DNA from: Cyanobium sp.
GTDB lineage: Bacteria; Cyanobacteriota; Cyanobacteriia; PCC-6307; Cyanobiaceae
Assembly (NCBI GenBank): GCA_044233545.1
Contig: JBIIJV010000001.1
Location: forward strand, 3,263-67,262
Direction: 5' to 3'
DNA length: 64,000 nucleotides
How positions within the stretch are numbered: the stretch's first letter is position 1; every line of letters begins with the position of its first letter. Below are positions 1 through 64,000 of the stretch, piece after piece. A model generated the notes under the pieces. That model saw only the letters and a program-made list of their open reading frames with translations. It had not been told where the DNA came from and searched no databases. The position numbers were made by a program, and so were the translations under genes.

Positions 1-1
1 A

Positions 2-262
2 TTGCAATTGGGCGATGGCAATCGCAGCTATGTCGTCGAACTGGCCTGCGTGCATGTGTTGCCTGATTCCCAGCAGCAGGCCACGGCGTGGTTGCGACAA
101 CAACTGCCGCGCCATAGCCGCGTCAATCTGCGGCCCCTGGGCCAGCGCGAAGGGGTGCTTTTGGCCAGGATCAGTCGCCTTGATGGCGGCGCCCCCCAGG
201 ATCTGGCCGACGCCATGATTGGCACCGGGCTGGCCGAACCCCAACCTTGCTCGCCGGCCTGA
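2..262 (+). CDS. Partial CDS (3' end, enters from left edge); possibly a thermonuclease (SNase)-like fold protein
   Basis: Open frame from the window edge. The C-terminal pattern ...VNLRPLG..EGVLLARI....DLADAMIGTGLAEP loosely resembles SNase-family ends. Weak assignment. Confidence 0.3.
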   Translation: MQLGDGNRSYVVELACVHVLPDSQQQATAWLRQQLPRHSRVNLRPLGQREGVLLARISRLDGGAPQDLADAMIGTGLAEPQPCSPA

Positions 263-477
263 ACGACGCCATGGGATTGAACCGGACCGCCAAGGGAATC
301 GTGCTGCTGCCCAGCCTGCTGTTGGGGGGCGCTTTTTTGGCGGCGGCCTCCTGGCTTGATGGTCCCGCGGCCCAGAACCGCCCCCTGGCCATTGGCCTGG
401 GCATTGTGCTGATGGGGGCGGGCCTGCTGACCCAACTGCTGCCGGAGCCCCCCCAGGCACCACCGCCGTCCGAGTGA
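247..477 (+). CDS. Small membrane protein (two predicted hydrophobic helices, Pro-rich tail)
   Basis: 76-aa ORF with GIVLLPSLLLGGAFLAAASWL and LAIGLGIVLMGAGLLTQLL segments. An alternative ATG at 271 would remove the overlap with the preceding ORF. Confidence 0.35.
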   Translation: MLAGLNDAMGLNRTAKGIVLLPSLLLGGAFLAAASWLDGPAAQNRPLAIGLGIVLMGAGLLTQLLPEPPQAPPPSE

Positions 478-536
478 TTTAGGTGCCGCAGCAGTGGGGG
501 GAGTGAAAAAAAGGTCTCATCGGGCAGTCATCCTTA

Positions 537-560
537 ACCATCGGACCATCGGACCATCGG
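537..560. repeat. Perfect 8-bp tandem repeat (accatcgg x3)
   Basis: Read directly: accatcgg accatcgg accatcgg, in a non-coding AT-rich leader. Confidence 0.9.
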
Positions 561-982
561 GTGATCCAGATGTTGCTGATCACAAATTTGACCCCAGGGA
601 GGGGCCCGTTCTACTGCTTCCAAGAAACCTGCTGTTATGAGCGAGCCAATGAACTCGCTCCGGAACCTCCGCTCTAGCTGTCGCCCGGCTTGAGGCCCTT
701 CCGGAGCCAGTCTCCTGAAATGATTTCCCTATCCCGGCTACAGCGGGGTGGAGTGCTGGGGGAATTGAACTTCTTCCTGGGGACGCCAATAATTCGAAGT
801 GGGTCGCAGCCAATTCTGCAATTCTCTATGTAAACTATCCACGCTCACAATGGCGTGAGCATTATAAGAACGTGAATAGCCTGAGCAAAAAGACTTTGAA
901 CTCAGTAAAGACTCCCAAACCAAGCAGTTGCGTAAATCAAATGCGCTTGATTAATGATGAATCTTAGGCTGAAAAACGATTG

Positions 983-1264
983 CTAAGATAATGGATTATT
1001 CGGTATCATCGGCACTCTCGAACAAGATTGTAAAAATTCAGGATTGTTAACAGTGTTTAACCAAGAGAAACTCGTTGAATTGCTCGACAGATCAAATAAA
1101 GCTACTGGACGCATGCATCGGCCATTAACACATCTTTGCCTGGGAGGGCAATCACGGTCGGTTGTGCAGGCTGCTGCAGCCAGAGGAATTGAGAATACTA
1201 TAATAAAAATGGAGCATACTGCACAAATTGCACTGACTACTTGAGACAGTTTGAGTTGAGACAT
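983..1264 (-). CDS. Hypothetical small secreted Cys-rich peptide (93 aa from internal ATG at 1264)
   Basis: Hydrophobic N-terminus (VVSAICAVCSIFIIVFSIPLAAAA) followed by CTTDRDCPPRQRCVNGRC. Lies in the AT-rich region, divergent from the TPS gene. Could be spurious. Confidence 0.25.
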   Translation of the reverse strand: MSQLKLSQVVSAICAVCSIFIIVFSIPLAAAACTTDRDCPPRQRCVNGRCMRPVALFDLSSNSTSFSWLNTVNNPEFLQSCSRVPMIPNNPLS

Positions 1265-1428
1265 AATGTTTACCCAAAAGTGTTGACATGAAATTTTTAC
1301 TCTATTCCTCAGTAGATCTCGAATTTGGTCACAAATCTTAATAATAATCGCGGGATGTCTCCCCAGTCTCGCTATTTGTCTCAACTTGGCATGATAGACT
1401 TGGAAAAATTTAAGAATCTTCCTAGCAA

Positions 1429-4400
1429 ATGAAAATTCTAAAGTTACTTAGCTTATCAATCCATATTTCAGCTTTTTTTGTTATTCATTTATCTGAATTT
1501 GCCTCAGCGCAGGTAGTCCCTGGTGGGTTTAAATCCCGCGTCAATGGTAGTGCTTTTGGTGCTTGTACCTCAGGAAATTGCGCCATAAGTGGAGGCAGTA
1601 AATCGGGCAAGAACCTGTTGCACAGATTCAACTATTTTGATACACGAAACGGAGTTACCAAAATCAAGCTCGAAACCCAAGAGCTTAATAATATTATTGT
1701 GGGCGTAACGAGTGGCTCAGGGACCTTCCTCAATAAGCCCTTGACTTTGTCTTCCCCCGCTAATTTGTTCTGGTTATCACCGGGCGGGATTTGGGTGGGA
1801 AATGGTGCCATGCTGGGCAATGTGAATAACTTACTGTTGACCACGGCAATAGGCATGAAAATAGGCGGTAACACTTTTGATATTTTTAAAACGAAAATTG
1901 GTGATGTCCATTCCTTCCGTCAATCGCCCGATATCAATTTCGGTGAGCTGCGAAGCCCTGGGGCAAACGTTTCCAGCTTGGGTTTACTCGGCAAAGGCCC
2001 CATCCAGTTTGAGGGCGGGCAGATCACAGTTGATCGCAATCTGCTCGTCAACGCAACGGCTGGAAATTTAAGCACTGTGCCTGGTCACGGTACCCAACTC
2101 CACGCTGGAAGCAGTGTTTGGCTCAGTGGCCATCATATCGATCTCCAAGATGTCACCATCTCGGCGGGTAAGCCAGGCCGATGGGGTTTGGTGAACGTGG
2201 TGGGCGTGCCTTTTCAAGACCTAACACAACAAAGTTCCATTCGGCTAGATGGGGCCCTCTTGAAAGGTCAACAATTATGGATGTCTGCGGGTGCAATTTC
2301 GTTGAATAAGAGCAGCCTAGAAGCACCAAAGGGATGGATTCAACTCATTGCCAACGACGCATCGGATCCAACCAAAAGCCTGACGATTTCCCAGTCAGTC
2401 CTCGATGTTTCCGCCTACGACCTTAAGGATCTTAATGCGCCAGCTCTCAAGAACGACTCACTGCAGAATGACCTAGAAGGGAAAATGCCTGCGCGGCTTA
2501 GCTACCCTAGAATTGGTTTGCTCTCAAAAGGTAATATTAATCTGTCCCAAAATACACTGCTTAATGCTTCTTTAGATATTTCAACAATACAAGCGAATTC
2601 ATCTGTAGACCCAAAATTTGATATTAATTCTCTGGCTGACCGTAGTGGGCTAATCTTGTTAAGGGCAGAAGGAAAAATCGAACAAAATTCAAGTACGGTT
2701 TCCGCTGATGCGAGCGACAACAAGGCTGGTCGAATTTATTTTCAAGCTAATGGCACCAATGCCGCAGGTGGAATTTACCTGTATGATTCAAAAATTTATG
2801 CCAGATATGGGGCTGGAGATGGCGAAATTTCTTTACAAAGTGCTGGCGGAATTAGCCTTAACGACGCAATCATTGATGTTTCCGCAAATCGCCATCCGAT
2901 CATCGATGGTGAATCGTACGGTACAGTAGATTCTGAGATTAGGCCTTATATATTCCGGGCTGGTAAAATTTCCCTATTAAATACTTCAATTACCAATTCA
3001 ATTGAAATCACTAACCGTTCTAGCCTGATTGCTCGTCAAGACACGTCAGCAGGCGGTCTGAAAAGTCCACTTTTGGGCTACAGACATGATAAATATACTT
3101 CACGTTATGGGACTTTTGGTATAGAAGATAGCTTTTCAGTTGGGACTTCCCCCTCAACTATAAGTAGAATCAGGCTTGCGTCCGACGGTGGTTTGGAGAT
3201 TAATAATTCAAGTTTAGACGTATCAAGTGGAGAATTTCCCTACGAGAATACCGCTGGTATAATCAGCATTTTGGATAGAAGCGGTTCTGGCATCAACATC
3301 AGGCAATCATCTCTTCGCGCTTTGGCTGGAACTCCACGAAATTCTTTAAGTAAAGATATAGAATCAGGCCAAATCTATGTAACAGCCAAGGGCGCGATTA
3401 ACATTATTTCTTCTTCATTTCTTGCTACTAATTACAACGCTTCGGATATAATAGAAATTGCTCGAATTAATTTTTCTGCATATCCACTTATTGCCATTTA
3501 TTCTGAAACTGGTACGTTGGCTCTCCGACATAGCACCCTGGAAGCAAACTATATCAAAGAGCCTTATTCTTCATCCATTGAGCTCATTGGTAACAATCTA
3601 TTTCCAAAGCCAATTATCAATGAGCAGACATCATTTGATCCACCCTTGCTGCCATTCAACGCTGTCGGTTTGAGCATAGGTGAAATTGTGGAATTTCGCA
3701 TTAATGAGGCAAAAGAAAGGTTCTCGACAATCGCGAATGCCTATGGCATCACCCAACTAAATAACTATGAAGATAAAAATTTAATCCTTTCCCCTGGGCA
3801 AGTCCTGACTGCAAACCCCATACAACTCCATCACTCTCTGCCATCTAGCAATTTCCAATCGGTCTCGATTGCTATCGATCAAAACAGCGCTAGCTCCCAG
3901 TTCCTGGAGTCCCAGAATCGCACCCTGATCCAAACGACTAAGGCCTTGGGACTCCCGTCAGGTTCGGGCAAACTGCGCAGCATTGCTGAGCTGCAGCAAC
4001 GATTAACCCTGGCCAGCAAACTCGCCCCTTCCCTGGATCTTTCAGCTCTACCAAAGCTCTCACTTGCGGCGAACGAATCCCAGGCTAAGTCCATCAATAC
4101 CAATCCCCGTCCCTATACCCCCGCCATTGTGCATCTGCAACGCGATGACGAAGCCTCCGGCCAAACCCGCCTCACCGCCATTTTGCTCACGGCTCAGGGT
4201 GAACCAATCAGCCGCAGCATCAAGGTGGCTCGGGCCGATCTTGATGGCTGGATCAAGGGCTTTCAGCGCCAACTCAGCCGCCGTTCTCTCCAGCCCGATC
4301 CCACTAAAGATCCCGGCGAGCCCCTAGCCAAGGCCCTGATCAGCCCCCTGCTGCCCCTGCTGCGCGCCCAGAACGTCACGTCCCTGTTGCTGGAGGTGGA

Positions 4401-5226
4401 CCGGGGGCTGCAGGCCGTTCCCTATGCCGCCCTACCGGTGGAGGGTCGGCCGCTCGGCGACCTTTTTGCGCTCACCATCACGCCATCACTGGGGCTGATT
4501 GAGCTAGATCCCGGCCAGCGGGCCCTCCGGGGCCAAATGCTGTTAGCAGGGGCCAGCCAATTCAGCAATGGCCTCGCCCCCCTGCCCATGGTGCGGCAGG
4601 AGCTGCAGGCCCTGGCCCAGGAGCATCCCTCCCAATTGCTGCTGGATGACAGCTTCACCCCCACAGCCCTGATCGACCAGGCCCTAGGCAGCCAAGTCAA
4701 CCAACTCCACATCGCCACTCACGCCAATTTCCTGCCCGGCCAAACCGGCGTTCTATACACCCCCAACACCACCTTGAGCCTGGCGGACCTGGGCCGTCGC
4801 CTGCGCTCCCGCAACAGCAGCTACCCCCTGGATCTGATCAGCATGAGTGCTTGTCTCACCGCCCTTGGCGATGAGAAAAGCGAGTTGGGTTTCGTGGGCA
4901 TGGCCCTCCAGGCCGGGGCCCGCAGCGGCCTCGGCACCCTCTGGGAGGTGGATGACACCGCCACCGCCGCCTTCTTCATCGAGCTCTATCGCTTCCTCAA
5001 GGTCGGATTGACCAAAGATCAGGCGCTGCAGGCCACCCAGCAGGTCTTCCGGAGTGGCCAAGTGCGGCTCCAGGGCGATCGCCTGGTGGGACCGGACCCG
5101 CGCACCGGCCAGGCCCAATCCACCTTGGTGGCAGGCCTTTCCCGGCAAGAGCAGATCCTTTTCGCCCAAGGGCTCAACCATCCTTACTATTGGGCAGGAA
5201 TGATCCTTACCGGAAGTCCCTGGTAA
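1429..5226 (+). CDS. Two-partner-secretion exoprotein (TpsA-like): filamentous-hemagglutinin N-terminal (TPS) domain, repeat-rich middle, C-terminal CHAT (caspase-like protease) domain
   Basis: 1265-aa ORF with a signal-like N-terminus. TPS-type motifs: NLLHRFNYFD, IIVGVTSGSGTF, NLFWLSPGGIWVGNGA. Ser/Asn/Ile-rich repeats in the middle. The C-terminus carries a CHAT-like His (LHIATHANF) and Cys (ISMSACLTALG). Confidence 0.85.
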   Translation: MKILKLLSLSIHISAFFVIHLSEFASAQVVPGGFKSRVNGSAFGACTSGNCAISGGSKSGKNLLHRFNYFDTRNGVTKIKLETQELNNIIVGVTSGSGTFLNKPLTLSSPANLFWLSPGGIWVGNGAMLGNVNNLLLTTAIGMKIGGNTFDIFKTKIGDVHSFRQSPDINFGELRSPGANVSSLGLLGKGPIQFEGGQITVDRNLLVNATAGNLSTVPGHGTQLHAGSSVWLSGHHIDLQDVTISAGKPGRWGLVNVVGVPFQDLTQQSSIRLDGALLKGQQLWMSAGAISLNKSSLEAPKGWIQLIANDASDPTKSLTISQSVLDVSAYDLKDLNAPALKNDSLQNDLEGKMPARLSYPRIGLLSKGNINLSQNTLLNASLDISTIQANSSVDPKFDINSLADRSGLILLRAEGKIEQNSSTVSADASDNKAGRIYFQANGTNAAGGIYLYDSKIYARYGAGDGEISLQSAGGISLNDAIIDVSANRHPIIDGESYGTVDSEIRPYIFRAGKISLLNTSITNSIEITNRSSLIARQDTSAGGLKSPLLGYRHDKYTSRYGTFGIEDSFSVGTSPSTISRIRLASDGGLEINNSSLDVSSGEFPYENTAGIISILDRSGSGINIRQSSLRALAGTPRNSLSKDIESGQIYVTAKGAINIISSSFLATNYNASDIIEIARINFSAYPLIAIYSETGTLALRHSTLEANYIKEPYSSSIELIGNNLFPKPIINEQTSFDPPLLPFNAVGLSIGEIVEFRINEAKERFSTIANAYGITQLNNYEDKNLILSPGQVLTANPIQLHHSLPSSNFQSVSIAIDQNSASSQFLESQNRTLIQTTKALGLPSGSGKLRSIAELQQRLTLASKLAPSLDLSALPKLSLAANESQAKSINTNPRPYTPAIVHLQRDDEASGQTRLTAILLTAQGEPISRSIKVARADLDGWIKGFQRQLSRRSLQPDPTKDPGEPLAKALISPLLPLLRAQNVTSLLLEVDRGLQAVPYAALPVEGRPLGDLFALTITPSLGLIELDPGQRALRGQMLLAGASQFSNGLAPLPMVRQELQALAQEHPSQLLLDDSFTPTALIDQALGSQVNQLHIATHANFLPGQTGVLYTPNTTLSLADLGRRLRSRNSSYPLDLISMSACLTALGDEKSELGFVGMALQAGARSGLGTLWEVDDTATAAFFIELYRFLKVGLTKDQALQATQQVFRSGQVRLQGDRLVGPDPRTGQAQSTLVAGLSRQEQILFAQGLNHPYYWAGMILTGSPW

Positions 5227-5262
5227 TAATTCCGGTGGCCACCTCGCGCCTATTTTTACCGA

Positions 5263-6927
5263 ATGTTTCCCTTGCTGGCCCAGTTGGTGGCGCCGCCTCT
5301 GCAGCCAGGGCCCATTCGCTTGCCGGGGGCCGATCAGCAGCGATCTCTTCCAGTTGCGCCCGCCCCATCCGCCCCATCCGGGCCCCAGGCGCCAGCCCCT
5401 GTCCAGCCAGCCGCGCCTGGCCCCACCGCCAGCCAGCCGCCCCTGCGGGGCTTCAATCCCTACAGCGCCGCTGAGCTGTCGCGGATCCTGGCCGACTGCA
5501 GCAGCAACAGCAACACCAGTCAGGAGGCCCGCCTCAACCTCTGTGCCACGGCCCTGGGTTCCAGGCTGTTCGCCGATGGCTACATCAACAGCCGCGTCAT
5601 CCCCCAGCCAAACCCACCACCCGGTGCACTGGAAGTGGTGCCCGGCAAAATCGAAGCGATTCAGGTCGTCAGCTCCAGCCCACGGCTGCAGCGGCGCCTG
5701 TTGCGGCTGCTGAAGCCCATACAGGGCAGCGTGCTGCACCTACCAACCTTGACGGCCCAGCTCACCCGGATTCAGCAGCTACCCGGCGTCGGCCTGCTCA
5801 AAACAAACCTCAACCGCATCGGTGAGGACTCCAACCGCGCCCAGCTGTTGATCACGGTGGAGCCCGGCCATGACCCCCTGCGGGGTGAACTGGCCCTGCG
5901 CAATGACGGCAACGGCGGCAGCGGCCAGTTTCGGGGCCTGGCCACCTTGGTCAAGGAACGGGCCCTGGTCAACGGCGACACCCTGCTGCTGTTCGGCGAA
6001 ATCAACACCGATTCCAACCCCGAAATCGGCTCCCTCAACGGCTCGCTCAGCTACTCCCTGCCCCTGCTCGATCAGCTCAACCTGACCACCGCCCTCGGGG
6101 TCAGCCGCCGTACCTTGGTGGAGGCGCCACCGCCACTGAACGACCTCAGCTTTCGCCAACTGCAGCTGTTCAGCCAGCTGGAGTACACCCTGCACGAATC
6201 GCTCAGCGATCGCCTGACTGCCTTCGCCGGTTTGAGCGTCAACCGCAACGACGCCTTCCTCAGCGGCGCCAGCATCCCCGCCATCGTCGGGGGTGGGGAT
6301 GCCGGCTGGTTACGCACCGGCTTCGCGCGCATCGGTCTGGCCTACGACCGATCCACGGGCCCCTTGGCCTTTAACGCCAACCTTTATGGCCTGCAGGGCA
6401 TCGGCGCCTGGTCCACCGTCGCCCAACGGCAGGAGCTGCAATTTCTGGGCATCGAGCCGGATCAAGCCCGGGCCCTGGGATCCCAACTCGCCGCCTCCTG
6501 GTGGCTGGCCCCCCGCTGGCAACTCACCCTGCGGGCCGCTGGCCAGTTGGCCTTCAATCCCCTCACCAACCCCATGGGCTTCAGCCTCGGCAGTGACAAT
6601 GGTCTGAGGGGCCTGCCGGGGCAGGTGCTGAGCGGCGACAGTGGTCTGCTAGGCACCATCGACCTGGCCTGGTTGCTGTGGCGGGGTCGCCAGGACGCTC
6701 TCCAGCTGGTGCCGTTCATCGGCAATGGCCAGGTGTGGACCGAGGTGCAGGGCGCCACGATCAGCGATAGCGCTGGAGCCGGTGGCTTGCTGCTGCGCTG
6801 GATCCGGGGCCGGCATGGCGAGTTGGAATTGGGCTGGGTCAGGCAGTTCCAGAGTGGCTCTAGGGCCTACTGGGACCAATGGATCCTCGGCAACGGCTGC
6901 TACACAAAACTGGTATTTCGTTTCTAA
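5263..6927 (+). CDS. ShlB/FhaC/HecB-family outer-membrane transporter (TpsB) with POTRA region
   Basis: 554 aa with a Pro-rich N-terminus. POTRA-like segment (ALEVVPGKIEAIQVV...LTAQLTRIQQLPGV), beta-strand-rich remainder, terminal ...KLVFRF (C-terminal Phe typical of OM barrels). Lies directly downstream of the TpsA-like gene. Confidence 0.85.
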   Translation: MFPLLAQLVAPPLQPGPIRLPGADQQRSLPVAPAPSAPSGPQAPAPVQPAAPGPTASQPPLRGFNPYSAAELSRILADCSSNSNTSQEARLNLCATALGSRLFADGYINSRVIPQPNPPPGALEVVPGKIEAIQVVSSSPRLQRRLLRLLKPIQGSVLHLPTLTAQLTRIQQLPGVGLLKTNLNRIGEDSNRAQLLITVEPGHDPLRGELALRNDGNGGSGQFRGLATLVKERALVNGDTLLLFGEINTDSNPEIGSLNGSLSYSLPLLDQLNLTTALGVSRRTLVEAPPPLNDLSFRQLQLFSQLEYTLHESLSDRLTAFAGLSVNRNDAFLSGASIPAIVGGGDAGWLRTGFARIGLAYDRSTGPLAFNANLYGLQGIGAWSTVAQRQELQFLGIEPDQARALGSQLAASWWLAPRWQLTLRAAGQLAFNPLTNPMGFSLGSDNGLRGLPGQVLSGDSGLLGTIDLAWLLWRGRQDALQLVPFIGNGQVWTEVQGATISDSAGAGGLLLRWIRGRHGELELGWVRQFQSGSRAYWDQWILGNGCYTKLVFRF

Positions 6928-9176
6928 TGGCCCGTTCGTCGCCCGCCACCGGCCCCCATCCAAAAGGGATTCTGCGGCAGGGGATGACTCGGCAAGGGAT
7001 TGTGCGGCAACTGGGTCCATACCTCGCCGCATTTGGTTTGTTGCTGCTGCTGCGCCAGAGCCAACTCAGTGAACAGCTCAACCTGCTCGCCTACGACCTG
7101 GCGGTGCAGCTCCGGCCCCTGCCCTCCGGGGCCTCCACCCGCGTGCGCATCATCGGCATCGACGAGGACGATCTCAAGCGCTATGGACCGATGGTGTCTG
7201 ATGGGCTACTCGCCGATGCGATCGAACGGCTGGATCGGATCGGCGTGCGGGCCATCGGGCTGGATCTGTTCTGCGGTCAGCCGGTCGGTGCCGGCGGGGC
7301 ACGGCTGCGCCGGCTGGCCGCCAGTAACCCCCGCTTGGTGTCCGCCTACTTCGATCTTGATGGCAAGCGGGCGATCCCCGGCACTCCGCCCCATCGCCAG
7401 GGCTATGCCGATCTCTACACCGATCCGCAGGATGGGCTGGTGCGCCGTGATCTGCTGCACGTCGTCGGCATAGATCAAGCCAGCAAAGCCTCCCTGCCGA
7501 TGCGCTTGCTGCAGATCGCCAAGGGGCAGAGGCAGCTGCCATACAAGTTGAAGCAACAGCCACAGCTGGCGGACCTGGGCGAGGGGGCGGGGGGGTACCT
7601 GCCGGAGAGCCCTGTCACTGATGACAACTATCTGCAGCGCATGCTCGCTTTCCACCAGCCGGGCAGCTTCCCCCAATGGAGCCTGGGCCGCTTGCTGCGC
7701 AACCAGCTAAGCCCGCAGCAGATCCAGCAACTGCGCGGCAGCATCGTGCTGATCGGCGTGGTGGCCCCCTCCAGCAAGGACAGTTTCCCGGTGCCCTTCA
7801 GCAGGGGCCGGGCGGGCGATCAGCGCTTTGAAATCCCCGGCGTCGAAATTCACGCCCACCGGCTTGCCGCCCTGTTGGCGCTGGAGCGCGGCCAGCCCTT
7901 GGGAATTCAGGCCGCGTCGGGCTCGGTGAATCGCTGGCTGCTGCTGCTCGCCCTCGCGGTTGGCATCGTCGCCGGCGAACGGGTGCCAGGGCTGCGGCGC
8001 AGTCTCTGGGTGGTGGCATCGGGCCTTGTGCTGGCGGTGGCGGCGACTGCGGCTTTGCTGGCGCTGGGGGTGTGGCTGGATGCGGCCCTGCCCTTGGCGG
8101 CCTTCAGCCTGATGGCGGCCGCGGCTTGGTTGCGCCGCGGTGCCAACCAGCAAATCAAGGGAAAGGTATTGGAGCTCCAGAACAGGCATGTGCGCAGCCA
8201 GTTCGATCGGTTTGTTTCCAAAGCCGTGGCCGGTGAATTGTTGGACAACAGCCAGGCCAGCCAGACTAGCCAGGCAGCCAGTGAGCTTCGCACTGTCACC
8301 GTATTGATGAGCGACCTGCGGGGCTTCAGCCTGCTGGGACAGGACAACCCTCCGGCCCTGATTGTGCAGCTACTTAATAATTATCTCGATGAGATGTTTC
8401 AAGTCATCGAGCATTATGGCGGCACGATTGACGAAGTCTTAGGGGATGCCATCCTCGTGCTCTTCGGCGCGCCCCTGGTACGTGCTGACCATGCCGAGGC
8501 CGCCATCGCCTGCGCCCTGGCCATGCAGATCGCCATGGAAAAGGTGAATCAAATCAATGTCCAACAGGGGCTGCCAGCGCTGGAGATGGGAATTGGCTTG
8601 TGCACGGGTGACGTGATCGCCGGCACGATCGGCTCCAGGCAGCGGGCCAAGTACGGCGTGGTGGGACCAGCTGTGAACCTGGCCGCCCGCATTGAATCCC
8701 TGAGCGTGGGCGGCGAGGTGCTGGCGGCGGAATCAACGGTTCGGGCCACGGCCGTGCCGCTGCGCATCGATGCCGATCACACTGTGGCGGTGAAGGGATC
8801 CCAAGAGCTCCTGCGGGTCCTCACGATCGGGGCCATCCAGGGCAGGCACAACCTCGCCTTGCCCCTCATCAGCTCACAGCCCCAGGTTCTGCTACAGCCC
8901 CTGGCAGTTCGATACCTCATCTTGAAGGGCAAACAGCGGCAAGGTTCAGCGCAGCCCGCCGTTGTCACCCACCTGAGCGAACGGGAAGCCTGGATCGTGT
9001 TTGAGGGAGACCAACCCGAACTGTTCGACGACCTGGTGCTGATTTTTCCAGCCAGCAGCAGCAGCGGTGAGGTGTACGGCAAGGTGCGGGAGCAGCTCAG
9101 TGGCCATTGGCGCATGGTCTTCAGCTTGATGCCGTCTGGGATTAAGGAGCAGATTGGTATGCGGGGGGCGGCGTGA
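6927..9176 (+). CDS. CHASE2 sensor domain - transmembrane - class III adenylate/guanylate cyclase, with an unassigned ~110-aa C-terminal extension
   Basis: ATG at 6927 overlaps the ShlB stop (TAATG). The ORF track starts at 6879. CHASE2-like N-terminal half (VRIIGIDEDDL..., IVLIGVVAPSSKDSF), a hydrophobic block (LLLLALAVGIVAG...), and cyclase motifs (VTVLMSDLRGFS, YGGTIDEVLGDAILVLFGAP, GLCTGDVIAGTIGS). Confidence 0.85.
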   Translation: MARSSPATGPHPKGILRQGMTRQGIVRQLGPYLAAFGLLLLLRQSQLSEQLNLLAYDLAVQLRPLPSGASTRVRIIGIDEDDLKRYGPMVSDGLLADAIERLDRIGVRAIGLDLFCGQPVGAGGARLRRLAASNPRLVSAYFDLDGKRAIPGTPPHRQGYADLYTDPQDGLVRRDLLHVVGIDQASKASLPMRLLQIAKGQRQLPYKLKQQPQLADLGEGAGGYLPESPVTDDNYLQRMLAFHQPGSFPQWSLGRLLRNQLSPQQIQQLRGSIVLIGVVAPSSKDSFPVPFSRGRAGDQRFEIPGVEIHAHRLAALLALERGQPLGIQAASGSVNRWLLLLALAVGIVAGERVPGLRRSLWVVASGLVLAVAATAALLALGVWLDAALPLAAFSLMAAAAWLRRGANQQIKGKVLELQNRHVRSQFDRFVSKAVAGELLDNSQASQTSQAASELRTVTVLMSDLRGFSLLGQDNPPALIVQLLNNYLDEMFQVIEHYGGTIDEVLGDAILVLFGAPLVRADHAEAAIACALAMQIAMEKVNQINVQQGLPALEMGIGLCTGDVIAGTIGSRQRAKYGVVGPAVNLAARIESLSVGGEVLAAESTVRATAVPLRIDADHTVAVKGSQELLRVLTIGAIQGRHNLALPLISSQPQVLLQPLAVRYLILKGKQRQGSAQPAVVTHLSEREAWIVFEGDQPELFDDLVLIFPASSSSGEVYGKVREQLSGHWRMVFSLMPSGIKEQIGMRGAA

Positions 9177-9251
9177 TTTCTGGGGAGTGCAGGGCGAGGG
9201 GTTGGGCTGTCTCAACTGCCAGCCCTGAAGCAACAGACTTGCTTTTTGAAT

Positions 9252-9905
9252 CTATTTATTCTCCAACAAATTTCCAGTAAGCTTTTCACATCCAACCGGC
9301 AGCTTGACTGGCAACTTCGCCCCATAGTCTTCAAGATTAAAAGCTGCCAACAGCGGCTTGGTGTCCACTGTCCCACCGCAGAGCTGACCCAGATCGGCGA
9401 TCAGCTTCTGGCTGGCACTCTGCTCTGGATTGCTGTCAGTCACCAGGCTGGTGCGGGTGGGGGGTTTGTTGGGCTGGCAACTGGGAAAGCTCTCCCAGGT
9501 CAAAGCTTGATTCAGGGGCGCGCCCACCGCCTGGGGCAGGGTGATCAGAGTGATGCCAACACGCTGTGCCCTCAGGGTCTGTCCAGCCACCAGCTCGCCG
9601 GCTGGCGACAACAACTGCACGGTCATGGCGGTGGGCTCGGAGGAGGGGCCTTGCAACAAGGCCAGCGTGCGGCTGCTGCCCGGATTGAAGCGGTTGCTGG
9701 GCGGCACCAGATGGGTCCAGACATTCAGACAGGTGCCTCGGGTGCCGCCGGAAGTGCGGCAGCAGATTGTTGGCTTGCCGCCCTTTGCTTGGACCGCTGG
9801 TGCGCAGCAGAAACCAAGCGCCATGGCAGCCATGGGCGCCAAGCGAAGCCAATGGCCTGGGCGAGTCAGGCGGCTGGCCTTCCACAGGGTCAAGCAGGCA
9901 GGCAT
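9252..9905 (-). CDS. DUF928-like secreted protein
   Basis: 217 aa with a signal-like MAAMALGFCCAPAVQA, followed by GGKPTICCRTSGGTRGTC. This resembles the P..GGGTRG.C signature I associate with DUF928. Convergent with the cyclase gene. The start could be 9833. Confidence 0.6.
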   Translation of the reverse strand: MPACLTLWKASRLTRPGHWLRLAPMAAMALGFCCAPAVQAKGGKPTICCRTSGGTRGTCLNVWTHLVPPSNRFNPGSSRTLALLQGPSSEPTAMTVQLLSPAGELVAGQTLRAQRVGITLITLPQAVGAPLNQALTWESFPSCQPNKPPTRTSLVTDSNPEQSASQKLIADLGQLCGGTVDTKPLLAAFNLEDYGAKLPVKLPVGCEKLTGNLLENK

Positions 9906-10039
9906 AGGGCTATCCAGGTTTTTATGTATCTACGCCAGCATAGCCCAAAAATATTAACCTAAATTACTGGATCTGCTTAACCTATTCAAAGTCTATAACC
10001 CTTAAGCAGACCTGCCTTGGTCTGCTGAGGCCACCTTAA

Positions 10040-10822
10040 TCACATCCCCGTAATGCAATATCCCCCATCCACATAAATCACCTGGCCGGTGATGCCGCTG
10101 GCCAAAGGGCTGGCCAGGAAAGCTGCGGTGGAGCCGACCTCCTCCTGGGTGACGGTGCGGCGCAGGGGGGCCTTGGCTTCGACGTTGTGGATCATGTCGA
10201 GGATGCCGCCGATGGCGGAGCTGGCCAGGGTGCGGATCGGGCCGGCGCTGATCGCATTGACCCGCACCTGGTTGTCGGGCCCTAGTTCGGCGGCGAGGTA
10301 GCGCACCGAGGCCTCCAGTGCCGCCTTGGCTACGCCCATCACGTTGTAATTAGGGATGGCGCGCTCAGCGCCCAGATAGCTGAGCGTGATGACACTGGCA
10401 CCTGGCGGAAACAGGGGTTTGGCGTAGCGGCACAGGGGCGCCAGCGAGTAGGCACTCACCTCCAGGGCCCGGGCGAAGCCCTCAGGGCTGATGGCGGAAT
10501 AATCGCCGATCAGTTCCTCCTTGCCGGCGAAGGCCAGGCAGTGGATCAGCACATCCAGGGAGCCCCAGTCAGAGGCCAACTTGGCGAAGAGCGCCTCGAT
10601 CTGGGCCGGATTTTGCACGTTAAGGGGCTCGAACAGGCTGGGATTCAGGGGTGCTGTCAGCTCGCGCACCTTGCCCTCAAAGCGCCCCTTCTCATCGGGC
10701 AGATAGGTGACCCCCAGCTCGGCACCGGCGGCGTGCAGCTGCTGGGCGATGCCCCAGGCGATCGACTTGTTGTTGGCAATGCCAGTGACCAGGGCCTTCT
10801 TGCCGCGCAGATCGAGGAGCAT
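10040..10822 (-). CDS. fabI: Enoyl-[acyl-carrier-protein] reductase (NADH)
   Basis: MLLDLRGKKALVTGIANNKSIAWGIAQQLH..., full-length 260 aa with typical FabI SDR motifs. Confidence 0.95.
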   Translation of the reverse strand: MLLDLRGKKALVTGIANNKSIAWGIAQQLHAAGAELGVTYLPDEKGRFEGKVRELTAPLNPSLFEPLNVQNPAQIEALFAKLASDWGSLDVLIHCLAFAGKEELIGDYSAISPEGFARALEVSAYSLAPLCRYAKPLFPPGASVITLSYLGAERAIPNYNVMGVAKAALEASVRYLAAELGPDNQVRVNAISAGPIRTLASSAIGGILDMIHNVEAKAPLRRTVTQEEVGSTAAFLASPLASGITGQVIYVDGGYCITGM

Positions 10823-11034
10823 GGGGTGTGACGCCGCCGGCGGCGCTGGGTTGTGCGATCGGGGGATTCTCCCGCAGCGCCTGGAAAACCCTGCCGAAGC
10901 TTGGTGATTGGCGAGATCGAGTGACGATCAGGAAGGGGAAGGGACGACAAAGGGTTATTTGGCGGCGTGGCTATTGGTAGGAACATGACAAACAGGGCCG
11001 CAGGTGCCCCAGGCCACCACCAACCCCCCCACCG

Positions 11035-11766
11035 ATGGCAGGCCCAGCCCAACACCAATCCCTGCGCCCCCAACCCTGGTGGCCGGGCCAGCCGCTGCCG
11101 TGGCCTGCTGCCCAGCGGCCGGAGGATGGGGCGCCGCTGGAGCCCTGGCTGCTGCGGGTGGATCGCAGCAATCCGCGGGTGCTCGCCGCCACGGCGGAGC
11201 TGGAGGCCCTGCTGTCGTGCCAGGACCGGGATCACGTCAACCGTTTGCGGCGACCTGATGATCGCCAGCGCACCCTGCTGGGGCGCGGCGTCTTGCGGCT
11301 GGTGTTGGGCGCCTGGTTGGGCTTGGATCCGGCGGCCCTGCGCTTTGCCGCCGGCCCCCACGGCAAGCCGCAGCTGCTGCACCCTGGCCTCTCAATGCCC
11401 CAAGGCAAAATGCCCCAATTCAACATCTCCCATTCCGGCGACCTGATCCTGCTGGCCTTCCACGCCGCCGCACCGGTGGGTGTCGATGTGGAGCGTCAGC
11501 AACCTGACCTGGACTGGCGGCCCATCGCGCGGCGCTGCCTGGCTCCCGCCCAGGTCGAATCGTTGCTGGCCCTGCCACCGGCCGAAGCCGCCTCAGCTTT
11601 TGTGGAGTGCTGGTGCGCCCTGGAGGCGGGCCTCAAGGCGCGCGGGGTGGGCTTGGCCCAGGCCAGCGAGGTCCAAGCCCTGGCGATCGAGCCGCAGCTG
11701 CGGCGCTGGCGGCTGGACCTGCCGGCGGGCTACAGCGGGGCCGTAGCGCTGTTGGATCCCTCCTGA
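11035..11766 (+). CDS. 4'-phosphopantetheinyl transferase (Sfp-type)
   Basis: FNISHSGDLILLAF...GVDVE and a W..LEA.LKA-type C-terminal motif (CWCALEAGLKARG). Confidence 0.8.
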   Translation: MAGPAQHQSLRPQPWWPGQPLPWPAAQRPEDGAPLEPWLLRVDRSNPRVLAATAELEALLSCQDRDHVNRLRRPDDRQRTLLGRGVLRLVLGAWLGLDPAALRFAAGPHGKPQLLHPGLSMPQGKMPQFNISHSGDLILLAFHAAAPVGVDVERQQPDLDWRPIARRCLAPAQVESLLALPPAEAASAFVECWCALEAGLKARGVGLAQASEVQALAIEPQLRRWRLDLPAGYSGAVALLDPS

Positions 11767-11841
11767 AACTTTTCTCAGGGCCCCGGCCGTGTACTCCGTT
11801 AGACAGAGCAGACTGCTTCTCTGGTCGCCGGCGGCTCCTAC

Positions 11842-12468
11842 TTACGGCCCCGGCGGCTCCTCCTCAGGCAGATCATCTTTGAGATCTTCGGGCTTGAGGG
11901 GCTGGCCCAGCAGCTGTTTCTCGGCGCGATTGACCGCCCGGGGACTGCTGAGCAGGTCCCACTTGGTCAATTGGGGCAGCGGATCGCGGTGGTCCTCAGC
12001 GCGCCTGGGGGGCGGCACCCAGACAAAGCGGCTGCGGGGAGCCTTTTCCTGGCAGAGCTGGGCCATCTGGCGGCGCAGGGCCCAGCGCACCCGTCCCCGA
12101 TCCAAGGCCCCGTAGAACTCCTGGCGGGGCGCCCGACCGCCGCTGTGGGGATTGGGCCCATCTCCCCCCTTCAGGCGCGCCGCATCCGGATTCCAGCGGG
12201 GCCGGCAGATCCCCTCGGTTTCGGTGTCGGCGTCGAGCCAGATGTGCAACCCCTCCCCCCCGGGGCGCGTCACCACCGCCAGGCCATCGCCGCTGCGCTG
12301 GCGCTGCAAGGGAAACACCCTGCCACTGCTGCGCTGGCTCAGGGGCACACAGCCGGTAAGCATCAACAGGGTCAGGGCCAGCGCAGCGATGCCCCGCTCG
12401 TATACGGAGGTACAACGGCGCTGAAACCGGCGGGGCGCCACGCGAAAACGGGGATGCAATCTCGGCAT
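11842..12468 (-). CDS. Hypothetical lipoprotein
   Basis: Internal ATG at 12468 gives MPRLHP...ALALTLLMLTGC (lipobox LTGC). The longer ORF to 12666 would overlap the divergent neighbour. Confidence 0.45.
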   Translation of the reverse strand: MPRLHPRFRVAPRRFQRRCTSVYERGIAALALTLLMLTGCVPLSQRSSGRVFPLQRQRSGDGLAVVTRPGGEGLHIWLDADTETEGICRPRWNPDAARLKGGDGPNPHSGGRAPRQEFYGALDRGRVRWALRRQMAQLCQEKAPRSRFVWVPPPRRAEDHRDPLPQLTKWDLLSSPRAVNRAEKQLLGQPLKPEDLKDDLPEEEPPGP

Positions 12469-13078
12469 GATCGCCCTTGATCCGTCCGCTAGCCCCATGG
12501 CCCTCACCGCCTCGACCATGCTGCCCCTGGGAACGGCCCTGCCGTTAACGCTGATGCAGGAGCAGCTCACCCCCGTGGTGGGCTCCCTGCCCCATGCCCA
12601 GGCCCTGGAGGGACGGCCGGTGCTGGTGATGTTTCTTTGCCCCCACTGCCCCTTTGTGAAGCACATCGAGGCCGAACTGGGCCGCCTGGGCCGCGATCTG
12701 GGCGATCAGGCGGCCCTGCTCGCCATCCGTAGCAACAGCCTCAGCAGCCACCCCCAGGATGGACCCGCTGAGATGGCGGCCCAGGCCCAGGCCTATGGCT
12801 GGACCTTTCCTTGCCTGGCCGACGACAGCCAGGCGGTGGCCAAGGCCTTTCGGGCGGCCTGCACGCCCGACCTGTTTCTGTTTGATCGTGCCCACCGGCT
12901 GGCCTATCGCGGCCAGCTCGATGGCAGCCGCCCCGGCCAGCCCACTCCCTGCGACGGCCGGGACCTGCGCGGTGCCCTGGCGGACCTGCTGGCGGGGCGG
13001 ACGCCAGTGGCTGAGCAGATCGCGGCGATCGGCTGCAACATCAAATGGCATCCCGGCCAAGAGCCGGACTGGGCCTGA
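12467..13078 (+). CDS. Thioredoxin-fold thiol-disulfide oxidoreductase (AhpC/TSA-like)
   Basis: CPHCP redox motif in VLVMFLCPHCPFVKH. 203 aa. Confidence 0.7.
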   Translation: MIALDPSASPMALTASTMLPLGTALPLTLMQEQLTPVVGSLPHAQALEGRPVLVMFLCPHCPFVKHIEAELGRLGRDLGDQAALLAIRSNSLSSHPQDGPAEMAAQAQAYGWTFPCLADDSQAVAKAFRAACTPDLFLFDRAHRLAYRGQLDGSRPGQPTPCDGRDLRGALADLLAGRTPVAEQIAAIGCNIKWHPGQEPDWA

Positions 13079-13121
13079 GCCACCCCTGGCGCGCCCACTT
13101 GTTTGACTTAAGGTTGCCAGC

Positions 13122-14330
13122 ATGCCCGTTCCCCCCTTCAGCCTCGAAGAGCAGCTGAGGCAGCTCGGCGACAGCCTTGATGAGGCTGTTTTGCAGGTGC
13201 TGCGCAGTGGCCAGTACATCGGCGGGGGCGTGGTCAACGCCTTCGAGACCAGCTTCGCTGCGGCCTGCGCCGTCCCCCACGCCATCGGCTGCAACAGCGG
13301 CACCGATGCCCTCACCCTGGCCCTGCGGGCCCTGGAGATCGGCCCGGGAGACGAGGTGATCACCTCCTCCTTCAGCTTTTTCGCCACCGCCGAGGCGATC
13401 AGCGCCGTCGGGGCCACGCCGGTGTTTGTGGACGTGGATCCGGCCAGCTATCTGCTCGATCTCGATCGCATTGAGGCGGCCGTCACCCCCGCCACCCGCG
13501 CCTTACTGCCGGTCCATCTCTTTGGCCGGCCGGTGGACATGGAACGCATCAACGCCATCGCCCTGCGCCATGGCCTGCGGGTGATCGAAGATTGCGCCCA
13601 AGCCACAGGCGCTAGCTGGGCCGGGCGCCCGGTGGGTAGCTGGGGGGATGCCGGCTGCTTCAGCTTTTTCCCCACCAAGAACCTGGGGGCCGCCGGTGAT
13701 GGCGGGGCCGTAGTCTGCCGCGACAGCAGCCTGGCCCAACGCATCCGGGAGCTGGCGGTGCATGGCATGCCGCGCCGTTATCTCCATACCGACCTGGGTT
13801 ACAACAGCCGCCTTGATGCCATGCAGGCGGCTGTCCTCAACGTCAAGTTGCCCCACCTGCCCCTGTGGGTGGAACGGCGCCGCCGCATCGCCCAGCGCTA
13901 CCGGGAAGCCCTCGGCGACCTCCCCAATCTCCAGCTTGCCGATGCGGGCCCAGACGGCCATAGCTGGAACCAATTCGTAGTGCGGGTGCCGGGTTGTCCC
14001 GCGGATCAGGCCCGCTGTGCTGGTCGCTGCACCCCCTCCAACGACAGTGCCAGCTTCGGCCTGCCGGAAGCCTGTTGCCGCGATTGGCTCAAGCAGCAGC
14101 TTCAGGAAGAAGGGGTGATCACGATCATTTACTACCCGATCCCGATCCATCGCCAGCCGGCCTACGCCGAGCTGGGCTACGGACCCGGCAGCCTGCCGGT
14201 CACCGAGCGCCTCTGCGTCGAAGTCCTCAGCCTGCCGATCTTCCCCGAACTGGGCGACGAGCAACAGGAGCGGGTTATTTGCACCCTGCGCCAGCTAGTG
14301 GGTACCGGGTCGCCGGTGTTGGCGGCCTGA
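13122..14330 (+). CDS. DegT/DnrJ/EryC1/StrS-family PLP aminotransferase
   Basis: Family-typical blocks: GQYIGGG..V..FE..FA, GCNSGTDALTLAL, EVITSSFSFFATAEAI, FFPTKNLGAAGDGG. Confidence 0.9.
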   Translation: MPVPPFSLEEQLRQLGDSLDEAVLQVLRSGQYIGGGVVNAFETSFAAACAVPHAIGCNSGTDALTLALRALEIGPGDEVITSSFSFFATAEAISAVGATPVFVDVDPASYLLDLDRIEAAVTPATRALLPVHLFGRPVDMERINAIALRHGLRVIEDCAQATGASWAGRPVGSWGDAGCFSFFPTKNLGAAGDGGAVVCRDSSLAQRIRELAVHGMPRRYLHTDLGYNSRLDAMQAAVLNVKLPHLPLWVERRRRIAQRYREALGDLPNLQLADAGPDGHSWNQFVVRVPGCPADQARCAGRCTPSNDSASFGLPEACCRDWLKQQLQEEGVITIIYYPIPIHRQPAYAELGYGPGSLPVTERLCVEVLSLPIFPELGDEQQERVICTLRQLVGTGSPVLAA

Positions 14331-14340
14331 GGCGCCTCCC

Positions 14341-15537
14341 ATGGCGTTGATCGCCCGCCTGCAGGACCTGGCACCCACCATGGCGGCCTGGCGTCGGGAC
14401 CTGCACGCCCATCCCGAAACGGCCTTCGCAGAACACCGCACCGCCGCCCTGGTGGCTGAGCGGCTCGCCAGCTTTGGCTGTGAGGTGCACACCGGCCTTG
14501 CCGGCACCGGCGTGGTCGGAGTGCTGAGGGCCGGCACCAGCCAGGCCGGCACCGGCAGGGCCGGCAGTTCGGCGCGCAGCATCGGCCTGCGGGCCGACAT
14601 GGATGCCCTGCCGATCACCGAGGCCAACACCTTTGCCCATGGCTCCCGCCACCCGGGTCGCATGCACGCCTGCGGCCACGACGGCCACACCACCATGCTG
14701 CTGGGGGCCGCCCAGTACCTGGCCGAAAGCCGACGTTTTGACGGCACCGTGGTGCTGATCTTCCAGCCGGCCGAAGAAAACGAGGGCGGCGGCCGGGTGA
14801 TGGTGCAGGAGGGCCTGTTCGAGCGTTTCCCGGTGCAGGCGGTCTACGGCTTGCACAACTGGCCCGGCCTGGCGGAGGGGCGTTTTGCCGTGCGCCCAGG
14901 GCCGATGATGGCGGGCTGCGACCAGTTTGAAATCGAACTGAGCGGCCGCGGTTGCCATGCCGCCATGGCCGAGGAGGGCATCGATCCGATCGTGGCCGGC
15001 AGTGCCCTGGTGCAGGCCCTGCAAACGATCACCAGCCGCAACATCGCCGCCGCGGATGCAGCGGTAGTGAGTGTCACCCAGTTCCATGGCGGCGAAGCCT
15101 GGAATGTGATTCCGGCCAGCGTGGTATTGCGCGGCAGCCTGCGCTATTTCCGCGATGAGGTGCGGCACACCATCCATGAGCGCCTGCAGAGCCTGTGCGC
15201 GGGCGTGGCGGCCGCCCATGGCGCCCAGGCCGAACTGCGGCTGATTCCCGGCTATCCCCCCACCGTCAACAGCGCCGCCGAAGCGGCTACCGCCGCCGCC
15301 GCCATGGCTGCCGTTGTCGGCGCCGATCGGGTCGACACCCACCTCCCCCCCACCATGGGCGCCGAAGATTTCGCCTACATGCTGCAGGCCCGTCCGGGGG
15401 CCTACGGCTGGATCGGCAATGGCTCGGGCACGGGCGGCTGCCTGCTGCACAATCCCCGCTACGACTTCAATGACGCCTTACTGGCCATCGGAGCCAGCTA
15501 TTGGGCCACCTTGGTAGAGCGGGTATTGGCCCCCTAA
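14341..15537 (+). CDS. M20D-family amidohydrolase (hippurate hydrolase / N-acyl-amino acid amidohydrolase-like)
   Basis: RRDLHAHPE, LRADMDALP, HACGHDGHT, FQPAEE. Contains a repeat-encoded loop insertion (see findings). Confidence 0.9.
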   Translation: MALIARLQDLAPTMAAWRRDLHAHPETAFAEHRTAALVAERLASFGCEVHTGLAGTGVVGVLRAGTSQAGTGRAGSSARSIGLRADMDALPITEANTFAHGSRHPGRMHACGHDGHTTMLLGAAQYLAESRRFDGTVVLIFQPAEENEGGGRVMVQEGLFERFPVQAVYGLHNWPGLAEGRFAVRPGPMMAGCDQFEIELSGRGCHAAMAEEGIDPIVAGSALVQALQTITSRNIAAADAAVVSVTQFHGGEAWNVIPASVVLRGSLRYFRDEVRHTIHERLQSLCAGVAAAHGAQAELRLIPGYPPTVNSAAEAATAAAAMAAVVGADRVDTHLPPTMGAEDFAYMLQARPGAYGWIGNGSGTGGCLLHNPRYDFNDALLAIGASYWATLVERVLAP

Positions 15538-15589
15538 ACCGGCACGCCTGAACCAGCCCACTGAAGCGGCACACCCAAACCAGCGGGGT

Positions 15590-16948
15590 TCAGGAGCCCA
15601 GCAGAGCCGTGCAAACCAACCTCTCCTGCAAGGCATCCCCCCGCACCCGTCGCAACCGGATCACTTCGGCCAAGTGGCCGGCATCATCGGCGATGCCGCA
15701 GAAGCGGCCCGAGCCCCAGGTGTGCAGCCAGGGCAGTCCTAGAAAATAGAGCCCCGGGCTGGGGGTGACGCCACGCTCGTGGGCGGGATAGCCCGCGCCA
15801 TCGAAGACCGGCACGTCAACCCAGCTGAAATCGCTGCTGTAGCCAGTACACCAAATCACAGCCGCCAGGGGTTCGGCCGCCAGGTTGAGGGCTGGGGCAG
15901 GGCCCGGCAGCGGACGCCAGCAGGGTTCATAGGGATCCTGGGGGGGCACGTCGAGGCCCTGATCGCTGATCCAGAGATCGATGCTCTGGCCGATGCGGTT
16001 GAAAACTGCATCGGCTTGGTCCAGGTTCGCCTCCAGGTCGTCGGCGAACTGGATTCCTTGATCGCCTAGCTCCAGCAGGCGCCCATGCAGTTGCATGCCA
16101 TTGAGGGCATGGCGGCGCAGGTCGATGTCGTGGCCGCCATCCCGTCCGCTGAGGTAGTGGTTGGTCTTGGACCGCACTGCCTTGGGATCGGCATGTTCGT
16201 GGATCGGCATGGCGTAATAGCCCATGCGCTCCAACCAATCGACCACGTCCCTGCCGCGGTAGCGGCGGGGCGAACGCGGCGCCGAACCGACGCTGAGATG
16301 GACGCGGCGACCAGCAAAAAAGAGGTCTTCGGCAATCTGGGCGCCAGATTGGCCACTGCCAACCACCAGCACCGACCCCCCAGGCAACTGGTCGGGGTTG
16401 CGATAGTCGCGGGCATCGAGCTGCAGCACGCTGGCGGGCAGGCGCTGGGCCTGGGGATGGCGTTTGGGGTGGTGATAGCCACCGATCGCCACCACCACTT
16501 GGTCGGCCTGCACCTGGCCGGCACTGGTGCTGAGGCGATAACCCTCCCCCTGGCGCTGCAATCCTTGGACACTGACCCCCTCACGCACATCAACATCCAG
16601 GTGGGCGGCAAAGCGGCGCACGTAGTCGACGATGGCGTCGCGCACCATGAAACCCTCCGGGTCGTCGCCGTCGTAGGGGAAATCGGGCAACCGGCACTGC
16701 CAGTTGGGTGTCACCAGGCAGAAGCTGTCCCAGCGCTGGTGCTGCCAGGCATGGCCGATGCGGTTCTTCTCCAGCACCAGGGCCTGGATGCCATGGCGCT
16801 TCAGGCAGGCCGCCATGGCCAGGCCCGCTTGACCGGCGCCGATGATGACCACCGGTGATGAGGACGGCAGCGGCGGGACTGCTGGGGCGACTGTTGCCGC
16901 CTGGGCGGGAGCAGCGGCGGGAAATGGGGGTGTCGCCGCTGGGGGCAC
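15590..16948 (-). CDS. Flavin-dependent oxidoreductase, MSMEG_0569-like (Nit1C cluster member)
   Basis: [17 protein letters not shown] dinucleotide motif and a second [13 protein letters not shown] motif. Divergent from the nitrilase operon. Confidence 0.85.
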
Positions 16949-17106
16949 AGCGAATCGGCCAAAGGAATAAAAGAATTCTGATGTGAGAATGGCTAAATTC
17001 CGGTAGCCATAGCCACCAAATTAATCGGACTGGTTGCAATCGCTACACAAACTTAGGGGATGGCCGTCCAATCTTCCCCAGTTCTGCGCCCCTGGCCCTG
17101 CTCCCC

Positions 17107-17589
17107 ATGCCTGAAGTGACCCGTCCCGCCAATCAGCCGGGAGATTTTCTTGTTGATTACGAGCAAAAAGTCTTCCCAGATGTCAAAGCGGAACCTGGCG
17201 AAAAAGCCCTGGTCACATTCCACACCGTTGCCTTTGAAGGTTCGATTGGTTTGGTTAACTTACTCCAAGCCAGTCGCCTGATTAATAAAGGTTTTGAAAC
17301 CTCGATTCTTCTCTATGGGCCTGGGGTCACTTTGGGGGTGCAGCGCGGTTTCCCCAAGTTGGGTGATGCCGCCTTTGACGGCCATCTCAACTTCAACGCC
17401 CGCCTGCAAAAATTCATGGACCAGGGTGGCAATGTCTATGCCTGCCGTTTTGCCCTCCAGGCCCTCTACGGCCATGGTGAAGGGGCCTTGATTCCCGGCA
17501 TCACCCCGGTCAACCCCCTGGATGTGCTCGACATTATTTTGTTGCATCGCAAGGAAGGGGCCTTTATTCTGGACACCTGGACCCTCTAA
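17107..17589 (+). CDS. MSMEG_0572/Sll0783-family nitrogen-starvation response protein
   Basis: 160 aa. First gene of the nitrilase operon, in the same order as sll0783-sll0787 of Synechocystis. Confidence 0.75.
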
Positions 17590-17670
17590 ATCCAGCACAA
17601 TTCAATGGCGGGTTGAGCCCTACCTCACCTGTACTCCTTCTCCTTACCCCGCAGCCTGACTCGCCAGCCC

Positions 17671-18775
<1,105 letters not shown>

Positions 18776-18783
<8 letters not shown>

Positions 18784-19882
18784 CACTGAGCCCCGCTTGG
18801 CAACCCTGCTTACCGAATTGCAAGTCCATGGCGTGGTCGATCCGGCCGTGCCTGGCAACCAGGGACGCCGGGGGGGAGCCGGTCCCTCCGACCACCGGGC
18901 CCTGACGATCGACGGCACCACCGTGATGGTGCCGGTTTACAACGCCCGTTCTCAGGCGTCGCCCTACCAGCTGCACAGCGAGGCCGACGGCTCCTTAAGC
19001 CTGGCCCAAGGGGATTCCCCCGTGCTGGCCCAGGTCCAGGTCCCGCCCGAACCAGCTTTTTATGGCCTAGAGACTGCAGAGGGCATCCCATACCGCGCCA
19101 TCGCCCTGCTGCACAGCCGCGATGTGCTGGCCACCACCCTGCAGCAAACCTGCATTCGTTTTCGCGACCGCAGCCAATCGTGCCAGTTCTGTGCCATCGA
19201 GCAATCCCTGGAGGGGGGGCGCACGCTGGTGCGCAAAACACCCCAGCAGGTGGCCGAAGTGGCGGAAGCGGCGGTGCGGCTTGATGGCGTGCGCCAACTG
19301 GTGATGACCACCGGCACCCCCAACAGCGACGACCGCGGCGCCCGGCTGATGGCCGAAACGGCCCTGGCCGTCAAGGCGCGGGTGGATCTGCCGATCCAGG
19401 GCCAGTGCGAGCCGCCGGAGGACTCCAACTGGTATCGGTGGATGAAAGACGCGGGTGTGGACAGCCTCGGCATGCACCTTGAGGTGGTGGAGTCAGAGGT
19501 GCGGCGCCGCATCCTGCCGGGCAAATCGGAACTCAGCCTCGATCGCTATTACGAAGCCTTTGACCAGGCGGTGGCGGTGTTTGGCCGCGGCCAGGTGACC
19601 ACTTACCTGCTGGCGGGCTTGGGCGACAGCGCCGAGAGCCTGATTCGTTGTAGCGAACAGCTCATTCAGCTGGGGGTTTATCCCTTCGTGGTGCCTTTTG
19701 TGCCCATTGCTGGCACACCACTGCAAGACCACCCAGCCCCTAGCACCGCCTTCATGGTCGAGGTGTATGGGGCCGTGGCGGCCCTGCTGCGGGACGCCGA
19801 CCTGCGGGCGGAGGCGATGGCGGCGGGCTGCGCCAAATGCGGGGCCTGCTCGGCCCTGGCTTTGTTTGAACAGGAGGCCTGA
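18776..19882 (+). CDS. Radical SAM protein, MSMEG_0568-like
   Basis: Cys triad C126-X9-C136-X2-C139 (CIRFRDRSQSCQFC) plus a C-terminal CAKCGAC. Position in the cluster matches sll0785. Confidence 0.8.
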
Positions 19883-19884
19883 CC

Positions 19885-20517
19885 ATGCCCTTCCTGGACG
19901 GCAGCAGCCTCAAGATCGGCGCCAGTCCCTGTTCAGCACCGGCGGCCTTCACCCCTTCGGTGCACTTGGGCATCGGCGTCGATGCGGAAGATTTTCGACT
20001 CTCGCCGACGACCCATTCCGGCCTTTTCTCCTTCCACCTGTTACAAACCACTTCCCCGCTGATGAAGGGCTACTGGCAACTGCGCAGCACCATCTTCTGC
20101 CAGGAGCAGCACCTCTTCGAAGAGCACGACCGCGATGACCGGGATGATCACGCCTACCCAATCGCCGCCATCTATCCCGGCGCCGCCCAGTCCTTCGGGG
20201 TGGTGGGTGTGGTGCGAATCCTTGAGGAGAAAGCGGGGCTCTGGTACGGCGGGCGGTTGGGGGTGAAGGACAGCTACCGCCGTCAGAACCAGATCGGCAA
20301 GGGGCTGATCTGGAAGGCCGTGACGACGGCCCACGGCTGGGGCGCCCAGCGCTTCCTGGCGACGGTGCAGCTCCAGAACGTGCGTTTTTTCGAGCGCTTG
20401 CACTGGCACTCGCTGGAGTCCATGGACATCCGCGGCGTCCGCCACCATCTGATGGAGGCCGATCTGGCCTATTACGAACCTGCAAGCCAACGGCGCCCCG
20501 GCCTGATGGCGGCATGA
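19885..20517 (+). CDS. GNAT N-acetyltransferase, MSMEG_0567/Sll0786-like
   Basis: 210 aa. GNAT-like RRQNQIGKGL (Q/R-x-x-G-x-G/A) segment. Cluster position as sll0786. Confidence 0.75.
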   Translation: MPFLDGSSLKIGASPCSAPAAFTPSVHLGIGVDAEDFRLSPTTHSGLFSFHLLQTTSPLMKGYWQLRSTIFCQEQHLFEEHDRDDRDDHAYPIAAIYPGAAQSFGVVGVVRILEEKAGLWYGGRLGVKDSYRRQNQIGKGLIWKAVTTAHGWGAQRFLATVQLQNVRFFERLHWHSLESMDIRGVRHHLMEADLAYYEPASQRRPGLMAA

Positions 20518-21575
20518 GGTCCCATGCAGACGGCCTGGAAGGCGAGGCCAGCGGCGGGGTGCTCCAGAACCAAAGGGGCCGAAGCAGGGCTGAGGTCGAT
20601 TTGGACGGCTTGGTACAGCGATTGTCCCAACTGGAAGGATTGCTGGGCAAGCGTGACATCCAGGTTCCGGCAAGCCTCTTTGCCCACCAACCCTTCCCTT
20701 CGCTGGGGGCGGCGGCGGCTCTGGGGGATGACGCCGCCTTGGTGCCGGCAGCCCCGGGCCCCCTGTTGCTGGCCTGCGAAGGCTTGCACCCCCAGCTGGT
20801 GGCCGAGGACCCCTGGTTCGCCGGCTGGAGTGCCGTGCTGGTGAACCTCAACGACATCGCCGCCATGGGGGGGCGGCCCCTGGCCCTGGTCAACAGCCTC
20901 TGGAGCCAGGGGCCGGAACCGGCTCAGGCGTTGCTGGAGGGTATGGGCTTTGCCTGCGACAAATTCGGGGTACCGATGGTGGGGGGCCATACCAACCTGC
21001 AGAGCCCATACACGGCCCTCTCGGTGGCGGTGCTGGGCATGGCACCGGGGCCTGTGCTCTCGGCCCGGCTGGCGCGGCCGGGGCAGATCTGCTGTCTGCT
21101 GGCAAACCACCAAGGCGCTTTCCATCGCCACTATCCCTTCTGGGATGCGGCGACCCAAGCCGATCCCCCGCGCCTGCGGGCCCAGCTTGAGCTGCTGGTG
21201 CAACTGGCCGGTGCGGGGGTGGTGCGGGCCGCCAAGGACGTGAGCATGGGCGGCATCGCCGGAACGGCGGTGATGTTGGCGGAGGCGGCCGGGTGCCATT
21301 TGCAGCTCGACCTGGACGCCATCGAATCGCCTCCGGGGGTGGCGTTGGAAGCCTGGCTGACCTGTTTCCCCAGCTTTAGCTACTTGCTGGTGGTCGACCC
21401 AGGCGCCAGCGCCGATCTGGCGGCCGCCGTGGCGCCCCACCCCGAGCTGTGGTGCGGGCCCATCGGCCGCTTCGGGCCAGGCCCGGCGTCAGTGGCGTTG
21501 ATCCAGGCCGGGGCCTGCTCGCTGCTGTGGCCAGGGGGGGAAGCCTTGACGGGCTTTACCGCTTCAACCAGATGA
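20514..21575 (+). CDS. AIR-synthase-related protein, Sll0787-like
   Basis: PurM/ThiL-like motifs: GDDAALV, NDIAAMGGRPLAL, VPMVGGHTN, DVSMGGIAGT. 4-nt overlap with the GNAT gene. Confidence 0.85.
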   Translation: MRSHADGLEGEASGGVLQNQRGRSRAEVDLDGLVQRLSQLEGLLGKRDIQVPASLFAHQPFPSLGAAAALGDDAALVPAAPGPLLLACEGLHPQLVAEDPWFAGWSAVLVNLNDIAAMGGRPLALVNSLWSQGPEPAQALLEGMGFACDKFGVPMVGGHTNLQSPYTALSVAVLGMAPGPVLSARLARPGQICCLLANHQGAFHRHYPFWDAATQADPPRLRAQLELLVQLAGAGVVRAAKDVSMGGIAGTAVMLAEAAGCHLQLDLDAIESPPGVALEAWLTCFPSFSYLLVVDPGASADLAAAVAPHPELWCGPIGRFGPGPASVALIQAGACSLLWPGGEALTGFTASTR

Positions 21576-21671
21576 CTTTTCGACTTCAGCTAAATGACAT
21601 GGTCGCATCATCGAATTGACAGCTTGCCTGGGGCCGTCAGGGCAGAATCAGTTAACTGCTGAGGGACATTC

Positions 21672-21944
21672 ATGCCTGAAGTTCATCTCACCCTGGAATG
21701 GCCGGATGGCAGCACCAGTGCTCTTTATTCCCCTTCGACAGTGATCCTGCAGCGGCTGCGACCCGGCCAAAGCCTGCCGATATCCACCCTCAGAACCCAG
21801 GGAATTGCCGCCCTCCAGGAGGCCTCCGAGCGGGTGCGGGCCCGTTACGGCTTTGCCTGCACCCGAACCAATGAAGAACGGCACAAGTTGGAACGTATGG
21901 CCAGCCGTTTTGATGACGCGGAATGCGTCCAGATCTTGTCTTGA
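21672..21944 (+). CDS. MSMEG_0570-like small protein (Nit1C accessory)
   Basis: 90-aa ORF immediately downstream of the operon. Size and position fit. The motif-level match is from memory only. Confidence 0.55.
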   Translation: MPEVHLTLEWPDGSTSALYSPSTVILQRLRPGQSLPISTLRTQGIAALQEASERVRARYGFACTRTNEERHKLERMASRFDDAECVQILS

Positions 21945-22114
21945 AAGGGTTCTCGCAGCCCCTGGCTTAGCCCTAAGTCAGGCGTGGGTCGGAGCGAAAT
22001 CGGCAAGAACTGTTATGACTAGGTAGTTTTCTGCAAATAATAATAGTGCATTTTTGGTTTAAGTTCTAGGCATTTTATCAATCCGCACTTTCTGTCGTCT
22101 GGGACAGTTTAATC

Positions 22115-22993
22115 ATGGTAGAAATTCACACCCTTGCTTGCCTCGATTATCTGATGTGGCTCCGCACAGGCGATGAAGTTGCCAAGCGGACAGGCCTCAA
22201 CCAGTCCACAATCAGTCGCAACCTTCATAAATGCTGTGAAGCCTTTTTCTTAAATGTAAAAAAAATAAATAACGAGTATGTGATCACGGGTAATACCGAC
22301 CTTATCAATCTAGAGCGAAACGTTCACCAGCATCATCGCTGGAAAAGCTATCGCCCATTGAGAGTTGATGCAATGTTCTGGTCAGGGCGAGCCTACTTTT
22401 CGTCACCGATCGAAGACTATGTCTTGGGCAACCATGACTTCATGCATGTCGCCCAACCCCTCGCCATGCTCCGCGATGGCGTACTTGATGCTTTGATTGC
22501 GCCCTTCCCGGATTGTCCGGCTGCCGATGACAGCACATTAGCCAGCTTTCCCCTGGCCTACTTCCCCTGCTATCTGATCACGGTTGAATCCCATCCACTC
22601 TTTTCAATAAACCGTGAATTAACTTTAGAGGACATAGCAGCATACCCCTCCCTTGCCCTGCCAGAGGGGGCTTTCCCAGTTTTTGAAGACTATGCAAAAA
22701 GTCTGGGGCTATGGAATTCACCCTCAAGTATCTATCGCTATGACATGAATAAATGGGAGGGCAGAAACGAAGCTGAGCTAACAACTTCTTTTGCCTCTAT
22801 TTTTGGCGCTAATTTACATAATTCAACTCAAAAGGTATTGCCCTACAAGCTGGATATGGAGTGCGGTGATTATCTGATCGTCAAAAGAGATTTTGCCAAC
22901 CATCCCCTTTGCCAAAATTTGAGGCAGATTCTCCACGATCGCTTAAGGCCATGGGCTGAGCAATATCCTGAAATTCGCTTATGTCACTCTTAA
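22115..22993 (+). CDS. LysR-like transcriptional regulator (HTH + substrate-binding-like C-terminus)
   Basis: N-terminal HTH-like EVAKRTGLNQSTISRNLHKC. 292 aa. The gene and its flanks are markedly AT-richer than their neighbours. Confidence 0.5.
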   Translation: MVEIHTLACLDYLMWLRTGDEVAKRTGLNQSTISRNLHKCCEAFFLNVKKINNEYVITGNTDLINLERNVHQHHRWKSYRPLRVDAMFWSGRAYFSSPIEDYVLGNHDFMHVAQPLAMLRDGVLDALIAPFPDCPAADDSTLASFPLAYFPCYLITVESHPLFSINRELTLEDIAAYPSLALPEGAFPVFEDYAKSLGLWNSPSSIYRYDMNKWEGRNEAELTTSFASIFGANLHNSTQKVLPYKLDMECGDYLIVKRDFANHPLCQNLRQILHDRLRPWAEQYPEIRLCHS

Positions 22994-23090
22994 TTCTAGC
23001 TGGCCAGCGCCTAGCGATGTCGGGCTAGAGGCGGACCCCACGTCACCATGATCAGCCGATAAATCCATCACCCTGGGGACTTGCGGCCCA

Positions 23091-24455
23091 GTGTTGATCA
23101 AAGCCTGCCAGCATCGTGTTCTCCATTCCTGTGCTGCGATGCCTGCCGAAGATTTGATCTGGCGCCGCAGTTGGTACCCGGTGGCCTTCCTCAAGGATCT
23201 GCCGCAGGACCGTCCCACTGCCTTCACCTTGCTGGCCGAGGATTTGGTTCTCTGGCACGACCGCCAGGCCGGGCATTGGCGGGCCTTCGCCGATGTCTGC
23301 CCCCACCGGCTCGTGCCCCTCTCCCAGGGGCGCCTCAACGACAAGGGCGAGCTGGAGTGCCCTTACCACGGCTGGTGCTTTGACGGTGAGGGGCGCTGCA
23401 CCACCATCCCCCAGGCCAATCCCGGCGCCAGCATCGACACCCTGCGCAGCCGTTGCCGGTCCTACGCCACCGCCGCGGCCCAAGGGTTGCTGTTTGTGTT
23501 CAGCGGTGATCCCGCCGCGGCCGAAGCCGTGCCCCTGCCCCTGGTGCCGGTGCTCCAAGAAAACCCGGCCGCTTGGACCGTCCAGGATTCCTTCCGTGAT
23601 TTGCCCTACGACGCCCTCACCCTGCTGGAGAACGTGCTCGATGTGAGCCATGTGCCATTTACCCATCACGCCACTGTGGGCAAGCGTGAGACTGCCGGTC
23701 CGGTGGACCTTGAACTCACCGCCAGTGGATCGGAGGGGTTCAGGGGCCTGTGGCAGGAAGGGCCCCGCCGCGGCAGTCTTGGCAGCCAGACCACAGTGTT
23801 CACGGGCCCCAGCCTGATGATCCATGACCTCACCACCAAGGGGGGCACCCGTTTCCAGACGGTGGTCTACGCCACCCCGATCCACAGAGGGGCCTGCCGG
23901 CTATTTGTGCGGTTGCCCTTTTTCTTCGGCTCTCCCTGGCCAGGTCGGTTGCTGAAACTGCGGCCCGAGTGGTTGCAACACCTCGGTAACCACGTGGTGC
24001 TCGAAGACGACCAGCTATTCCTGCATTGGCAAGAGCGGGTGCTGGAGGAGAGGGGCGGCGGCTCCTCCCTCGCCCAGGCCTGCTACTTGGCCACCCGCTC
24101 CGATCTCTACGTCCGTGCCCTGCACGATTGGGTGGATCGGGTGGGCGGCGGCCCATTCCCCCAGACGCCCCTGCCGGAGCGGCTTGGCGTCCAACCCCTG
24201 CTGGAGCGTTATGAGAGCCACACCCGCCACTGCCGCAGCTGCAGCTCGGTCGATCGGCGCTTGGCGCTGCTGCGGCCTGGCGCTCTAGTGGCGACGGCCC
24301 TAGCCCTGGTGGCCGCCGCTTGGTGGGGGCCCACCCCTGCCGGGGCCGCCTGGCTGGCTTTGGCCTTGGTGGCCGCCGGGGCCTGGATCCAGGCCGGCCG
24401 TTGGCGCCAGGCTCTGCGATTTGGCTCACCCCTACCGCCCCGCAACCGCAGCTAG
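23091..24455 (+). CDS. Rieske [2Fe-2S] oxygenase of the pheophorbide a oxygenase (PAO/Tic55) type, with C-terminal TM helices
   Basis: CPHRLVPLSQG...CPYHGWCF Rieske motif. Mononuclear-iron region NVLDVSHVPFTHH. C-terminal CRSC and hydrophobic helices. The likely true start is the ATG at 23139 (MPAEDLIWRRSWYPV). Confidence 0.85.
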   Translation: MLIKACQHRVLHSCAAMPAEDLIWRRSWYPVAFLKDLPQDRPTAFTLLAEDLVLWHDRQAGHWRAFADVCPHRLVPLSQGRLNDKGELECPYHGWCFDGEGRCTTIPQANPGASIDTLRSRCRSYATAAAQGLLFVFSGDPAAAEAVPLPLVPVLQENPAAWTVQDSFRDLPYDALTLLENVLDVSHVPFTHHATVGKRETAGPVDLELTASGSEGFRGLWQEGPRRGSLGSQTTVFTGPSLMIHDLTTKGGTRFQTVVYATPIHRGACRLFVRLPFFFGSPWPGRLLKLRPEWLQHLGNHVVLEDDQLFLHWQERVLEERGGGSSLAQACYLATRSDLYVRALHDWVDRVGGGPFPQTPLPERLGVQPLLERYESHTRHCRSCSSVDRRLALLRPGALVATALALVAAAWWGPTPAGAAWLALALVAAGAWIQAGRWRQALRFGSPLPPRNRS

Positions 24456-24503
24456 GGGGGGCAGGTTTCTAGTCCCTTGGCCCCGTTTGGGCCATGGCCT
24501 TAC

Positions 24504-24593
24504 TCAGGCCCAGAACAGCAACCGGGTGGCGATTTCGACTACGACCAGGCCGATCAGGGCCATGGCCGCCAGTAAGGAATTGGGTTTGGACAT
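24504..24593 (-). CDS. Candidate 29-aa single-TM peptide
   Basis: MSKPNSLLAAMALIGLVVVEIATRLLFWA. I could not match it to any named photosystem or cytochrome small subunit. Confidence 0.2.
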   Translation of the reverse strand: MSKPNSLLAAMALIGLVVVEIATRLLFWA

Positions 24594-24735
24594 GCTTCGA
24601 GCCTTCACTTGGCGAAACCCTAAAGGAAATCTTAAGATCTGGCCCCATTTGCCCCAGATCGCCATATCACGCAACATCGGGCAACGCTTTCCCGATTGCG
24701 ATGGTCCGGATGGGCCGGTTGCTGGAGGTGGCGGC

Positions 24736-24885
24736 TCAATAGCCCGAGTCGGCCACGCAGATCCCTTGGCACGAAATGCCGTTGCTGGCGGTACGACCGC
24801 AATGGTCGCAAAGAATGGCCTCCACCGTGGGGCCATCTGGTGCCCCTGCCGCTGCTCCTGCGGCCTCCCCTTCACCAGCAGTCAT
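24736..24885 (-). CDS. Candidate 49-aa Cys4 (zinc-ribbon-like) peptide
   Basis: MTAGEG...ILCDHCGRTASNGISCQGICVADSGY, with a CxxC-x9-CxxxC pattern. Confidence 0.2.
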   Translation of the reverse strand: MTAGEGEAAGAAAGAPDGPTVEAILCDHCGRTASNGISCQGICVADSGY

Positions 24886-25002
24886 CCAGCTCTGATGGGG
24901 GGAAGATAGGTCCGTGCCGGCCTGGCCCGGGGGCGTCTGTGGCAGGGTCAAGAAGGCGAGCCCGGCGGTCAGTCCGATCATGGCGCCCATTGCCCTGTTG
25001 CT

Positions 25003-25983
25003 GTGCCCATGGTTTCCGCCCCTGCATCGCCCAGCATCGGTGTGGGCACCTGGGCCTGGGGCAACCAGCTGCTCTGGGGCTACGACCCCGCCCAGGACGA
25101 GGCCCTACGCCAGTGCTTCCACCGGGCCGTGGCCTTGGGGCTGCACTTTTTTGACACAGCCGATTCCTATGGAACCGGGCGTTTCAACGGCCGCAGCGAG
25201 ACCCTGCTCGGCCAGTTCTGCTCGGAGCTGGCCCTGGCCGATCGCCAGGCCCTCACGCTGGCCACCAAGCTGGCCCCTTTCCCCTGGCGCCTGGGCCGCC
25301 AGGGCTTTCGTTCCGCCTTCGCGGCCTCCCACCAGCGACTCAAAGGTCACCTCGATCTGGTGCAACTGCACTGGAGCACGGCCCGTTATGCCCCCTGGCA
25401 GGAGGGCCCCCTGCTGGATGGGTTGGTGGATCGGCAGCTAGCGGGAGAGGTTGCTGCTGTTGGGGTTTCCAACCTGGGTCCCGCCCGCCTGCGCCAGGTC
25501 CATCGCCATATGCAAGAGCGCGGAGTGGCTCTGCACAGCCTCCAGGTGCAGTTGTCCTTGTTGGCCCCCCAGCCAGTCCAGCCAGGGGGGCTGGCAGACA
25601 TCTGCCAGGAGCTGGGGGTCCAATTGATCGCTTACAGCCCCCTCGCCCTTGGACTCTTAACCCAGCCCGCCGGGGATCCCCCGCCCTGGCCCCCAGGGCC
25701 CCGGGGCTTGCTTTATCGGCGGCTTTGGAACGGTTGCCAGCCCTTGTTGGCGGCCTTGGGCAGCATCGCTGGCGACCGCGGTGTCTCCCAGGCGGCCGTT
25801 GCCCTTAATTGGTGCCGGGCCCATGGCGCCATGCCCATCGTTGGCCTGCGTCGCATTGAACAGGTGGATGGGGCCGCAGCGGCTCTCGCCTGGCAACTGG
25901 GTGCCGATGAACGCAAGCTGCTTGACGCCACCAGTGCATCCCTGGCGGTGGCGATGCCGGCGAACCCATTCCAGAGCCGCTGA
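25003..25983 (+). CDS. Aldo/keto reductase
   Basis: GVGTWAWG, FFDTADSYG, LDLVQLHW, IAYSPLALGLL. Confidence 0.9.
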   Translation: MPMVSAPASPSIGVGTWAWGNQLLWGYDPAQDEALRQCFHRAVALGLHFFDTADSYGTGRFNGRSETLLGQFCSELALADRQALTLATKLAPFPWRLGRQGFRSAFAASHQRLKGHLDLVQLHWSTARYAPWQEGPLLDGLVDRQLAGEVAAVGVSNLGPARLRQVHRHMQERGVALHSLQVQLSLLAPQPVQPGGLADICQELGVQLIAYSPLALGLLTQPAGDPPPWPPGPRGLLYRRLWNGCQPLLAALGSIAGDRGVSQAAVALNWCRAHGAMPIVGLRRIEQVDGAAAALAWQLGADERKLLDATSASLAVAMPANPFQSR

Positions 25984-26068
25984 AGAGCAAGAGCTCAAGA
26001 GCCAGGGCTCAAAAGCCAAAGATCTAGAGCCAGAGTTCAAATCCCCTGGCCCTGTTCAGGCAGCCCCT

Positions 26069-26722
26069 TCAGTGGGTCTCAGCCTCGAAGTCCGCGTCGG
26101 GGGTGATGACCACCGGCAGGGATTCGGGGCGCGGCTCGACGCCTTCTCCGCCCTGGATGACCTGCAAGAGGTGGGCGTCGCGCTGTAAGCCCTTGTCATC
26201 GTTGTCGGATCCGGGCCCGCAGGCAGCCAGGGCTTCTTGCAGCAGAGAATCAAAGGTGGACCCTGGGAGTCGGTGACGGGCCAGTTCCAGGAAAGCCCGG
26301 GAAAGGGATTCACCCGCTGCCGCCCGTACCGCCGGGTTGCTGCGCCGCAGATCCTGTTCCTGACTGATGGCTGCTAAAAAGCGCTCGGTCACATCCCGCT
26401 TGGTTGTGGCGCGGATGCGGGTGTCTTGCTCGGTCTGGCTGAGAAAAATCTGCCCCTCAAGCTCATGGAGCCGGCGGTTGAGGCTTTCGAGAACCTCCTC
26501 CGCTTCCTTGACGATATGGGCCAGTTGACCGTCAGAGAGCCGGGGCAGATCGGCCACGTACACCTTGCCGTGGTCCCTCAGGGTCAAGAAGGTGGGGCGA
26601 GGTCCTGAACCATTACTGGGACCCGCTTCCCGGAAACGGGGGCGAGGCTGGACAGGTCGCTGGGGCGGTATCGGACCCGCTGAGCTGCGGCGACGGGTGA
26701 TTCGAGTCGAGGTATCGAGCAT
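26069..26722 (-). CDS. Conserved hypothetical protein (217 aa from ATG 26722)
   Basis: The ORF track extends to 27073 but would then overlap purM by >240 nt. The internal ATG removes the overlap. Helical, charged protein. Confidence 0.45.
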   Translation of the reverse strand: MLDTSTRITRRRSSAGPIPPQRPVQPRPRFREAGPSNGSGPRPTFLTLRDHGKVYVADLPRLSDGQLAHIVKEAEEVLESLNRRLHELEGQIFLSQTEQDTRIRATTKRDVTERFLAAISQEQDLRRSNPAVRAAAGESLSRAFLELARHRLPGSTFDSLLQEALAACGPGSDNDDKGLQRDAHLLQVIQGGEGVEPRPESLPVVITPDADFEAETH

Positions 26723-26831
26723 CGCTAAAGAAACGAGGGGCAGTACTGGCGAGCCGGCTGGACGCTTGGACTTGTGTAGGGGATCACTCAACGACCTTAA
26801 AGACCCGGGGGTGGGCGAAGTCACCAATCTT

Positions 26832-27866
26832 TCAGTACGGCAATCCCGCCAACGCCCCCTGGGGGGCAGCCCCGGCGGCGATTCGGCCCATCTCCCAGGC
26901 CCCGAAACCGCTCGCCTGGCAGACCCCCAAAGCGTTTTCGACGGCATCGGGCGGCACCACCAGGCAGAACCCCACCCCCAGATTGAAAGTGTTCCACAGG
27001 TCGGCCTCGGGCACCTGACCCCAGTGCTGCAACCAGTCAAAGAGCGCCGGCCGCGTCCAGCTGTCCGGATCAATCACCCCGTGGACCCCCGCCGGCAGGG
27101 CCCGGGGCAGGTTTTCCGGCAGCCCTCCGCCAGTGATGTGGGCCATGCCGTGCAGGGGCACGTTTTGCCGTTGCAGCGCCTTCACCAACGGCGCATAAAT
27201 CAGGGTTGGCGATAGCAGTGACGCGATCAGGGATGGCCCGTTGGCTTCGATGGGTTCGTGGAGGGGGTGGCCGCTGGCCGCAAGAATCTTGCGCACCAGG
27301 CTGAAACCGTTGCTGTGGATGCCGCTGCTGGCCACCGCCACGATCCGATCGCCGACGCCCACGGCCTGGCCATCAATCAGTTGCTCCTCCTCGACCACCC
27401 CCACACAGAAGCCGGCCAGGTCGTAGCGCCCTTGGGGATAGAAGCCCGGCATCTCGGCGGTTTCACCCCCCAATAGGGCGCAGCCCCCCGTTGCGCAGCC
27501 GGCGGCAATCCCCTCCACCACCTCGGCCATAGCCTCGGCGCTGAGGCGGCCAGTGGCGATGTAATCCAGAAAAAACAGGGGCTCGGCGCCGCTGGTGATC
27601 ACATCGTTTACGCACATCGCCACCAGATCAATCCCTACCCCCCGGTGGGCGCCATGGTCCTGGGCCAGTTCCAGTTTGGTGCCGACTCCGTCGGTGCCGG
27701 CCACCAGCAAGGGTTGCCGCAGACCCCCCGGCAGGCGGCAGAGGCCTGCGAACCCCCCCAGAGCGCCCCGCACCTCGGGCCTGTGGGTGCTTTCCACACT
27801 GCGGCGGATGCGTTCCACGAAGGCCCGCCCTGCCACCACATCGACACCGGAGTCGCGGTAATCCAT
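26832..27866 (-). CDS. purM: Phosphoribosylformylglycinamidine cyclo-ligase (AIR synthetase)
   Basis: [17 protein letters not shown]..., [26 protein letters not shown]. The ORF track offers an upstream ATG at 27923. Confidence 0.9.
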
Positions 27867-28206
27867 CGCCGTGCTGCCGGAACTGGCTCCGATCCTCCGA
27901 TGGCGGCGACCCTGGACCGCCATCCAGCTTCCTTGGATGGGGACGATTCCGTGATTGGCACATTTAATGATTCGCCTGGCTAATGCCTTTGATCAGATTT
28001 TCTGATCTTCGTTTTAGGTGTCAGGGGTGCTGTTGTCAGTCGTGGCCAAAGGACGGGCGACGGATGATGAAATCTGATCAATCAATTTGGGCGACTTTCT
28101 CATTTTTTTGGCCCACAAAGTTCAGATACCTTGGGCTCGTTGTTATTCCTGTAAGGAACTCCCCAGGTAACTTCGCCAAACTAGATCACCTGAAAAGGGT
28201 TCTATT

Positions 28207-28773
28207 TTGCAAGATCTGTTCACTGCCAGGAGTAATCCTCCGCCAGTCGTTCTGCTCATCCAGGGCGTTCCGTTCATCATGCTTCGACTTCGTCTCCTCG
28301 CTTCTGCCGCTCTGCTGCTGGCTAGCAGTGCCCCAATGTCTGCAAACGCTGCGGGCTTTTCCTCGGGCACCATTCCCTCTTTCAGCATCTTCCCGACCGA
28401 TTCGGCCCCCAGCCTCGACGATCGCTTTTTGCAAAAGCCCCGGATCGCTCCCCTGGCACCCGGTCAACAGATAGCTACAGCAGGCACCCAGGTCGGCCAG
28501 GCCAGCTGGTACGGACCGGGCTTTTACGGCGGTCGCACCGCCAACGGTGAGGTGTTCAGGCCAGGTACCTACACCGCAGCCCACCGTTGGCTCCCCTTTG
28601 GCACCCGGGTGCGCGTCACCAATCTCAACAACGGTCTCAAGGCAGTGGTTCGCATCAACGACCGCGGTCCTTTTTCTGGCGGACGAATCATTGATTTGGC
28701 CCATGGTGCGGCCAGCGCCCTTGGCTTGACCTCCAGCGGCATCGCTCAGGTTCGTCTCGAAGTCCTCGACTGA
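28207..28773 (+). CDS. rlpA: RlpA-family septal ring lytic transglycosylase (DPBB domain)
   Basis: GQASWYGPGFYGGRTANGEVF...AAHRWLPFGTRVRVTNLNNG..VVRINDRGPF. The signal peptide starts at the ATG at 28279. Confidence 0.85.
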   Translation: MQDLFTARSNPPPVVLLIQGVPFIMLRLRLLASAALLLASSAPMSANAAGFSSGTIPSFSIFPTDSAPSLDDRFLQKPRIAPLAPGQQIATAGTQVGQASWYGPGFYGGRTANGEVFRPGTYTAAHRWLPFGTRVRVTNLNNGLKAVVRINDRGPFSGGRIIDLAHGAASALGLTSSGIAQVRLEVLD

Positions 28774-28801
28774 CATTTGAGGGCCTGCACACTCCCTCAC
28801 C

Positions 28802-30427
28802 ATGGCCCTGGCCCAAACTGGCGCCAGGGCTTTTTGTTGTTCTGATTTGGAACTGATACGCACCCGTGCCCAACTGGCGGACTGGCGCCGCGGACTGCCG
28901 CCCCGGCCGCTCCATTTCGTGCCGACCATGGGTGCAATGCACCAGGGGCACCAGCAGTTAATTCGTCGGGCCGCCGAGCCCCGCTCCAGTGGCGACCCGA
29001 CAGTCATCGTCAGCGTTTTCGTCAATCCGCTGCAGTTTGGCCGCGGCGAAGATTTCGATCGCTACCCCCGCGACCTTGATCGCGACGGCGATTTGGCTGC
29101 TGAGGCCGGAGCCCAGGCCCTGTTTGCCCCGTCCTTGGGCGAGATGTTTCCCCAGGGGGAGGCGGAAATCACCCGCATTCTGCCGCCGTCCTCCCTGGGC
29201 GATCGCTTGTGCGGCCTTAGCCGACCAGGCCATTTCGAGGGTGTGGCCACCATTGTCTGCCGTCTCCTCGCCCTGGTGCGGCCCCAGCGCTTGGTGATGG
29301 GGGAAAAGGATTGGCAGCAGCTGTTGATCCTTAGACGTGTTGTCGCTGACCTGGGTCTCAATGTGACCTTGGAGGGATGTGCCACCGTGCGGGGCCCCGA
29401 TTCCCTGGCCTGCAGCTCCCGCAACCGCTACCTCAGTCAGGCGGAGGCCGCCGCCGCCGCCGCCTTGCCCCAGGCTCTTGCCCAGGCGGCCCTTGACAGT
29501 CGCTCAGATCCCGGAGCTGCGGGATTGGTTTTCGCCGTGCGCGCTCGCCTAGAGGCGGCTGGCTTGCGCCCGGATTATGTCGAGCTGGTGCGGGCGCATA
29601 GCCTGACCCCCTTGCAGCGCGTCGAGGGGCTGGCCCTGTTGGCCGCCGCCGCCTATTGCGGTCCTAGCCGACTGATCGATCATGTTTTTCTTATGACTCG
29701 CGCTCCGATCGTCGCCATTGATGGACCTGCTGGGGCTGGCAAGAGCACCGCGACCCGGGCCCTGGCCCACAGGCTCGGCCTCCTTTACCTCGACACGGGT
29801 GCCATGTACCGGGCCCTCACCTGGTGGGTGCGGGAGCAGGGGGTGGACCCTGCTGATGCCGCGGCCATCGCCCCCCTCCTGCAGGATCTCGACCTCCGCC
29901 TGCTCGGCGGCGTCGATGGCGAGCAGCAGGTCCTGATCAACGGCCACGACGTGAGCACGGCGATTCGCAGCCCGGAGGTCACCGCCCTGGTGTCCACCGT
30001 GGCCGCCCATGGCTGTGTGCGGGAGGCTCTCACCTCCCAGCAGCGGGCGATGGGGGCGCGGGGTGGCCTAGTGGCGGAGGGGCGCGACATCGGCACCGCC
30101 GTGTTCCCAGATGCCGAGTGCAAGGTGTTCCTCACCGCCACGGTGGCGGAGCGGGCCCGGCGTCGGGCCCTGGATCTGGAGCAGCGGGGCTTTTCGGTGC
30201 CGCCCCTGGCCGAGCTTGAGGCGGCGATCGCCGAACGGGATCGCCTCGATTCCAGCCGGGAGGTGGCGCCCCTGCTCCAGGCGGAGGATGCCGCCGTGGT
30301 GATCACCGATGGGCTCACGATCGACGAGGTGATCGCGGTTCTGGAGGATCACTTCCGGGCGCGGGTGCCCGAGGACGCCTGGCCCGGGCCAGCCGCTGCT
30401 GGCGAAGGAAGCGATCTCCTGGGTTGA
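28802..30427 (+). CDS. panC: Bifunctional pantoate--beta-alanine ligase / (d)CMP kinase
   Basis: N-terminal half has PTMGAMHQGH...VSVFVNPLQF (PanC). C-terminal half has IAIDGPAGAGKST...GRDIGT (Cmk). This is the known cyanobacterial fusion. Confidence 0.9.
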   Translation: MALAQTGARAFCCSDLELIRTRAQLADWRRGLPPRPLHFVPTMGAMHQGHQQLIRRAAEPRSSGDPTVIVSVFVNPLQFGRGEDFDRYPRDLDRDGDLAAEAGAQALFAPSLGEMFPQGEAEITRILPPSSLGDRLCGLSRPGHFEGVATIVCRLLALVRPQRLVMGEKDWQQLLILRRVVADLGLNVTLEGCATVRGPDSLACSSRNRYLSQAEAAAAAALPQALAQAALDSRSDPGAAGLVFAVRARLEAAGLRPDYVELVRAHSLTPLQRVEGLALLAAAAYCGPSRLIDHVFLMTRAPIVAIDGPAGAGKSTATRALAHRLGLLYLDTGAMYRALTWWVREQGVDPADAAAIAPLLQDLDLRLLGGVDGEQQVLINGHDVSTAIRSPEVTALVSTVAAHGCVREALTSQQRAMGARGGLVAEGRDIGTAVFPDAECKVFLTATVAERARRRALDLEQRGFSVPPLAELEAAIAERDRLDSSREVAPLLQAEDAAVVITDGLTIDEVIAVLEDHFRARVPEDAWPGPAAAGEGSDLLG

Positions 30428-30494
30428 GGCGACCGCCGGCTCGGGACCACGGCCCCTCCGCCTTCCGCCCAGCTCCGTCTCGATGGGGTGACCC

Positions 30495-31022
30495 TCAGCC
30501 CTGACGCCGCTCCTGCAATAGGTCTTCCAGCAGGCCGGCGCAGGCATCTTCGAGTAGGTCAAGCACCCGTTCGAATCCGTCTTCCCCCCCGTAATAGGGA
30601 TCGGGCACCTCGGCGGAACGGAGCCGGCGGCAATGGTCGATGAGGGGGCTGATCCGGGCCTTTCCAGGTGCCTGGCGTTCCAGCCGTTGCACCGCAGCCA
30701 GGTTGTCGGCATCCATGGTGAGGATGTGGTCGAAGCGCTGCAGGTCGGCGGCCTCGATCTGCCGGGCCCGTCTCGGAAGGTGGATGCCACGCCGTTCGGC
30801 GGCGGCGATCATGCGGCGATCAGCCCGATGGCCCACGTGCCAGCCACCCGTGCCGGCTGAATCCACCGCGAAGTAGTCCTCCAGTCCTGCCTCAGCCAGC
30901 AGGTGCAGGAACACCCCCTCAGCGGCAGGAGAGCGGCAGATGTTGCCCATGCAAACAAACAGCACCCGGGTCGGTGGGGCCTGACCGCCGCAGGGTCCGC
31001 TCTGGTTGTTTGGTGTGGGCAT
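30495..31022 (-). CDS. ptpA: Low-molecular-weight protein-tyrosine phosphatase
   Basis: VLFVCMGNICRSPAAEG P-loop and DPYYGG. Confidence 0.9.
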   Translation of the reverse strand: MPTPNNQSGPCGGQAPPTRVLFVCMGNICRSPAAEGVFLHLLAEAGLEDYFAVDSAGTGGWHVGHRADRRMIAAAERRGIHLPRRARQIEAADLQRFDHILTMDADNLAAVQRLERQAPGKARISPLIDHCRRLRSAEVPDPYYGGEDGFERVLDLLEDACAGLLEDLLQERRQG

Positions 31023-31046
31023 GCTTGGCAGTGGGGGATTCCTGGC

Positions 31047-31775
31047 TCAGGCGGCAGGGCCGAGGCGCCCGAGGGCCTGGTTAGCCCGCAGCGGCACCAC
31101 CGTGGTGTCCTGATCGGGATCGCTGAGCAGGGTAAGGGTCTGGAGGGCGCGCGCCCTGAGCTCCCCCTCGGAGCTCCCGCTCTCGGGCACGAGATCAAGG
31201 GCCAGCGATTCCAGGCCCACCACCACCGCGTAGCGCACCACCCATTCCCCATCAGCCGCTGCCGCCTCCAGGGCCGTCAGGGACCGTTCCAGCACCTCGC
31301 ACCGCTCCTGCTCTGGCAGGGCGCCACTGCGCAGCTGGCCCAGGCCGCGGGCGGCGGCCCGGCGCACGCTGGGGCCGATGTCGCCGCCGAGGGCCTGCTC
31401 CAGCAGCTCCAGACCGCGCACATCGCCGATCCCCGCCAGGGCCCGCACCGCCCAGGCCCGGGCCCCGTAGTTGTGGGCATCGAGGTTGTCGAGCAGGGGG
31501 GCCACCGCGGCCTCACCACAGGCGATCAAGCCGTCCACGGCGGCCACGGCGGCACCGGGATTGTTGAAGCCCAGCACCTGCACCAGGGCGGCGATGGCGG
31601 CCGGGGCCGGTGGATCACCGCCAGCCAGCTGGCTGGCCAGGCAGGTTGTGGCGTCCAGCAGCGCGGTGGCGGTGTCGGCCTGCTCCACCGCCTGGATCAG
31701 GGGGGTCACGCTGGCGAAGGGATCGGTCAACGAGGGATCGGTCAACGAGGGATCGGTCATCGGAAACGAGGACAT
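31047..31775 (-). CDS. cpcF: Phycocyanin alpha-subunit bilin lyase, F subunit (CpcF/RpcF-like)
   Basis: HEAT repeats: NNPGAAVAAVDGLIACGEAAV, HNYGARAWAVRALAGIGD, PSVRRAAARGLGQL. Directly downstream of the CpcE-like gene. Confidence 0.8.
   Translation of the reverse strand: MSSFPMTDPSLTDPSLTDPFASVTPLIQAVEQADTATALLDATTCLASQLAGGDPPAPAAIAALVQVLGFNNPGAAVAAVDGLIACGEAAVAPLLDNLDAHNYGARAWAVRALAGIGDVRGLELLEQALGGDIGPSVRRAAARGLGQLRSGALPEQERCEVLERSLTALEAAAADGEWVVRYAVVVGLESLALDLVPESGSSEGELRARALQTLTLLSDPDQDTTVVPLRANQALGRLGPAA
31720..31760. repeat. In-frame 15-bp tandem repeat (gggatcggtcaacga x2.7) at the 5' end of cpcF
   Basis: Read directly. Encodes TDPSL-TDPSL-TDP in MSSFPMTDPSLTDPSLTDPF. Confidence 0.9.
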
Positions 31776-31784
31776 CGGCCGGCC

Positions 31785-32717
31785 TCAGAGCAGAGCATCC
31801 ATGGCGCCGAGCAGGGCCTCCAGGCCGGGCTCGCCGCTGCCCTGCTCCACCAGGCCCCGTAGGGCGATCAGCTTGAGGCTGTTCTCCGCCAGGGTGGCGC
31901 TGATGGGTTCGAGGGCGGGACGCCAGCCCACGGCGCCCAGGTCCATCAGGGCGGCCCGGCGCACCTGCAGTTGGGCATGCTCCAGCAGCTCCACCAGCAC
32001 CTCACCCCAGCGGACCTCGGCGGTGAGCTGCAGCAGGGCCCGGGCGGCAGCACTGCGAACCAGCGGACGGTCATGGCCGGTGAACGGCTCGATCACCCCC
32101 ACCACCGCAGGATCGGCCACGCCGATCGCGCCCAGGGCCTCGATCAGGGCCTCGCAGGGTTCCTGGAGCTTGGGGCTGTTGGTCATGGGCGCTCCGGCGC
32201 CGGCCAGACCACTGGCCAGGCGGGCGCAGATCGGTTCCACCGCCTCAAGGGCCCCCAGTTCGCCCAGGGCCCGGGCCGCGGCCTCCCGCAGACCGTCGTC
32301 GTCGTCTTCAAGGGCGGCCAGGAGGTCGGGCACCGCACCGCCATCCCCCAACTTGCCCAGGGCCCGGGCCGCGTTGCGGGCCACTGCGTTGTGCTCCACA
32401 CCAGCGCCGGGATCCCGCGGCTGGCGTTGGCGCAGGGCGGAGCGCAGCAGGGGGACGGTGTCGGGGTGCCGGCTGCGCATCCGCCCCAGCCACCAGGCGG
32501 CGTAGTACTGCAGCGACTGATCGTCGGTCTGTCGAAGGCGCTGCAGTGCTTCGTCCTCCTTGATCGGTTCGCCTGCTGCGGTGATCCCCGAATCTGGATC
32601 GGTGGTTCCAGCCATGGCCCGCACGGTGCCGGAGAGGGAATCTGATGTTGGCATTGCGTCAAGTCCTCCCCGGCTGGCGCCGCCTGCCTTGCCTCGGAGA
32701 AACCGGAGCTGGAACAC
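31785..32717 (-). CDS. cpcE: Phycocyanin alpha-subunit bilin lyase, E subunit (CpcE/RpcE-like)
   Basis: YYAAWWLGRMR, RNAARALGKLGD, ENSLKLIALRGL and terminal MDALL match CpcE hallmarks. Confidence 0.85.
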   Translation of the reverse strand: MFQLRFLRGKAGGASRGGLDAMPTSDSLSGTVRAMAGTTDPDSGITAAGEPIKEDEALQRLRQTDDQSLQYYAAWWLGRMRSRHPDTVPLLRSALRQRQPRDPGAGVEHNAVARNAARALGKLGDGGAVPDLLAALEDDDDGLREAAARALGELGALEAVEPICARLASGLAGAGAPMTNSPKLQEPCEALIEALGAIGVADPAVVGVIEPFTGHDRPLVRSAAARALLQLTAEVRWGEVLVELLEHAQLQVRRAALMDLGAVGWRPALEPISATLAENSLKLIALRGLVEQGSGEPGLEALLGAMDALL

Positions 32718-32908
32718 GCCTGTGTCGGCCCCTCGTGTTCCGTCGCAACTCCGAACGCGTGAGGGTGTGGATCGATACTCCGTCCGAAGTCGTGGCGCAA
32801 TTCCATGGCCATTGCTTCTGCTGCCACGTCACGATGATCGAGGCCTGACGTCTGGCCAGTCTGAGAGAATCAGTCCTTAACAACGATTTAGATCCTGGAT
32901 TAATCTCC

Positions 32909-33739
32909 ATGGCAAGGACGACCAACCAGAGCGACACAGCAGCAGATCGTCAGTGGGATCTGATGCGTGCCAGCTTCGATGGCGACTGGCAGGGGGTGAC
33001 CACCTGGTATGGGCGAGATAGTACTGGAATGAATCTGACCCGAGGAGAATCAGATCCAGCTGGATCGCTCTATGCGATCCGTTTTTCCGATGACAACACG
33101 GGGCTTTGGCATGGAACGGGCTTGCGATTTGCCGCCGGTGGGGAACGCAAGTTTCCCTTGTTTCGGCATAGCTATAATCTAAGCAATAATTGTTGGCATG
33201 TCCCCAATACCGCAGGTCAGTCAAGTCTGGAAATGGACGGAAGTGTCGGCCGGGCGGGCCATGAAGTGAACTTCTTCACCTGCCGCTCCCGCTCCATGCT
33301 CATTGCTCTTTATCAGCGACGGGAAGATCAATCTATAGTCCTGCAATCCATCGCTGCCACACCCTTTCGTTGCAAGCGTGCCCTTGTCGATCCGGTACGG
33401 GACAAGCCAGATTCGCTCCACGATATTTTTCAAACCATCACGGGATGGCCTGGGATAGAGCAGGAGTTACGACCCGGTCAGTGGCCAAAAAACCCATCTC
33501 CAGGTCTGGCTATCGCAGCATTCGATGCAAGAAACTTTCAAAGATATGATGTTAACGGTTATTTTTTAGACAATCTATTGTGCAGCCTGCCAGAATGCTT
33601 GCCCCACGGTAGTTTTGATCTAAATTTTGGCTGCCTATTAAGCCCAAAAAGTTTTGTGCATCTGATCATTGGCTACGATGAAACGCATCAACTTGTCAGC
33701 TGGGTGGAACGTCGTTATCAACCCACCATGGATGGGTGA
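32909..33739 (+). CDS. Conserved hypothetical protein of the phycobilisome rod region
   Basis: 276-aa ORF, lower GC than the backbone, divergent from cpcE. No recognised catalytic motif. Confidence 0.55.
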   Translation: MARTTNQSDTAADRQWDLMRASFDGDWQGVTTWYGRDSTGMNLTRGESDPAGSLYAIRFSDDNTGLWHGTGLRFAAGGERKFPLFRHSYNLSNNCWHVPNTAGQSSLEMDGSVGRAGHEVNFFTCRSRSMLIALYQRREDQSIVLQSIAATPFRCKRALVDPVRDKPDSLHDIFQTITGWPGIEQELRPGQWPKNPSPGLAIAAFDARNFQRYDVNGYFLDNLLCSLPECLPHGSFDLNFGCLLSPKSFVHLIIGYDETHQLVSWVERRYQPTMDG

Positions 33740-34635
33740 GTCAGCGTGAAGCCGAGTTGCTTGAGCTTTGCATTGCTCACCCTGGCGTTGAGTACACGAT
33801 CGGTCGTGTCAATTGTCAACCATTTTGCCAGTGGTAGACCAGCTTGTTCGCACAGGCGATCAGTCAGCTCTTGACCCGTGTATTGGGTATCATTCACCAG
33901 ATTGTAAGTGTCGTTGAGGTTGTTCTCAAAAGCAAATGACACCGCACGAACAATATCATCAAGATGGATCCAGCAAGGCACGTTTTGGCCATTGCGTTGA
34001 ACAACGCCGCCTGCAGCTGAGAGGAGCATGGCGGGGATATCACGGCCAGGCCCGTAGATGCCACCCAGTCGAAAAATGCAAACGTTGACCGATTCTGAGC
34101 GGAGTGACTGGATCATGTCCTCAGCCATCACCAGAACTTCATTAACCGGGTGAAGCGAATCCAGTTGAACGGTCTCGTCGGTTAAGGCACCAGATCGATT
34201 GCCATAGACACCGCAGCTGCTCAAGTGAACCAGTTGCAACGGGGTTTCCCGTGGGCGTTGCTGGAGCGCATCCTTCAGCATCTGCAAGCCTCCAAGGAAG
34301 GTCTCCCGATAGTGATTGATATCAACCTGAGAAGTCTTGGAGGGTGCAAACGACACCAAGATGCCATCAAGGCCTTCAGTAAAGGAGAGGCTGGTGCGGG
34401 AATCTGTGGAATCAAAAACTACTGGAGATTCGACAAGCTCAGCCAACTCGGCTAGGCGTTCATGGCGGGTCGTCGTTCCCCAAAGTTGATGTCCTTCCTG
34501 CCTCCAGGCCTTGGCAACCGCTTGACCCACGTAACCACAGCCAAGAATGGCGCGCTGCTCCCCGGAGGGCAGGATGGGGCGCCGCTCCTTGGCAAGCATT
34601 TGGTAGAACGAATCTAGGTTTGGAGAGAACGTCAT
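33718..34635 (-). CDS. NAD(P)-dependent epimerase/dehydratase-like SDR
   Basis: Rossmann motif ILGCGYVGQAV. Start taken at the ATG at 34635 (MTFSPN...). The ORF track extends to 34713. Confidence 0.7.
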   Translation of the reverse strand: MTFSPNLDSFYQMLAKERRPILPSGEQRAILGCGYVGQAVAKAWRQEGHQLWGTTTRHERLAELAELVESPVVFDSTDSRTSLSFTEGLDGILVSFAPSKTSQVDINHYRETFLGGLQMLKDALQQRPRETPLQLVHLSSCGVYGNRSGALTDETVQLDSLHPVNEVLVMAEDMIQSLRSESVNVCIFRLGGIYGPGRDIPAMLLSAAGGVVQRNGQNVPCWIHLDDIVRAVSFAFENNLNDTYNLVNDTQYTGQELTDRLCEQAGLPLAKWLTIDTTDRVLNARVSNAKLKQLGFTLTHPSMVG

Positions 34636-34770
34636 GGGACCGTTACATTTCTTAAACCTTAGCCGAAGCGTCAGCGGGGTGTGAGGCAAGGGATGGGTCG
34701 GTCCTCGCTGCACTGAGAGCTGGTCCCGCTCCGCTTCGCGTCAGAGTGTGGCTTCAGGCGTTCCATCCCA

Positions 34771-35004
34771 ATGCCCACTTACCAGATCACAGCGGAGGGG
34801 CTGGCGGACCTGCAGGTGAACTGTCCAGGTTGCAGCGGCGATGCCCTCGTACTGGCCATGGGGCACCAGGAAATGCAGAGCTTTCAGACGCTCCGGCGCA
34901 GCCATGACGGCCGTCAATGGTGGTTTCAGGTGACCTTGAAGCCCGGAGGGGCTGAAGACATTGGCGTCATCAGGGTGGTCAGCGTCTTTCGAATCGACGG
35001 CTGA
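34771..35004 (+). CDS. Small hypothetical protein (77 aa)
   Basis: ORF with a CPGC motif. A longer antisense ORF (34741..35133) competes for the same DNA. The choice of strand is uncertain. Confidence 0.35.
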   Translation: MPTYQITAEGLADLQVNCPGCSGDALVLAMGHQEMQSFQTLRRSHDGRQWWFQVTLKPGGAEDIGVIRVVSVFRIDG

Positions 35005-35090
35005 TGTTGCGATTGATACCACGGGCCCAGGTTCTATCCGACGGCTGGCTTGATGCGTTTCAGCAGAGTGGTGGCATGAGCGACCCACGC

Positions 35091-36610
<1,520 letters not shown>

Positions 36611-37225
36611 TTAGCTATCCGCAGCAAGCGGCTGCGTGGCGAGTGGGAAACGCTGTCGTGCCGTTGCGCTGATGGCTTCCAGTTGAGCGTCACTGGGACA
36701 GCGCAGCTCGGTGCAGTAGGTCGTCATGCTGATGCCATCAAGGAACTGCACACTGCTGACACGGATGCGTACGCCTTCGGTCACGAACCAGCAGCGCTCA
36801 ACCCCTACATTCGTGTCATAGCGAGTGGTGATGGTGAGCAGCCCGTCCTCGGCAAAGCAGTAGTTGCTGATCACCGGCTGTTTCTCGATGTAGCCCTTGT
36901 CCCGCAGTAGCAAGCCACAGCGTGGGTTCGCAATGTCCACAACATCGAGCAGAACGGCGGCATTGTCGTCACCGCGGCTGTTCTCCTTGAGGTTGCTCTC
37001 CCACCAAAAGCGAGCACCGCCGCTCACCTGGTCGCTGGCAACTCCAAGGCTTTCGCAGATACTCTGCACGGCCCCATCAGAGCCATCAAAAGGCTCGATG
37101 GTGAGATTGGAGTCGCCGGCTTCGTCGTCCTGGTGATCAAGATGGTGCACGGCGCGGCGAGTCAGCCAAGTGCCGGCACTGGCGGCCAGGAAATCCGCCA
37201 TGGTCAACGGTGGAAGCTGTGCCAT
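36611..37225 (-). CDS. CpcS/CpeS-family (S-type) phycobilin lyase paralog (CpeU-like position)
   Basis: MADFLAASAGTWLTRRAVHHL..., a beta-barrel-type sequence resembling CpeS/CpcS. Start 37225 or 37201. Lies 6 nt downstream of the ho stop. Confidence 0.75.
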   Translation of the reverse strand: MAQLPPLTMADFLAASAGTWLTRRAVHHLDHQDDEAGDSNLTIEPFDGSDGAVQSICESLGVASDQVSGGARFWWESNLKENSRGDDNAAVLLDVVDIANPRCGLLLRDKGYIEKQPVISNYCFAEDGLLTITTRYDTNVGVERCWFVTEGVRIRVSSVQFLDGISMTTYCTELRCPSDAQLEAISATARQRFPLATQPLAADS

Positions 37226-37230
37226 CACGG

Positions 37231-37944
37231 TCAGGCGACGACGGCCTCGGTGCTGCCGCCCCGGATCCGCCGGGTGAGGAAACCGAACAGAACCTTGCCG
37301 ATGGCGGCGACCAGGTTTCCCTCCAGTTCCTGGAACATCTTCATGTTGCAATGGAAGGCCTGGTTGGCCTCTTCCACGATGCGGTCCGCCAGGACCTGAT
37401 CAATCGGCAGGCCGTCGAGGATGGTGCGGTAATCGGCCTTGAAGGCCTTTTCGTCGTCGATTGCATCAAACTCGTAGAAACGCAAGCCATCGTGCTCTCC
37501 CAGGCTCATGGCTTTCTGGGCGATGTTCTTGAGGATCTGACCGCCGGAAAGGTCACCGATGTAACGAGTGTAGTGGTGACCCACCAGCAGCTCGGGTGCC
37601 GCCTCGGCCACCTGATGAATGCGGGCTACGTACTCCTGGGCGCCTGGAGTGGCTTTGACCTGGCTGCGCCAGTCCGAACCGAAGTAGAAGGCCAGATCCT
37701 GCTCCAGCGCTGCTCGCCGATTGAGCTGGGGGAAACCGATAGGCCCCACCACGGGGTGATCGGCGAGCTTGCCGATCTCTTCCTCCATGGCGCTATACAC
37801 AAACCAGAGATCCCCCACCAGGGTGCGGTAGCTGGCCTTGTCGACCACCCCCTTGAGGAAGCAACTTACAAATCCCGTGTTCTCGGCCATGGTATGGGCC
37901 TTCTTCGTCCCCTCTCGCAGCTGGAGAGCAAGGTTGACAGCCAT
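37231..37944 (-). CDS. ho1: Heme oxygenase
   Basis: LALQLREGTKKAHTMAENTGFV.CFLKGVVDK..Y..L...L.FVYSAMEEE, a typical HO1. Confidence 0.95.
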   Translation of the reverse strand: MAVNLALQLREGTKKAHTMAENTGFVSCFLKGVVDKASYRTLVGDLWFVYSAMEEEIGKLADHPVVGPIGFPQLNRRAALEQDLAFYFGSDWRSQVKATPGAQEYVARIHQVAEAAPELLVGHHYTRYIGDLSGGQILKNIAQKAMSLGEHDGLRFYEFDAIDDEKAFKADYRTILDGLPIDQVLADRIVEEANQAFHCNMKMFQELEGNLVAAIGKVLFGFLTRRIRGGSTEAVVA

Positions 37945-38062
37945 GGCGGCAAGGCAGGAATAGTTCTGGCTCGAACCTAAGGGAGGATCGCCCGGGATCC
38001 GGTCACTCAGTTGCAGCCCTCAATGAAAGTCCAGGCCAGCCGAAGGGCAGGACTGAATCGGG

Positions 38063-38278
38063 TTAGGACAGAGCGGTGGTCTCGAGCTGGCTGGCTAGCT
38101 GGATGAGGACCGCCTCGATGCGCTGCAGTTCGGCGTGGGAGGCGAGGGTGGCCTCAATCTGCTTCTGGGGGAGCTTGAGACGCTGGCCCATGGCCTTCAC
38201 GTCGTTGACCAGACGATCGCGGTAGGCGGTGAGCACTTCGATTGACTCGAGACAGTCCTGATGGCTGGGATCGGTCAT
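38063..38278 (-). CDS. Small helical hypothetical protein (71 aa)
   Basis: Clean ORF with balanced composition, between ho and the cpeBA promoter region. No family recognised. Confidence 0.45.
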   Translation of the reverse strand: MTDPSHQDCLESIEVLTAYRDRLVNDVKAMGQRLKLPQKQIEATLASHAELQRIEAVLIQLASQLETTALS

Positions 38279-38568
38279 GGATCGGACGAGGTGGCTCCGA
38301 TCAGGGTAGGTAGTCGGTCGAGCCCGGGATCTGTCACTGCGGCCGCGGGGCTCGCTGGGAGGCCATGCCCAACAGGCGAGTTCGATGGCACGTCAAACCA
38401 TCTGGGCCGGCAGGCCAGGGTCCGGGAATCGGCCGATCGGGCTTAGGTCTTAAAATCTTCTGCCACTTAGATGACAAAACTTTGCGTCACTCATTCGCTT
38501 TGGGTCTGGGCCAGCACCTCGGGTTAATTTCATGGTGCTTCAGGCCTTAGGACAAGCTTGATAGCTGC

Positions 38569-39212
<644 letters not shown>

Positions 39213-39229
39213 TCGGCTTTAAGCAATAG

Positions 39230-39763
<534 letters not shown>

Positions 39764-39782
39764 GGCGCGTTTCATTCCGCAG

Positions 39783-39809
39783 GGGGAGGCTTAGGCCTCC
39801 CCTTTTTTT
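39783..39809 (+). terminator. Rho-independent terminator of cpeBA
   Basis: GGGGAGGC-TTAG-GCCTCCCC followed by TTTTTTT, 20 nt after the cpeA stop. Confidence 0.75.
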
Positions 39810-39857
39810 GTTGACGGCCCCTTCTGAGCCCCTTTCCCTCGCAGCGACTACCTCCCG

Positions 39858-40487
39858 ATGGCTCCTGTCACCAGCACCGGCTCCCTTGATCAGCTGTTCG
39901 ACGATCTTGGGCACCCCAATCCCTACGTGCAGACTGAGGCGTTCCTGGAGATGGTTCGGCATCATGCCGATGCATCATTGCCTCGGCTGCTTCTGATGCT
40001 CGATCATCAGGATGTGGTGAGGCGACGGGCAGCGGTGCGCGCCCTAGGTGCTTTCGCCGATCGGGCGATGCTGCCCCTTGCCGCTAAGTTCCACGCCAGC
40101 TCCGATGCCACCGTTCGCGCCAGTTGCGTGAAGGCCTATGCCCAGATTGCTTCCAATCGGCCCGGCATCGATGTTCCTCCGGAAGCCATGGCAGCCCTTG
40201 AGGCCGCGTTGCATGACGCCTCCCCCGTGGTGGCGATCACCGCTGTGATGGCCCTCGGCCAGGTCGGTAGGCAGGCCCTGCCGCTGTTGCTCCAGGTGTG
40301 CCGCGGCAAGAACGAGGCACAGGCAGTGGCAGCGGTGACTGCTCTGGCTGGCATCGATCATCCGGATGTGGCCGCTTGCTTCCTTGAGTTGTCCACCGCT
40401 GGGACTACCGATCCCTACGTGCTCGAAACGGTGATTTCGTCGATGGCCAGGGTGGAGGATTTACGGATGCGGCAGGCGTCGTTCTAA
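39858..40487 (+). CDS. cpeZ: HEAT-repeat PE lyase component, CpeZ-like
   Basis: 209 aa. HEAT repeats (NPYVQTEAFLEM, VVRRRAAVRALGAF, TVRASCVKAY, PVVAITAVMALGQVG). Size and position next to cpeBA fit CpeZ. Confidence 0.7.
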   Translation: MAPVTSTGSLDQLFDDLGHPNPYVQTEAFLEMVRHHADASLPRLLLMLDHQDVVRRRAAVRALGAFADRAMLPLAAKFHASSDATVRASCVKAYAQIASNRPGIDVPPEAMAALEAALHDASPVVAITAVMALGQVGRQALPLLLQVCRGKNEAQAVAAVTALAGIDHPDVAACFLELSTAGTTDPYVLETVISSMARVEDLRMRQASF

Positions 40488-40520
40488 TAGCGATCCATCA
40501 GTCTGCCGCTCAGGCAGGCG

Positions 40521-41606
40521 TCAGAGGTCGTCAACGGCTCGTTGGTGTTTGCGCAGCTGCTGAAGTGAGACTTGCAGCACAGGCTTGACTTGGTCGCTGG
40601 CTTCTGCTGCCAGGGCAACCTCCAGCTCGGTGATGGCATCGAGGGCTCGTAGCTTCATCAATGAAAGGGCTGCATTCTTGCGCACTTGATCCGAACGGTC
40701 TCGCAGTAATGGCTGTAGGAGCGGTGATGCCCAGATCGGATCATGCAGCTTCCCCAAAAGAGTGGCGGCCTCTGCGCGCACCTGTTCAGCCGGATCATCG
40801 AGGGCTTCGATCACCATGACCCGGGCCTGGTCGTCGTCCAGGCTCTGGATCTGCTCACCAAGAGCCGCGATCGCCGCTGTACGCACTTCAGTGTTGGCAG
40901 AACGGCCTGCTCGTCGCAGTGCTTCTGGCGCCCTGGCACCGACGAAGGCCAGACCCCAGCTGGCCAGACCCAGGTGCATGGTGGTGTTTTCGGCATTGGA
41001 GAGAACAGCGATCAGAGCCTCCACGGCGCACTCACCGGTGGCGGCCATGGCACCCACGGCAGATCCTTGCACCACCGGATCCGGATCATTGAGAAGGGCA
41101 GCGAGGAGATCGGGGAGTGCAACGGGGTCCCCGATCAGGGTGAGGGTTTTGGCGGCGGCACGGCGGACGGTCACATTGGCGTGGGTTCTAAGGGCCTGGC
41201 ACAAAGCCGGAACGGCTGCGGGACCAACGGCACCCAGACTCTCGGCGAAGGTGAGCCGCATCAGGCCGCGTGGATCGCCGAGCCCCGCCACCATCTTCTC
41301 GATCAACGTCTGATCCCCGGGGGGGCGATCTCCGGAGCGCAACTGCTGCTTCAGCTCCGCAGCCAAAAGGGCAGCTTCCTCTTCACTGAGGGAAATGGCC
41401 GCAGATACCGGCGTTAATGGCGGAGTCTGGTGGATCAAGGCGCTGTGGCAGTCAGGGGCCCATTCTTGACGCAGAGCCAGTCGGCACCGGGCTGGCGTGG
41501 CTGCTCGTAACATAAGCTCTATTGAAACAAAACAATGACCACCTTCTTGGTCTCCCACAACCTGCAGGTGGCGAGTGAATCCTGCCCCCCCTGGGATGGG
41601 TTGCAA
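40521..41606 (-). CDS. E/F-clan HEAT-repeat phycobilin lyase (CpeF/MpeU/MpeV-like); N-terminus uncertain
   Basis: LGDPRGLMRLTFAESLGAVG, VTVRRAAAKTLTLIGDP, DPVVQGSAVGAM, TEVRTAAIAALGE, EQVRAEAATLLGKL. The first ~70 aa of the ORF look non-native, so the true start is probably downstream (e.g. ATG at 41513). Confidence 0.7.
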   Translation of the reverse strand: MQPIPGGAGFTRHLQVVGDQEGGHCFVSIELMLRAATPARCRLALRQEWAPDCHSALIHQTPPLTPVSAAISLSEEEAALLAAELKQQLRSGDRPPGDQTLIEKMVAGLGDPRGLMRLTFAESLGAVGPAAVPALCQALRTHANVTVRRAAAKTLTLIGDPVALPDLLAALLNDPDPVVQGSAVGAMAATGECAVEALIAVLSNAENTTMHLGLASWGLAFVGARAPEALRRAGRSANTEVRTAAIAALGEQIQSLDDDQARVMVIEALDDPAEQVRAEAATLLGKLHDPIWASPLLQPLLRDRSDQVRKNAALSLMKLRALDAITELEVALAAEASDQVKPVLQVSLQQLRKHQRAVDDL

Positions 41607-41969
41607 TTGGCGTCAGGGTTGGAACGGTTCTGTCCAACGGTCACCTCTGCCGAAGCGCTCTCCCATCCACACTGGCGTCTGCGGCTTGAGAGCCCGCTGG
41701 ATGCACCACGTTTTGCTGAGGAACTGGTGGCAGGATGGGCCTCTCTGCGTAGTGACTATGGCCATGGGGTCAACCATGGGATTCTTGCGTTAGGAGGGCG
41801 CAAAGACACACCGGCAGCCAGCTCTTCACCACTCGGTCTCGGCGCCTGGGGTGTCGATGTCGTGGAAACTCCTGATCCAGATGCTTTTCTGGAGGGTATT
41901 CAATGGGAACAGCTGAAGGCTGGCCGTCCAGCCGATGGCGTCTTTGAGGTACTCTACAAGCCTCAGTAG
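41535..41969 (+). CDS. Hypothetical protein (144 aa)
   Basis: ORF with protein-like composition. Divergent from, and overlapping, the 5' extension of the lyase ORF. No motif recognised. Confidence 0.4.
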   Translation: MTTFLVSHNLQVASESCPPWDGLQLASGLERFCPTVTSAEALSHPHWRLRLESPLDAPRFAEELVAGWASLRSDYGHGVNHGILALGGRKDTPAASSSPLGLGAWGVDVVETPDPDAFLEGIQWEQLKAGRPADGVFEVLYKPQ

Positions 41970-41979
41970 GGGAACGGCT

Positions 41980-42312
41980 TTAGGTCCGCTTGCTCCGGGA
42001 GGGTGGCCTGGTCGTGCGCTGGTTTACGCGCTTAGTCTCTTTGGGTTGACCAGGTTCCGACCGATTAGCGTCAGGGGTGGGCAGTGCTTCGACATTCTGC
42101 TGCGCTGAAGCTGGCTGGGGCGTAGCACCGACATCAGCTCGGGCCTTCATCAGGCCAGTCACATCGGCAACCCTCATTCCCTGGTGATGAAGCCCATGCA
42201 TCACGACACTCAGGGTTTGCAGTGGCACTCGAATGGTTCTGCAGGCGACGTGCCCACCTTTCAAGGATCCGACCACGCTCACGTAAAATATCTTATTCAC
42301 CATGCTGTCCAT
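41980..42312 (-). CDS. Small CpcD-like-domain protein with a basic, Pro-rich C-terminal tail
   Basis: From ATG 42312/42303: NKIFYVSVVGSLKGGHVACRTIRVPLQTLSVVMHGLHHQGMRVADVTGL fits the CpcD-domain pattern (F.V.V.G...VP...L...M..L...G..I..V). It is followed by ~55 aa rich in P/R/K/Q/T. Confidence 0.5.
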   Translation of the reverse strand: MDSMVNKIFYVSVVGSLKGGHVACRTIRVPLQTLSVVMHGLHHQGMRVADVTGLMKARADVGATPQPASAQQNVEALPTPDANRSEPGQPKETKRVNQRTTRPPSRSKRT

Positions 42313-42440
42313 GCTTACTTGTCTATGATACTTGGATTGTCGCTCAAGGGCATTGGGCTCGCCGATCGCTACACATTCTGACACCTGCCATGGGCTGCCT
42401 TGATCGGTTGTGCATGGGATAATGATCAATGTAATCAAGG

Positions 42441-43787
42441 ATGAACGAGCCAGTGAGTTTAGGCCGCTTCAATAACATACATCCGGGTCTTGATCAAGAA
42501 GAGTCCTTGCGCATTCTGTCTTTACCAGTGGCAGAATTGGAGGCAAGCAGTGATCGCTACATGGCAGCGGCCCAATTGCTCAACTTTCCCGGCAGGCAAT
42601 CGGAACAGGCCTTGCTTCAGCTGCTCGCAGAGGTAGACGAAACGCAAGCAACCCAAATCGCCAAACGCAAAGCCGTGGAGGTGCTGGCACGCCTTGGTTG
42701 CAGAGATGCGATTAAGAGCATTGGCATGTGCCTGATCAGTGACGACCATTACTTGGTGGAGAATGCAGCTTGGGCCTTACACCAGTTGGGCTGCCAGGAT
42801 CAAGGGATCATCAATCAGATGGTGGCTTTATTGGCAGACTGCCGTCAGAATCGTCGTGTGCTCATTCAGAGCTTGGCCGGCCTAAGGGTTGAGCAAGCAC
42901 TTCCTGAGATCAGCGCTCTCCAGGATGATGATAGGCCAGGAGTTCGTGGGGCAGCTATCGCCGCCGTGGTTACCCTGGCCGGATCAAGAGATCGAATCTT
43001 GAGCCTTGGCGAACAGCTTTTTCTGCCGAATCAGATGGACCGGCAGTCGGCTATTCAGGATGTGATTGATGCTGGCGCACAAGAGCTGCTTGAGGAGATT
43101 ATGCGCACACCTGTTTCGCCGGTGTTTCGGATGCGGGCGGTGCGTCTGCTCTGGCCCGAGGCGCAGCCGCTATGCAACGGACTATCGCTCTTGGACACAC
43201 TTGATTCGCTGCTATTGGACAGCCCTGAGAGCCTTCAGCTTGTCCATAGCTATGGCGAAAAGCAGGAAAATTTGTTTTTAATTAATGAGTTTTTTGGTAC
43301 GGATTTTAGTCGCTGCTATCTTGCACTACAAACGCTTGCCTGCGAGGCAGGCGAGCACCTATGGCCTCTGCTCGAGCAGCGTTGGCTGGAAGAGGCCCAC
43401 AATGACTATGGAGCTCACTATTTTTTTATTCGCTTATTTGCCATGGTGGCAAACTGGGGACCCGAAAAGACTAAGGTCGAAAATCATTGCGAAGATGCCA
43501 TCTTCAACCGTCGACCCCAGTTTACCAAGTCACGCCCCGCAGCTATTTTGGCCCTATTACGTCTTCAGCCCGAACGATTAAATGCTCTTATTCCTCAACT
43601 GCTGGATCCTGTAGTGGAGTCGAACTGGGAATGCCGCTATGCGTCATGGATGGCGGTTGCCCAGATGATCACAAAGGGACTGTCCATTGGCACTCAACAC
43701 GTGCATCTGCTTATCGAGACTAATGATCCAAGCACTTTTGTCGAGAGCAAGAAACGGCAAGTGGCTGGGTTACTCACTGATTTCTGA
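42441..43787 (+). CDS. cpeY: Large HEAT-repeat PE lyase, CpeY-like
   Basis: 448 aa with multiple HEAT-like repeats (RKAVEVLARLG, VENAAWALHQLG, PGVRGAAIAAV, FRMRAVRLLW). Size fits CpeY/MpeY. Lower GC than the backbone. Confidence 0.7.
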   Translation: MNEPVSLGRFNNIHPGLDQEESLRILSLPVAELEASSDRYMAAAQLLNFPGRQSEQALLQLLAEVDETQATQIAKRKAVEVLARLGCRDAIKSIGMCLISDDHYLVENAAWALHQLGCQDQGIINQMVALLADCRQNRRVLIQSLAGLRVEQALPEISALQDDDRPGVRGAAIAAVVTLAGSRDRILSLGEQLFLPNQMDRQSAIQDVIDAGAQELLEEIMRTPVSPVFRMRAVRLLWPEAQPLCNGLSLLDTLDSLLLDSPESLQLVHSYGEKQENLFLINEFFGTDFSRCYLALQTLACEAGEHLWPLLEQRWLEEAHNDYGAHYFFIRLFAMVANWGPEKTKVENHCEDAIFNRRPQFTKSRPAAILALLRLQPERLNALIPQLLDPVVESNWECRYASWMAVAQMITKGLSIGTQHVHLLIETNDPSTFVESKKRQVAGLLTDF

Positions 43788-44081
43788 AAATCGTGTCTTT
43801 GTGCTTCCATTGCTTGCCCAGTAGCTCACGATCGCGTGAGCGCCAGGTCGTGGAACCTTTGCCAAAGCACGTAGGATCTTAAACTTGCGGTTTGGCCCTA
43901 TCGGCCAGGCGCCTACTTCTCGTATTGAGATGATCTCACCCCCAAACGAAAGCAGACATTGTTCGAAGCGCTCGATCAGAGTTTGATCAACTGTCTCAAA
44001 GATAAAGTCAGTCCCACGGCAGATTAGATGCTGCGATCGAATCCAGCTTTCCATCTGTCTTTGCGGACTCTTTGCAGCCAC
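43770..44081 (-). CDS. cpeR: Phycoerythrin operon activator CpeR
   Basis: WIRSQHLICRGTDFIFETVD..LIERFE..LLSFGGEI resembles the CpeR signature (WIRS.HLIC.G..F.FET) as I recall it. Last gene of a cpeS-cpeT-cpeR string. Confidence 0.7.
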   Translation of the reverse strand: MAAKSPQRQMESWIRSQHLICRGTDFIFETVDQTLIERFEQCLLSFGGEIISIREVGAWPIGPNRKFKILRALAKVPRPGAHAIVSYWASNGSTKTRFSEISE

Positions 44082-44086
44082 CTTAC

Positions 44087-44707
44087 TCAGCTGATCTCAT
44101 GATCATTATGGAGCCAGGCTTCATCGAGATGGTCGCCATAGCGATGTGATCGGATAAAGCGTAGGGGGCCATACTCAGCTCCCCAGAGATAGGCATGTGT
44201 ACTTGGGTCAAAGCCGCGATCACGGCTCATCCAGTGAGACTCGCCAAAGTCTACTTCGCTAACAAGATAGGTCAGCTGACCATTTCGGGGAATCATGCAT
44301 TGACAACCCGGCTCTACTTCACCCAGGAATGAACCATCTCCCTTCTGGCGAAACACCATCGCGCAGCCTGGACGGGGCAGGAGATCCTCTGTAACGATTC
44401 CAGACAGTAATTCGGGCCGAGATCCTGCTCCTGCTGCGCGAATTCCGTTCCGAAGACCGAAGTTGAGCATCAGAAGATGATTGTCTGCAACGGTCAAATG
44501 ATGCACCCCCTGACGGTATGGACGCCAAGGATCATAATCATAACTCTGCTCAGAGTAAAACCAAGGGCCACGAAAAGTCTCCCATGCGAAGGGACGAAAG
44601 AAAATGTTAATATGGGAGAATTTGGATGGCTCCGCCTGCGCCTGTTGATGGTTGCTGAAACAGCCTGAAATAGTCTTAGCAAAATGCAATATGGATGAAG
44701 ATTCCAA
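44087..44707 (-). CDS. cpeT: T-type phycobilin lyase CpeT
   Basis: FAKTISGCFSNHQQAQAEP.KFSHINIFFRP, WFYSEQSYDYDPWRPYRQGVHHL, GEVEPGCQC. CpcT/CpeT family. Confidence 0.85.
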   Translation of the reverse strand: MESSSILHFAKTISGCFSNHQQAQAEPSKFSHINIFFRPFAWETFRGPWFYSEQSYDYDPWRPYRQGVHHLTVADNHLLMLNFGLRNGIRAAGAGSRPELLSGIVTEDLLPRPGCAMVFRQKGDGSFLGEVEPGCQCMIPRNGQLTYLVSEVDFGESHWMSRDRGFDPSTHAYLWGAEYGPLRFIRSHRYGDHLDEAWLHNDHEIS

Positions 44708-44710
44708 TGC

Positions 44711-45244
44711 TCAAGCCTCAATTTTTCTGATTTCCGAGCTGAAGGAAGTCTGTAATATGCCAGATCCCTCCGAAGTACGAAGAACGGATGATCGGCAGCG
44801 TACGTGCTCAGATAGAAACCAGATACGTTCCTCTGCCATTGATTGGCTATAGACAGTCTTGAGGATAAATGTGCCGTCATCAAGAAAGTTGTAGGATGAG
44901 ACTGCAGGCTCTGATTCTGCATAGCCTGTACTACGAAGTAGCTGCCCAGTTCGTTCGGTTTCTGCAATAGGAATCAGGATGCAGGTGCCTTGAGAAACAG
45001 GACTGGCATCATCGGGTTCCCAGTCTGACTCTGCCTGCCAAGTCATCTGGAACGGGCTGGAGATCGTGCCAGGTAGAATAGACTGCAACGCTAAATAATT
45101 CGCTACTTCTTGATTATTAATGGCCAGGCGTTCAATCTTGATCGTACTGATTACATCCTCAAATTGTCTAAAGGCCAAAGCGTGCCCAGAACGCATTGAC
45201 CGCCATTGTCCCTCTGAACGGGCAACGAACTGCTCAATGCTCAT
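44711..45244 (-). CDS. cpeS: S-type phycobilin lyase CpeS
   Basis: MSIEQFVARSEGQWRSMRSGHALAFRQFE..., ...ERIWFLSEHVRCRSSV. CpcS/CpeS family. Confidence 0.85.
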   Translation of the reverse strand: MSIEQFVARSEGQWRSMRSGHALAFRQFEDVISTIKIERLAINNQEVANYLALQSILPGTISSPFQMTWQAESDWEPDDASPVSQGTCILIPIAETERTGQLLRSTGYAESEPAVSSYNFLDDGTFILKTVYSQSMAEERIWFLSEHVRCRSSVLRTSEGSGILQTSFSSEIRKIEA

Positions 45245-45510
45245 GCAACAATTGCGGGAGTTGGGCGAGTCTATCAGTTTCGGGGCGGGCGGACTGTACC
45301 ATGTTGACTAGGCTGTGGATCATCAAATCCCTTGCCTCATTGGGGCTGGCCTTGATCACTCTGGATGGTGCTTGTGCGAATCGAGGCGTGGATTTCATTT
45401 CGGATAACGGAGATTAAGGCAATGGTGGGAAGAGCAAAGCTATTTGTCTCTAGGTCAAACGCCATTGACTGTCCCACCATAAACCAGGCTAAGAGTCAAA
45501 AGAGTGCCGA

Positions 45511-46257
45511 TCAACCATTTGTTACGGACAGAATTGAACCGCCGCGCCGTTGCACACTCTGTAGCGTCGAGGAGAGGCTACTGAAGGGGACAACGGATAC
45601 TTGCATCGCTCGGCGGTTCATTCCGGTTGGCGATAACGTGCTCCAGCTGATGCGATAGCGACGCTGATCGCGGCTTGAACTTGCCCCCCGGTTGCCACGA
45701 GTAGCAGAAGCCGGTGCCGAACCCGTTGCAAGGCTAGCTTTTAGGATCGGGCGTGTACCTCCATCAAAGGCAGCGGAATCACCCCTTAAACTCAGGGAAC
45801 GCACATAAGTTAGGTTGCTTTCTCCAGTGGTGGTAACGGTGGTACGCGAGTAAGGAACGCTGTCGAAACCGAAGGCATCGGCGTACTCAGTGGAATAGAC
45901 GTAGCTGTCGATTTCGGCTTGATACCCTTTAGCGGCCAGTAGCTGAACATGCTCGCTCAGTTCTGTTTGGTTGCGTGGTGCTCGGCCCAGCAGATGTTTG
46001 AAGTTGAGTTCAACGAACCGATAGGGTCCATTCTTCTCGAGAAACAGTCTCCTATAGGTGTCTGAGCAAGCAAGGGCGGAAATCAGCCCCTGTACTGTGA
46101 GATCACCCTGGAGGAACAGGCTTTCAGCGGTCGCGACTAGCTGCTCTTCCATCAAGTGTGCATTGCCAAACACCTGCCGGTAGGCAGCCCGCAATACGTC
46201 CTGCGCATGGGCTTGGTCTTGCCCTGATGAAGTGGTGAGTGTGATGGTGTTCATCAT
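45511..46257 (-). CDS. PE-associated rod linker (PBS-linker domain + CpcD-like C-terminus), CpeE-like
   Basis: AAYRQVFGNAHLMEEQ, FVELNFKHLLGRAPRNQTE, C-terminal RYRISW...VVPFSSLSSTLQSVQRRGGSILSVT. Confidence 0.85.
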   Translation of the reverse strand: MMNTITLTTSSGQDQAHAQDVLRAAYRQVFGNAHLMEEQLVATAESLFLQGDLTVQGLISALACSDTYRRLFLEKNGPYRFVELNFKHLLGRAPRNQTELSEHVQLLAAKGYQAEIDSYVYSTEYADAFGFDSVPYSRTTVTTTGESNLTYVRSLSLRGDSAAFDGGTRPILKASLATGSAPASATRGNRGASSSRDQRRYRISWSTLSPTGMNRRAMQVSVVPFSSLSSTLQSVQRRGGSILSVTNG

Positions 46258-46317
46258 TGAGAAATCAGCAAAGGGAGAAACGAGTGTTGCGATAAGAGCA
46301 GCGAGAATAGTTTGGTC

Positions 46318-47844
46318 TTAGGCAACTTCAGTAATTGAAATGATACGTCCGCCACGGCGGTGGATGTAAGCCAATTGCGTGGTCATGTCCTTGCCAGAAA
46401 CTAGGTAGCTGGCGTTGGGTGTGCGCTGGCGGCCACCGGCTGGTTGCGCCTGGACGGCAATCCGATACCGTTTTGTGGTGGGGTCAACCGAGCCGCTGAA
46501 GGCAGAGCGGCGGTTCAGACGTACGGTGGTGGTGCTCCAGCCACTTGGCAGAGCCCTAGCACCCAACGAATTCACCAGGCTGGAGGAACTTTGCACGCTG
46601 TCGCTACTGGAGAAGCCCTGCACCAGCGCCAAATGACGATTAAACCCAATCTGGTTGCGGCCATTCTCCGTTTGGATGCGGGCGAATGGAACAGTGTGTT
46701 CGCCAAACCACTGTTGGTATTCTGAGCCATCTAGGTAGCTACTGATTTCCGCTTCGTAGCCTTCAACGGCCAGCCGTTGGATGTGTTCGCTTAGCTCGGC
46801 CTGGTTAGCAGGCGCGCGTCCGAGCAGGTGCTTGAAGTTGAGTTCTACGAAGCGATAGGGAGCATTGCTTTCGAAGAAGCGACGCCTATATTCAGGCGAA
46901 CAGGCTATAGCTCGCACCAACTCTCGGGTGCTGAGATAGCCTTCGGCGAACTTGCTTTCGGCGCTGATTACCCTTTCGCTTTCCATGAGATGGGGGTTGC
47001 CCATCACTTGGCGGTAGGTTGCACGCAGCAACCCCTGAATCTGATCGGCGGTGTCTCCCGGGACACGTTGGAAGATTTCTTGGCTGCGCTGGCCGAGCCC
47101 GAATCCCACATACAAATCGCCACGCAGCGGCACGGAATCTCCTCCATCGCTACTACTACGACGCACAGGCGTAAAGGCTGTGCGACCCGTTTCAGTTCCT
47201 CCGAAACCTCCAAAACTTTGGGCTCGATACACCTGGGCTGGGACACTAATCGTGATGGGCTGATTCCTGGTCAGACTCACGAGGAGCTTACTCTTGGAGC
47301 CGATCGCGGAATCGCTGCCAGCAAAGTTCTGCTCCAGGGCGGCGATGCGATTGAAGGCCGATTGGGGCGAACCGGCAGGGCTGTTCCAAGTCCGGATGTA
47401 GGGGGCCGTGTCGTCTCCGAATGAACGTCCGTACTCTTCGGAATCAATGAGGGCGTCGATACTCGCGTCAAAGCCGGCGCTAGCAATCCTCGCCACTTCG
47501 GCGCTCACTTCGGCCTCATCCACTGGCGGGCGGCCCAGTAGATGCTTGATGGACAATTCAACGCAGCGATGGGGCGCCACGGCTTCATAGAAGCGTGAGC
47601 GGTAAAAAGAAGACTTCGCGAGGGAGCGAACGAACTCTCTAACCGTTAGCCGGCCTTGCTTCAGTTGCGATTCCGCAGATTCGAGGCGCTCACTTTCCAT
47701 CGGCATGGTGTTACCGAAGACATGCCGATAGCAGGCGCTGATCACAAGGTTTAGGTTGGATTCATCATCACCAACCTTGTAGCTAACCGGATTGTCCAGG
47801 AGAGGCGTAGCGCCAAAGCTGAGTGCAAAGGATTGGTTGCTCAT
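46318..47844 (-). CDS. Tandem two-domain rod linker (two PBS-linker domains + C-terminal CpcD-like domain), MpeD/CpeD-like architecture
   Basis: Two copies of the linker signature: CYRHVFGNTMPMESER...CVELSIKHLLGRPP and TYRQVMGNPHLMESER...FVELNFKHLLGRAP. C-terminal RYRIAV...LAYIHRRGGRIISIT. Confidence 0.85.
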   Translation of the reverse strand: MSNQSFALSFGATPLLDNPVSYKVGDDESNLNLVISACYRHVFGNTMPMESERLESAESQLKQGRLTVREFVRSLAKSSFYRSRFYEAVAPHRCVELSIKHLLGRPPVDEAEVSAEVARIASAGFDASIDALIDSEEYGRSFGDDTAPYIRTWNSPAGSPQSAFNRIAALEQNFAGSDSAIGSKSKLLVSLTRNQPITISVPAQVYRAQSFGGFGGTETGRTAFTPVRRSSSDGGDSVPLRGDLYVGFGLGQRSQEIFQRVPGDTADQIQGLLRATYRQVMGNPHLMESERVISAESKFAEGYLSTRELVRAIACSPEYRRRFFESNAPYRFVELNFKHLLGRAPANQAELSEHIQRLAVEGYEAEISSYLDGSEYQQWFGEHTVPFARIQTENGRNQIGFNRHLALVQGFSSSDSVQSSSSLVNSLGARALPSGWSTTTVRLNRRSAFSGSVDPTTKRYRIAVQAQPAGGRQRTPNASYLVSGKDMTTQLAYIHRRGGRIISITEVA

Positions 47845-47946
47845 AAGATGTCTCGGAGGTGGGAGAGGGGGGTGTTGGCTTGGCGGAGGAACATGTCTCC
47901 AAACAGGTTTGATTGTTCTTAGTGTCGATCAGCAATCATTAAATAG

Positions 47947-48822
47947 TCATGCGGGGGTAATGCTTGCGATCACTCCTCCTTCGCGGTGGATCTGCTTGTA
48001 TTTTGTTGATAACTGATCGAAGGGTACGAAGTAGGTGCGGTTTGATTGCTTGTAACGAGATACCGGTCTCACGTTGTTGGCGCGATACGCTGTCACATCC
48101 ACTCGGTAAATGCGACCTTCTGCGCTAGCGCCTACTCCCAAACGGGTCTGAGCATCCTGGAAATTAGAAGATGGCCTGAAACTCCAGCCCTGGCTGTCCG
48201 GTGAGGAGGGTGGAATCACTACAAGCGCTCGGTTGAGATAGGCATTCCCACCAAGCCGCGAAGCTTTACCAGCAAGACTGCCTTTGAGGCTGCTGCTACT
48301 GGCCCCCCTGAGTAACTGGAAGTTCCAAGTGAACTCCTGCATGGTGAGACAGCTTTCCGTCTTCCATCCCCTCTGGAAGGGAACAGTCCACTCACCAAAG
48401 GCGCTCTGGTATTCGTCTGAATCTACGAAGCTGTCAATGTCTGCGTCATAGCCATGATTATCGAGGCGTTCAGCGTGAGCACGCATCTCGTCGAAATCCG
48501 CAGGTGCACGACCAAGCAAGTGTCTGAAGGCCAGTTCGATATATCGGTAGCGTGGGCAGGCATCGAAGAAACGAGCTCGATAGAGATCGCTCTTGGCGAT
48601 GGTGCGGATGAACTCACGTACGCTTAACTCACCCAGCTTCAGCTGGGACTCTGGAACTAGCTGACGCTCGCTCTCCATAACATAAGCGTTGCCCAACACT
48701 TGGCGGTAGGCGGCCTGAATCAGCTGCTCTTTGTTCGCTTCACTATCACCAGGAAGCAGCTCGAGGGGGAGGTCGCTGTCGAATCGTTCAACGCCTAGGA
48801 CCGAGGCGGGGCCGAAAGGCAT
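47947..48822 (-). CDS. cpeC: PE-associated rod linker CpeC
   Basis: MPFGPAS.LGV..., AYRQVLGNAYVMESER, YIELAFRHLLGRAP, FQLLRGASSSSLKG, C-terminal IYRVDVT...YKQIHREGGVIASITPA. Confidence 0.9.
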   Translation of the reverse strand: MPFGPASVLGVERFDSDLPLELLPGDSEANKEQLIQAAYRQVLGNAYVMESERQLVPESQLKLGELSVREFIRTIAKSDLYRARFFDACPRYRYIELAFRHLLGRAPADFDEMRAHAERLDNHGYDADIDSFVDSDEYQSAFGEWTVPFQRGWKTESCLTMQEFTWNFQLLRGASSSSLKGSLAGKASRLGGNAYLNRALVVIPPSSPDSQGWSFRPSSNFQDAQTRLGVGASAEGRIYRVDVTAYRANNVRPVSRYKQSNRTYFVPFDQLSTKYKQIHREGGVIASITPA

Positions 48823-49037
48823 GGTAATGCATTCCTGGAGTTACTCATGGATCATCTTATGAGATCGAGCTAATTCCACAGCAGTTTAACAAAGCGCAAT
48901 CCTGACCTTGCCTGGCTGGCTGGAGGCTCTGTACGCACCACCCTGCCTATTGCTGCAAGCTCATAGTGGCTGAATTATTATTTTGCATGCGGCATGGGCA
49001 GCAGCACCTACCGCGCCCATTGGAATTCCCAGAGTTC

Positions 49038-50270
49038 TCAAAGCAGCCCTAACCCATGCAGTGGGCCGTGCCTACTGATCACCTCCAGCAGGACTGCAGC
49101 AGTCCCAAGCATCGCTACTCGGCCGTTCCACAGCTCGGAGTTGTTGTTCCAGCCCCAGGCCCACTTGCTCTGTTGGTTGGGCTTCGCTTTGATGGGGAGC
49201 CGACCAGCTTGCTCGAGACTTGTTTCCGTTTCGGCCATCGCCTGCTCCACAAGCTCGGTCAAGGCGGCAATGAACGCTGGATCCGTGTCCAGCGCAGGGA
49301 CACGACGGAAGTTTTTCACTCCGGCGACTGTGGCCAGCTCTCGATATTCCATGTCGATTTCTTCGAGGGTTTCGATATGCTCACTTACAAAGCTGATCGG
49401 TACTACCACAAGATCTTTCACTCCTTGCTCTCCCAATTCCTGCAGGGCATCTTCGGTGTAGGGCTTAAGCCATTCAACCGGTCCGACACGGCTCTGGTAG
49501 GCGAGGGTGAAGGGGTTGGTATGGCCGAGCTGCTGCTGCAGCCGCTGAAGGATCAGCTTGCTGCAGTCCACGATTTCTTGTTGATAGGGATCCCCTGCGT
49601 CCTCCACATAGCTCTTGGGCACACCGTGGGCGCTAAAGAATACATGTGCAGCGGAAGGATCTTCGCAGGCTTTTATTTCGCGTTCGATCAAACTAGCCAG
49701 CGCTTGGATGTAGCCAGGATGGTCGTACCAGCTACGAATGCAGCGGATTGGCAGGCGGCTGAAGGCCGGATCAGCATTGCGCAAGCGCTGCAGCTCCCGG
49801 AAGCTCGATCCACTGGTGCTGATCGAGAAGTGTGGGTAGAGCGGCAGCACAACTACTTCATCGATTCCGTCGGCTTTGATGTCTGCTATTGCAGATTCTG
49901 TGAAGGGATGCCAGTAGCGCATGGCTATGTAGCTGGTGGCATCCAATCCATTTTGTCGCAGGCTGGTTTGTAGTTCTCGGGCCTGCTGCTTGGTGATGCG
50001 TCGCAACGGTGAACCACCACCGATTGAGCGGTAGGCTTGCCGCGACTTGCCGCTGCGTAAGCTGCTGATCAGCCAAGCGAATGGCTTCTGCATCGCTGAT
50101 AACGGAAGGCGAATAATTTCCGGATCTGAGAATAGATTGTACAGAAATGGCCTGACGTCCTGGATCCGTTCTGGCCCGCCAAGGTTTAGCAGGAGCACGC
50201 CGACTCGGGGCTTGCGTTTGGTTGCAGAAAGTTCCATGTCGGCTTTACATTCAAGATTCGCTTCAGCCAT
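49038..50270 (-). CDS. hemH: Ferrochelatase with C-terminal CAB (chlorophyll a/b-binding-like) helix
   Basis: [54 protein letters not shown]-terminal [18 protein letters not shown]. Alternative ATG at 50237. Confidence 0.95.
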
Positions 50271-50958
50271 GCAGACTCTCGCGCGTCGTTCGGCGTGTCA
50301 GTGGGTTCCAGCAGTCGAGCTCCTTGAAAGAGCGGCCAAGTAGAGAGGCGCGCAGGGCGTCTAGGTAGATGGCACCTGAAAAGTCAGCCCCGCGAATGGA
50401 GCCAGCGCTGCTCAAATCAACGTTGTTGAGCTCTGCATATCGGAAATCTACGTAGTCAAGCTGGCAGTTTAGGAATCGAGTCTCTTCACACAATGCACCT
50501 CTCAATAGGGCATGGCGTAGATCCGCTCCAGCCAGTCGCGCGCCCCGTAGGCAAGCACCAGAGAGATTGGCTCCGCTGAGATAGGCGCCCATTAACGATG
50601 CTCCTTCCAGATCCATGCCGGAAATATCAGCACTGTTGAGAAAGGCCCCATTAAGTCTTGCTTGCGGGCCGATCGCCCCACAGCCTCGGAAATCGAAACC
50701 TTGGGGCCAAATTGTGTGACTGTCATAGCGAGCCAATCGTAGATCTGTGCCTTCAAGTCGGCAGCTTTGAAGGTCAACACCCCTAAGGTCTACTCGGCAT
50801 AATCGCGCCTTGGAGAGATCTAGCTCGCTAAGTTGTAGGTTGCGCCAATCGGCTCCCCTGGCATCAAATGTGCCTTTATGACGATTGACAGGGGGTTTCT
50901 GCTGTTCGGGGTTGGTGCGCTCAAAGAAGAGCGAAGTGATGGGGGGAGCTGACGTCAT
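50263..50958 (-). CDS. Pentapeptide-repeat protein
   Basis: Runs of A(D/N)LxG-type pentapeptides ([27 protein letters not shown]...). 8-nt overlap with the longest hemH ORF. Confidence 0.85.
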
Positions 50959-51064
50959 GATATCTGGATGGTTGATTTGTGCTTGGTTAATGGCATCGGC
51001 TTTGTATTTATCGACTTAGGCTGACTTGCTGATGCTTGAGCTATAAATGGCGTACCCAATGAGT

Positions 51065-51664
51065 TCATAGCAGAACCTCAGTGGCTGAGTTGGATCGTTG
51101 GTTCAACTGTTGAATCATCTGCTCAAGGTGCAGCAGGCCCTCTCCTAAAAGGGATGCATCACTTGGGCTTGCATAGTTAGAATAGTGTGAAACTGCCTCA
51201 GTTTTTAGAAAGCCTATCGCCAGAGCCATGCTGTTGATTGGTACCCCTAATTCCCAATACAAATCACGCAGACCCCGTACTCCGGGAGGATGGGAGAAAA
51301 TTGGGCGTCTCGCCGCAACTGCATAGATCGTTACTCTAAGAAAGTGCCAACAGTCGCGCCAACATGCTTCCGCTCTTGTCCCAGGATAAAGTGCACCACC
51401 GGGCCGAACTAAACCTGGATCTTTGCGAAGTAGTTGACTCTTGGCAGAGGTAACAATTAGGGGAGTTTTTGACTGAAGCCGTTGTAGGTTCTCAGCATTG
51501 ACAGTAGAGAAACTACAGATGATGCCCAATTCATCATCGCTTAATGCACGAGCCTCCGCATCTGCTTGCTGAAGTATTGCACGAATAGCTGGCGGCAGAG
51601 ATTGATCGTGCACCAAACCGAGTATGCGCGCTTTGGCTGTCAGCTGTCTTAGTCGTTCGTCCAT
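51065..51664 (-). CDS. Phycobiliprotein-fold paralog (allophycocyanin-like, AplA-type) retaining the Cys-84-equivalent
   Basis: PGGALYPGTRAEACWRDCWHFLRVTIYAVAA aligns by eye with Cpc[32 protein letters not shown] in this same window. Confidence 0.7.
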   Translation of the reverse strand: MDERLRQLTAKARILGLVHDQSLPPAIRAILQQADAEARALSDDELGIICSFSTVNAENLQRLQSKTPLIVTSAKSQLLRKDPGLVRPGGALYPGTRAEACWRDCWHFLRVTIYAVAARRPIFSHPPGVRGLRDLYWELGVPINSMALAIGFLKTEAVSHYSNYASPSDASLLGEGLLHLEQMIQQLNQRSNSATEVLL

Positions 51665-51668
51665 GGGA

Positions 51669-52280
51669 TCATTCTGGGCCCAGCCGTTTTATGTCATCGT
51701 CACTTGCGGTGACTTGAAGTATGTTGTTATTAGAGTCTGGATCATAATCGAGCACGGGCGTAGCAACCAGGTGGCCGTGACGTTCCAAGTAAAGCGCCCA
51801 GGCAACTTTTCCGGCAATACCTGGGCAGTTTAGTAGAACAGAATTTACCAGGTCTGAGCTTAGGCCAAGAGCACGCAAGAGCATCTTGCAATCATCTTGA
51901 CTGTTTACAGACGCAGGGCGAATTGCTGCTCCTACGACCCAGCCTAGCGATGTGTCTTCAAGGGGTCCAGTGGAACTCAAGCAAGCCAATAGGAGATTTG
52001 CTCCCTTCCCAGCGATTTGCCTATGCTCTAATCTCCATAGCTCAAGATTATGTGGGTTTAGGGAAATCCGAAATCCGGGCTGACTGGCGTCAGGGGTAAC
52101 CTCGTCTTGGCCTTGATGGGAATTGATAAGAGCATTGAGCTGGCTAAGGGGATCGCTCATTGCAATTCTCTTTGCAGGAAGAAGATCTTCATCCAGCTCG
52201 TTTTCCCAAGGATGGTAGTCAGAGCAATCGCTTCGGCCATCAGTTGAGTCCATCTTTGACGTGATTGACGATGAACCCAT
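51669..52280 (-). CDS. Hypothetical protein; its stop lies 4 nt upstream of the AplA-like gene's start codon
   Basis: 203-aa ORF (alternative ATG at 52160). Its stop is 4 nt before the next start. No family recognised. Confidence 0.5.
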   Translation of the reverse strand: MGSSSITSKMDSTDGRSDCSDYHPWENELDEDLLPAKRIAMSDPLSQLNALINSHQGQDEVTPDASQPGFRISLNPHNLELWRLEHRQIAGKGANLLLACLSSTGPLEDTSLGWVVGAAIRPASVNSQDDCKMLLRALGLSSDLVNSVLLNCPGIAGKVAWALYLERHGHLVATPVLDYDPDSNNNILQVTASDDDIKRLGPE

Positions 52281-52321
52281 TGTTCAATCGTAGAAGGTAG
52301 TTTATTAATGCGAATCCCATT

Positions 52322-53080
52322 TTATTGTCCTCCAGTGCTCAGCATGGCAGCTGCAATCCAGAGCACGAGTCCCGTGATCACAAAACCACCGGCCGCCACT
52401 GTATTTTGCCAGAGCTTACGAGCCCATGGTGCGGGGGCGTCGGCGAGCCAGGCCGGTCGTTGGCTGATGGTGTCCTCCCAGAGCAACTTGGCTGGAGCTC
52501 GCTTGGCGGCTTTGTCCCTCCAGCTGCTGTCGTAGCGGGGGGCCTGCTGGTTGAAGGGCATGGTGCCCAATGCTTGGCCCGGTAAAGTACGCGTCCTTTG
52601 ATAGGGTACGGTATTGTATCCAAATGTATCCATGTATTCGTCCGAATTTAGGAGTGAATCAATAAATGCTCCGAGACCATGTTCGGCGATCAAAATGGAG
52701 TAGGCGAGCCGCTCATGATTTCCGTGTACAGGACGTCCCAGGACCCGGTTCACTACCTGCTCAACCATGCGGTAGTTGCTGTTGCAGCGGTAGAAATCGT
52801 CCCGGAACTTGCGAGACAGTAGTAGACCCCGCACAAAATCTCGCATCGTGATCTGGCCGTTCTGCAGCTGTGATTCAAGCGCTGGCTCACGATCGACTTT
52901 GAAGGCGTGAAAGAAGATCTGTCTGTAGGCCTGTTCAATCTGGCTCTCAACGTTTCCTTTGCCACTGAGCTGACCGTTTCCTGACTGGAACGCACGGCTG
53001 TCCTGATCTTCCGGCGCCAGAAAGCTGTTTACCCGCGCATTCATGGTAACCAGTTTTGTGGTAAGAAGCGGAAGGGGCAT
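52322..53080 (-). CDS. cpcG: Rod-core linker CpcG-type with hydrophobic C-terminal tail (CpcG2/CpcL-like)
   Basis: QAYRQIFFHAFKVDRE, MVEQVVNRVLGRPV, FGYNTVPYQR. The C-terminus is VAAGGFVITGLVLWIAAAMLSTGG. Confidence 0.85.
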   Translation of the reverse strand: MPLPLLTTKLVTMNARVNSFLAPEDQDSRAFQSGNGQLSGKGNVESQIEQAYRQIFFHAFKVDREPALESQLQNGQITMRDFVRGLLLSRKFRDDFYRCNSNYRMVEQVVNRVLGRPVHGNHERLAYSILIAEHGLGAFIDSLLNSDEYMDTFGYNTVPYQRTRTLPGQALGTMPFNQQAPRYDSSWRDKAAKRAPAKLLWEDTISQRPAWLADAPAPWARKLWQNTVAAGGFVITGLVLWIAAAMLSTGGQ

Positions 53081-53370
53081 CGGCGCACGAAATCTGATTG
53101 ATTATCCAACGCCTGCAGGCTGCATCAGAACCGTCGTGACGAATCTACATCAAGCTTCATCCCATTGTTCTGGTCTAGCCGATAGCCTCCTTACTTGTGT
53201 CTGACACTCAAAGGCTCGCGAGTCTGGTTGCAGTTAGAAAGTCAAAGCTGGACTGGCCTTCATCGCTCCTAGAATCGATAGATCGTGTTTTGCCTTCCTG
53301 GCCGTAGCTAGGGCCTGGCGCGTCATTGCTTAAGTGAATGGCCCCTATCAAGCCTGCAGCAGGAATCAGG

Positions 53371-53396
53371 TAAAATAAAAGGCCCCGTAAGGGGCC
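53371..53396 (-). terminator. Rho-independent terminator of cpcBA
   Basis: On the minus strand: GGCCCC-TTAC-GGGGCC followed by TTTTATTTT, ~45 nt after the cpcA stop. Confidence 0.7.
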
Positions 53397-53438
53397 AAAG
53401 CGAAAATCGACGCGGATCCTGCAACACCTGATCTGGGA

Positions 53439-53927
53439 TCAGATGAGAGCGTTGATAGCGTAATCGATGTAATTATTGGCGATGTTGCCGGGATCACCTG
53501 AAATGCCGTGGTTGGCTTTGATATAGTTAAGGGCTTCGACGTACCAGGAGGGTGATAGTTCGAATGCGCGGTTGATTTCATCCAGGCCAGCGATGAGGTA
53601 TTCATCGATGGGGCCGGTTCCACCAGCCACTAGACAGTAGGTGATTTGACGGAGGTAGTAACTGATGTCACGAGCACACTTGGCTTTGCCTCGTGCGTCC
53701 GATGCATAGTTGCTCCCTTGCATCTGGGTGGTGTAAGGGAACTTGGTATAAACGGCTTGAGCAGCGCCATTGACCAGTGCATCGGCTTTGGCGTTGAGTG
53801 CTTTTGCGGCCTCAAGGGCATTCTTAGCCCGCTCAAAGCGACCAAAGGCGGCGTTAAACTCGGTTTGAGACAGCAAGCGGCCCTGAGAATCAGCGGCGGC
53901 TACAGCCTCGGTGAGGGGGGTCTTCAT
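53439..53927 (-). CDS. cpcA: Phycocyanin alpha subunit (C-PC or R-PC)
   Basis: [55 protein letters not shown]. 162 aa. Confidence 0.95.
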
Positions 53928-53995
53928 TGTAGTGGAGAAAGGAGAAGTTGAATAGTATCAAGAAAGCTGAAAGACCGAATGCAAGATTCAGTGAA

Positions 53996-54514
53996 TTAGC
54001 TGACTGCAGCGGCTGCGCGGTCGAAATAGGTGCCCACTTCGGACATGAGGGCTGTGCAATCACCGGAGGTGATGCCGTTGCGATCATTGGCGATCGAAAT
54101 TGCAGCATCCTTCATCTTACGGACACCTTCTCCGACGGACGCGCCGGGCACGCCGAGAGCGAGATATGTTTCACGCAAGCCATTAAGGCAACGGTCTTCT
54201 AGCACCGAAGCGTCGCCGGCAAAGATCGCGTATGTGATGTAGCGAAGGATAATTTCCATGTCGCGCAGGCAGGCAGCCATGCGGCGACTGGTGTAGGCGT
54301 TGCCGCCAGGTGCGGTCAAGGAGGGTTGCTGGTCGAATAATTCGCGAGCAGCGTTGGTAACAATGGCGGATGCACTAGAGGTGATCCGATTGACAGTGTC
54401 TAGGCGCTTGTTGCTCTCAGCAACCATCGATGCTAGGGCATCGATCTGGCCAGAGCTGATGAATTCGCCGCGGGCATCAGCCTGGGCAACGACCTTGGTG
54501 AAGGCGTCGAACAT
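53996..54514 (-). CDS. cpcB: Phycocyanin beta subunit
   Basis: [61 protein letters not shown]. 172 aa. Confidence 0.95.
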
Positions 54515-54687
54515 TGAGGAGCTCCATGGACCTGACGGTCGATGTCAGGAAGTGGTTAGGGGGGAAGGGGTGTGATCGCCTACGCGATGCACGGGGTGAA
54601 TGGCTGGTCACCAGTCAAGGCACCCAAACCGCTTCAGCCCTCGTATTATTATTGCCCGCACGGCTCCCCCGATAGATACTTAATAAA

Positions 54688-54745
54688 CGGTCACCGTGTC
54701 GCCTAAAGGCATTGCAGCGCAATGCTTTGGGCGACACGGTGACCG
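54688..54745. repeat. 58-nt near-perfect palindrome (16-bp perfect arms CGGTCACCGTGTCGCC / GGCGACACGGTGACCG around a 26-nt, itself near-palindromic, centre)
   Basis: Read directly. Lies ~175-230 nt upstream of the cpcB start, in an ~860-bp stretch with no convincing gene. Confidence 0.85.
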
Positions 54746-55374
54746 CTCACCTGCCTGGGCCATTTGGAGCACTGTCAAGTAGGGCGACAGCATCGGGCTC
54801 TGATCGCTTTAATGGTGGTTCCCATGGCTTCGGCTGGACTACTAACCGGGATGATGTCATGGCGCTGGAGCCGGAACACGCTCCGGGTAGGCAGGGAGTA
54901 TTTGCCGCTGCCTGGGAGCTGACCTTGTCGCCCGGAGTAAGCGTTAAGGGTCAGGATTGCCCAGCCGAGCGCACAGGGCTGCAGCAGGAGCTTTTGGGCC
55001 ACCGATTTCTTTTGCTTGACCCTTCCGGAATCGTTCTAAAGAGCACCTCGAATAATCGGCACATAATATAAGTCTTGTGGGCATAAAAACGCCGCCAGCG
55101 AGGCGCCTGTGCAAGAATATATTACATCAACTATTGACGAGCTCCCTAGAACTGCGGAACTTCTATGAGTGATTCATGCAACCACTGCTACGTGGTCAGA
55201 GTGCTGGAGCAAACGGACCCACTGTTGGCATGAAAATTCATCGTCCAATCATCATTGAAATCATGCCGGAATCAATCGCCTTGTTGATTTTTCGAGGTCT
55301 TCTATAGCCGTTGCCTGGCTCACCGTCCCTCAGCCGATACCATCCTGCAGAACCCCTCTGCTCTGGGCTCTGCG

Positions 55375-55824
55375 ATGGCCGCCCAATCCCCACCAGCCCA
55401 AACTGCACTCCAGTTGCAGCGCCGCCTAGGTGAGCAACTCCTGGGCCTAAGCCAGGTATCAGAGGCGTTGATGTTCCGCCTGCTCGAACTTGAGGAACGG
55501 CTGGGGGCTGTGGAGGAGCAGCTAGCCGGCTTGAACGACCGCGATAATCAGACTACCCCTCGCCTGCGGATGGAGACCAGCGAGATTCTGGCCCTCACCG
55601 AGGCGCGGCTAGCCCGCCTGGAGGACCAGCTCGGCGGTAGCCGCTTACTGCTTGGTGGCTCCGGCGGCCCTGGGCATAACTCTAACTTCGGCGAGTTCGC
55701 AGGCCCCCAGGCCGGGATCAAGGGGGGGATCAGGGCTGGGGTGACCCCGGCCTTTCGGGAGGCGGCCTTTGATCCCTTCCCAAAAGAGGTGGAACAGGCC
55801 TTCATGGACGACCTGATCGCTTGA
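55375..55824 (+). CDS. Hypothetical coiled-coil protein (149 aa)
   Basis: Heptad-like LLELEERLGAVEEQLAGL and LTEARLARLEDQL. High GC, like the backbone. Confidence 0.5.
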   Translation: MAAQSPPAQTALQLQRRLGEQLLGLSQVSEALMFRLLELEERLGAVEEQLAGLNDRDNQTTPRLRMETSEILALTEARLARLEDQLGGSRLLLGGSGGPGHNSNFGEFAGPQAGIKGGIRAGVTPAFREAAFDPFPKEVEQAFMDDLIA

Positions 55825-55876
55825 TGATCAAGGGCGCCTGAGCCCCAGATCGCCTGAACTCCAATGCGCCTGAACG

Positions 55877-56470
55877 TCAGTCTCCGAGCCAGTCCCTCGG
55901 CAGTTCGGCGCTGTAGTCGTGGGTGCGCTCGAATTCAAAGGGGCCAGCTAACGAGCCCCAAAGTTGCTCGTGGCTGCGGGGGTCGTGGCCCTGGTCGATC
56001 GTGCGCATGCCCTGGCCATCGAGCTCGAAGCTGCTGATCAGGTAGGCGGTGGCACCCTTGCGTTCCACCAGACAGCGACAGCCCGGTTCCACCTCGCCGA
56101 TGAAGCCGTTGGTGGTTTCTTTCACCATGTAGGTGCACCCCTCGAGCAAGCGCAGGTCATCGGAACGGATCTGCCGGCGCCGTTCGGCGTCCTCCACCGC
56201 GCCCCAGAAGCGTTCTCCCTTGCCGATGGCCTGGTTGTGGATCACCAGGCTGTCACTGCGTTGCTCCACCCGCAGCACCCGGATGCGGTAGGGGCGGCCT
56301 GGATCAATCGAGTAGCACTGCTCCAAAAGCAATGATCCAGGGGCCAACTGGGGCAGGGGCCGGAACTTCACCAAGATGTGGGCGAAGAGGGGCGGGTTTT
56401 CGAAGGCTTGGTGCTGGTTGCTGAAGCCGGCGCTCAACTGGCGCAGCAGGCGGGCGGAGGGGCTACTCAT
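55877..56470 (-). CDS. cpcT: T-type phycobilin lyase CpcT/RpcT
   Basis: LSAGFSNQHQAFENPPLFAHILVKFRPLP, YRIRVLRV, GEVEPGCRCLVERKG. Confidence 0.85.
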   Translation of the reverse strand: MSSPSARLLRQLSAGFSNQHQAFENPPLFAHILVKFRPLPQLAPGSLLLEQCYSIDPGRPYRIRVLRVEQRSDSLVIHNQAIGKGERFWGAVEDAERRRQIRSDDLRLLEGCTYMVKETTNGFIGEVEPGCRCLVERKGATAYLISSFELDGQGMRTIDQGHDPRSHEQLWGSLAGPFEFERTHDYSAELPRDWLGD

Positions 56471-56571
56471 GGCCGGATCCTATGGGCTGCGGCGTTCCGG
56501 CATCGGAGCTGAGGCTGGAAACGCAGAACTTAGCAACTGGCAGCGATCCAGGCCCAACCAGATGGCCCCGC

Positions 56572-56811
56572 CTAGAGACCCAACAGCCGGATGCGGAACT
56601 CGGCCACCTGGCGGGCCATGGCCGGGTTGGTCAGCACGAAGGGATGGTCGGCGCAATTTATCAAGATTAGGTCAAGCTTGTCGCTGCTGGTCAGGACGTG
56701 GATGGGGTTTTCGGCGGTGTGGCGCTTCCAGGCCTCATCGAAAACCATGCCAAAGCTGTCGGCGTTATCGAATAGCTGGTTGCTGCTGGCCTCCGGTCGT
56801 GGAGAACGCAT
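56572..56811 (-). CDS. Small hypothetical protein (79 aa from ATG 56811)
   Basis: The 115-aa ORF in the track reads through the tRNA gene. Only the part downstream of the tRNA is plausible as coding. Confidence 0.3.
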   Translation of the reverse strand: MRSPRPEASSNQLFDNADSFGMVFDEAWKRHTAENPIHVLTSSDKLDLILINCADHPFVLTNPAMARQVAEFRIRLLGL

Positions 56812-56831
56812 GACCCGTGGGGCGTTATGAA

Positions 56832-56904
56832 TGCCAGGACCCAGATTTGAACTGGGGACACGGCGATTTTCAATCGCCTGCTCTACCAACTGAGCTATCC
56901 CGGC
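56832..56904 (-). tRNA. tRNA-Phe (anticodon GAA), no encoded CCA
   Basis: Minus strand: GCCGGGATAGCTCAGTTGGTAGAGCAGGCGATTGAAAATCGCCGTGTCCCCAGTTCAAATCTGGGTCCTGGCA. Cloverleaf arms pair, anticodon loop TTGAAAA, T-loop GTTCAAATC. Confidence 0.9.
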
Positions 56905-57632
56905 CCGTCGCTGACGCAACTTTGAGATCTTAGATCACAGCTAGTCCGCAGTCCTTGGCTTCGTTCTCGCCTGGCCGGAGTGCGGGCCAGGCAGATCAGT
57001 CCAAGCACCTGCCAGCCGCCTGCCTCAAGGGCCGCGCCAGCGCTCAGGGCCGTTGATCCCGTCGTCAGCACGTCATCCACCAGGAGCAATGTACGGGGAC
57101 TGCGACGGCGGAATCGGGCCCTGCAGGAAAATGCTCCTTCCTGGTTAGCGAGCCGCAGGCGGCGTCCCAGGTGGTGTTGCCCCAACACCGGTCGGGTTCT
57201 CTCCAACAGATCGCGGCGCTCCAGGCCCAGCTGGTGACCTAGCTCTTGGCAAACCAGAGGCGGTAATGGGTTGCCAGGCAGTTTCCAGCTGGGAATAGGC
57301 ACCAGCAGAGGGCCTTCCCCCTGGCAGTGTAAGGAAGGAGTCATGGTGGCTACCAGGGCAGCCACGCTCTGGCGGCAGGGTTGGCGCTTCAGATCGAGAA
57401 CCAGGCCCCGCAGCCCGGCTCGATAGGGTCCAGCCCCCCACCAGGGCAGGGGATCGAGGCCTTGAAAGCCATCGGTGGGTAGATCCAGATGCTTGCGGCA
57501 GCCTTGGCAGATTGCCCCTGGAGCCCCTGGGCCGCCGAGGGGCCGCCGGCAGAGTGGGCAGGGTTTGACGAACAACTTTTCCCAGTGATCGCGGGCCAGT
57601 TGGCGCAGGCCCATTAGCACGGGAGATCCCAT
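56895..57632 (-). CDS. comF: ComF-family phosphoribosyltransferase-fold protein
   Basis: N-terminal Cys pairs (CPLCRRPL...CQGC) and the PRTase motif LLLVDDVLTTGSTA. The last codons overlap the 5' end of tRNA-Phe by ~10 nt. Confidence 0.8.
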   Translation of the reverse strand: MGSPVLMGLRQLARDHWEKLFVKPCPLCRRPLGGPGAPGAICQGCRKHLDLPTDGFQGLDPLPWWGAGPYRAGLRGLVLDLKRQPCRQSVAALVATMTPSLHCQGEGPLLVPIPSWKLPGNPLPPLVCQELGHQLGLERRDLLERTRPVLGQHHLGRRLRLANQEGAFSCRARFRRRSPRTLLLVDDVLTTGSTALSAGAALEAGGWQVLGLICLARTPARRERSQGLRTSCDLRSQSCVSDGPG

Positions 57633-57657
57633 GATTGGAGACTATGTGGGGGGATCC

Positions 57658-57930
57658 CTAAGGGTTCCCAGGCATCGACCGCAGCATGGCAATCAAGGTG
57701 CGGTGGGCGTCCTCGCTGTCGCTCAGGGTGTGGTCAAAGGGCACCTCGACGGAGTGGCCATCGACCTCCAAACACATGGCATCTGGACCCACTGCCAGCA
57801 TCCTGGCTGCCTGGGCCGTGGGCAGGCCTGCGTAATGGTGGGCATAGGCCAGGACGGCTTCGGCATGGTCGTTGTTCATGTGGGCGCAGATTCTCTCGCT
57901 CACGGCGGGGGTGATGGGGTCAGCGGCCAT
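57658..57930 (-). CDS. DUF2470-like small protein (90 aa)
   Basis: From ATG 57930: ICAHMNNDHAEAVLAYAHHYAG... resembles the DUF2470 signature (HMN.DH....L). The upstream part of the ORF-track ORF is a GC-rich artefact. Confidence 0.55.
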   Translation of the reverse strand: MAADPITPAVSERICAHMNNDHAEAVLAYAHHYAGLPTAQAARMLAVGPDAMCLEVDGHSVEVPFDHTLSDSEDAHRTLIAMLRSMPGNP

Positions 57931-57962
57931 AGCAAATGAAACGGGGCTGCCTGATTCTGGAT

Positions 57963-58082
57963 TCAGCTGGCCCCAAACCGCTCGATCAGAAGCAAGGCGA
58001 GGTGGATGGCGCTGTAGCCGACGTAGCCGGCCAACACCACAAACAGCCCCATGGCCAGGATGGAGCGCAGGTTCAGGTTCAT
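57963..58082 (-). CDS. Unannotated 39-aa hydrophobic peptide whose start overlaps the kinase stop (ATGA)
   Basis: MNLNLRSILAMGLFVVLAGYVGYSAIHLALLLIERFGAS. Its ATG overlaps the TGA of the FGGY kinase gene (ATGA). Below the ORF-track length cutoff. Confidence 0.45.
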   Translation of the reverse strand: MNLNLRSILAMGLFVVLAGYVGYSAIHLALLLIERFGAS

Positions 58083-59419
58083 GGTTGTTGATTAGCAGAT
58101 GGGGGTATGGGGGCAGGGCCCTTTCCAATCCTGGACTGGGCCAGAAGGGCCATGCCCAGGGCCGCACTGGCATAGGCACGATGCAGCACCGGGCGCCCCA
58201 AGGCCCTCTGTCGCATCCGCCGCCATTGGGCATTGCGGGCACCGCCGCCAAGGCTGATCACACGCTTTACCGGAGGGGCCCCAAGGGCTTCGAGCCGTTG
58301 CCAACCGGCGACTTCAATGTCCGTTAGTCCTTCCAGCAGGGCCTGAAGGTAAAGGGCGTCGCTGATGGGTCGGGGTTCGAGTCGCGGTGCTAATTCCGGA
58401 TCGTCAACGGGAAAGCGCTCGCCATTTACTGCCAGGGGCAGCAGAGAGAGTCCCGTTCGACGTTCTGGATCGATCTGTCGGCTTAGCTCCTCGAGGTCGT
58501 TTGCCGAGAAGAACTGCAGCAGGATTCCAGCTCCGGCATTCGAAGCTCCCCCAACGAGCCAGCGCCCAGCGAGTCGGTGACAGCTGATGCCTGGCCCTTG
58601 CAGGGGCTCGGTCACAAATTGCTTCAATACCAAGGTGGTGCCCAACACCGTGATGCCGTCCCCTTCCTGGGGGTCGGCGGCAAGAACACCCGCGTTGGCG
58701 TCCGTGCTGCCTGCTACCACCAAACATTTCCTGTCCAGGCCTGTTTGCAGAGCCACCAGTTCAGACACCCTGCCGGGGCAGGAGCCGCTGGGGATGATCT
58801 GGGGCAGCGCAGCTGCCCAAGGCTGCTCGCCGATGCGGCCGCACCAGCGGTTTTCGATCAGATTCCAGCCCAGTCGGAGATTGTTGCCCTCCTCACCCCA
58901 GCGCCAGTCCCCCAGCAACCAGCCCATCAGCCAGTCCGCTTGATGACGCAATCGAAAAGCAGGGTCGCTCCATGGGAGCCTGGCCAATTGCATCAGTTGC
59001 AGGGCCCTGGCCAAGCTGCCGCTGGCCGAGGTGGCTGGACCGTCTATGGCTAGGGCCAAGGCCATGGCCGCTTGTTCAGGAAAAGACTGGTTGTAGGCGA
59101 GGGCTTGGCCTGCTGGCCCCTCCAGAAGGGAACCATCGTCATGGCAAAGCAGCAGAGTGCCTGAGGTTCCGGCAACGGCGATTGCAGCGACTTGGGAGCG
59201 CCAGGGGGAGGGCCATTCCTGGATCAAGCTTAAAAAGCCTTGCCGCCACGCCTCGGGACTGCTGAAAGAACCGGGGTAGGGGCTGCAGATTTCACTCACC
59301 AGATTGCCGCTGGCATCGACAAGGGCGAGGCGGAGGCCGCTGCTGCCCAAGTCAACGCCGATTGTCAGGGGCTTGATGGGGGGTGGCGAACCCTCAGCCC
59401 AGGGTGGCAGTGACACCAA
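58079..59419 (-). CDS. FGGY-family carbohydrate kinase
   Basis: LTIGVDLGSSGLRLALVD (N-terminal ATPase motif) and GGASNAGAGIL, SLGGGARN (C-terminal FGGY motifs). Confidence 0.85.
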   Translation of the reverse strand: MVSLPPWAEGSPPPIKPLTIGVDLGSSGLRLALVDASGNLVSEICSPYPGSFSSPEAWRQGFLSLIQEWPSPWRSQVAAIAVAGTSGTLLLCHDDGSLLEGPAGQALAYNQSFPEQAAMALALAIDGPATSASGSLARALQLMQLARLPWSDPAFRLRHQADWLMGWLLGDWRWGEEGNNLRLGWNLIENRWCGRIGEQPWAAALPQIIPSGSCPGRVSELVALQTGLDRKCLVVAGSTDANAGVLAADPQEGDGITVLGTTLVLKQFVTEPLQGPGISCHRLAGRWLVGGASNAGAGILLQFFSANDLEELSRQIDPERRTGLSLLPLAVNGERFPVDDPELAPRLEPRPISDALYLQALLEGLTDIEVAGWQRLEALGAPPVKRVISLGGGARNAQWRRMRQRALGRPVLHRAYASAALGMALLAQSRIGKGPAPIPPSANQQP

Positions 59420-59425
59420 GACTGG

Positions 59426-59469
59426 CAGTGGCCTGTTTGAGCTCAGCCAGTGGCCTGTTTGAGCTCAGC
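59426..59469. repeat. Perfect 22-bp tandem duplication (cagtggcctgtttgagctcagc x2) spanning the metK stop codon
   Basis: Read directly. Copy 2 encodes the last MetK residues (ELKQATG). The stop TGA spans the junction between the two copies (59443-59448). Confidence 0.9.
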
Positions 59470-60675
59470 GGCGATAGCACCTACATTTTCCCAGGGCAAG
59501 TCAAGATCGCTGCGACCGAAGTGGCCGTAGGCGGCAACGTCTTGGTAGAAACGACCACCCCGTTGACTTGGCAGTTGGCGGAGTCCAAAGGTGTTGATGA
59601 TGGCCCCAGGACGCAGGTCAAAGTGCTCTTGCACCAAGGCGGTTAGATCGGTGTTGCTTATGACGCCCGTGCCGAAACTTTCGACCAGGATGCTCACGGG
59701 CCTTGCCACACCAATGGCATAGCTGAGTTGGACCTCCACTTTGCTGGCCAATCCAGCTGCCACCAGTGCTTTGGCGACGTAGCGGGCGGCGTAGGCGGCT
59801 GAGCGATCCACCTTGGTGGGATCCTTGCCGGAAAAAGCCCCACCACCGTGGCGGGCGTAACCGCCATAGGTATCGACGATAATCTTGCGACCGGTCAGTC
59901 CGGCATCTCCTTGGGGACCTCCAACCACAAACTTGCCGGTGGGATTCACCAAAAAACGGGTTGAATCTTGTTTGGGCTTGAGCTTTAGATCAGCGGTGGC
60001 AGGTTCGACTACGTGGAGCCAGAGATCTGCGGCGATACGATCTCTGAGAGCTTTTTCTTCGCTGATTCCGTCGATTTCCGCAGTGTGCTGGGTGGAGATC
60101 AAGATCGTGTCGATCGCGACCGGTTGGTCATTTTCATAAACCACACTCACCTGGGTCTTGCCGTCTGGCAGCAGGTAATTCAATCGGCCGTCATGCCGGA
60201 CTTGGGCCAACTGACGGGCCAGGCGGTGGGCCAGGCTGATCGGCAGCGGCATGAGTTCGGGGGTCTCGTCGCAGGCGAAGCCGAACATGATTCCTTGGTC
60301 ACCCGCTCCGACCTTGTCCAGAGGATCTCCCTCATGGTCGTCGGCTTCGTCGACCCCTTGGGCTATGTCTGGTGATTGCTGATCTAGAGCGATCAGGACG
60401 GCGCAGCTTTTGGCATCGAAACCGCCAGCCCGTGCACCGGAATAACCAATTTTCTCGATGACACCTCGCACCAGAGTGTTGAAGTCGACTCTGGCTTTAG
60501 TGGTCACTTCACCGGTGATGAGGCAAAGTCCAGTATTAACAACGGTCTCGCAGGCTACCCGACTTTCTGGATCCTGGGCCAAAAGCGCATCCAGTACGGC
60601 ATCGCTGACCTGATCACAGATCTTGTCCGGATGCCCCTCAGTAACCGATTCCGAGGTGAAGACGTAGTTGCTCAT
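59443..60675 (-). CDS. metK: S-adenosylmethionine synthase
   Basis: [45 protein letters not shown]. Confidence 0.97.
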
Positions 60676-60763
60676 TCCGGGACGAAAGGTTCAGTGACGA
60701 CACTATGACCTCGTCAGCGACTTCTGAAGTACGGATGGACACGCAGTCATTCGGGCCTCAGGC

Positions 60764-61555
60764 TTAAGGAGCCAGGCTCAACTGGTCCCAGTGCTGGAGG
60801 TGAGGGAAGCTGGGATCAAGGTCAAGGGGTCGGCGCCAGCCGGAGCAATAGCCCAGGATGACGCCGACACCAGCGGTTCGGGCCATGTACAGGTCGCTGT
60901 TAGCATCGCCAATTAGGGCGCATTCAGAAGGGGAGACCCCAAGCCATTGGCAAATACCATGCACCGCCCCTGGATCCGGTTTACGGGGGCGGTGGTCCGC
61001 GCTCCAAATGCCTTGAATCAAGAAACTGAGTTGATGACGATCAAGGAAAGACTGAATTCCTTGTTCATGGTCGTTACTGATAACGGCGCAAAGGACATCG
61101 TGGAAACGCAGTTCATGTAACAGCTTGATCAGCCCCTCAGTTGGTTCGGGTTTGGGGATTGATGCTGCTTCGTGGAGTCGATCCGTTATGGCAAAGACTT
61201 TTTCTGCGGTGGCGAGAGCCTCGGGCCAACCCAATCCCGCTTGGGTAAGCGCAGTAGCGGTACTGATCAGGTTGTGATCTTTGGCGGCGACCGCAATTAA
61301 GCCCGCCGGGTGAAGTCCGTGGTTAGGGATAAGGCCGTAGGCACGTTGAAGTAGATCTTTGAGTTCTTCGGACCGCCCGAAGATTGCGGAGTCAGCTGTT
61401 TGCTCCAAGCAATGGAGGATTCGTGACTCCGCTAAGGCCGTCAGCATGGGCTCGCTTTGACTCATGGTGCCGTCCTTATCGAAGAGGACAGCCCTGATCG
61501 GCGTTTTTTCGCTGGGGCGTGGAAGGCCCTGACCCCGGAGGTTCAGGTAAACCAT
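60764..61555 (-). CDS. HAD-superfamily hydrolase
   Basis: VLFDKDGTM (DxDGT motif I), VISND (motif II-like), GDANSDL (motif IV). Confidence 0.8.
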   Translation of the reverse strand: MVYLNLRGQGLPRPSEKTPIRAVLFDKDGTMSQSEPMLTALAESRILHCLEQTADSAIFGRSEELKDLLQRAYGLIPNHGLHPAGLIAVAAKDHNLISTATALTQAGLGWPEALATAEKVFAITDRLHEAASIPKPEPTEGLIKLLHELRFHDVLCAVISNDHEQGIQSFLDRHQLSFLIQGIWSADHRPRKPDPGAVHGICQWLGVSPSECALIGDANSDLYMARTAGVGVILGYCSGWRRPLDLDPSFPHLQHWDQLSLAP

Positions 61556-61588
61556 CGTTACTGCCAGCCTGGGTAGATCGGGTCCAGA

Positions 61589-62692
61589 TTAATCCTCATC
61601 AATAGATTCGGAGTCAATCGCTATCGTGTCACCATCTTCAGCCTGCTCAAGCAACATTTGTTTGTAGCGAGCTGCCATTTCCTCCGCTTTTTCAAAGACC
61701 TTCTGAGGATCGGTGAGCATGTCACCTGGCTCGGGTTCTAGAGCCTTGGTGGAGAGGGAGATGCGACCCCGTTCGGCATCAAGATCAATAATCATGACCT
61801 TCATTTGGTCATTGACATTGAGAACAGTATGGGGAGTCTCAATATGCTCGTGGCTGATTTCGGAAATGTGCAGCAGTCCACTGACACCACCAATATCAAT
61901 GAAGGCACCGTAGGGTTTGATGCCTCGCACGGTGCCAAGCACAACTTCACCAACTTCGAGTCGATTCATCTTGCGTTCGACCAAAGCGCGACGATGGCTG
62001 AGCACTAAACGGTTGCGCTCTTCATCAACTTCGAGGAATTTCAGAGGCAGGAAATCTGCCACCAATTCTTCTTTTGCCTTGCGGGTGCTGATGTGGCTGC
62101 CAGGAATGAAGCCCCTCAGCCCTTCGACGCGAACCAATGCCCCACCTCGGTTGGTAGCGAAGACTTCGCTGTAGATCGTGGCGTCCTCCTTTTGGAGCTG
62201 TCGGACTCGCTCCCATGCACGTTGGTATTCAATACGGCGCACCGAAAGAGTTAATTGCCCATCTTCGTTCTCTTCGCTGAGGATGAAGAATTCCCGTACT
62301 TCCCCAGGTTCCAGAACGTCTGATAGATGTTCAACCCGGTTGATCGAAACCTCTTGGAGAGGCATGAATGCGGCAGTCTTTGCACCAATATCAATCATGG
62401 CGCCCTTCGACTCAAGGGCAAAAACTGTGCCGTTGACTACGTCGCCAGGTTTGAAATTGTAATCGTATTTACTAAGTAGCGAAGCAAATTCATCCAGGGT
62501 GAAGCCCACTGCTTCAATGTCCTGCTTGGATTTGCGACTACTGGAATGGTCGGCCGTGGGGACGGCCTCCGGAACCTCAAATTCAATCCCCTCTTCGCTG
62601 GTGTCGTGAAGGGTGTCGATTTCCTCCAAAGAGCCTGGGGATGCGGCGCTGGCTTGGACTTGGTTCGGTTCGGAGGTCGTTGTCGCAGTCAT
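61589..62692 (-). CDS. rpsA: 30S ribosomal protein S1
   Basis: Three or more S1 domains (GDVVNGTVF..., GFIPGSHIS, GEVVLGTVRGIKPYGAFIDIGGVSGLLHISEIS). Confidence 0.95.
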   Translation of the reverse strand: MTATTTSEPNQVQASAASPGSLEEIDTLHDTSEEGIEFEVPEAVPTADHSSSRKSKQDIEAVGFTLDEFASLLSKYDYNFKPGDVVNGTVFALESKGAMIDIGAKTAAFMPLQEVSINRVEHLSDVLEPGEVREFFILSEENEDGQLTLSVRRIEYQRAWERVRQLQKEDATIYSEVFATNRGGALVRVEGLRGFIPGSHISTRKAKEELVADFLPLKFLEVDEERNRLVLSHRRALVERKMNRLEVGEVVLGTVRGIKPYGAFIDIGGVSGLLHISEISHEHIETPHTVLNVNDQMKVMIIDLDAERGRISLSTKALEPEPGDMLTDPQKVFEKAEEMAARYKQMLLEQAEDGDTIAIDSESIDED

Positions 62693-62794
62693 CGTTCAAT
62701 GGCGGTCTGCCTGGGGCAGTACGAAAGGAGTTGGCTTGCCGCCAGCAAGCCAACATCTCCATATTGTACCAATACATCTTGACAGCTTTGGGGA

Positions 62795-63292
62795 TCAAGG
62801 CACAGCCGCAAGCGTTGCTCTGGTCTTGCCGCGATTGGGTGTGGGCTCACCTAAGACCTCAAGGGCTGAGACAAAATCGCTCACACTCTTGAACTGACGA
62901 TAAACAGAAGCAAACCTCACATAGGCGACATCACTCATCTCCCGCAACTGCTGTAAAACCATTTCTCCGATTTCGTTGCTTGTCACTTCACGGCCAGCTC
63001 GCTGCTGCAGGCAAATTTCAATTTCATCGACTACAACTTCCAGGCTTGCCGGTGCCAGACCTGTTTTCTCACAAGCCCGAAGCAAACCGTGCAACAGTTT
63101 CGATCGGTTGAAGGTTTCGCGATGGCCGTTCCGTTTGAGCACCGTGATCGGAACGGTTTCAACCCTTTCGTAAGTGGTGAAGCGGAAGTCACAGTTCAGG
63201 CACTCGCGCCTCCGCCGCACGCTGCGCCCAGAATCCGCAGCCCGGGACTCTAGTACGCGACTATCAGTGTGTTGGCAGGAAGGGCATTGCAT
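62795..63292 (-). CDS. nrdR: Transcriptional repressor NrdR
   Basis: From ATG 63292: [17 protein letters not shown]...[20 protein letters not shown] zinc ribbon plus ATP-cone. The ORF-track N-terminal extension is not native-looking. Confidence 0.9.
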
Positions 63293-63368
63293 GCCCGTGA
63301 ACTCCAATTGTTCATCAATCTTAGACAGGCTTGTACAGATTGAACAGCCCCTCGTCTCCATTCCCAAT

Positions 63369-63388
63369 AAAAAAGCCCCTTTCGGGGC
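63369..63388 (-). terminator. Rho-independent terminator downstream of psbT
   Basis: Minus strand: GCCCC-GAAA-GGGGC followed by TTTTTT, ~30 nt after the psbT stop. Confidence 0.7.
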
Positions 63389-63416
63389 ATTTAGCTGGGA
63401 CGCTTGTCCTGATTGA

Positions 63417-63512
63417 TCATTTACCGATCTTTGGAGGATCGCGAAAGGCGATGGCAAAGAACAACGTTGAAATGGCCAGGGCCAGAATCAGGATGTAGGC
63501 AAAGCTTTCCAT
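63417..63512 (-). CDS. psbT: Photosystem II reaction centre protein T
   Basis: [31 protein letters not shown] (31 aa). Below the ORF-track cutoff. Sits directly downstream of psbB, as is usual. Confidence 0.92.
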
Positions 63513-63536
63513 GGAGTGTCCTCGAGTGTCCTGCGG

Positions 63537-64000
63537 TCAGCTGAGTGTGGTTCCTGCCGGAGGCACATAGCCCTCAGGTAGGCGACGGGTTGAACGGTCT
63601 CCGAGCTTTTGGAATAGCCCGAATTCCACTTGCTCGCCGAGGTCCGGGTCGATGCCGGCGAAAACATCGCGGTAAAGGGTGCGGGCACCATGCCAGATAT
63701 GCCCAAAGAAGAAAAGTAGGGCGAAGGTGGCATGACCGAAAGTAAACCAACCCCGTGGTGAACTCCGGAAAGTTCCGTCGGAGTGGTATTTCTCGCGGTC
63801 AAATTCAAAAGCTTCACCTAATTGGGCTTTACGGGCAAGCCTCTTGACATCGGCTGGGTCTTTGAAGGTTTGACCATTGAGGGCACCGCCATAAACGGTT
63901 GCCGTGACGCCTTGCTGCTCAAATGAGTATTTGGCTTCAGCTCGGCGGAAGGGAATATCAGCACGAACTCCGCCCTCTTTATCCTGGAGGACAATGGGGA
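63537..64000 (-). CDS. psbB: Photosystem II CP47 apoprotein, 3' part (continues beyond the window)
   Basis: Minus-strand translation: ...[55 protein letters not shown]...PAGTTLS*. Not listed in the ORF track. Confidence 0.92.

What the first reader, a model, noticed from the sequence alone, without database searches (positions are those of the whole stretch)
1429..9905. Four-gene envelope module: TPS-exported CHAT protease-like protein, ShlB-type transporter, CHASE2 nucleotidyl cyclase and DUF928-like secreted protein
Seen in sequence:
- A 1265-aa ORF starts with a two-partner-secretion (hemagglutination-activity) domain and ends in a CHAT domain.
- The next gene is a ShlB/FhaC-type barrel with a POTRA region.
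- Its stop overlaps (TAATG) the start of a CHASE2-TM-class III cyclase.
- A DUF928-like secreted protein lies convergent immediately downstream.

Established: TpsB proteins export their cognate TpsA. CHAT is a caspase-fold protease domain. CHASE2 is an extracytoplasmic sensor domain.

Inference: the genes form one functional unit. A caspase-like protease is placed on or outside the outer membrane. An extracytoplasmic signal, possibly a cleavage product and possibly of the DUF928 protein, is sensed by CHASE2 and converted into a cNMP signal. I know of no experimental characterisation of such a unit. Of everything in the window, it is the most coherent candidate for an undescribed system.
Basis: partly seen in the sequence, partly recalled or inferred. 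Interest (0 to 1): 0.8.

Follow-up and report, generated by a model that had tools for sequence, protein, structure and literature searches.

The report
Cyanobacterial envelope protease-cyclase signalling module
Four neighbouring genes in a freshwater picocyanobacterium (Cyanobium type) stay together across dozens of species and encode an exported caspase-like protease, its outer-membrane exporter, a membrane receptor that probably makes cGMP, and a small secreted partner protein; together they look like an uncharacterised cell-surface sensing device and point to a candidate partner for the CHASE2 sensor domain, whose ligand is unknown.

Summary
g1 (1429-5226) has a Sec signal, a TPS secretion domain, a beta-helix and a CHAT protease with an intact His/Cys dyad. 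g2 is a TpsB transporter. g3 is a CHASE2-TM-class III cyclase whose start overlaps the g2 stop (TAATG). g4 is a secreted protein convergent 75 nt downstream.

Three refinements:
- g3 is a Cya2-type enzyme with the Glu/Gly pair of the Synechocystis guanylyl cyclase, so cGMP is the predicted product.
- g4 matches no Pfam model, but it is a remote DUF928 relative (profile-profile probability 90%).
- The first ~820 codons of g1 plus upstream DNA (about 500-3900) form a low-GC hypervariable cassette. It is 26-85% identical between genomes that are about 95% identical on both sides. The break lies inside the gene.

Linkage is strong. In 37 species loci with full flanks, g4 is present in 37, TpsB in 36 and CHAT in 35, in at least four gene orders. 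Whole modules are duplicated and all parts co-diverge. In filamentous cyanobacteria all 8 sampled DUF928 genes directly follow a CHASE2 gene, with a CHAT domain fused to it or nearby.

The mechanism is inferred, not shown. I found no experimental work. It is a new variant built from known parts.

The parts
500..3900 (.). Low-GC hypervariable cassette. It covers the upstream region, a small Cys-rich ORF, and the signal peptide, TPS and beta-helix part of g1. The right-hand breakpoint lies inside g1 at about codon 823.
   Evidence: GC is about 0.36-0.55 here against about 0.65 in the flanks. GC3 is 0.32-0.47 against 0.68-0.80 in the CHAT part. Nucleotide identity to L012 is 91-98% before 500, 26-85% within, and 92-100% from 3901 to 5300. 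The same pattern appears in independent assemblies.
1429..5226 (+). g1: TpsA-type exoprotein of 1265 aa with a C-terminal CHAT protease.
1429..1509 (+). g1 Sec-type signal peptide (MKILKLLSLSIHISAFFVIHLSEFASA).
   Evidence: The only hydrophobic segment of g1 is at the N-terminus. The cleavage site is read by eye.
1510..2418 (+). g1 TPS secretion domain (beta-helix), with an ANLFWLSPGGI motif.
   Evidence: Pfam TPS at 30 bits, below cut-off. AlphaFold pLDDT 86.5. The top 21 Foldseek hits are all TpsA proteins, almost all TPS secretion domains. Invariant residues are listed.
2419..3897 (+). g1 beta-helix passenger rich in Asn, Ser, Gly and Ile; the most variable part of the gene.
   Evidence: Identity to orthologue L001 is 35-68% here against 89-98% in the C-terminal part.
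3898..4308 (+). g1 conserved linker between the passenger and CHAT.
   Evidence: Nucleotide identity is about 95-97% from 3901 onward.
4309..5217 (+). g1 CHAT domain. The catalytic His1092 is at nt 4702-4704 and Cys1142 at nt 4852-4854.
   Evidence: Pfam CHAT E 2.7e-43. The HIATHANF and SMSACLTALG motifs are present. The His and Cys columns are at least nearly invariant (>=90%) in 26 family members.
5263..6927 (+). g2: TpsB (ShlB/FhaC/CdiB-type) outer-membrane transporter. A POTRA region covers about nt 5329-5928 and the barrel starts at about nt 5842.
   Evidence: Pfam ShlB E 5.9e-12. CdiB 6WIM E 9.6e-13. The GLRGLPG motif and the C-terminal Phe are conserved.
6927..9176 (+). g3: Cya2-type receptor cyclase (alternative start at 6879). 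CHASE2 is at 7035-7967, the TM cluster at 7920-8132, the class III cyclase at 8283-8807 and the C-terminal extension at 8859-9173.
9252..9905 (-). g4: secreted 217-aa DUF928-like protein. The conserved motif CCRTSGGTRGTC is at nt 9729-9764.

Best explanation
The four genes form one envelope signalling module of freshwater picocyanobacteria (Cyanobiaceae).

Shown:
- g1 is a Sec-targeted TpsA with an N-terminal TPS domain, a beta-helix and a C-terminal CHAT domain that has an intact His/Cys dyad.
- g2 is a TpsB-family transporter encoded 36 nt downstream of g1.
- g3 is a CHASE2-TM-class III cyclase of the Cya2 type.
- g4 is a small protein with a signal-peptide-like N-terminus, remotely related to DUF928.
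- The four genes are inherited, rearranged and duplicated together.

Inferred:
1. TpsB threads the variable beta-helix of g1 to the cell surface. The strong diversification of that part suggests it is what phages, grazers or other cells meet.
2. The conserved linker and CHAT part stay associated with the periplasmic side. Precedents recalled from memory, not checked here, are the FhaB prodomain and the C-terminal half of CdiA.
3. g4 is the periplasmic partner (ligand, co-receptor or inhibitor) of the CHASE2 domain.
4. A surface event changes CHAT activity or location. This alters the g4-CHASE2 complex, possibly by cleavage at the conserved Arg of the R-x-x-C core (TRGTC in g4), and so switches the cyclase.
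5. The output in this subtype is cGMP.

The direction of information flow is the least secure step.
For: Domain identities.

Operon-like layout: a 36-nt gap between g1 and g2, and a TAATG overlap between g2 and g3.

Linkage:
- Among loci anchored on the cyclase with at least 8 kb on both sides, g4 is present in 37/37, TpsB in 36/37, CHAT in 35/37 and all three in 35/37.
- g4 lies within 1 kb of the cyclase gene in 51/53 loci.
- At least four gene orders occur.
- Paralogous whole modules sit on one contig, with 40-59% identity in every part. Distance matrices correlate at r 0.90-0.98.

Wider triad:
- All 8 DUF928 genes examined in Nostocales, Oscillatoria and Leptolyngbya lie directly downstream of a CHASE2 gene.
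- A CHAT domain is fused to the adjacent CHASE2 protein in six of them and encoded nearby in the other two.
- In Leptolyngbya a TPS protein and a TPR-CHAT protein are separate overlapping genes next to DUF928. In g1 the two are fused.

cGMP:
- g3 matches Cya2 (2W01) at E 1.5e-48 and has Glu in TIDEVLGD and Gly in KYGVVG, equal to Cya2 Glu488 and Gly562. The aligned equivalents of Asp448, Arg450, Asp492, Asn569, Arg573 and Lys608 are also conserved.
- Cya2 is GTP-specific, and a single E488K change converts it to an adenylyl cyclase.

Surface exposure of the N-terminal part only: it is hypervariable with low GC3, while the linker and CHAT are about 95% identical.

g4: the signal-peptide-like N-terminus is followed by a low-confidence segment that holds the motif, then a confident beta-sandwich. 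The Arg and Cys of the motif are conserved in both g4 and DUF928.
Against: - There are no expression, localisation or biochemical data of any kind.
- All 66 genome loci come from one family (Cyanobiaceae) and were found through similarity to g3. The counts are therefore not phylogenetically independent.
- In the filamentous-cyanobacterial systems CHAT precedes CHASE2 in the same protein, which I read as cytoplasmic, while DUF928 is read as secreted. CHAT cleaving the DUF928-type protein therefore cannot be the general logic of the triad.
- Periplasmic retention of CHAT is argued only from conservation.
- g2 lacks a canonical signal peptide in every orthologue examined, which is unexplained.
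- One gene order (ShlB, g4, cyclase) shows no CHAT gene within the flanks available.
- The Glu/Gly pair predicts GTP use, but activity was not measured. One subtype member has Glu/Ala.
- The g4-DUF928 relationship rests on one profile-profile score of 90%. Profile against a single DUF928 sequence found nothing.
Confidence: 0.45

Rival explanations
1. Reverse wiring. The CHASE2 cyclase together with g4 senses an unrelated periplasmic or environmental cue. Its cyclic nucleotide then controls expression or secretion of the TpsA-CHAT surface protein. In this reading TpsA-CHAT is the output, acting as an adhesin or exoprotease, rather than the sensor.
For: The same linkage data apply, because synteny does not give direction. 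Dore et al. 2020 (PMC7522525) place secreted CHAT proteins, cAMP-synthesis genes, CRP-type receptors and a cAMP-regulated channel in one genomic-island module.
Against: No cNMP-binding regulator was identified next to the module among the neighbouring ORFs scanned. The fused CHAT-CHASE2 proteins of filamentous cyanobacteria imply a direct functional coupling of the two domains rather than transcriptional control.
Confidence: 0.25
2. Anti-phage or anti-grazer defence. The variable surface fibre detects attack, and the cyclase produces a nucleotide alarm that activates effectors elsewhere in the genome. This would be an envelope-triggered analogue of Pycsar or CBASS-like signalling, with CHAT acting as a caspase-like executioner.
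For: The passenger is hypervariable and low in GC, as expected for a target of biotic selection. CHAT and caspase domains are common in conflict systems. The cyclase domain has generic similarity to PycC, E 7e-22.
Against: PADLOC gives no hit for g1, g2 or g4. The PycC match is much weaker than the Cya2 match (1.5e-48), so it reflects general class III homology. No effector gene is linked. The conserved part of the module sits among housekeeping genes (fabI, a phosphopantetheinyl transferase, AhpC). No tRNA, flanking repeats or mobile-element marks were found. The passenger has no phage or plasmid matches.
Confidence: 0.15
3. A contact-dependent inhibition-like toxin system. TpsB exports a TpsA whose C-terminal CHAT domain is delivered into neighbouring cells, and g4 is the immunity protein. 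The cyclase would be an unrelated neighbour.
For: The TpsA/TpsB pair carries a C-terminal enzymatic domain, as in CdiA/CdiB. g2 matches CdiB best among solved structures.
Against: The polarity of variation is the opposite of what is known of polymorphic toxins (recalled, not checked here). Here the C-terminal CHAT is the most conserved part and the N-terminal part the most variable. g4 appears to be secreted, sits beside the cyclase rather than g1, and follows CHASE2 genes even where no TPS gene was seen in the flanks examined. The cyclase is co-inherited in essentially all loci.
Confidence: 0.05
4. The intragenic GC break is an assembly chimera or a recent one-off horizontal insertion, so g1 is not a real single gene.
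For: There is a sharp GC change inside one ORF.
Against: The same uninterrupted ORF with the same break occurs in independent NCBI, ENA and JGI assemblies and in orthologues with only 50-70% identity. In one search, 13 subtype-I systems, the window's included, show GC3 of the TPS part more than 0.15 below that of CHAT.
Confidence: 0.02

Closest known systems
Cya2 (sll0646) of Synechocystis sp. PCC 6803, a CHASE2-regulated guanylyl cyclase (PDB 2W01)
   Same: Both share the CHASE2-TM-class III cyclase-C-terminal extension architecture and a similar length (749-765 against 756 aa). The cyclase domains match at E 1.5e-48. The Glu/Gly specificity pair and the catalytic residues are identical.
   Different: None of the papers read here mentions a partner protein or linked genes for Cya2, and the CHASE2 ligand is unknown. 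Here the gene is embedded in a four-gene module. I could not examine the Synechocystis locus with the collections available.
Two-partner secretion systems (FhaB/FhaC, ShlA/ShlB, HxuA/HxuB, CdiA/CdiB)
   Same: g1 has an N-terminal TPS domain followed by a beta-helix, and an adjacent Omp85-family TpsB with a POTRA region and a barrel.
   Different: The C-terminal cargo is a caspase-fold CHAT protease. The variable part is N-terminal, not C-terminal. The system is linked to a receptor cyclase and a DUF928-like protein. The TpsB has a conserved, atypical, Pro-rich N-terminus.
EACC2-caspase-CHASE2 proteins with an ECF sigma factor and DUF1822 (Kaur, Iyer, Burroughs and Aravind 2021, PMC8195603); I take these to be the sigma-DUF1822-[CHAT-CHASE2]-DUF928-[TPR-CHAT] clusters seen here in filamentous cyanobacteria
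   Same: CHASE2, a CHAT/caspase domain and a DUF928-family secreted protein are linked in the same way, and a TPS protein is sometimes adjacent.
   Different: There CHAT is fused to CHASE2, on the side I read as cytoplasmic, and the inferred output is proteolysis and a sigma factor. Here CHASE2 drives a nucleotide cyclase and CHAT is moved onto an exported TpsA. DUF928 did not turn up in my term search of that paper.
Syn_GI122 genomic-island module of marine Synechococcus/Cyanobium (Dore et al. 2020, PMC7522525)
   Same: [quoted passage not shown]
   Different: It is a one-sentence network observation. It gives no gene-level anatomy and mentions neither CHASE2 nor hemagglutinin/TPS in my term search, and it gives no function. 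Identity of that module with this one is not verified.
DUF928 (PF06051); one paper says Synechocystis sll1891 contains this domain
   Same: Both are small cyanobacterial proteins encoded beside a CHASE2 gene, and g4 at least has a signal-peptide-like N-terminus. They share the R-x-x-C, LVP, GI..LP and W....C.P motifs.
   Different: g4 and 139 cluster representatives of its family (50% identity clusters) fall outside the Pfam model. The C-terminal helical part differs.

Membership tests
TpsA (two-partner secretion exoprotein) | N-terminal Sec signal peptide | tested here: met
   The only hydrophobic segment is at aa 1-22 and is followed by ASA|Q. No dedicated signal-peptide predictor was available.
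TpsA (two-partner secretion exoprotein) | TPS secretion domain by profile HMM | tested here: inconclusive
   Pfam PF05860 scores 30.0 bits against a cut-off of 33.5. TIGR01901 scores 22.3 against 29.1. An identical database protein and most homologues carry a precomputed PF05860 hit.
TpsA (two-partner secretion exoprotein) | TPS-domain beta-helix fold | tested here: met
   The AlphaFold model has pLDDT 86.5. Its top 21 Foldseek PDB hits are all TpsA proteins, almost all TPS secretion domains, most with probability 1.00 and TM-score up to 0.61.
TpsA (two-partner secretion exoprotein) | Cognate TpsB encoded next to it | tested here: met
   g2 lies 36 nt downstream. The linkage is kept in 36/37 loci.
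TpsA (two-partner secretion exoprotein) | Actual TpsB-dependent export | not testable with these tools
   Needs secretome or surface proteomics in wild type against a g2 deletion.
TpsB / Omp85 transporter | ShlB-type beta-barrel | tested here: met
   PF03865, E 5.9e-12, 46 bits against a cut-off of 22.7.
TpsB / Omp85 transporter | Periplasmic POTRA domains | tested here: met
   Pfam POTRA_2 is sub-threshold (19.2 against 24 bits). A profile of g2 orthologues aligns positions 23-222 with CdiB 6WIM residues 24-225, E 9.6e-13.
TpsB / Omp85 transporter | N-terminal signal peptide | tested here: inconclusive
   No segment passes the hydrophobicity threshold. A conserved atypical N-terminus, M.PLLAQLVAPPLQPGPVRLP, is present in all orthologues.
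CHAT (clan CD caspase-fold peptidase) | CHAT profile match | tested here: met
   PF12770, E 2.7e-43, covering the full profile 2-289.
CHAT (clan CD caspase-fold peptidase) | Catalytic His/Cys dyad | tested here: met
   His1092 lies in HIATHANF and Cys1142 in SMSACLTALG. The corresponding columns are at least nearly invariant (>=90%) in 26 homologues.
CHAT (clan CD caspase-fold peptidase) | Proteolytic activity and substrate | not testable with these tools
   Needs an in vitro cleavage assay.
CHASE2 sensor | CHASE2 profile flanked by membrane segments | tested here: met
   PF05226, E 2.3e-42. A TM cluster lies at aa 332-402 after the domain. The weaker N-terminal hydrophobic stretch PYLAAFGLLLLL was read by eye.
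Cya2-type guanylyl cyclase (class III) | Class III catalytic domain with metal-binding Asp residues and transition-state Asn/Arg | tested here: met
   PF00211, E 3.3e-23. The alignment to 2W01 shows the equivalents of D448, D492, N569, R573 and K608 conserved.
Cya2-type guanylyl cyclase (class III) | Glu/Gly substrate-specificity pair (Cya2 E488/G562) | tested here: met
   TIDEVLGD and KYGVVG in g3 against TIDEFMGD and KYGVVG in 2W01. Of the 22 systems that carry the C-terminal extension, 19 have Glu/Gly. The other subtypes with a readable motif have Lys.
Cya2-type guanylyl cyclase (class III) | GTP preference in an enzyme assay | not testable with these tools
   Needs purified protein.
DUF928 (PF06051) | Match to the Pfam model | tested here: not met
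   No hit at E<=10 for g4 or for 25 family members, and none at E<=1 for 10 remote relatives. True DUF928 proteins score 1e-63 and 8e-31 in the same test.
DUF928 (PF06051) | Remote homology by profile-profile comparison | tested here: met
   hhalign of A1 against A3 gives probability 90.4%, E 1.4e-6, 146 columns. The comparison against a single DUF928 sequence was negative.
DUF928 (PF06051) | Gene position directly beside a CHASE2 gene | tested here: met
   g4 lies within 1 kb of the cyclase gene in 51/53 loci. DUF928 follows a CHASE2 gene in 8 of 8 loci examined.
Pycsar (PycC cyclase plus effector) | Specific PycC cyclase with an adjacent effector | tested here: not met
   Only a generic PycC hit (7e-22), weaker than the Cya2 match. 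There is no effector, and g1, g2 and g4 have no PADLOC hits.
Contact-dependent inhibition (CdiA/CdiB/CdiI) | Polymorphic C-terminal toxin with an adjacent cytoplasmic immunity gene | tested here: not met
   The C-terminal CHAT is the conserved part and the N-terminal part the variable one. The gene after g1 is the TpsB, and g4 has a signal-peptide-like N-terminus.

The most novel reading that the evidence does not exclude
DUF928-family proteins, including the divergent g4 family, are the missing periplasmic partners of CHASE2 domains throughout cyanobacteria. The CHASE2 ligand has been unknown since the domain was defined. In picocyanobacteria this receptor pair would be coupled to a TpsB-anchored, antigenically variable surface fibre that carries a caspase-like protease. 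Contact at the cell surface by a phage, grazer or neighbouring cell would then be converted by regulated proteolysis into a cGMP signal (cAMP in the paralogous subtypes). That would be a bacterial surface-contact receptor operating through a two-partner secretion protein.
Probability: 0.25. Interest if true: 0.85.

Novelty: new variant of a known kind. Interest (0 to 1): 0.68.

Why it matters
- CHASE2 is a widespread extracytoplasmic sensor domain with no known ligand (PMC10581220). A strictly neighbouring secreted protein family gives a concrete binding partner to test.
- Cya2 was the first bacterial guanylyl cyclase classified and has a solved catalytic-domain structure, yet the papers read here name neither its input signal nor a physiological role. 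This module supplies candidate upstream components in abundant freshwater picocyanobacteria.
- A TpsA that carries a conserved caspase-fold protease behind a hypervariable passenger would be a new use of two-partner secretion.
- The sharp breakpoint inside the gene is a clear example of domain-level diversification of a surface protein.
- Paralogous modules with Glu-type and Lys-type cyclases suggest parallel cGMP and cAMP channels built on one design.

Tried and rejected
- Direct Pfam and NCBIfam annotation of g4, 25 family members and 10 remote relatives: no DUF928 hit.
- hhalign of the g4 profile against a single DUF928 sequence: nothing. Only profile against profile worked.
- Exhaustive profile search with the g4 family: 139 cluster representatives found. 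Of the 10 sampled, 9 had no Pfam domain and one carried an Inositol_P domain.
- Foldseek of the g4 model against the PDB: only weak generic beta-sandwich matches (PapD, macroglobulin domains, C2), E about 4e-3. No functional lead.
- Sequence search of g1 and of its CHAT part against the PDB: nothing.
- PADLOC: only generic PycC similarity of the cyclase. The defence-system reading was not supported.
- Plasmid tblastn with full-length g3: swamped by cyclase domains of rhizobia. A repeat with CHASE2 alone gave the two useful Nostocales plasmids.
- The genome-collection scan anchored on g3 used very specific peptide patterns and returned only Cyanobiaceae. It could not test Synechocystis cya2 or other orders directly.
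- Origin of the low-GC cassette: no phage or plasmid matches, no tRNA, no flanking repeats and no Rfam element. The mobile-element and assembly-chimera explanations were rejected.
- Promoter and terminator scans were not above shuffled expectation.
- Literature searches for the combination (CHAT, CHASE2, DUF928, two-partner secretion, ShlB, Synechococcus) found no experimental study.

Full report
**1. What is in the sequence**

- g1 is 1429-5226 (+), 1265 aa.
- g2 is 5263-6927 (+), 554 aa.
- g3 runs from 6879 or 6927 to 9176 (+).
- g4 is 9252-9905 (-), 217 aa, convergent with g3 and 75 nt from its stop.
- The TAA stop of g2 (6925-6927) shares its last A with an ATG at 6927-6929, giving TAATG. 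An in-frame ATG also lies at 6879. Either start overlaps g2.

The best-matching genome loci are lake metagenome-assembled genomes labelled Cyanobium, Synechococcaceae or Cyanobacteriota. The downstream neighbours are housekeeping genes: an enoyl-ACP reductase-like short-chain dehydrogenase, a phosphopantetheinyl transferase, AhpC, a DegT aminotransferase and an M20 peptidase.

**2. Domain calls**

g1:
- CHAT is unambiguous (E 2.7e-43). His1092 and Cys1142 are in the expected motifs, and Cys1142 is the only Cys in the C-terminal 1200 residues. The corresponding columns are at least nearly invariant (>=90%) in 26 homologues.
- The TPS domain falls just below the Pfam and NCBIfam cut-offs. I tested it independently. 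A 100% identical database protein and most homologues carry a precomputed PF05860 hit.
- An AlphaFold model of residues 1-360 (pLDDT 86.5) finds only TpsA proteins among its top 21 PDB matches, almost all of them TPS secretion domains: HxuA, HpmA, FHA, EtpA and HMW1.

g2:
- It has a ShlB barrel (E 5.9e-12).
- Its N-terminal 200 residues align to the N-terminal 225 residues of CdiB, which I take to hold its POTRA domains (6WIM, E 9.6e-13).

g3:
- It combines CHASE2 (E 2.3e-42) with a class III cyclase (E 3.3e-23). A cluster of hydrophobic segments lies between the two domains.

g4:
- It has a signal-peptide-like N-terminus, six conserved cysteines and a conserved motif, TICCRxSGGTRGTC.

**3. 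g3 is a Cya2-type enzyme, so cGMP is the predicted output**

- The best solved relative is the catalytic domain of Synechocystis Cya2 (2W01, E 1.5e-48).
- Cya2 has the same CHASE2-TM-cyclase-C-terminal-extension architecture and nearly the same length.
- Its GTP specificity depends on an unusual Glu488/Gly562 pair. E488K converts it into an adenylyl cyclase.
- g3 has Glu in TIDEVLGD and Gly in KYGVVG at the aligned positions. The equivalents of Asp448, Arg450, Asp492, Asn569, Arg573 and Lys608 are conserved too.
- Across related modules, the cyclases that carry the C-terminal extension (the window's subtype) have Glu, usually with Gly. All other subtypes with a readable motif have Lys with Ala or Gly and lack the extension. 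Paralogous modules are therefore predicted to signal through different nucleotides.

**4. g4 and DUF928**

- Neither g4, nor 25 members of its family, nor 10 remote relatives match PF06051, even at permissive thresholds. By the Pfam definition g4 is not a member.
- I obtained bona fide DUF928 proteins from two Nostocales plasmids (1e-63 and 8e-31 against PF06051) and from a homology search.
- A profile of 27 of these against a profile of 26 g4-family proteins gives hhalign probability 90.4%, E 1.4e-6, over 146 columns. The alignment is colinear through the R-x-x-C, LVP, GI..LP and W....C.P motifs.
- The AlphaFold model of g4 (core pLDDT above 90) shows three parts. A low-confidence N-terminal segment holds the motif, a beta-sandwich follows, and a small helical subdomain ends the protein. 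It has no informative structural neighbour.
- 'DUF928-like' is therefore a fair description of a distinct, unannotated sister family. That family has 139 cluster representatives at 50% identity.

**5. Are the four genes a unit?**

- Gene contexts of g4 homologues at 85%, 52%, 51% and 31% identity all contain a CHASE2 cyclase and a ShlB gene. The first three also contain a CHAT gene. The surrounding genomic contexts differ.
- A scan of one genome per GTDB species, anchored on g3, gave 66 loci, all Cyanobiaceae. I annotated them with HMMs built from the window's domains.
- Of 37 loci with at least 8 kb on both sides, g4 is present in 37, TpsB in 36, CHAT in 35 and all three in 35. g4 lies within 1 kb of the cyclase gene in 51 of 53 loci.
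- At least four gene orders occur.
- Some contigs carry two complete paralogous modules, each part 40-59% identical to its counterpart. Pairwise-distance matrices of CHASE2, cyclase, g4, TpsB and CHAT correlate at r 0.90-0.98 over 47 systems.
- Caveat: the loci were found through similarity to g3 and come from one family, so they are not independent samples. Even so, retention through rearrangement and duplication en bloc is the classical signature of a functional unit.

**6. The association extends beyond picocyanobacteria in a different form**

- On Nostoc punctiforme pNPUN01 the order is WD40/TPR-CHAT, trypco2, a CHAT-CHASE2 fusion, then DUF928.
- On a Calothrix plasmid a CHASE2 cyclase is followed by a hypothetical gene, DUF928 and a TPR-CHAT gene. 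A filamentous-haemagglutinin gene lies nearby.
- In Oscillatoria, Leptolyngbya and three further loci the order is sigma factor, DUF1822, CHAT-CHASE2, DUF928, with a TPR-CHAT gene nearby and usually directly downstream.
- In Leptolyngbya a TPS protein overlaps the start of the TPR-CHAT gene. The two domains that are fused in g1 are separate neighbours there.
- All 8 DUF928 genes I examined directly follow a CHASE2 gene. They all belong to one DUF928 subfamily, so the sample is biased.
- Kaur et al. 2021 described caspase-CHASE2 proteins with an ECF sigma factor and DUF1822, and proposed stimulus-induced peptidase activation. DUF928 did not turn up in my term search of that paper.
- Hu et al. 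2017 noted the CHASE2-DUF928-WD40 cluster in Nostoc punctiforme.
- Dore et al. 2020 mention a genomic-island module with secreted CHAT proteins and adenylate cyclases in marine Synechococcus/Cyanobium.
- I found no experimental study of any version. The CHASE2 ligand was still called unknown in 2023.

**7.

- The window is about 65% GC, but roughly 800-3850 is about 43% GC.
- GC3 is 0.32-0.47 in the first 2400 nt of g1, 0.68 in the next 600 nt and 0.80 in nt 3001-3600. It is 0.72-0.83 in g2, g3, g4 and the downstream reductase gene, so this is not an amino-acid effect.
- Against the closest genome (L012), nucleotide identity is 91-98% up to position 500. It is 26-55% from 501 to 1500, 35-85% from 1501 to 3900, and 92-100% from 3901 to 5300.
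- The right-hand breakpoint is inside g1 at about codon 823, where the beta-helix ends and the linker to CHAT begins.
- The same break is present in orthologues from independent assemblies. It is confined to the Glu-type subtype. The Lys-type modules have native GC3 in their TPS regions.
- Within the cassette the TPS domain keeps its invariant residues.
- There is no tRNA nearby, no flanking repeat, no Rfam element, and no phage or plasmid similarity.
- My reading, which is an inference, is that the exported N-terminal passenger is under strong diversifying selection or allelic replacement, as expected of a surface-exposed structure. The linker and CHAT part are constrained like the rest of the module.

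**8. How it most likely works**

The roles of g1 and g2 as a TpsA/TpsB pair follow from established knowledge of two-partner secretion. The pairing of g4 with CHASE2 is inferred from strict adjacency in two divergent families. The link of CHAT to CHASE2 signalling is inferred from fusion in other cyanobacteria.

My preferred model is this:
- The variable fibre is displayed through TpsB.
- The conserved CHAT domain stays at the periplasmic face.
- A surface event alters the g4-CHASE2 complex, perhaps by cleavage at the conserved Arg.
- That change switches cGMP synthesis.

It is possible here, but it cannot be the general logic of the triad, because in the fused systems CHAT and DUF928 would sit on opposite sides of the inner membrane. 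The reverse wiring, in which the cyclase controls the surface protein, cannot be excluded. A defence role is not supported by PADLOC but remains compatible with the surface variability. A CDI-like toxin role is contradicted by the polarity of variation.

**9. Verdict**

The module combines well-known parts (TPS, CHAT, CHASE2, Cya2-type cyclase) in a configuration that has not been characterised. It also gives a testable handle on the CHASE2 ligand question.

Noticed in passing
window 983-1384 (-): A small ORF lies inside the low-GC cassette, divergent from g1. It has a hydrophobic signal-like segment followed by a Cys-rich motif (CTTDRDCPPRQRCVNGRCMRP). Matches to knottin-like modules (DUF7107, Dickkopf_N) are weak and below cut-off. 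It may be a small secreted disulfide-rich peptide, or not a gene at all.
   Followed up: partly
window 5224-5265: g1 and g2 are in the same reading frame, separated only by the g1 stop codon and 12 codons. This is probably coincidence. Read-through was not examined.
   Followed up: no
window 5263-5330; also L001, L004, L007, L010: The N-terminus of g2, M.PLLAQLVAPPLQPGPVRLP, is conserved even in a 47%-identical orthologue and is followed by a Pro-rich stretch. No canonical signal peptide is detectable for this outer-membrane protein.
   Followed up: partly
window 42441-53080: A lower-GC stretch (0.51-0.55) holds four phycobilisome linker genes, a HEAT-repeat protein, ferrochelatase and a pentapeptide-repeat protein. 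This appears to be the phycobilisome rod gene region of the genome.
   Followed up: partly
L033/L050 (contig CALSAP010000015.1); L026/L049 (contig NZ_JAHLYW010000041.1); L050 20400-21817: Single genomes carry two or more paralogous modules 15-28 kb apart. L050 shows a further g4-CHAT pair at its edge. Many loci with the gene order cyclase, g4, CHAT-TPS, ShlB also have a second cyclase-domain gene about 6 kb upstream.
   Followed up: partly
L036, L037, L038, L056: The record titles name non-cyanobacterial organisms (Bordetella parapertussis, Rhizobium sp. Q54, Candidatus Sulfopaludibacter, Tabrizicola). The loci nevertheless have the same gene order as Cyanobium gracile loci and similar identity to g3. 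The MAG names are probably wrong.
   Followed up: no
L081 11002-16187: In Leptolyngbya 'hensonii' an 829-aa TPS-domain protein overlaps the start of a TPR-CHAT gene by 4 nt, directly after DUF928. These are the unfused counterparts of the two halves of g1.
   Followed up: partly
L078 10170-10544: A 'trypco2 family protein' gene sits directly upstream of the CHAT-CHASE2 fusion gene on Nostoc punctiforme pNPUN01.
   Followed up: no
window 8859-9173: The roughly 105-aa C-terminal extension of g3 has no Pfam match. It occurs only in the Glu-type cyclases. It may correspond to the Cya2 C-terminal extension, which was reported as structurally uncharacterised and without which engineered Cya2 fusions had very low activity (PMC5995499).
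   Followed up: partly
window 56832-56904 (-): tRNA-Phe (GAA) is the only tRNA in the window. It is far from the module.
   Followed up: no

Follow-up and report, generated by a model that had tools for sequence, protein, structure and literature searches.

An intact copy of the known seven-gene Nit1C/sll0783-type cluster in Cyanobium sp. and its predicted NtcA-type promoters

Introduction

The Nit1C gene cluster was first described in 2005, among others for Synechococcus sp. WH8102, where it begins with a flavoprotein gene on the other strand (Podar 2005; PMC1199592). It has been reported widely in picocyanobacteria (Doré 2020, 2023; Panwar 2022, PMC9716671), including Ca. Regnicoccus frigidus (Panwar et al., PMC9716671).

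An earlier note on the DNA studied here had stated that the Synechocystis cluster is induced by nitrogen starvation and linked to PHB, and this agrees with the literature (PMC3901256, PMC5714215). The PHB defect of the sll0783 mutant is linked to NADPH (PMC3901256). By ChIP-seq, two NtcA peaks that overlap each other were located in the bidirectional promoter of sll0783 and slr0821, and sll0783 belongs to the NtcA regulon (PMC5714215). The link to cyanide in Pseudomonas, also named in the note, is likewise found in published work (PMC7815647, PMC11049912). There nitC is essential for cyanide assimilation; the purified enzymes Nit11764 and Nit6803 are true nitrilases with the best activity on vinylic nitriles, cyanide is poorly accepted by the nitrilase, and the authors are sceptical that the cluster serves mainly to provide nitrogen (PMC7815647). 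In M. smegmatis the homologues are induced more than 500-fold by GlnR under nitrogen starvation, peroxide and cyanide not being inducers, and the gpr cluster increases NADPH/NADP and makes the cells resistant to peroxide (PMC6039565).

Several roles have been proposed. The NCBI family description and Jones et al. raised a biosynthetic metabolon around nitrilase filaments, Doré et al. explicitly kept a detoxification role open, and Panwar et al. saw a connection with cyanide in the oxic zone (PMC9716671). In agreement with the earlier note, our literature search found no paper that resolves the product.

Results

The Nit1C cluster of Cyanobium sp.

The window, that is the whole 64,000-nucleotide stretch of Cyanobium sp. 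DNA that was analysed, carries the known seven-gene Nit1C/sll0783-type cluster at 15590-21944. The copy is intact but unremarkable and consists of the following genes.

15590..16948, minus strand: nitH, 452 aa, MSMEG_0569-family flavin-dependent oxidoreductase (TIGR04046, 641 bits, cut-off 498, model positions 2-400 of 400)
17107..17589, plus strand: nitB, 160 aa, MSMEG_0572/Sll0783-family small protein (TIGR04044, 275 bits, cut-off 110)
17671..18783, plus strand: nitC, 370 aa, Nit6803-family nitrilase (TIGR04048, 541 bits, cut-off 503 (502.6))
18776..19882, plus strand: nitD, 368 aa, MSMEG_0568-family radical SAM protein (TIGR04043, 570 bits, cut-off 304)
19885..20517, plus strand: nitE, 210 aa, MSMEG_0567/Sll0786-family GNAT acyltransferase (TIGR04045, 212 bits, cut-off 68)
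20514..21575, plus strand: nitF, 353 aa, sll0787-family AIR-synthase-like protein (PurM superfamily), ATP-utilising (TIGR04049, 390 bits, cut-off 321)
21672..21944, plus strand: nitG, 90 aa, MSMEG_0570-family protein (TIGR04042, 104 bits, cut-off 80)

The earlier note had proposed a complete cluster and had named HMM searches of each family as a check. In these searches all seven open reading frames scored above the curated NCBIfam cut-off of their own Nit1C family with near full-length model coverage; their translations contain no internal stops, and no inactivating change was seen in the HMM matches or in the alignments of the triad and Cys motifs. The claim of completeness is thus confirmed. 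The divergent MSMEG_0569-like flavoprotein gene upstream and the trailing MSMEG_0570-like reading frame, both described before, were recovered by TIGR04046 and TIGR04042 at agreeing coordinates. The layout, a divergent nitH followed by nitBCDEFG all on one strand, is the cyanobacterial Nit1C order.

The genes nitC, nitD, nitE and nitF are tightly coupled, just as had been noted, by an 8-nt overlap (nitC/nitD), a 2-nt gap (nitD/nitE) and a 4-nt overlap (nitE/nitF). Larger spacers, absent from the earlier note, separate nitB from nitC (81 nt) and nitF from nitG (96 nt). No transporter, carrier-protein or precursor-supply genes were found in the cluster. The GC content had been called backbone-like, which is right for five of the genes (0.64-0.69) but not for nitB (GC 0.53, GC3 0.60) and nitG (0.59), the GC content across the window ranging from 0.45 to 0.71. 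The low GC3 of nitB was seen in 72 of 73 loci and, as a clade-wide property, is not a mark of recent import. The LysR-like reading frame adjoining the cluster is, like nitB, lower in GC than its surroundings.

Comparison with other Nit1C loci

A scan of the GTDB species genomes yielded 224 relatives, of which 80 loci were fetched. These loci stem nearly all from Cyanobium/Synechococcus-type genomes or MAGs and share, wherever the contig reaches, the same seven-gene layout with differing flanks; in the closest relatives (L004 and L005) the synteny of both flanks is kept. NitD is 95% identical to its counterparts in lake MAGs. The claim that a full copy is notable in a picocyanobacterium is not supported: WH8102 stands in the founding paper, Doré and Panwar reported further cases, and our own scan adds 224 relatives. 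The host looks like a freshwater Cyanobium, a lineage that is not notably streamlined.

The same seven families in the same order and with the divergent flavoprotein gene are found in Synechococcus sp. WH8102, in Syn-eCAG_002 and Pro-eCAG_006 (Doré 2023) and in MAG-AL1 of Ca. Regnicoccus frigidus. The contig of the latter (our locus L027) has the complete set of seven genes, arranged alike, and its NitD is about 78-79% identical to that of the window. The flanks differ. In MAG-AL1 they encode DUF3050, GH57 and NTF2 proteins, whereas in the window an M20 amidohydrolase and a DegT aminotransferase lie upstream and the LysR-like reading frame and a Rieske oxygenase downstream.

The Pseudomonas nitABCDEFGH clusters (P. 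oleovorans/pseudoalcaligenes CECT 5344, P. fluorescens NCIMB 11764) comprise the same seven structural families, but nitH is there the last gene and on the same strand, whereas it is divergent in the window. Control is nitrogen-linked in Pseudomonas, and the gene of a sigma-54 activator, NitA, accompanies the cluster (PMC7815647, PMC11049912); the window has no nitA, and control by NtcA is predicted instead. The gpr cluster of M. smegmatis (MSMEG_0565-0572), from which the names of the NCBIfam models are taken, contains homologous families and is strongly induced by the nitrogen master regulator. It differs in having eight ORFs, a fusion of the GNAT and AIR-synthase-like proteins (MSMEG_0567), control by GlnR and a peroxide resistance phenotype.

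The Nit proteins

NitH resembles a class-B flavoprotein monooxygenase. It matches the Pfam families Pyr_redox_3, Lys_Orn_oxgnase and FMO-like and contains two GxGxxG motifs (GAGQAG and GSGQSG). Because the GTG start adds an N-terminal extension of 31 aa that is rich in Pro and Ala, the true start is uncertain.

NitB is 81% identical to Sll0783 of Synechocystis sp. PCC 6803. It has 2750 homologues, with 79-85% identity in other phyla, and it is the most conserved protein in Pseudomonas too (more than 90% within Pseudomonas, PMC11049912). Profile and sequence searches of the PDB gave no real match, and the match to Pfam DsrE (E = 0.039, 14.6 bits) is below the cut-off of 22.7. The AlphaFold2 model, which is of only moderate confidence (pLDDT 70.6), retrieved DsrE/DsrF-like structures as its top six Foldseek hits (3pnx with two chains, 3mc3, 1l1s, 2qs7 and 2hy5_B), all at probability 1.0 and with TM-scores of 0.50-0.56. 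The predicted fold is DsrE/DsrF/YchN-like, an assignment already made in 2005 (PMC1199592). The invariant Cys113 is situated at a strand-to-helix junction of the model.

NitC, a nitrilase of subfamily 1 (Nit6803 family), is about 66% identical to Nit6803 (PDB 3WUY; E = 1.5e-136). The motifs of the Glu-Lys-Cys triad, fpETf, krrKitpt and laCWEh, align with and equal those of Nit6803, as in branch-1 nitrilases; in the homologue Nit11764 the triad is E44/K126/C160 (PMC7815647). The C-terminal tail of about 68 aa is longer than in Nit6803 and rich in Pro, Ala and Ser.

NitD further matches NF045502 variant_rSAM (186 bits) and Pfam Radical_SAM (46.8 bits), with weaker matches to LipS2 and PylB. A canonical CxxxCxxC cluster-binding motif is missing from NitD, which has a C-x9-C-x2-C motif (CIRFRDRSQSCQFC) instead. 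This motif is kept in all 80 loci and the C-terminal CAKCGAC motif is conserved in 79 of 79; together with the variant_rSAM and Radical_SAM matches, this places NitD in a variant-motif subfamily, and the gene is not broken.

NitE also matches Pfam Acetyltransf_1. For NitF the next best model is methanogenesis marker 2 (193 bits), Pfam AIRS and AIRS_C match, and the PDB relatives by sequence are ThiL, PurL, SelD and HypE. The housekeeping purM is a separate gene (26832-27923, minus strand). The family names MSMEG_0567_GNAT and MSMEG_0567_Cter imply that NitE and NitF are fused in mycobacteria. NitG has an invariant Cys63 within the motif SERVRARYGFACTR; its AlphaFold2 model is confident (pLDDT 93.6), and Foldseek against the PDB found no solved relative of the fold (best E = 0.58).

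Predicted NtcA-type promoters

The NtcA consensus is GTAN8TAC, centred at -41.5 (PMC5714215). NtcA-activated (class II) promoters have a GTAN8TAC-like box centred around -41.5 and, some 22 nt further downstream, a -10 hexamer of the form TAN3T. The following elements were predicted in the spacer between nitH and nitB.

16975..16980, minus strand: predicted -10 hexamer of nitH, CAGAAT, 22 nt from box 1
17003..17016, no strand assigned: predicted NtcA-type box 1, GTAGCCATAGCCAC (GTA-N8-CAC), placed to activate nitH
17033..17046, no strand assigned: predicted NtcA-type box 2, GTTGCAATCGCTAC (GTT-N8-TAC), 74 nt upstream of the nitB ATG and placed to activate nitBCDEF
17069..17074, plus strand: predicted -10 hexamer of nitB, CAATCT, 22 nt after box 2

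Each box departs once from the strict consensus, box 1 ending in CAC and box 2 beginning with GTT. At the position corresponding to box 1, GTA-N9-AC was present in 70 of 70 related loci, represented by 48 distinct 14-mers, while 200 shuffles led to an expectation of 4.5 on average and 12 at most. For box 2, GT-N10-AC occurs at -65 to -89 of nitB in 73 of 73 loci (family consensus ttcGGTgGCAtcGGCGACA), and in the shuffle test 70 of 70 loci compare with a mean of 8.2 and a maximum of 15. In 71 aligned regions the nitH -10 hexamer keeps a fixed distance from box 1, with A2 and T6 conserved to 80% or more, and an nAnnnT hexamer recurs 22-23 nt past box 2 in the aligned loci. No other conserved site common to the clade was seen in this spacer among the aligned picocyanobacterial loci. 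The nitG spacer lacks the GT-N10-AC box that is found in 42 of 68 relatives.

These elements predict a divergent pair of promoters with the canonical architecture of NtcA activation (14-bp box, 22 nt, -10 hexamer), conserved across picocyanobacteria; nitB transcription is predicted to start near 17081 with a 5' UTR of about 25 nt. In Synechocystis binding of NtcA to the bidirectional promoter has been observed (PMC5714215), whereas in the window the boxes are predicted from sequence.

Discussion

The reading we favour, with a probability of about 0.6, is that of a vertically maintained, intact Nit1C cluster that is controlled by NtcA and serves a freshwater Cyanobium-type picocyanobacterium as a nitrile-hydrolysing unit for nitrogen scavenging and detoxification. 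A rise of 2-oxoglutarate under nitrogen limitation would cause NtcA to switch on both transcription units. The Nit products would act as one unit, with the hydrolysis of a nitrile to the carboxylate and ammonium by NitC as the last step. The nitrile could be taken up, be derived from cyanide or be made in situ by the accessory enzymes, that is the flavin monooxygenase-like NitH, the biotin-synthase/PylB-like radical SAM protein NitD, the GNAT protein NitE and the PurM-type ATP-dependent NitF. The DsrE-like NitB, with its very strong conservation, and the small NitG might, as a conjecture, act as carriers or scaffolds that bear a Cys. On balance the cluster would scavenge nitrogen and detoxify C≡N compounds. 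A knock-on effect of this role on the NADPH balance would explain the PHB phenotype of Synechocystis and the peroxide phenotype of M. smegmatis; the former may not transfer to the organism studied here.

For simple nitrile hydrolysis the radical SAM, PurM-type and GNAT proteins and the two carrier-like proteins would be superfluous, which speaks for a pathway of greater complexity that may be biosynthetic. Under nitrogen stress, Nit1C could accordingly build a small metabolite or cofactor with redox activity, which would raise NADPH/NADP, the release of ammonium being incidental. We take this as a serious, if rather unlikely, possibility. In its composition the enzyme set is similar to those that tailor cofactors or natural products, a metabolon on nitrilase filaments has been raised by others, and both the effects of the gpr cluster in M. 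smegmatis (PMC6039565) and the defect of the sll0783 mutant (PMC3901256) concern NADPH. The high identity of NitB across phyla suggests a scaffold with several partners, and the mycobacterial NitE-NitF fusion likewise speaks for a biosynthetic pathway. However, a product has never been detected, the cluster lacks genes for transport, carrier proteins and precursor supply, and growth of Pseudomonas on cyanide fits catabolism more directly.

That the cluster mainly detoxifies cyanide or nitriles from cyanogenic neighbours, its nitrogen control being secondary, appears improbable. Doré et al. left room for such a role, Panwar et al. (PMC9716671) connected the cluster with cyanide, and sulfane sulfur could in principle be bound by a Cys protein of the DsrE-like kind. 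But the nitrilase handles cyanide poorly (PMC7815647), the inducer in M. smegmatis is nitrogen starvation and not peroxide or cyanide (PMC6039565), and the picocyanobacterial promoters carry nitrogen-regulator boxes, no other site conserved across the clade having been seen in the aligned loci. A horizontally acquired passenger, silent or decaying in this genome, is very hard to believe: flanks vary between picocyanobacterial lineages, neighbourhoods are unrelated and mobile elements lie nearby in other species (PMC1199592), and nitB and the LysR-like reading frame are low in GC, but all seven genes are full length with conserved motifs and near complete model coverage, the promoter boxes are conserved, the closest relatives keep both flanks and the low GC3 of nitB is clade-wide.

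The cluster itself is already known and common in small cyanobacteria. Contributed here are the prediction of NtcA-type promoters, the DsrE-like NitB with its invariant Cys and a NitG that has no solved structural match. Beyond the favoured nitrile-hydrolysing unit, one may speculate, though we consider it doubtful, that Nit1C is a protein-tethered, NtcA-controlled metabolon for handling C≡N in which Cys113 of NitB, and perhaps Cys63 of NitG, carry a thiol-bound intermediate. HypE makes a Cys-bound thiocyanate. In a HypE-like manner the PurM-type NitF would dehydrate or activate the thiol-bound intermediate with ATP, its remodelling would fall to the variant radical SAM protein NitD and the flavoprotein NitH, and the nitrilase would finally release ammonium. 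If true, such a metabolon would give abundant picocyanobacteria a route of nitrogen scavenging that has so far gone unrecognised.

Gene content of the cluster

The seven genes between positions 15590 and 21944 were compared with the NCBIfam models for Nit1C, one per position of the cluster and each with a curated cut-off. All seven are uninterrupted open reading frames, and each scored above the cut-off of its own model with near-complete model coverage:

15590–16948, minus strand: nitH, flavoprotein (TIGR04046, 641 bits)
17107–17589, plus strand: nitB, small protein (TIGR04044, 275 bits)
17671–18783, plus strand: nitC, nitrilase (TIGR04048, 541 bits)
18776–19882, plus strand: nitD, radical SAM protein (TIGR04043, 570 bits)
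19885–20517, plus strand: nitE, GNAT protein (TIGR04045, 212 bits)
20514–21575, plus strand: nitF, AIR-synthase-like protein (TIGR04049, 390 bits)
21672–21944, plus strand: nitG, small protein (TIGR04042, 104 bits)

The Pfam matches are consistent at the superfamily level (CN_hydrolase, Radical_SAM, Acetyltransf_1, AIRS/AIRS_C, and Pyr_redox_3). The genes nitC and nitD overlap by 8 nt, nitD and nitE are separated by 2 nt, and nitE and nitF overlap by 4 nt; larger gaps are present between nitB and nitC (81 nt) and between nitF and nitG (96 nt). The gene identities and the tight junctions that the earlier note had read from the sequence are thus confirmed by the family models and the ORF coordinates, respectively, and neither a mismatch to a family model nor an inactivating change was found in any of the seven genes.

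Integrity of the enzymes

In the match of NitC to the crystallised nitrilase Nit6803 (3WUY; E = 1.5e-136) the Glu, Lys, and Cys motifs agree exactly. Its C-terminal tail of about 68 aa (residues ~303–370; 18580–18783) is a low-complexity stretch with much Pro, Ala, and Ser; it reaches past the family model and overlaps the start of nitD. In other nitrilases filament formation is influenced by C-terminal tails.

NitD carries the motif C-x9-C-x2-C instead of the canonical CxxxCxxC. Since this motif is kept in 80/80 relatives (the best 80 of 224) and NitD matches the NCBIfam variant_rSAM model, it is a trait of the family and not a lesion. A C-terminal CAKCGAC, conserved in 79/79 relatives among the best 80 of 224, probably binds a second cluster. 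According to the family models the nearest group is biotin-synthase/PylB/LipS2; a PDB sequence search with NitD found no real relatives. NitH retains both dinucleotide-binding GxGxxG motifs. NitF is not the housekeeping PurM but a paralogue; the housekeeping purM is encoded separately, at 26832–27923 on the minus strand.

Related loci and neighbouring genes

Related loci were searched in one genome per GTDB species; 224 relatives were found and the best 80 kept. The layout with nitH on the minus strand and nitBCDEFG on the plus strand is present in 80/80 of these loci (best 80 of 224) wherever the contig reaches. NitD is 93–95% identical to its counterparts in freshwater Cyanobium MAGs (loci L001–L008), and the gene context of the window is cyanobacterial, with phycobilisome rod linkers, a panC-cmk fusion, and a cyanobacterial S1 leader.

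The genes flanking the cluster are the following:

13122–14330: DegT/PseC-like aminotransferase
14341–15537: M20 amidohydrolase, convergent with nitH
22115–22993, plus strand: LysR-type ORF of 292 aa, divergent, immediately after nitG; local GC low (0.55)
23091–24455: Rieske/PaO-type oxygenase
25003–25983: aldo-keto reductase

Among the best 80 of 224 relatives these flanking genes are common only to the closest ones. For this reason the amidohydrolase, the aminotransferase, the LysR-type ORF, and the oxygenase, which had been considered as members of Nit1C, were rejected as such. The LysR-type ORF showed a weak LysR_substrate match and a faint HTH signal; it matched none of the NCBIfam models. 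It is kept only in the closest relatives (70–100% identity), with matches of about 40% identity in loci L017 and L026, and may act as a local regulator or represent an unrelated insertion.

Standing of this copy

Nit1C was defined by Podar et al. (2005; PMC1199592), who described in Synechococcus sp. WH8102 the flavoprotein gene at the cluster start on the opposite strand, assigned a YchN-like fold to ORF1, reported ORF6 to be without relatives, and found no conserved transcription-factor site. The seven-gene nitrilase cluster is widespread in Synechococcus (Doré et al.; PMC7522525, PMC10119275) and occurs in an Antarctic Synechococcus-like species (Panwar et al.; PMC9716671), whose contig was recovered in our scan as locus L027. 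Because these papers report such copies, a full picocyanobacterial copy is established knowledge. The earlier note had considered it notable, which does not hold: published work already covers the type of cluster, the layout it has in cyanobacteria, and its occurrence in picocyanobacteria. Nothing is added here beyond a conserved, predicted promoter architecture of the NtcA type and the descriptive observations on NitB and NitG.

Predicted promoters

The spacer between nitH and nitB comprises 158 bp and holds two 14-bp NtcA-type boxes:

16980–16975, minus strand: -10-like hexamer CAGAAT, exactly 22 nt from box 1
17003–17016: box 1, GTAGCCATAGCCAC, facing nitH
17033–17046: box 2, GTTGCAATCGCTAC, facing nitB
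17069–17074: hexamer CAATCT, 22 nt past box 2, reading into nitB

The NtcA consensus is GTAN8TAC, centred at -41.5, and in Synechocystis ChIP-seq placed two overlapping NtcA peaks within the bidirectional promoter of sll0783/slr0821 (Giner-Lamia et al., PMC5714215). Box 1 and its hexamer have the predicted geometry of an NtcA-activated promoter into nitH. At the corresponding places in the related loci, the box 1 pattern GTA-N9-AC was found in 70/70 (shuffle mean 4.5) and the box 2 pattern GT-N10-AC, with the consensus ttcGGTgGCAtcGGCGACA, likewise in 70/70 (shuffle mean 8.2). Across these loci box 1 is represented by 48 different 14-mers, and the flanking bases are not conserved. We therefore predict two divergent NtcA-type promoters between nitH and nitB, a promoter model that can be tested.

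A perfect inverted repeat, TGGCTA-N8-TAGCCA (16990–17009), and a tandem TAGCCA TAGCCA (17004–17015) both overlap box 1. Apart from the window itself, they occur only in its closest relatives (L004, L005, and L007) and could be the site of a second regulator or due to chance.

A third GT-N10-AC box precedes nitG in 42/68 relatives (shuffle mean 3.2). A -10 hexamer, for example CACAAT, lies 22–23 nt beyond this box, so that nitG may have a promoter of its own in many relatives. This box is missing from the nitF–nitG spacer (21576–21671) of the window and its closest relatives, which contains instead TTGACA (21616–21621) and, after 21 nt, CAGAAT (21643–21648). In a scan of 15300–22300 for terminators and the sigma-70 consensus the counts were at or below shuffle expectation, so that an attenuator in the nitB–nitC or nitF–nitG gap is unsupported. 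No Rfam family was matched within the cluster or close to it.

NitB and NitG

NitB has 2750 homologues in a large protein collection, nearly all of exactly 160 aa among the matches listed, and is 79–85% identical to alphaproteobacterial, myxobacterial, and Synechocystis proteins. In the picocyanobacterial loci the median identity to the window protein is 94% for NitB, 83% for NitC, 79% for NitD, 71% for NitH, 68% for NitE, 62% for NitF, and 60% for NitG. The conservation of NitB is far above that of the accompanying enzymes.

The predicted NitB model, of moderate confidence (pLDDT 70.6), matches only DsrE/DsrF-like structures and places the invariant Cys113 at a strand-to-helix junction. The NitG model is confident (pLDDT 93.6), and a fold search found no match among solved structures; its Cys63 is invariant. 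PDB sequence searches found no real relatives of either protein, and a PDB profile search with the NitB alignment found nothing. DARPin and antibody matches of NitB were dismissed as weak, repeat-driven or short chance matches.

Gene GC is 0.64–0.69 in five cluster genes, 0.59 in nitG, and 0.53 in nitB, whose GC3 is 0.60 versus about 0.78–0.82 in the other cluster genes. A recent horizontal import, considered because of the low GC of nitB, was rejected, since the GC3 of nitB is lower than that of nitC in 72/73 related loci across the clade.

Other features of the window

Outside the cluster the following features were identified:

1429–9176 region: 1265-aa protein with a C-terminal CHAT domain
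5263–6927: ShlB/FhaC-type transporter, following the CHAT protein
6879–9176: CHASE2-adenylate/guanylate cyclase, after the transporter
42441–43787: HEAT-repeat protein
46318–47844 and 47947–48822: phycobilisome rod-linker genes
49038–50270: ferrochelatase
56832–56904, minus strand: tRNA gene (Rfam)
62699–62773, minus strand: cyanobacterial ribosomal protein S1 leader (RF03151), upstream of the S1 gene (61589–62692)

The CHAT protein lies in a low-GC stretch (0.45–0.50), and its N-terminal match to a TPS secretion domain is weak and sub-threshold. The region 1429–9176 resembles a two-partner-secretion module whose cargo would be a CHAT protease-like protein. The region 42000–54000, of lower GC (0.51–0.55), is probably the phycobilisome rod region. 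The tRNA and RF03151 are the only Rfam matches within the 64-kb window.

Proposed function

Our literature searches found no resolved substrate or product of Nit1C; Jones et al. (2021) regard its physiological role as still unclear and cyanide as a poor substrate (PMC7815647). The cluster is controlled by a nitrogen master regulator in three phyla, namely by NtcA in cyanobacteria (PMC5714215), by GlnR in mycobacteria (PMC6039565), and by a sigma-54 activator in Pseudomonas (PMC7815647, PMC11049912), and its nitrilase is a true nitrilase (PMC7815647).

Most likely Nit1C is a nitrogen-stress operon ending in the release of ammonium from a nitrile. The nitrile would be produced or processed by the accessory enzymes, and NitB and NitG might serve as carrier or scaffold subunits. 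The PurM superfamily, to which NitF belongs, includes HypE, by which a Cys-bound carboxamide is dehydrated to thiocyanate. Together with the affinity of NitD to biotin-synthase/PylB/LipS2, we conjecture that this kinship makes C≡N chemistry a consistent theme. The chief alternative is that Nit1C would synthesise a redox-active small molecule; in its favour are the NADPH phenotypes and the complexity of the enzyme set.

The copy in the window gives no new leverage on this question; better model systems are Synechocystis, Pseudomonas, M. smegmatis, and Synechococcus WH8102, all of which already have the cluster. What Nit1C does biochemically has been a question for about 20 years. Since the cluster is widely distributed among ecologically dominant picocyanobacteria, an answer would be important for nitrogen cycling in the sea and in fresh water.
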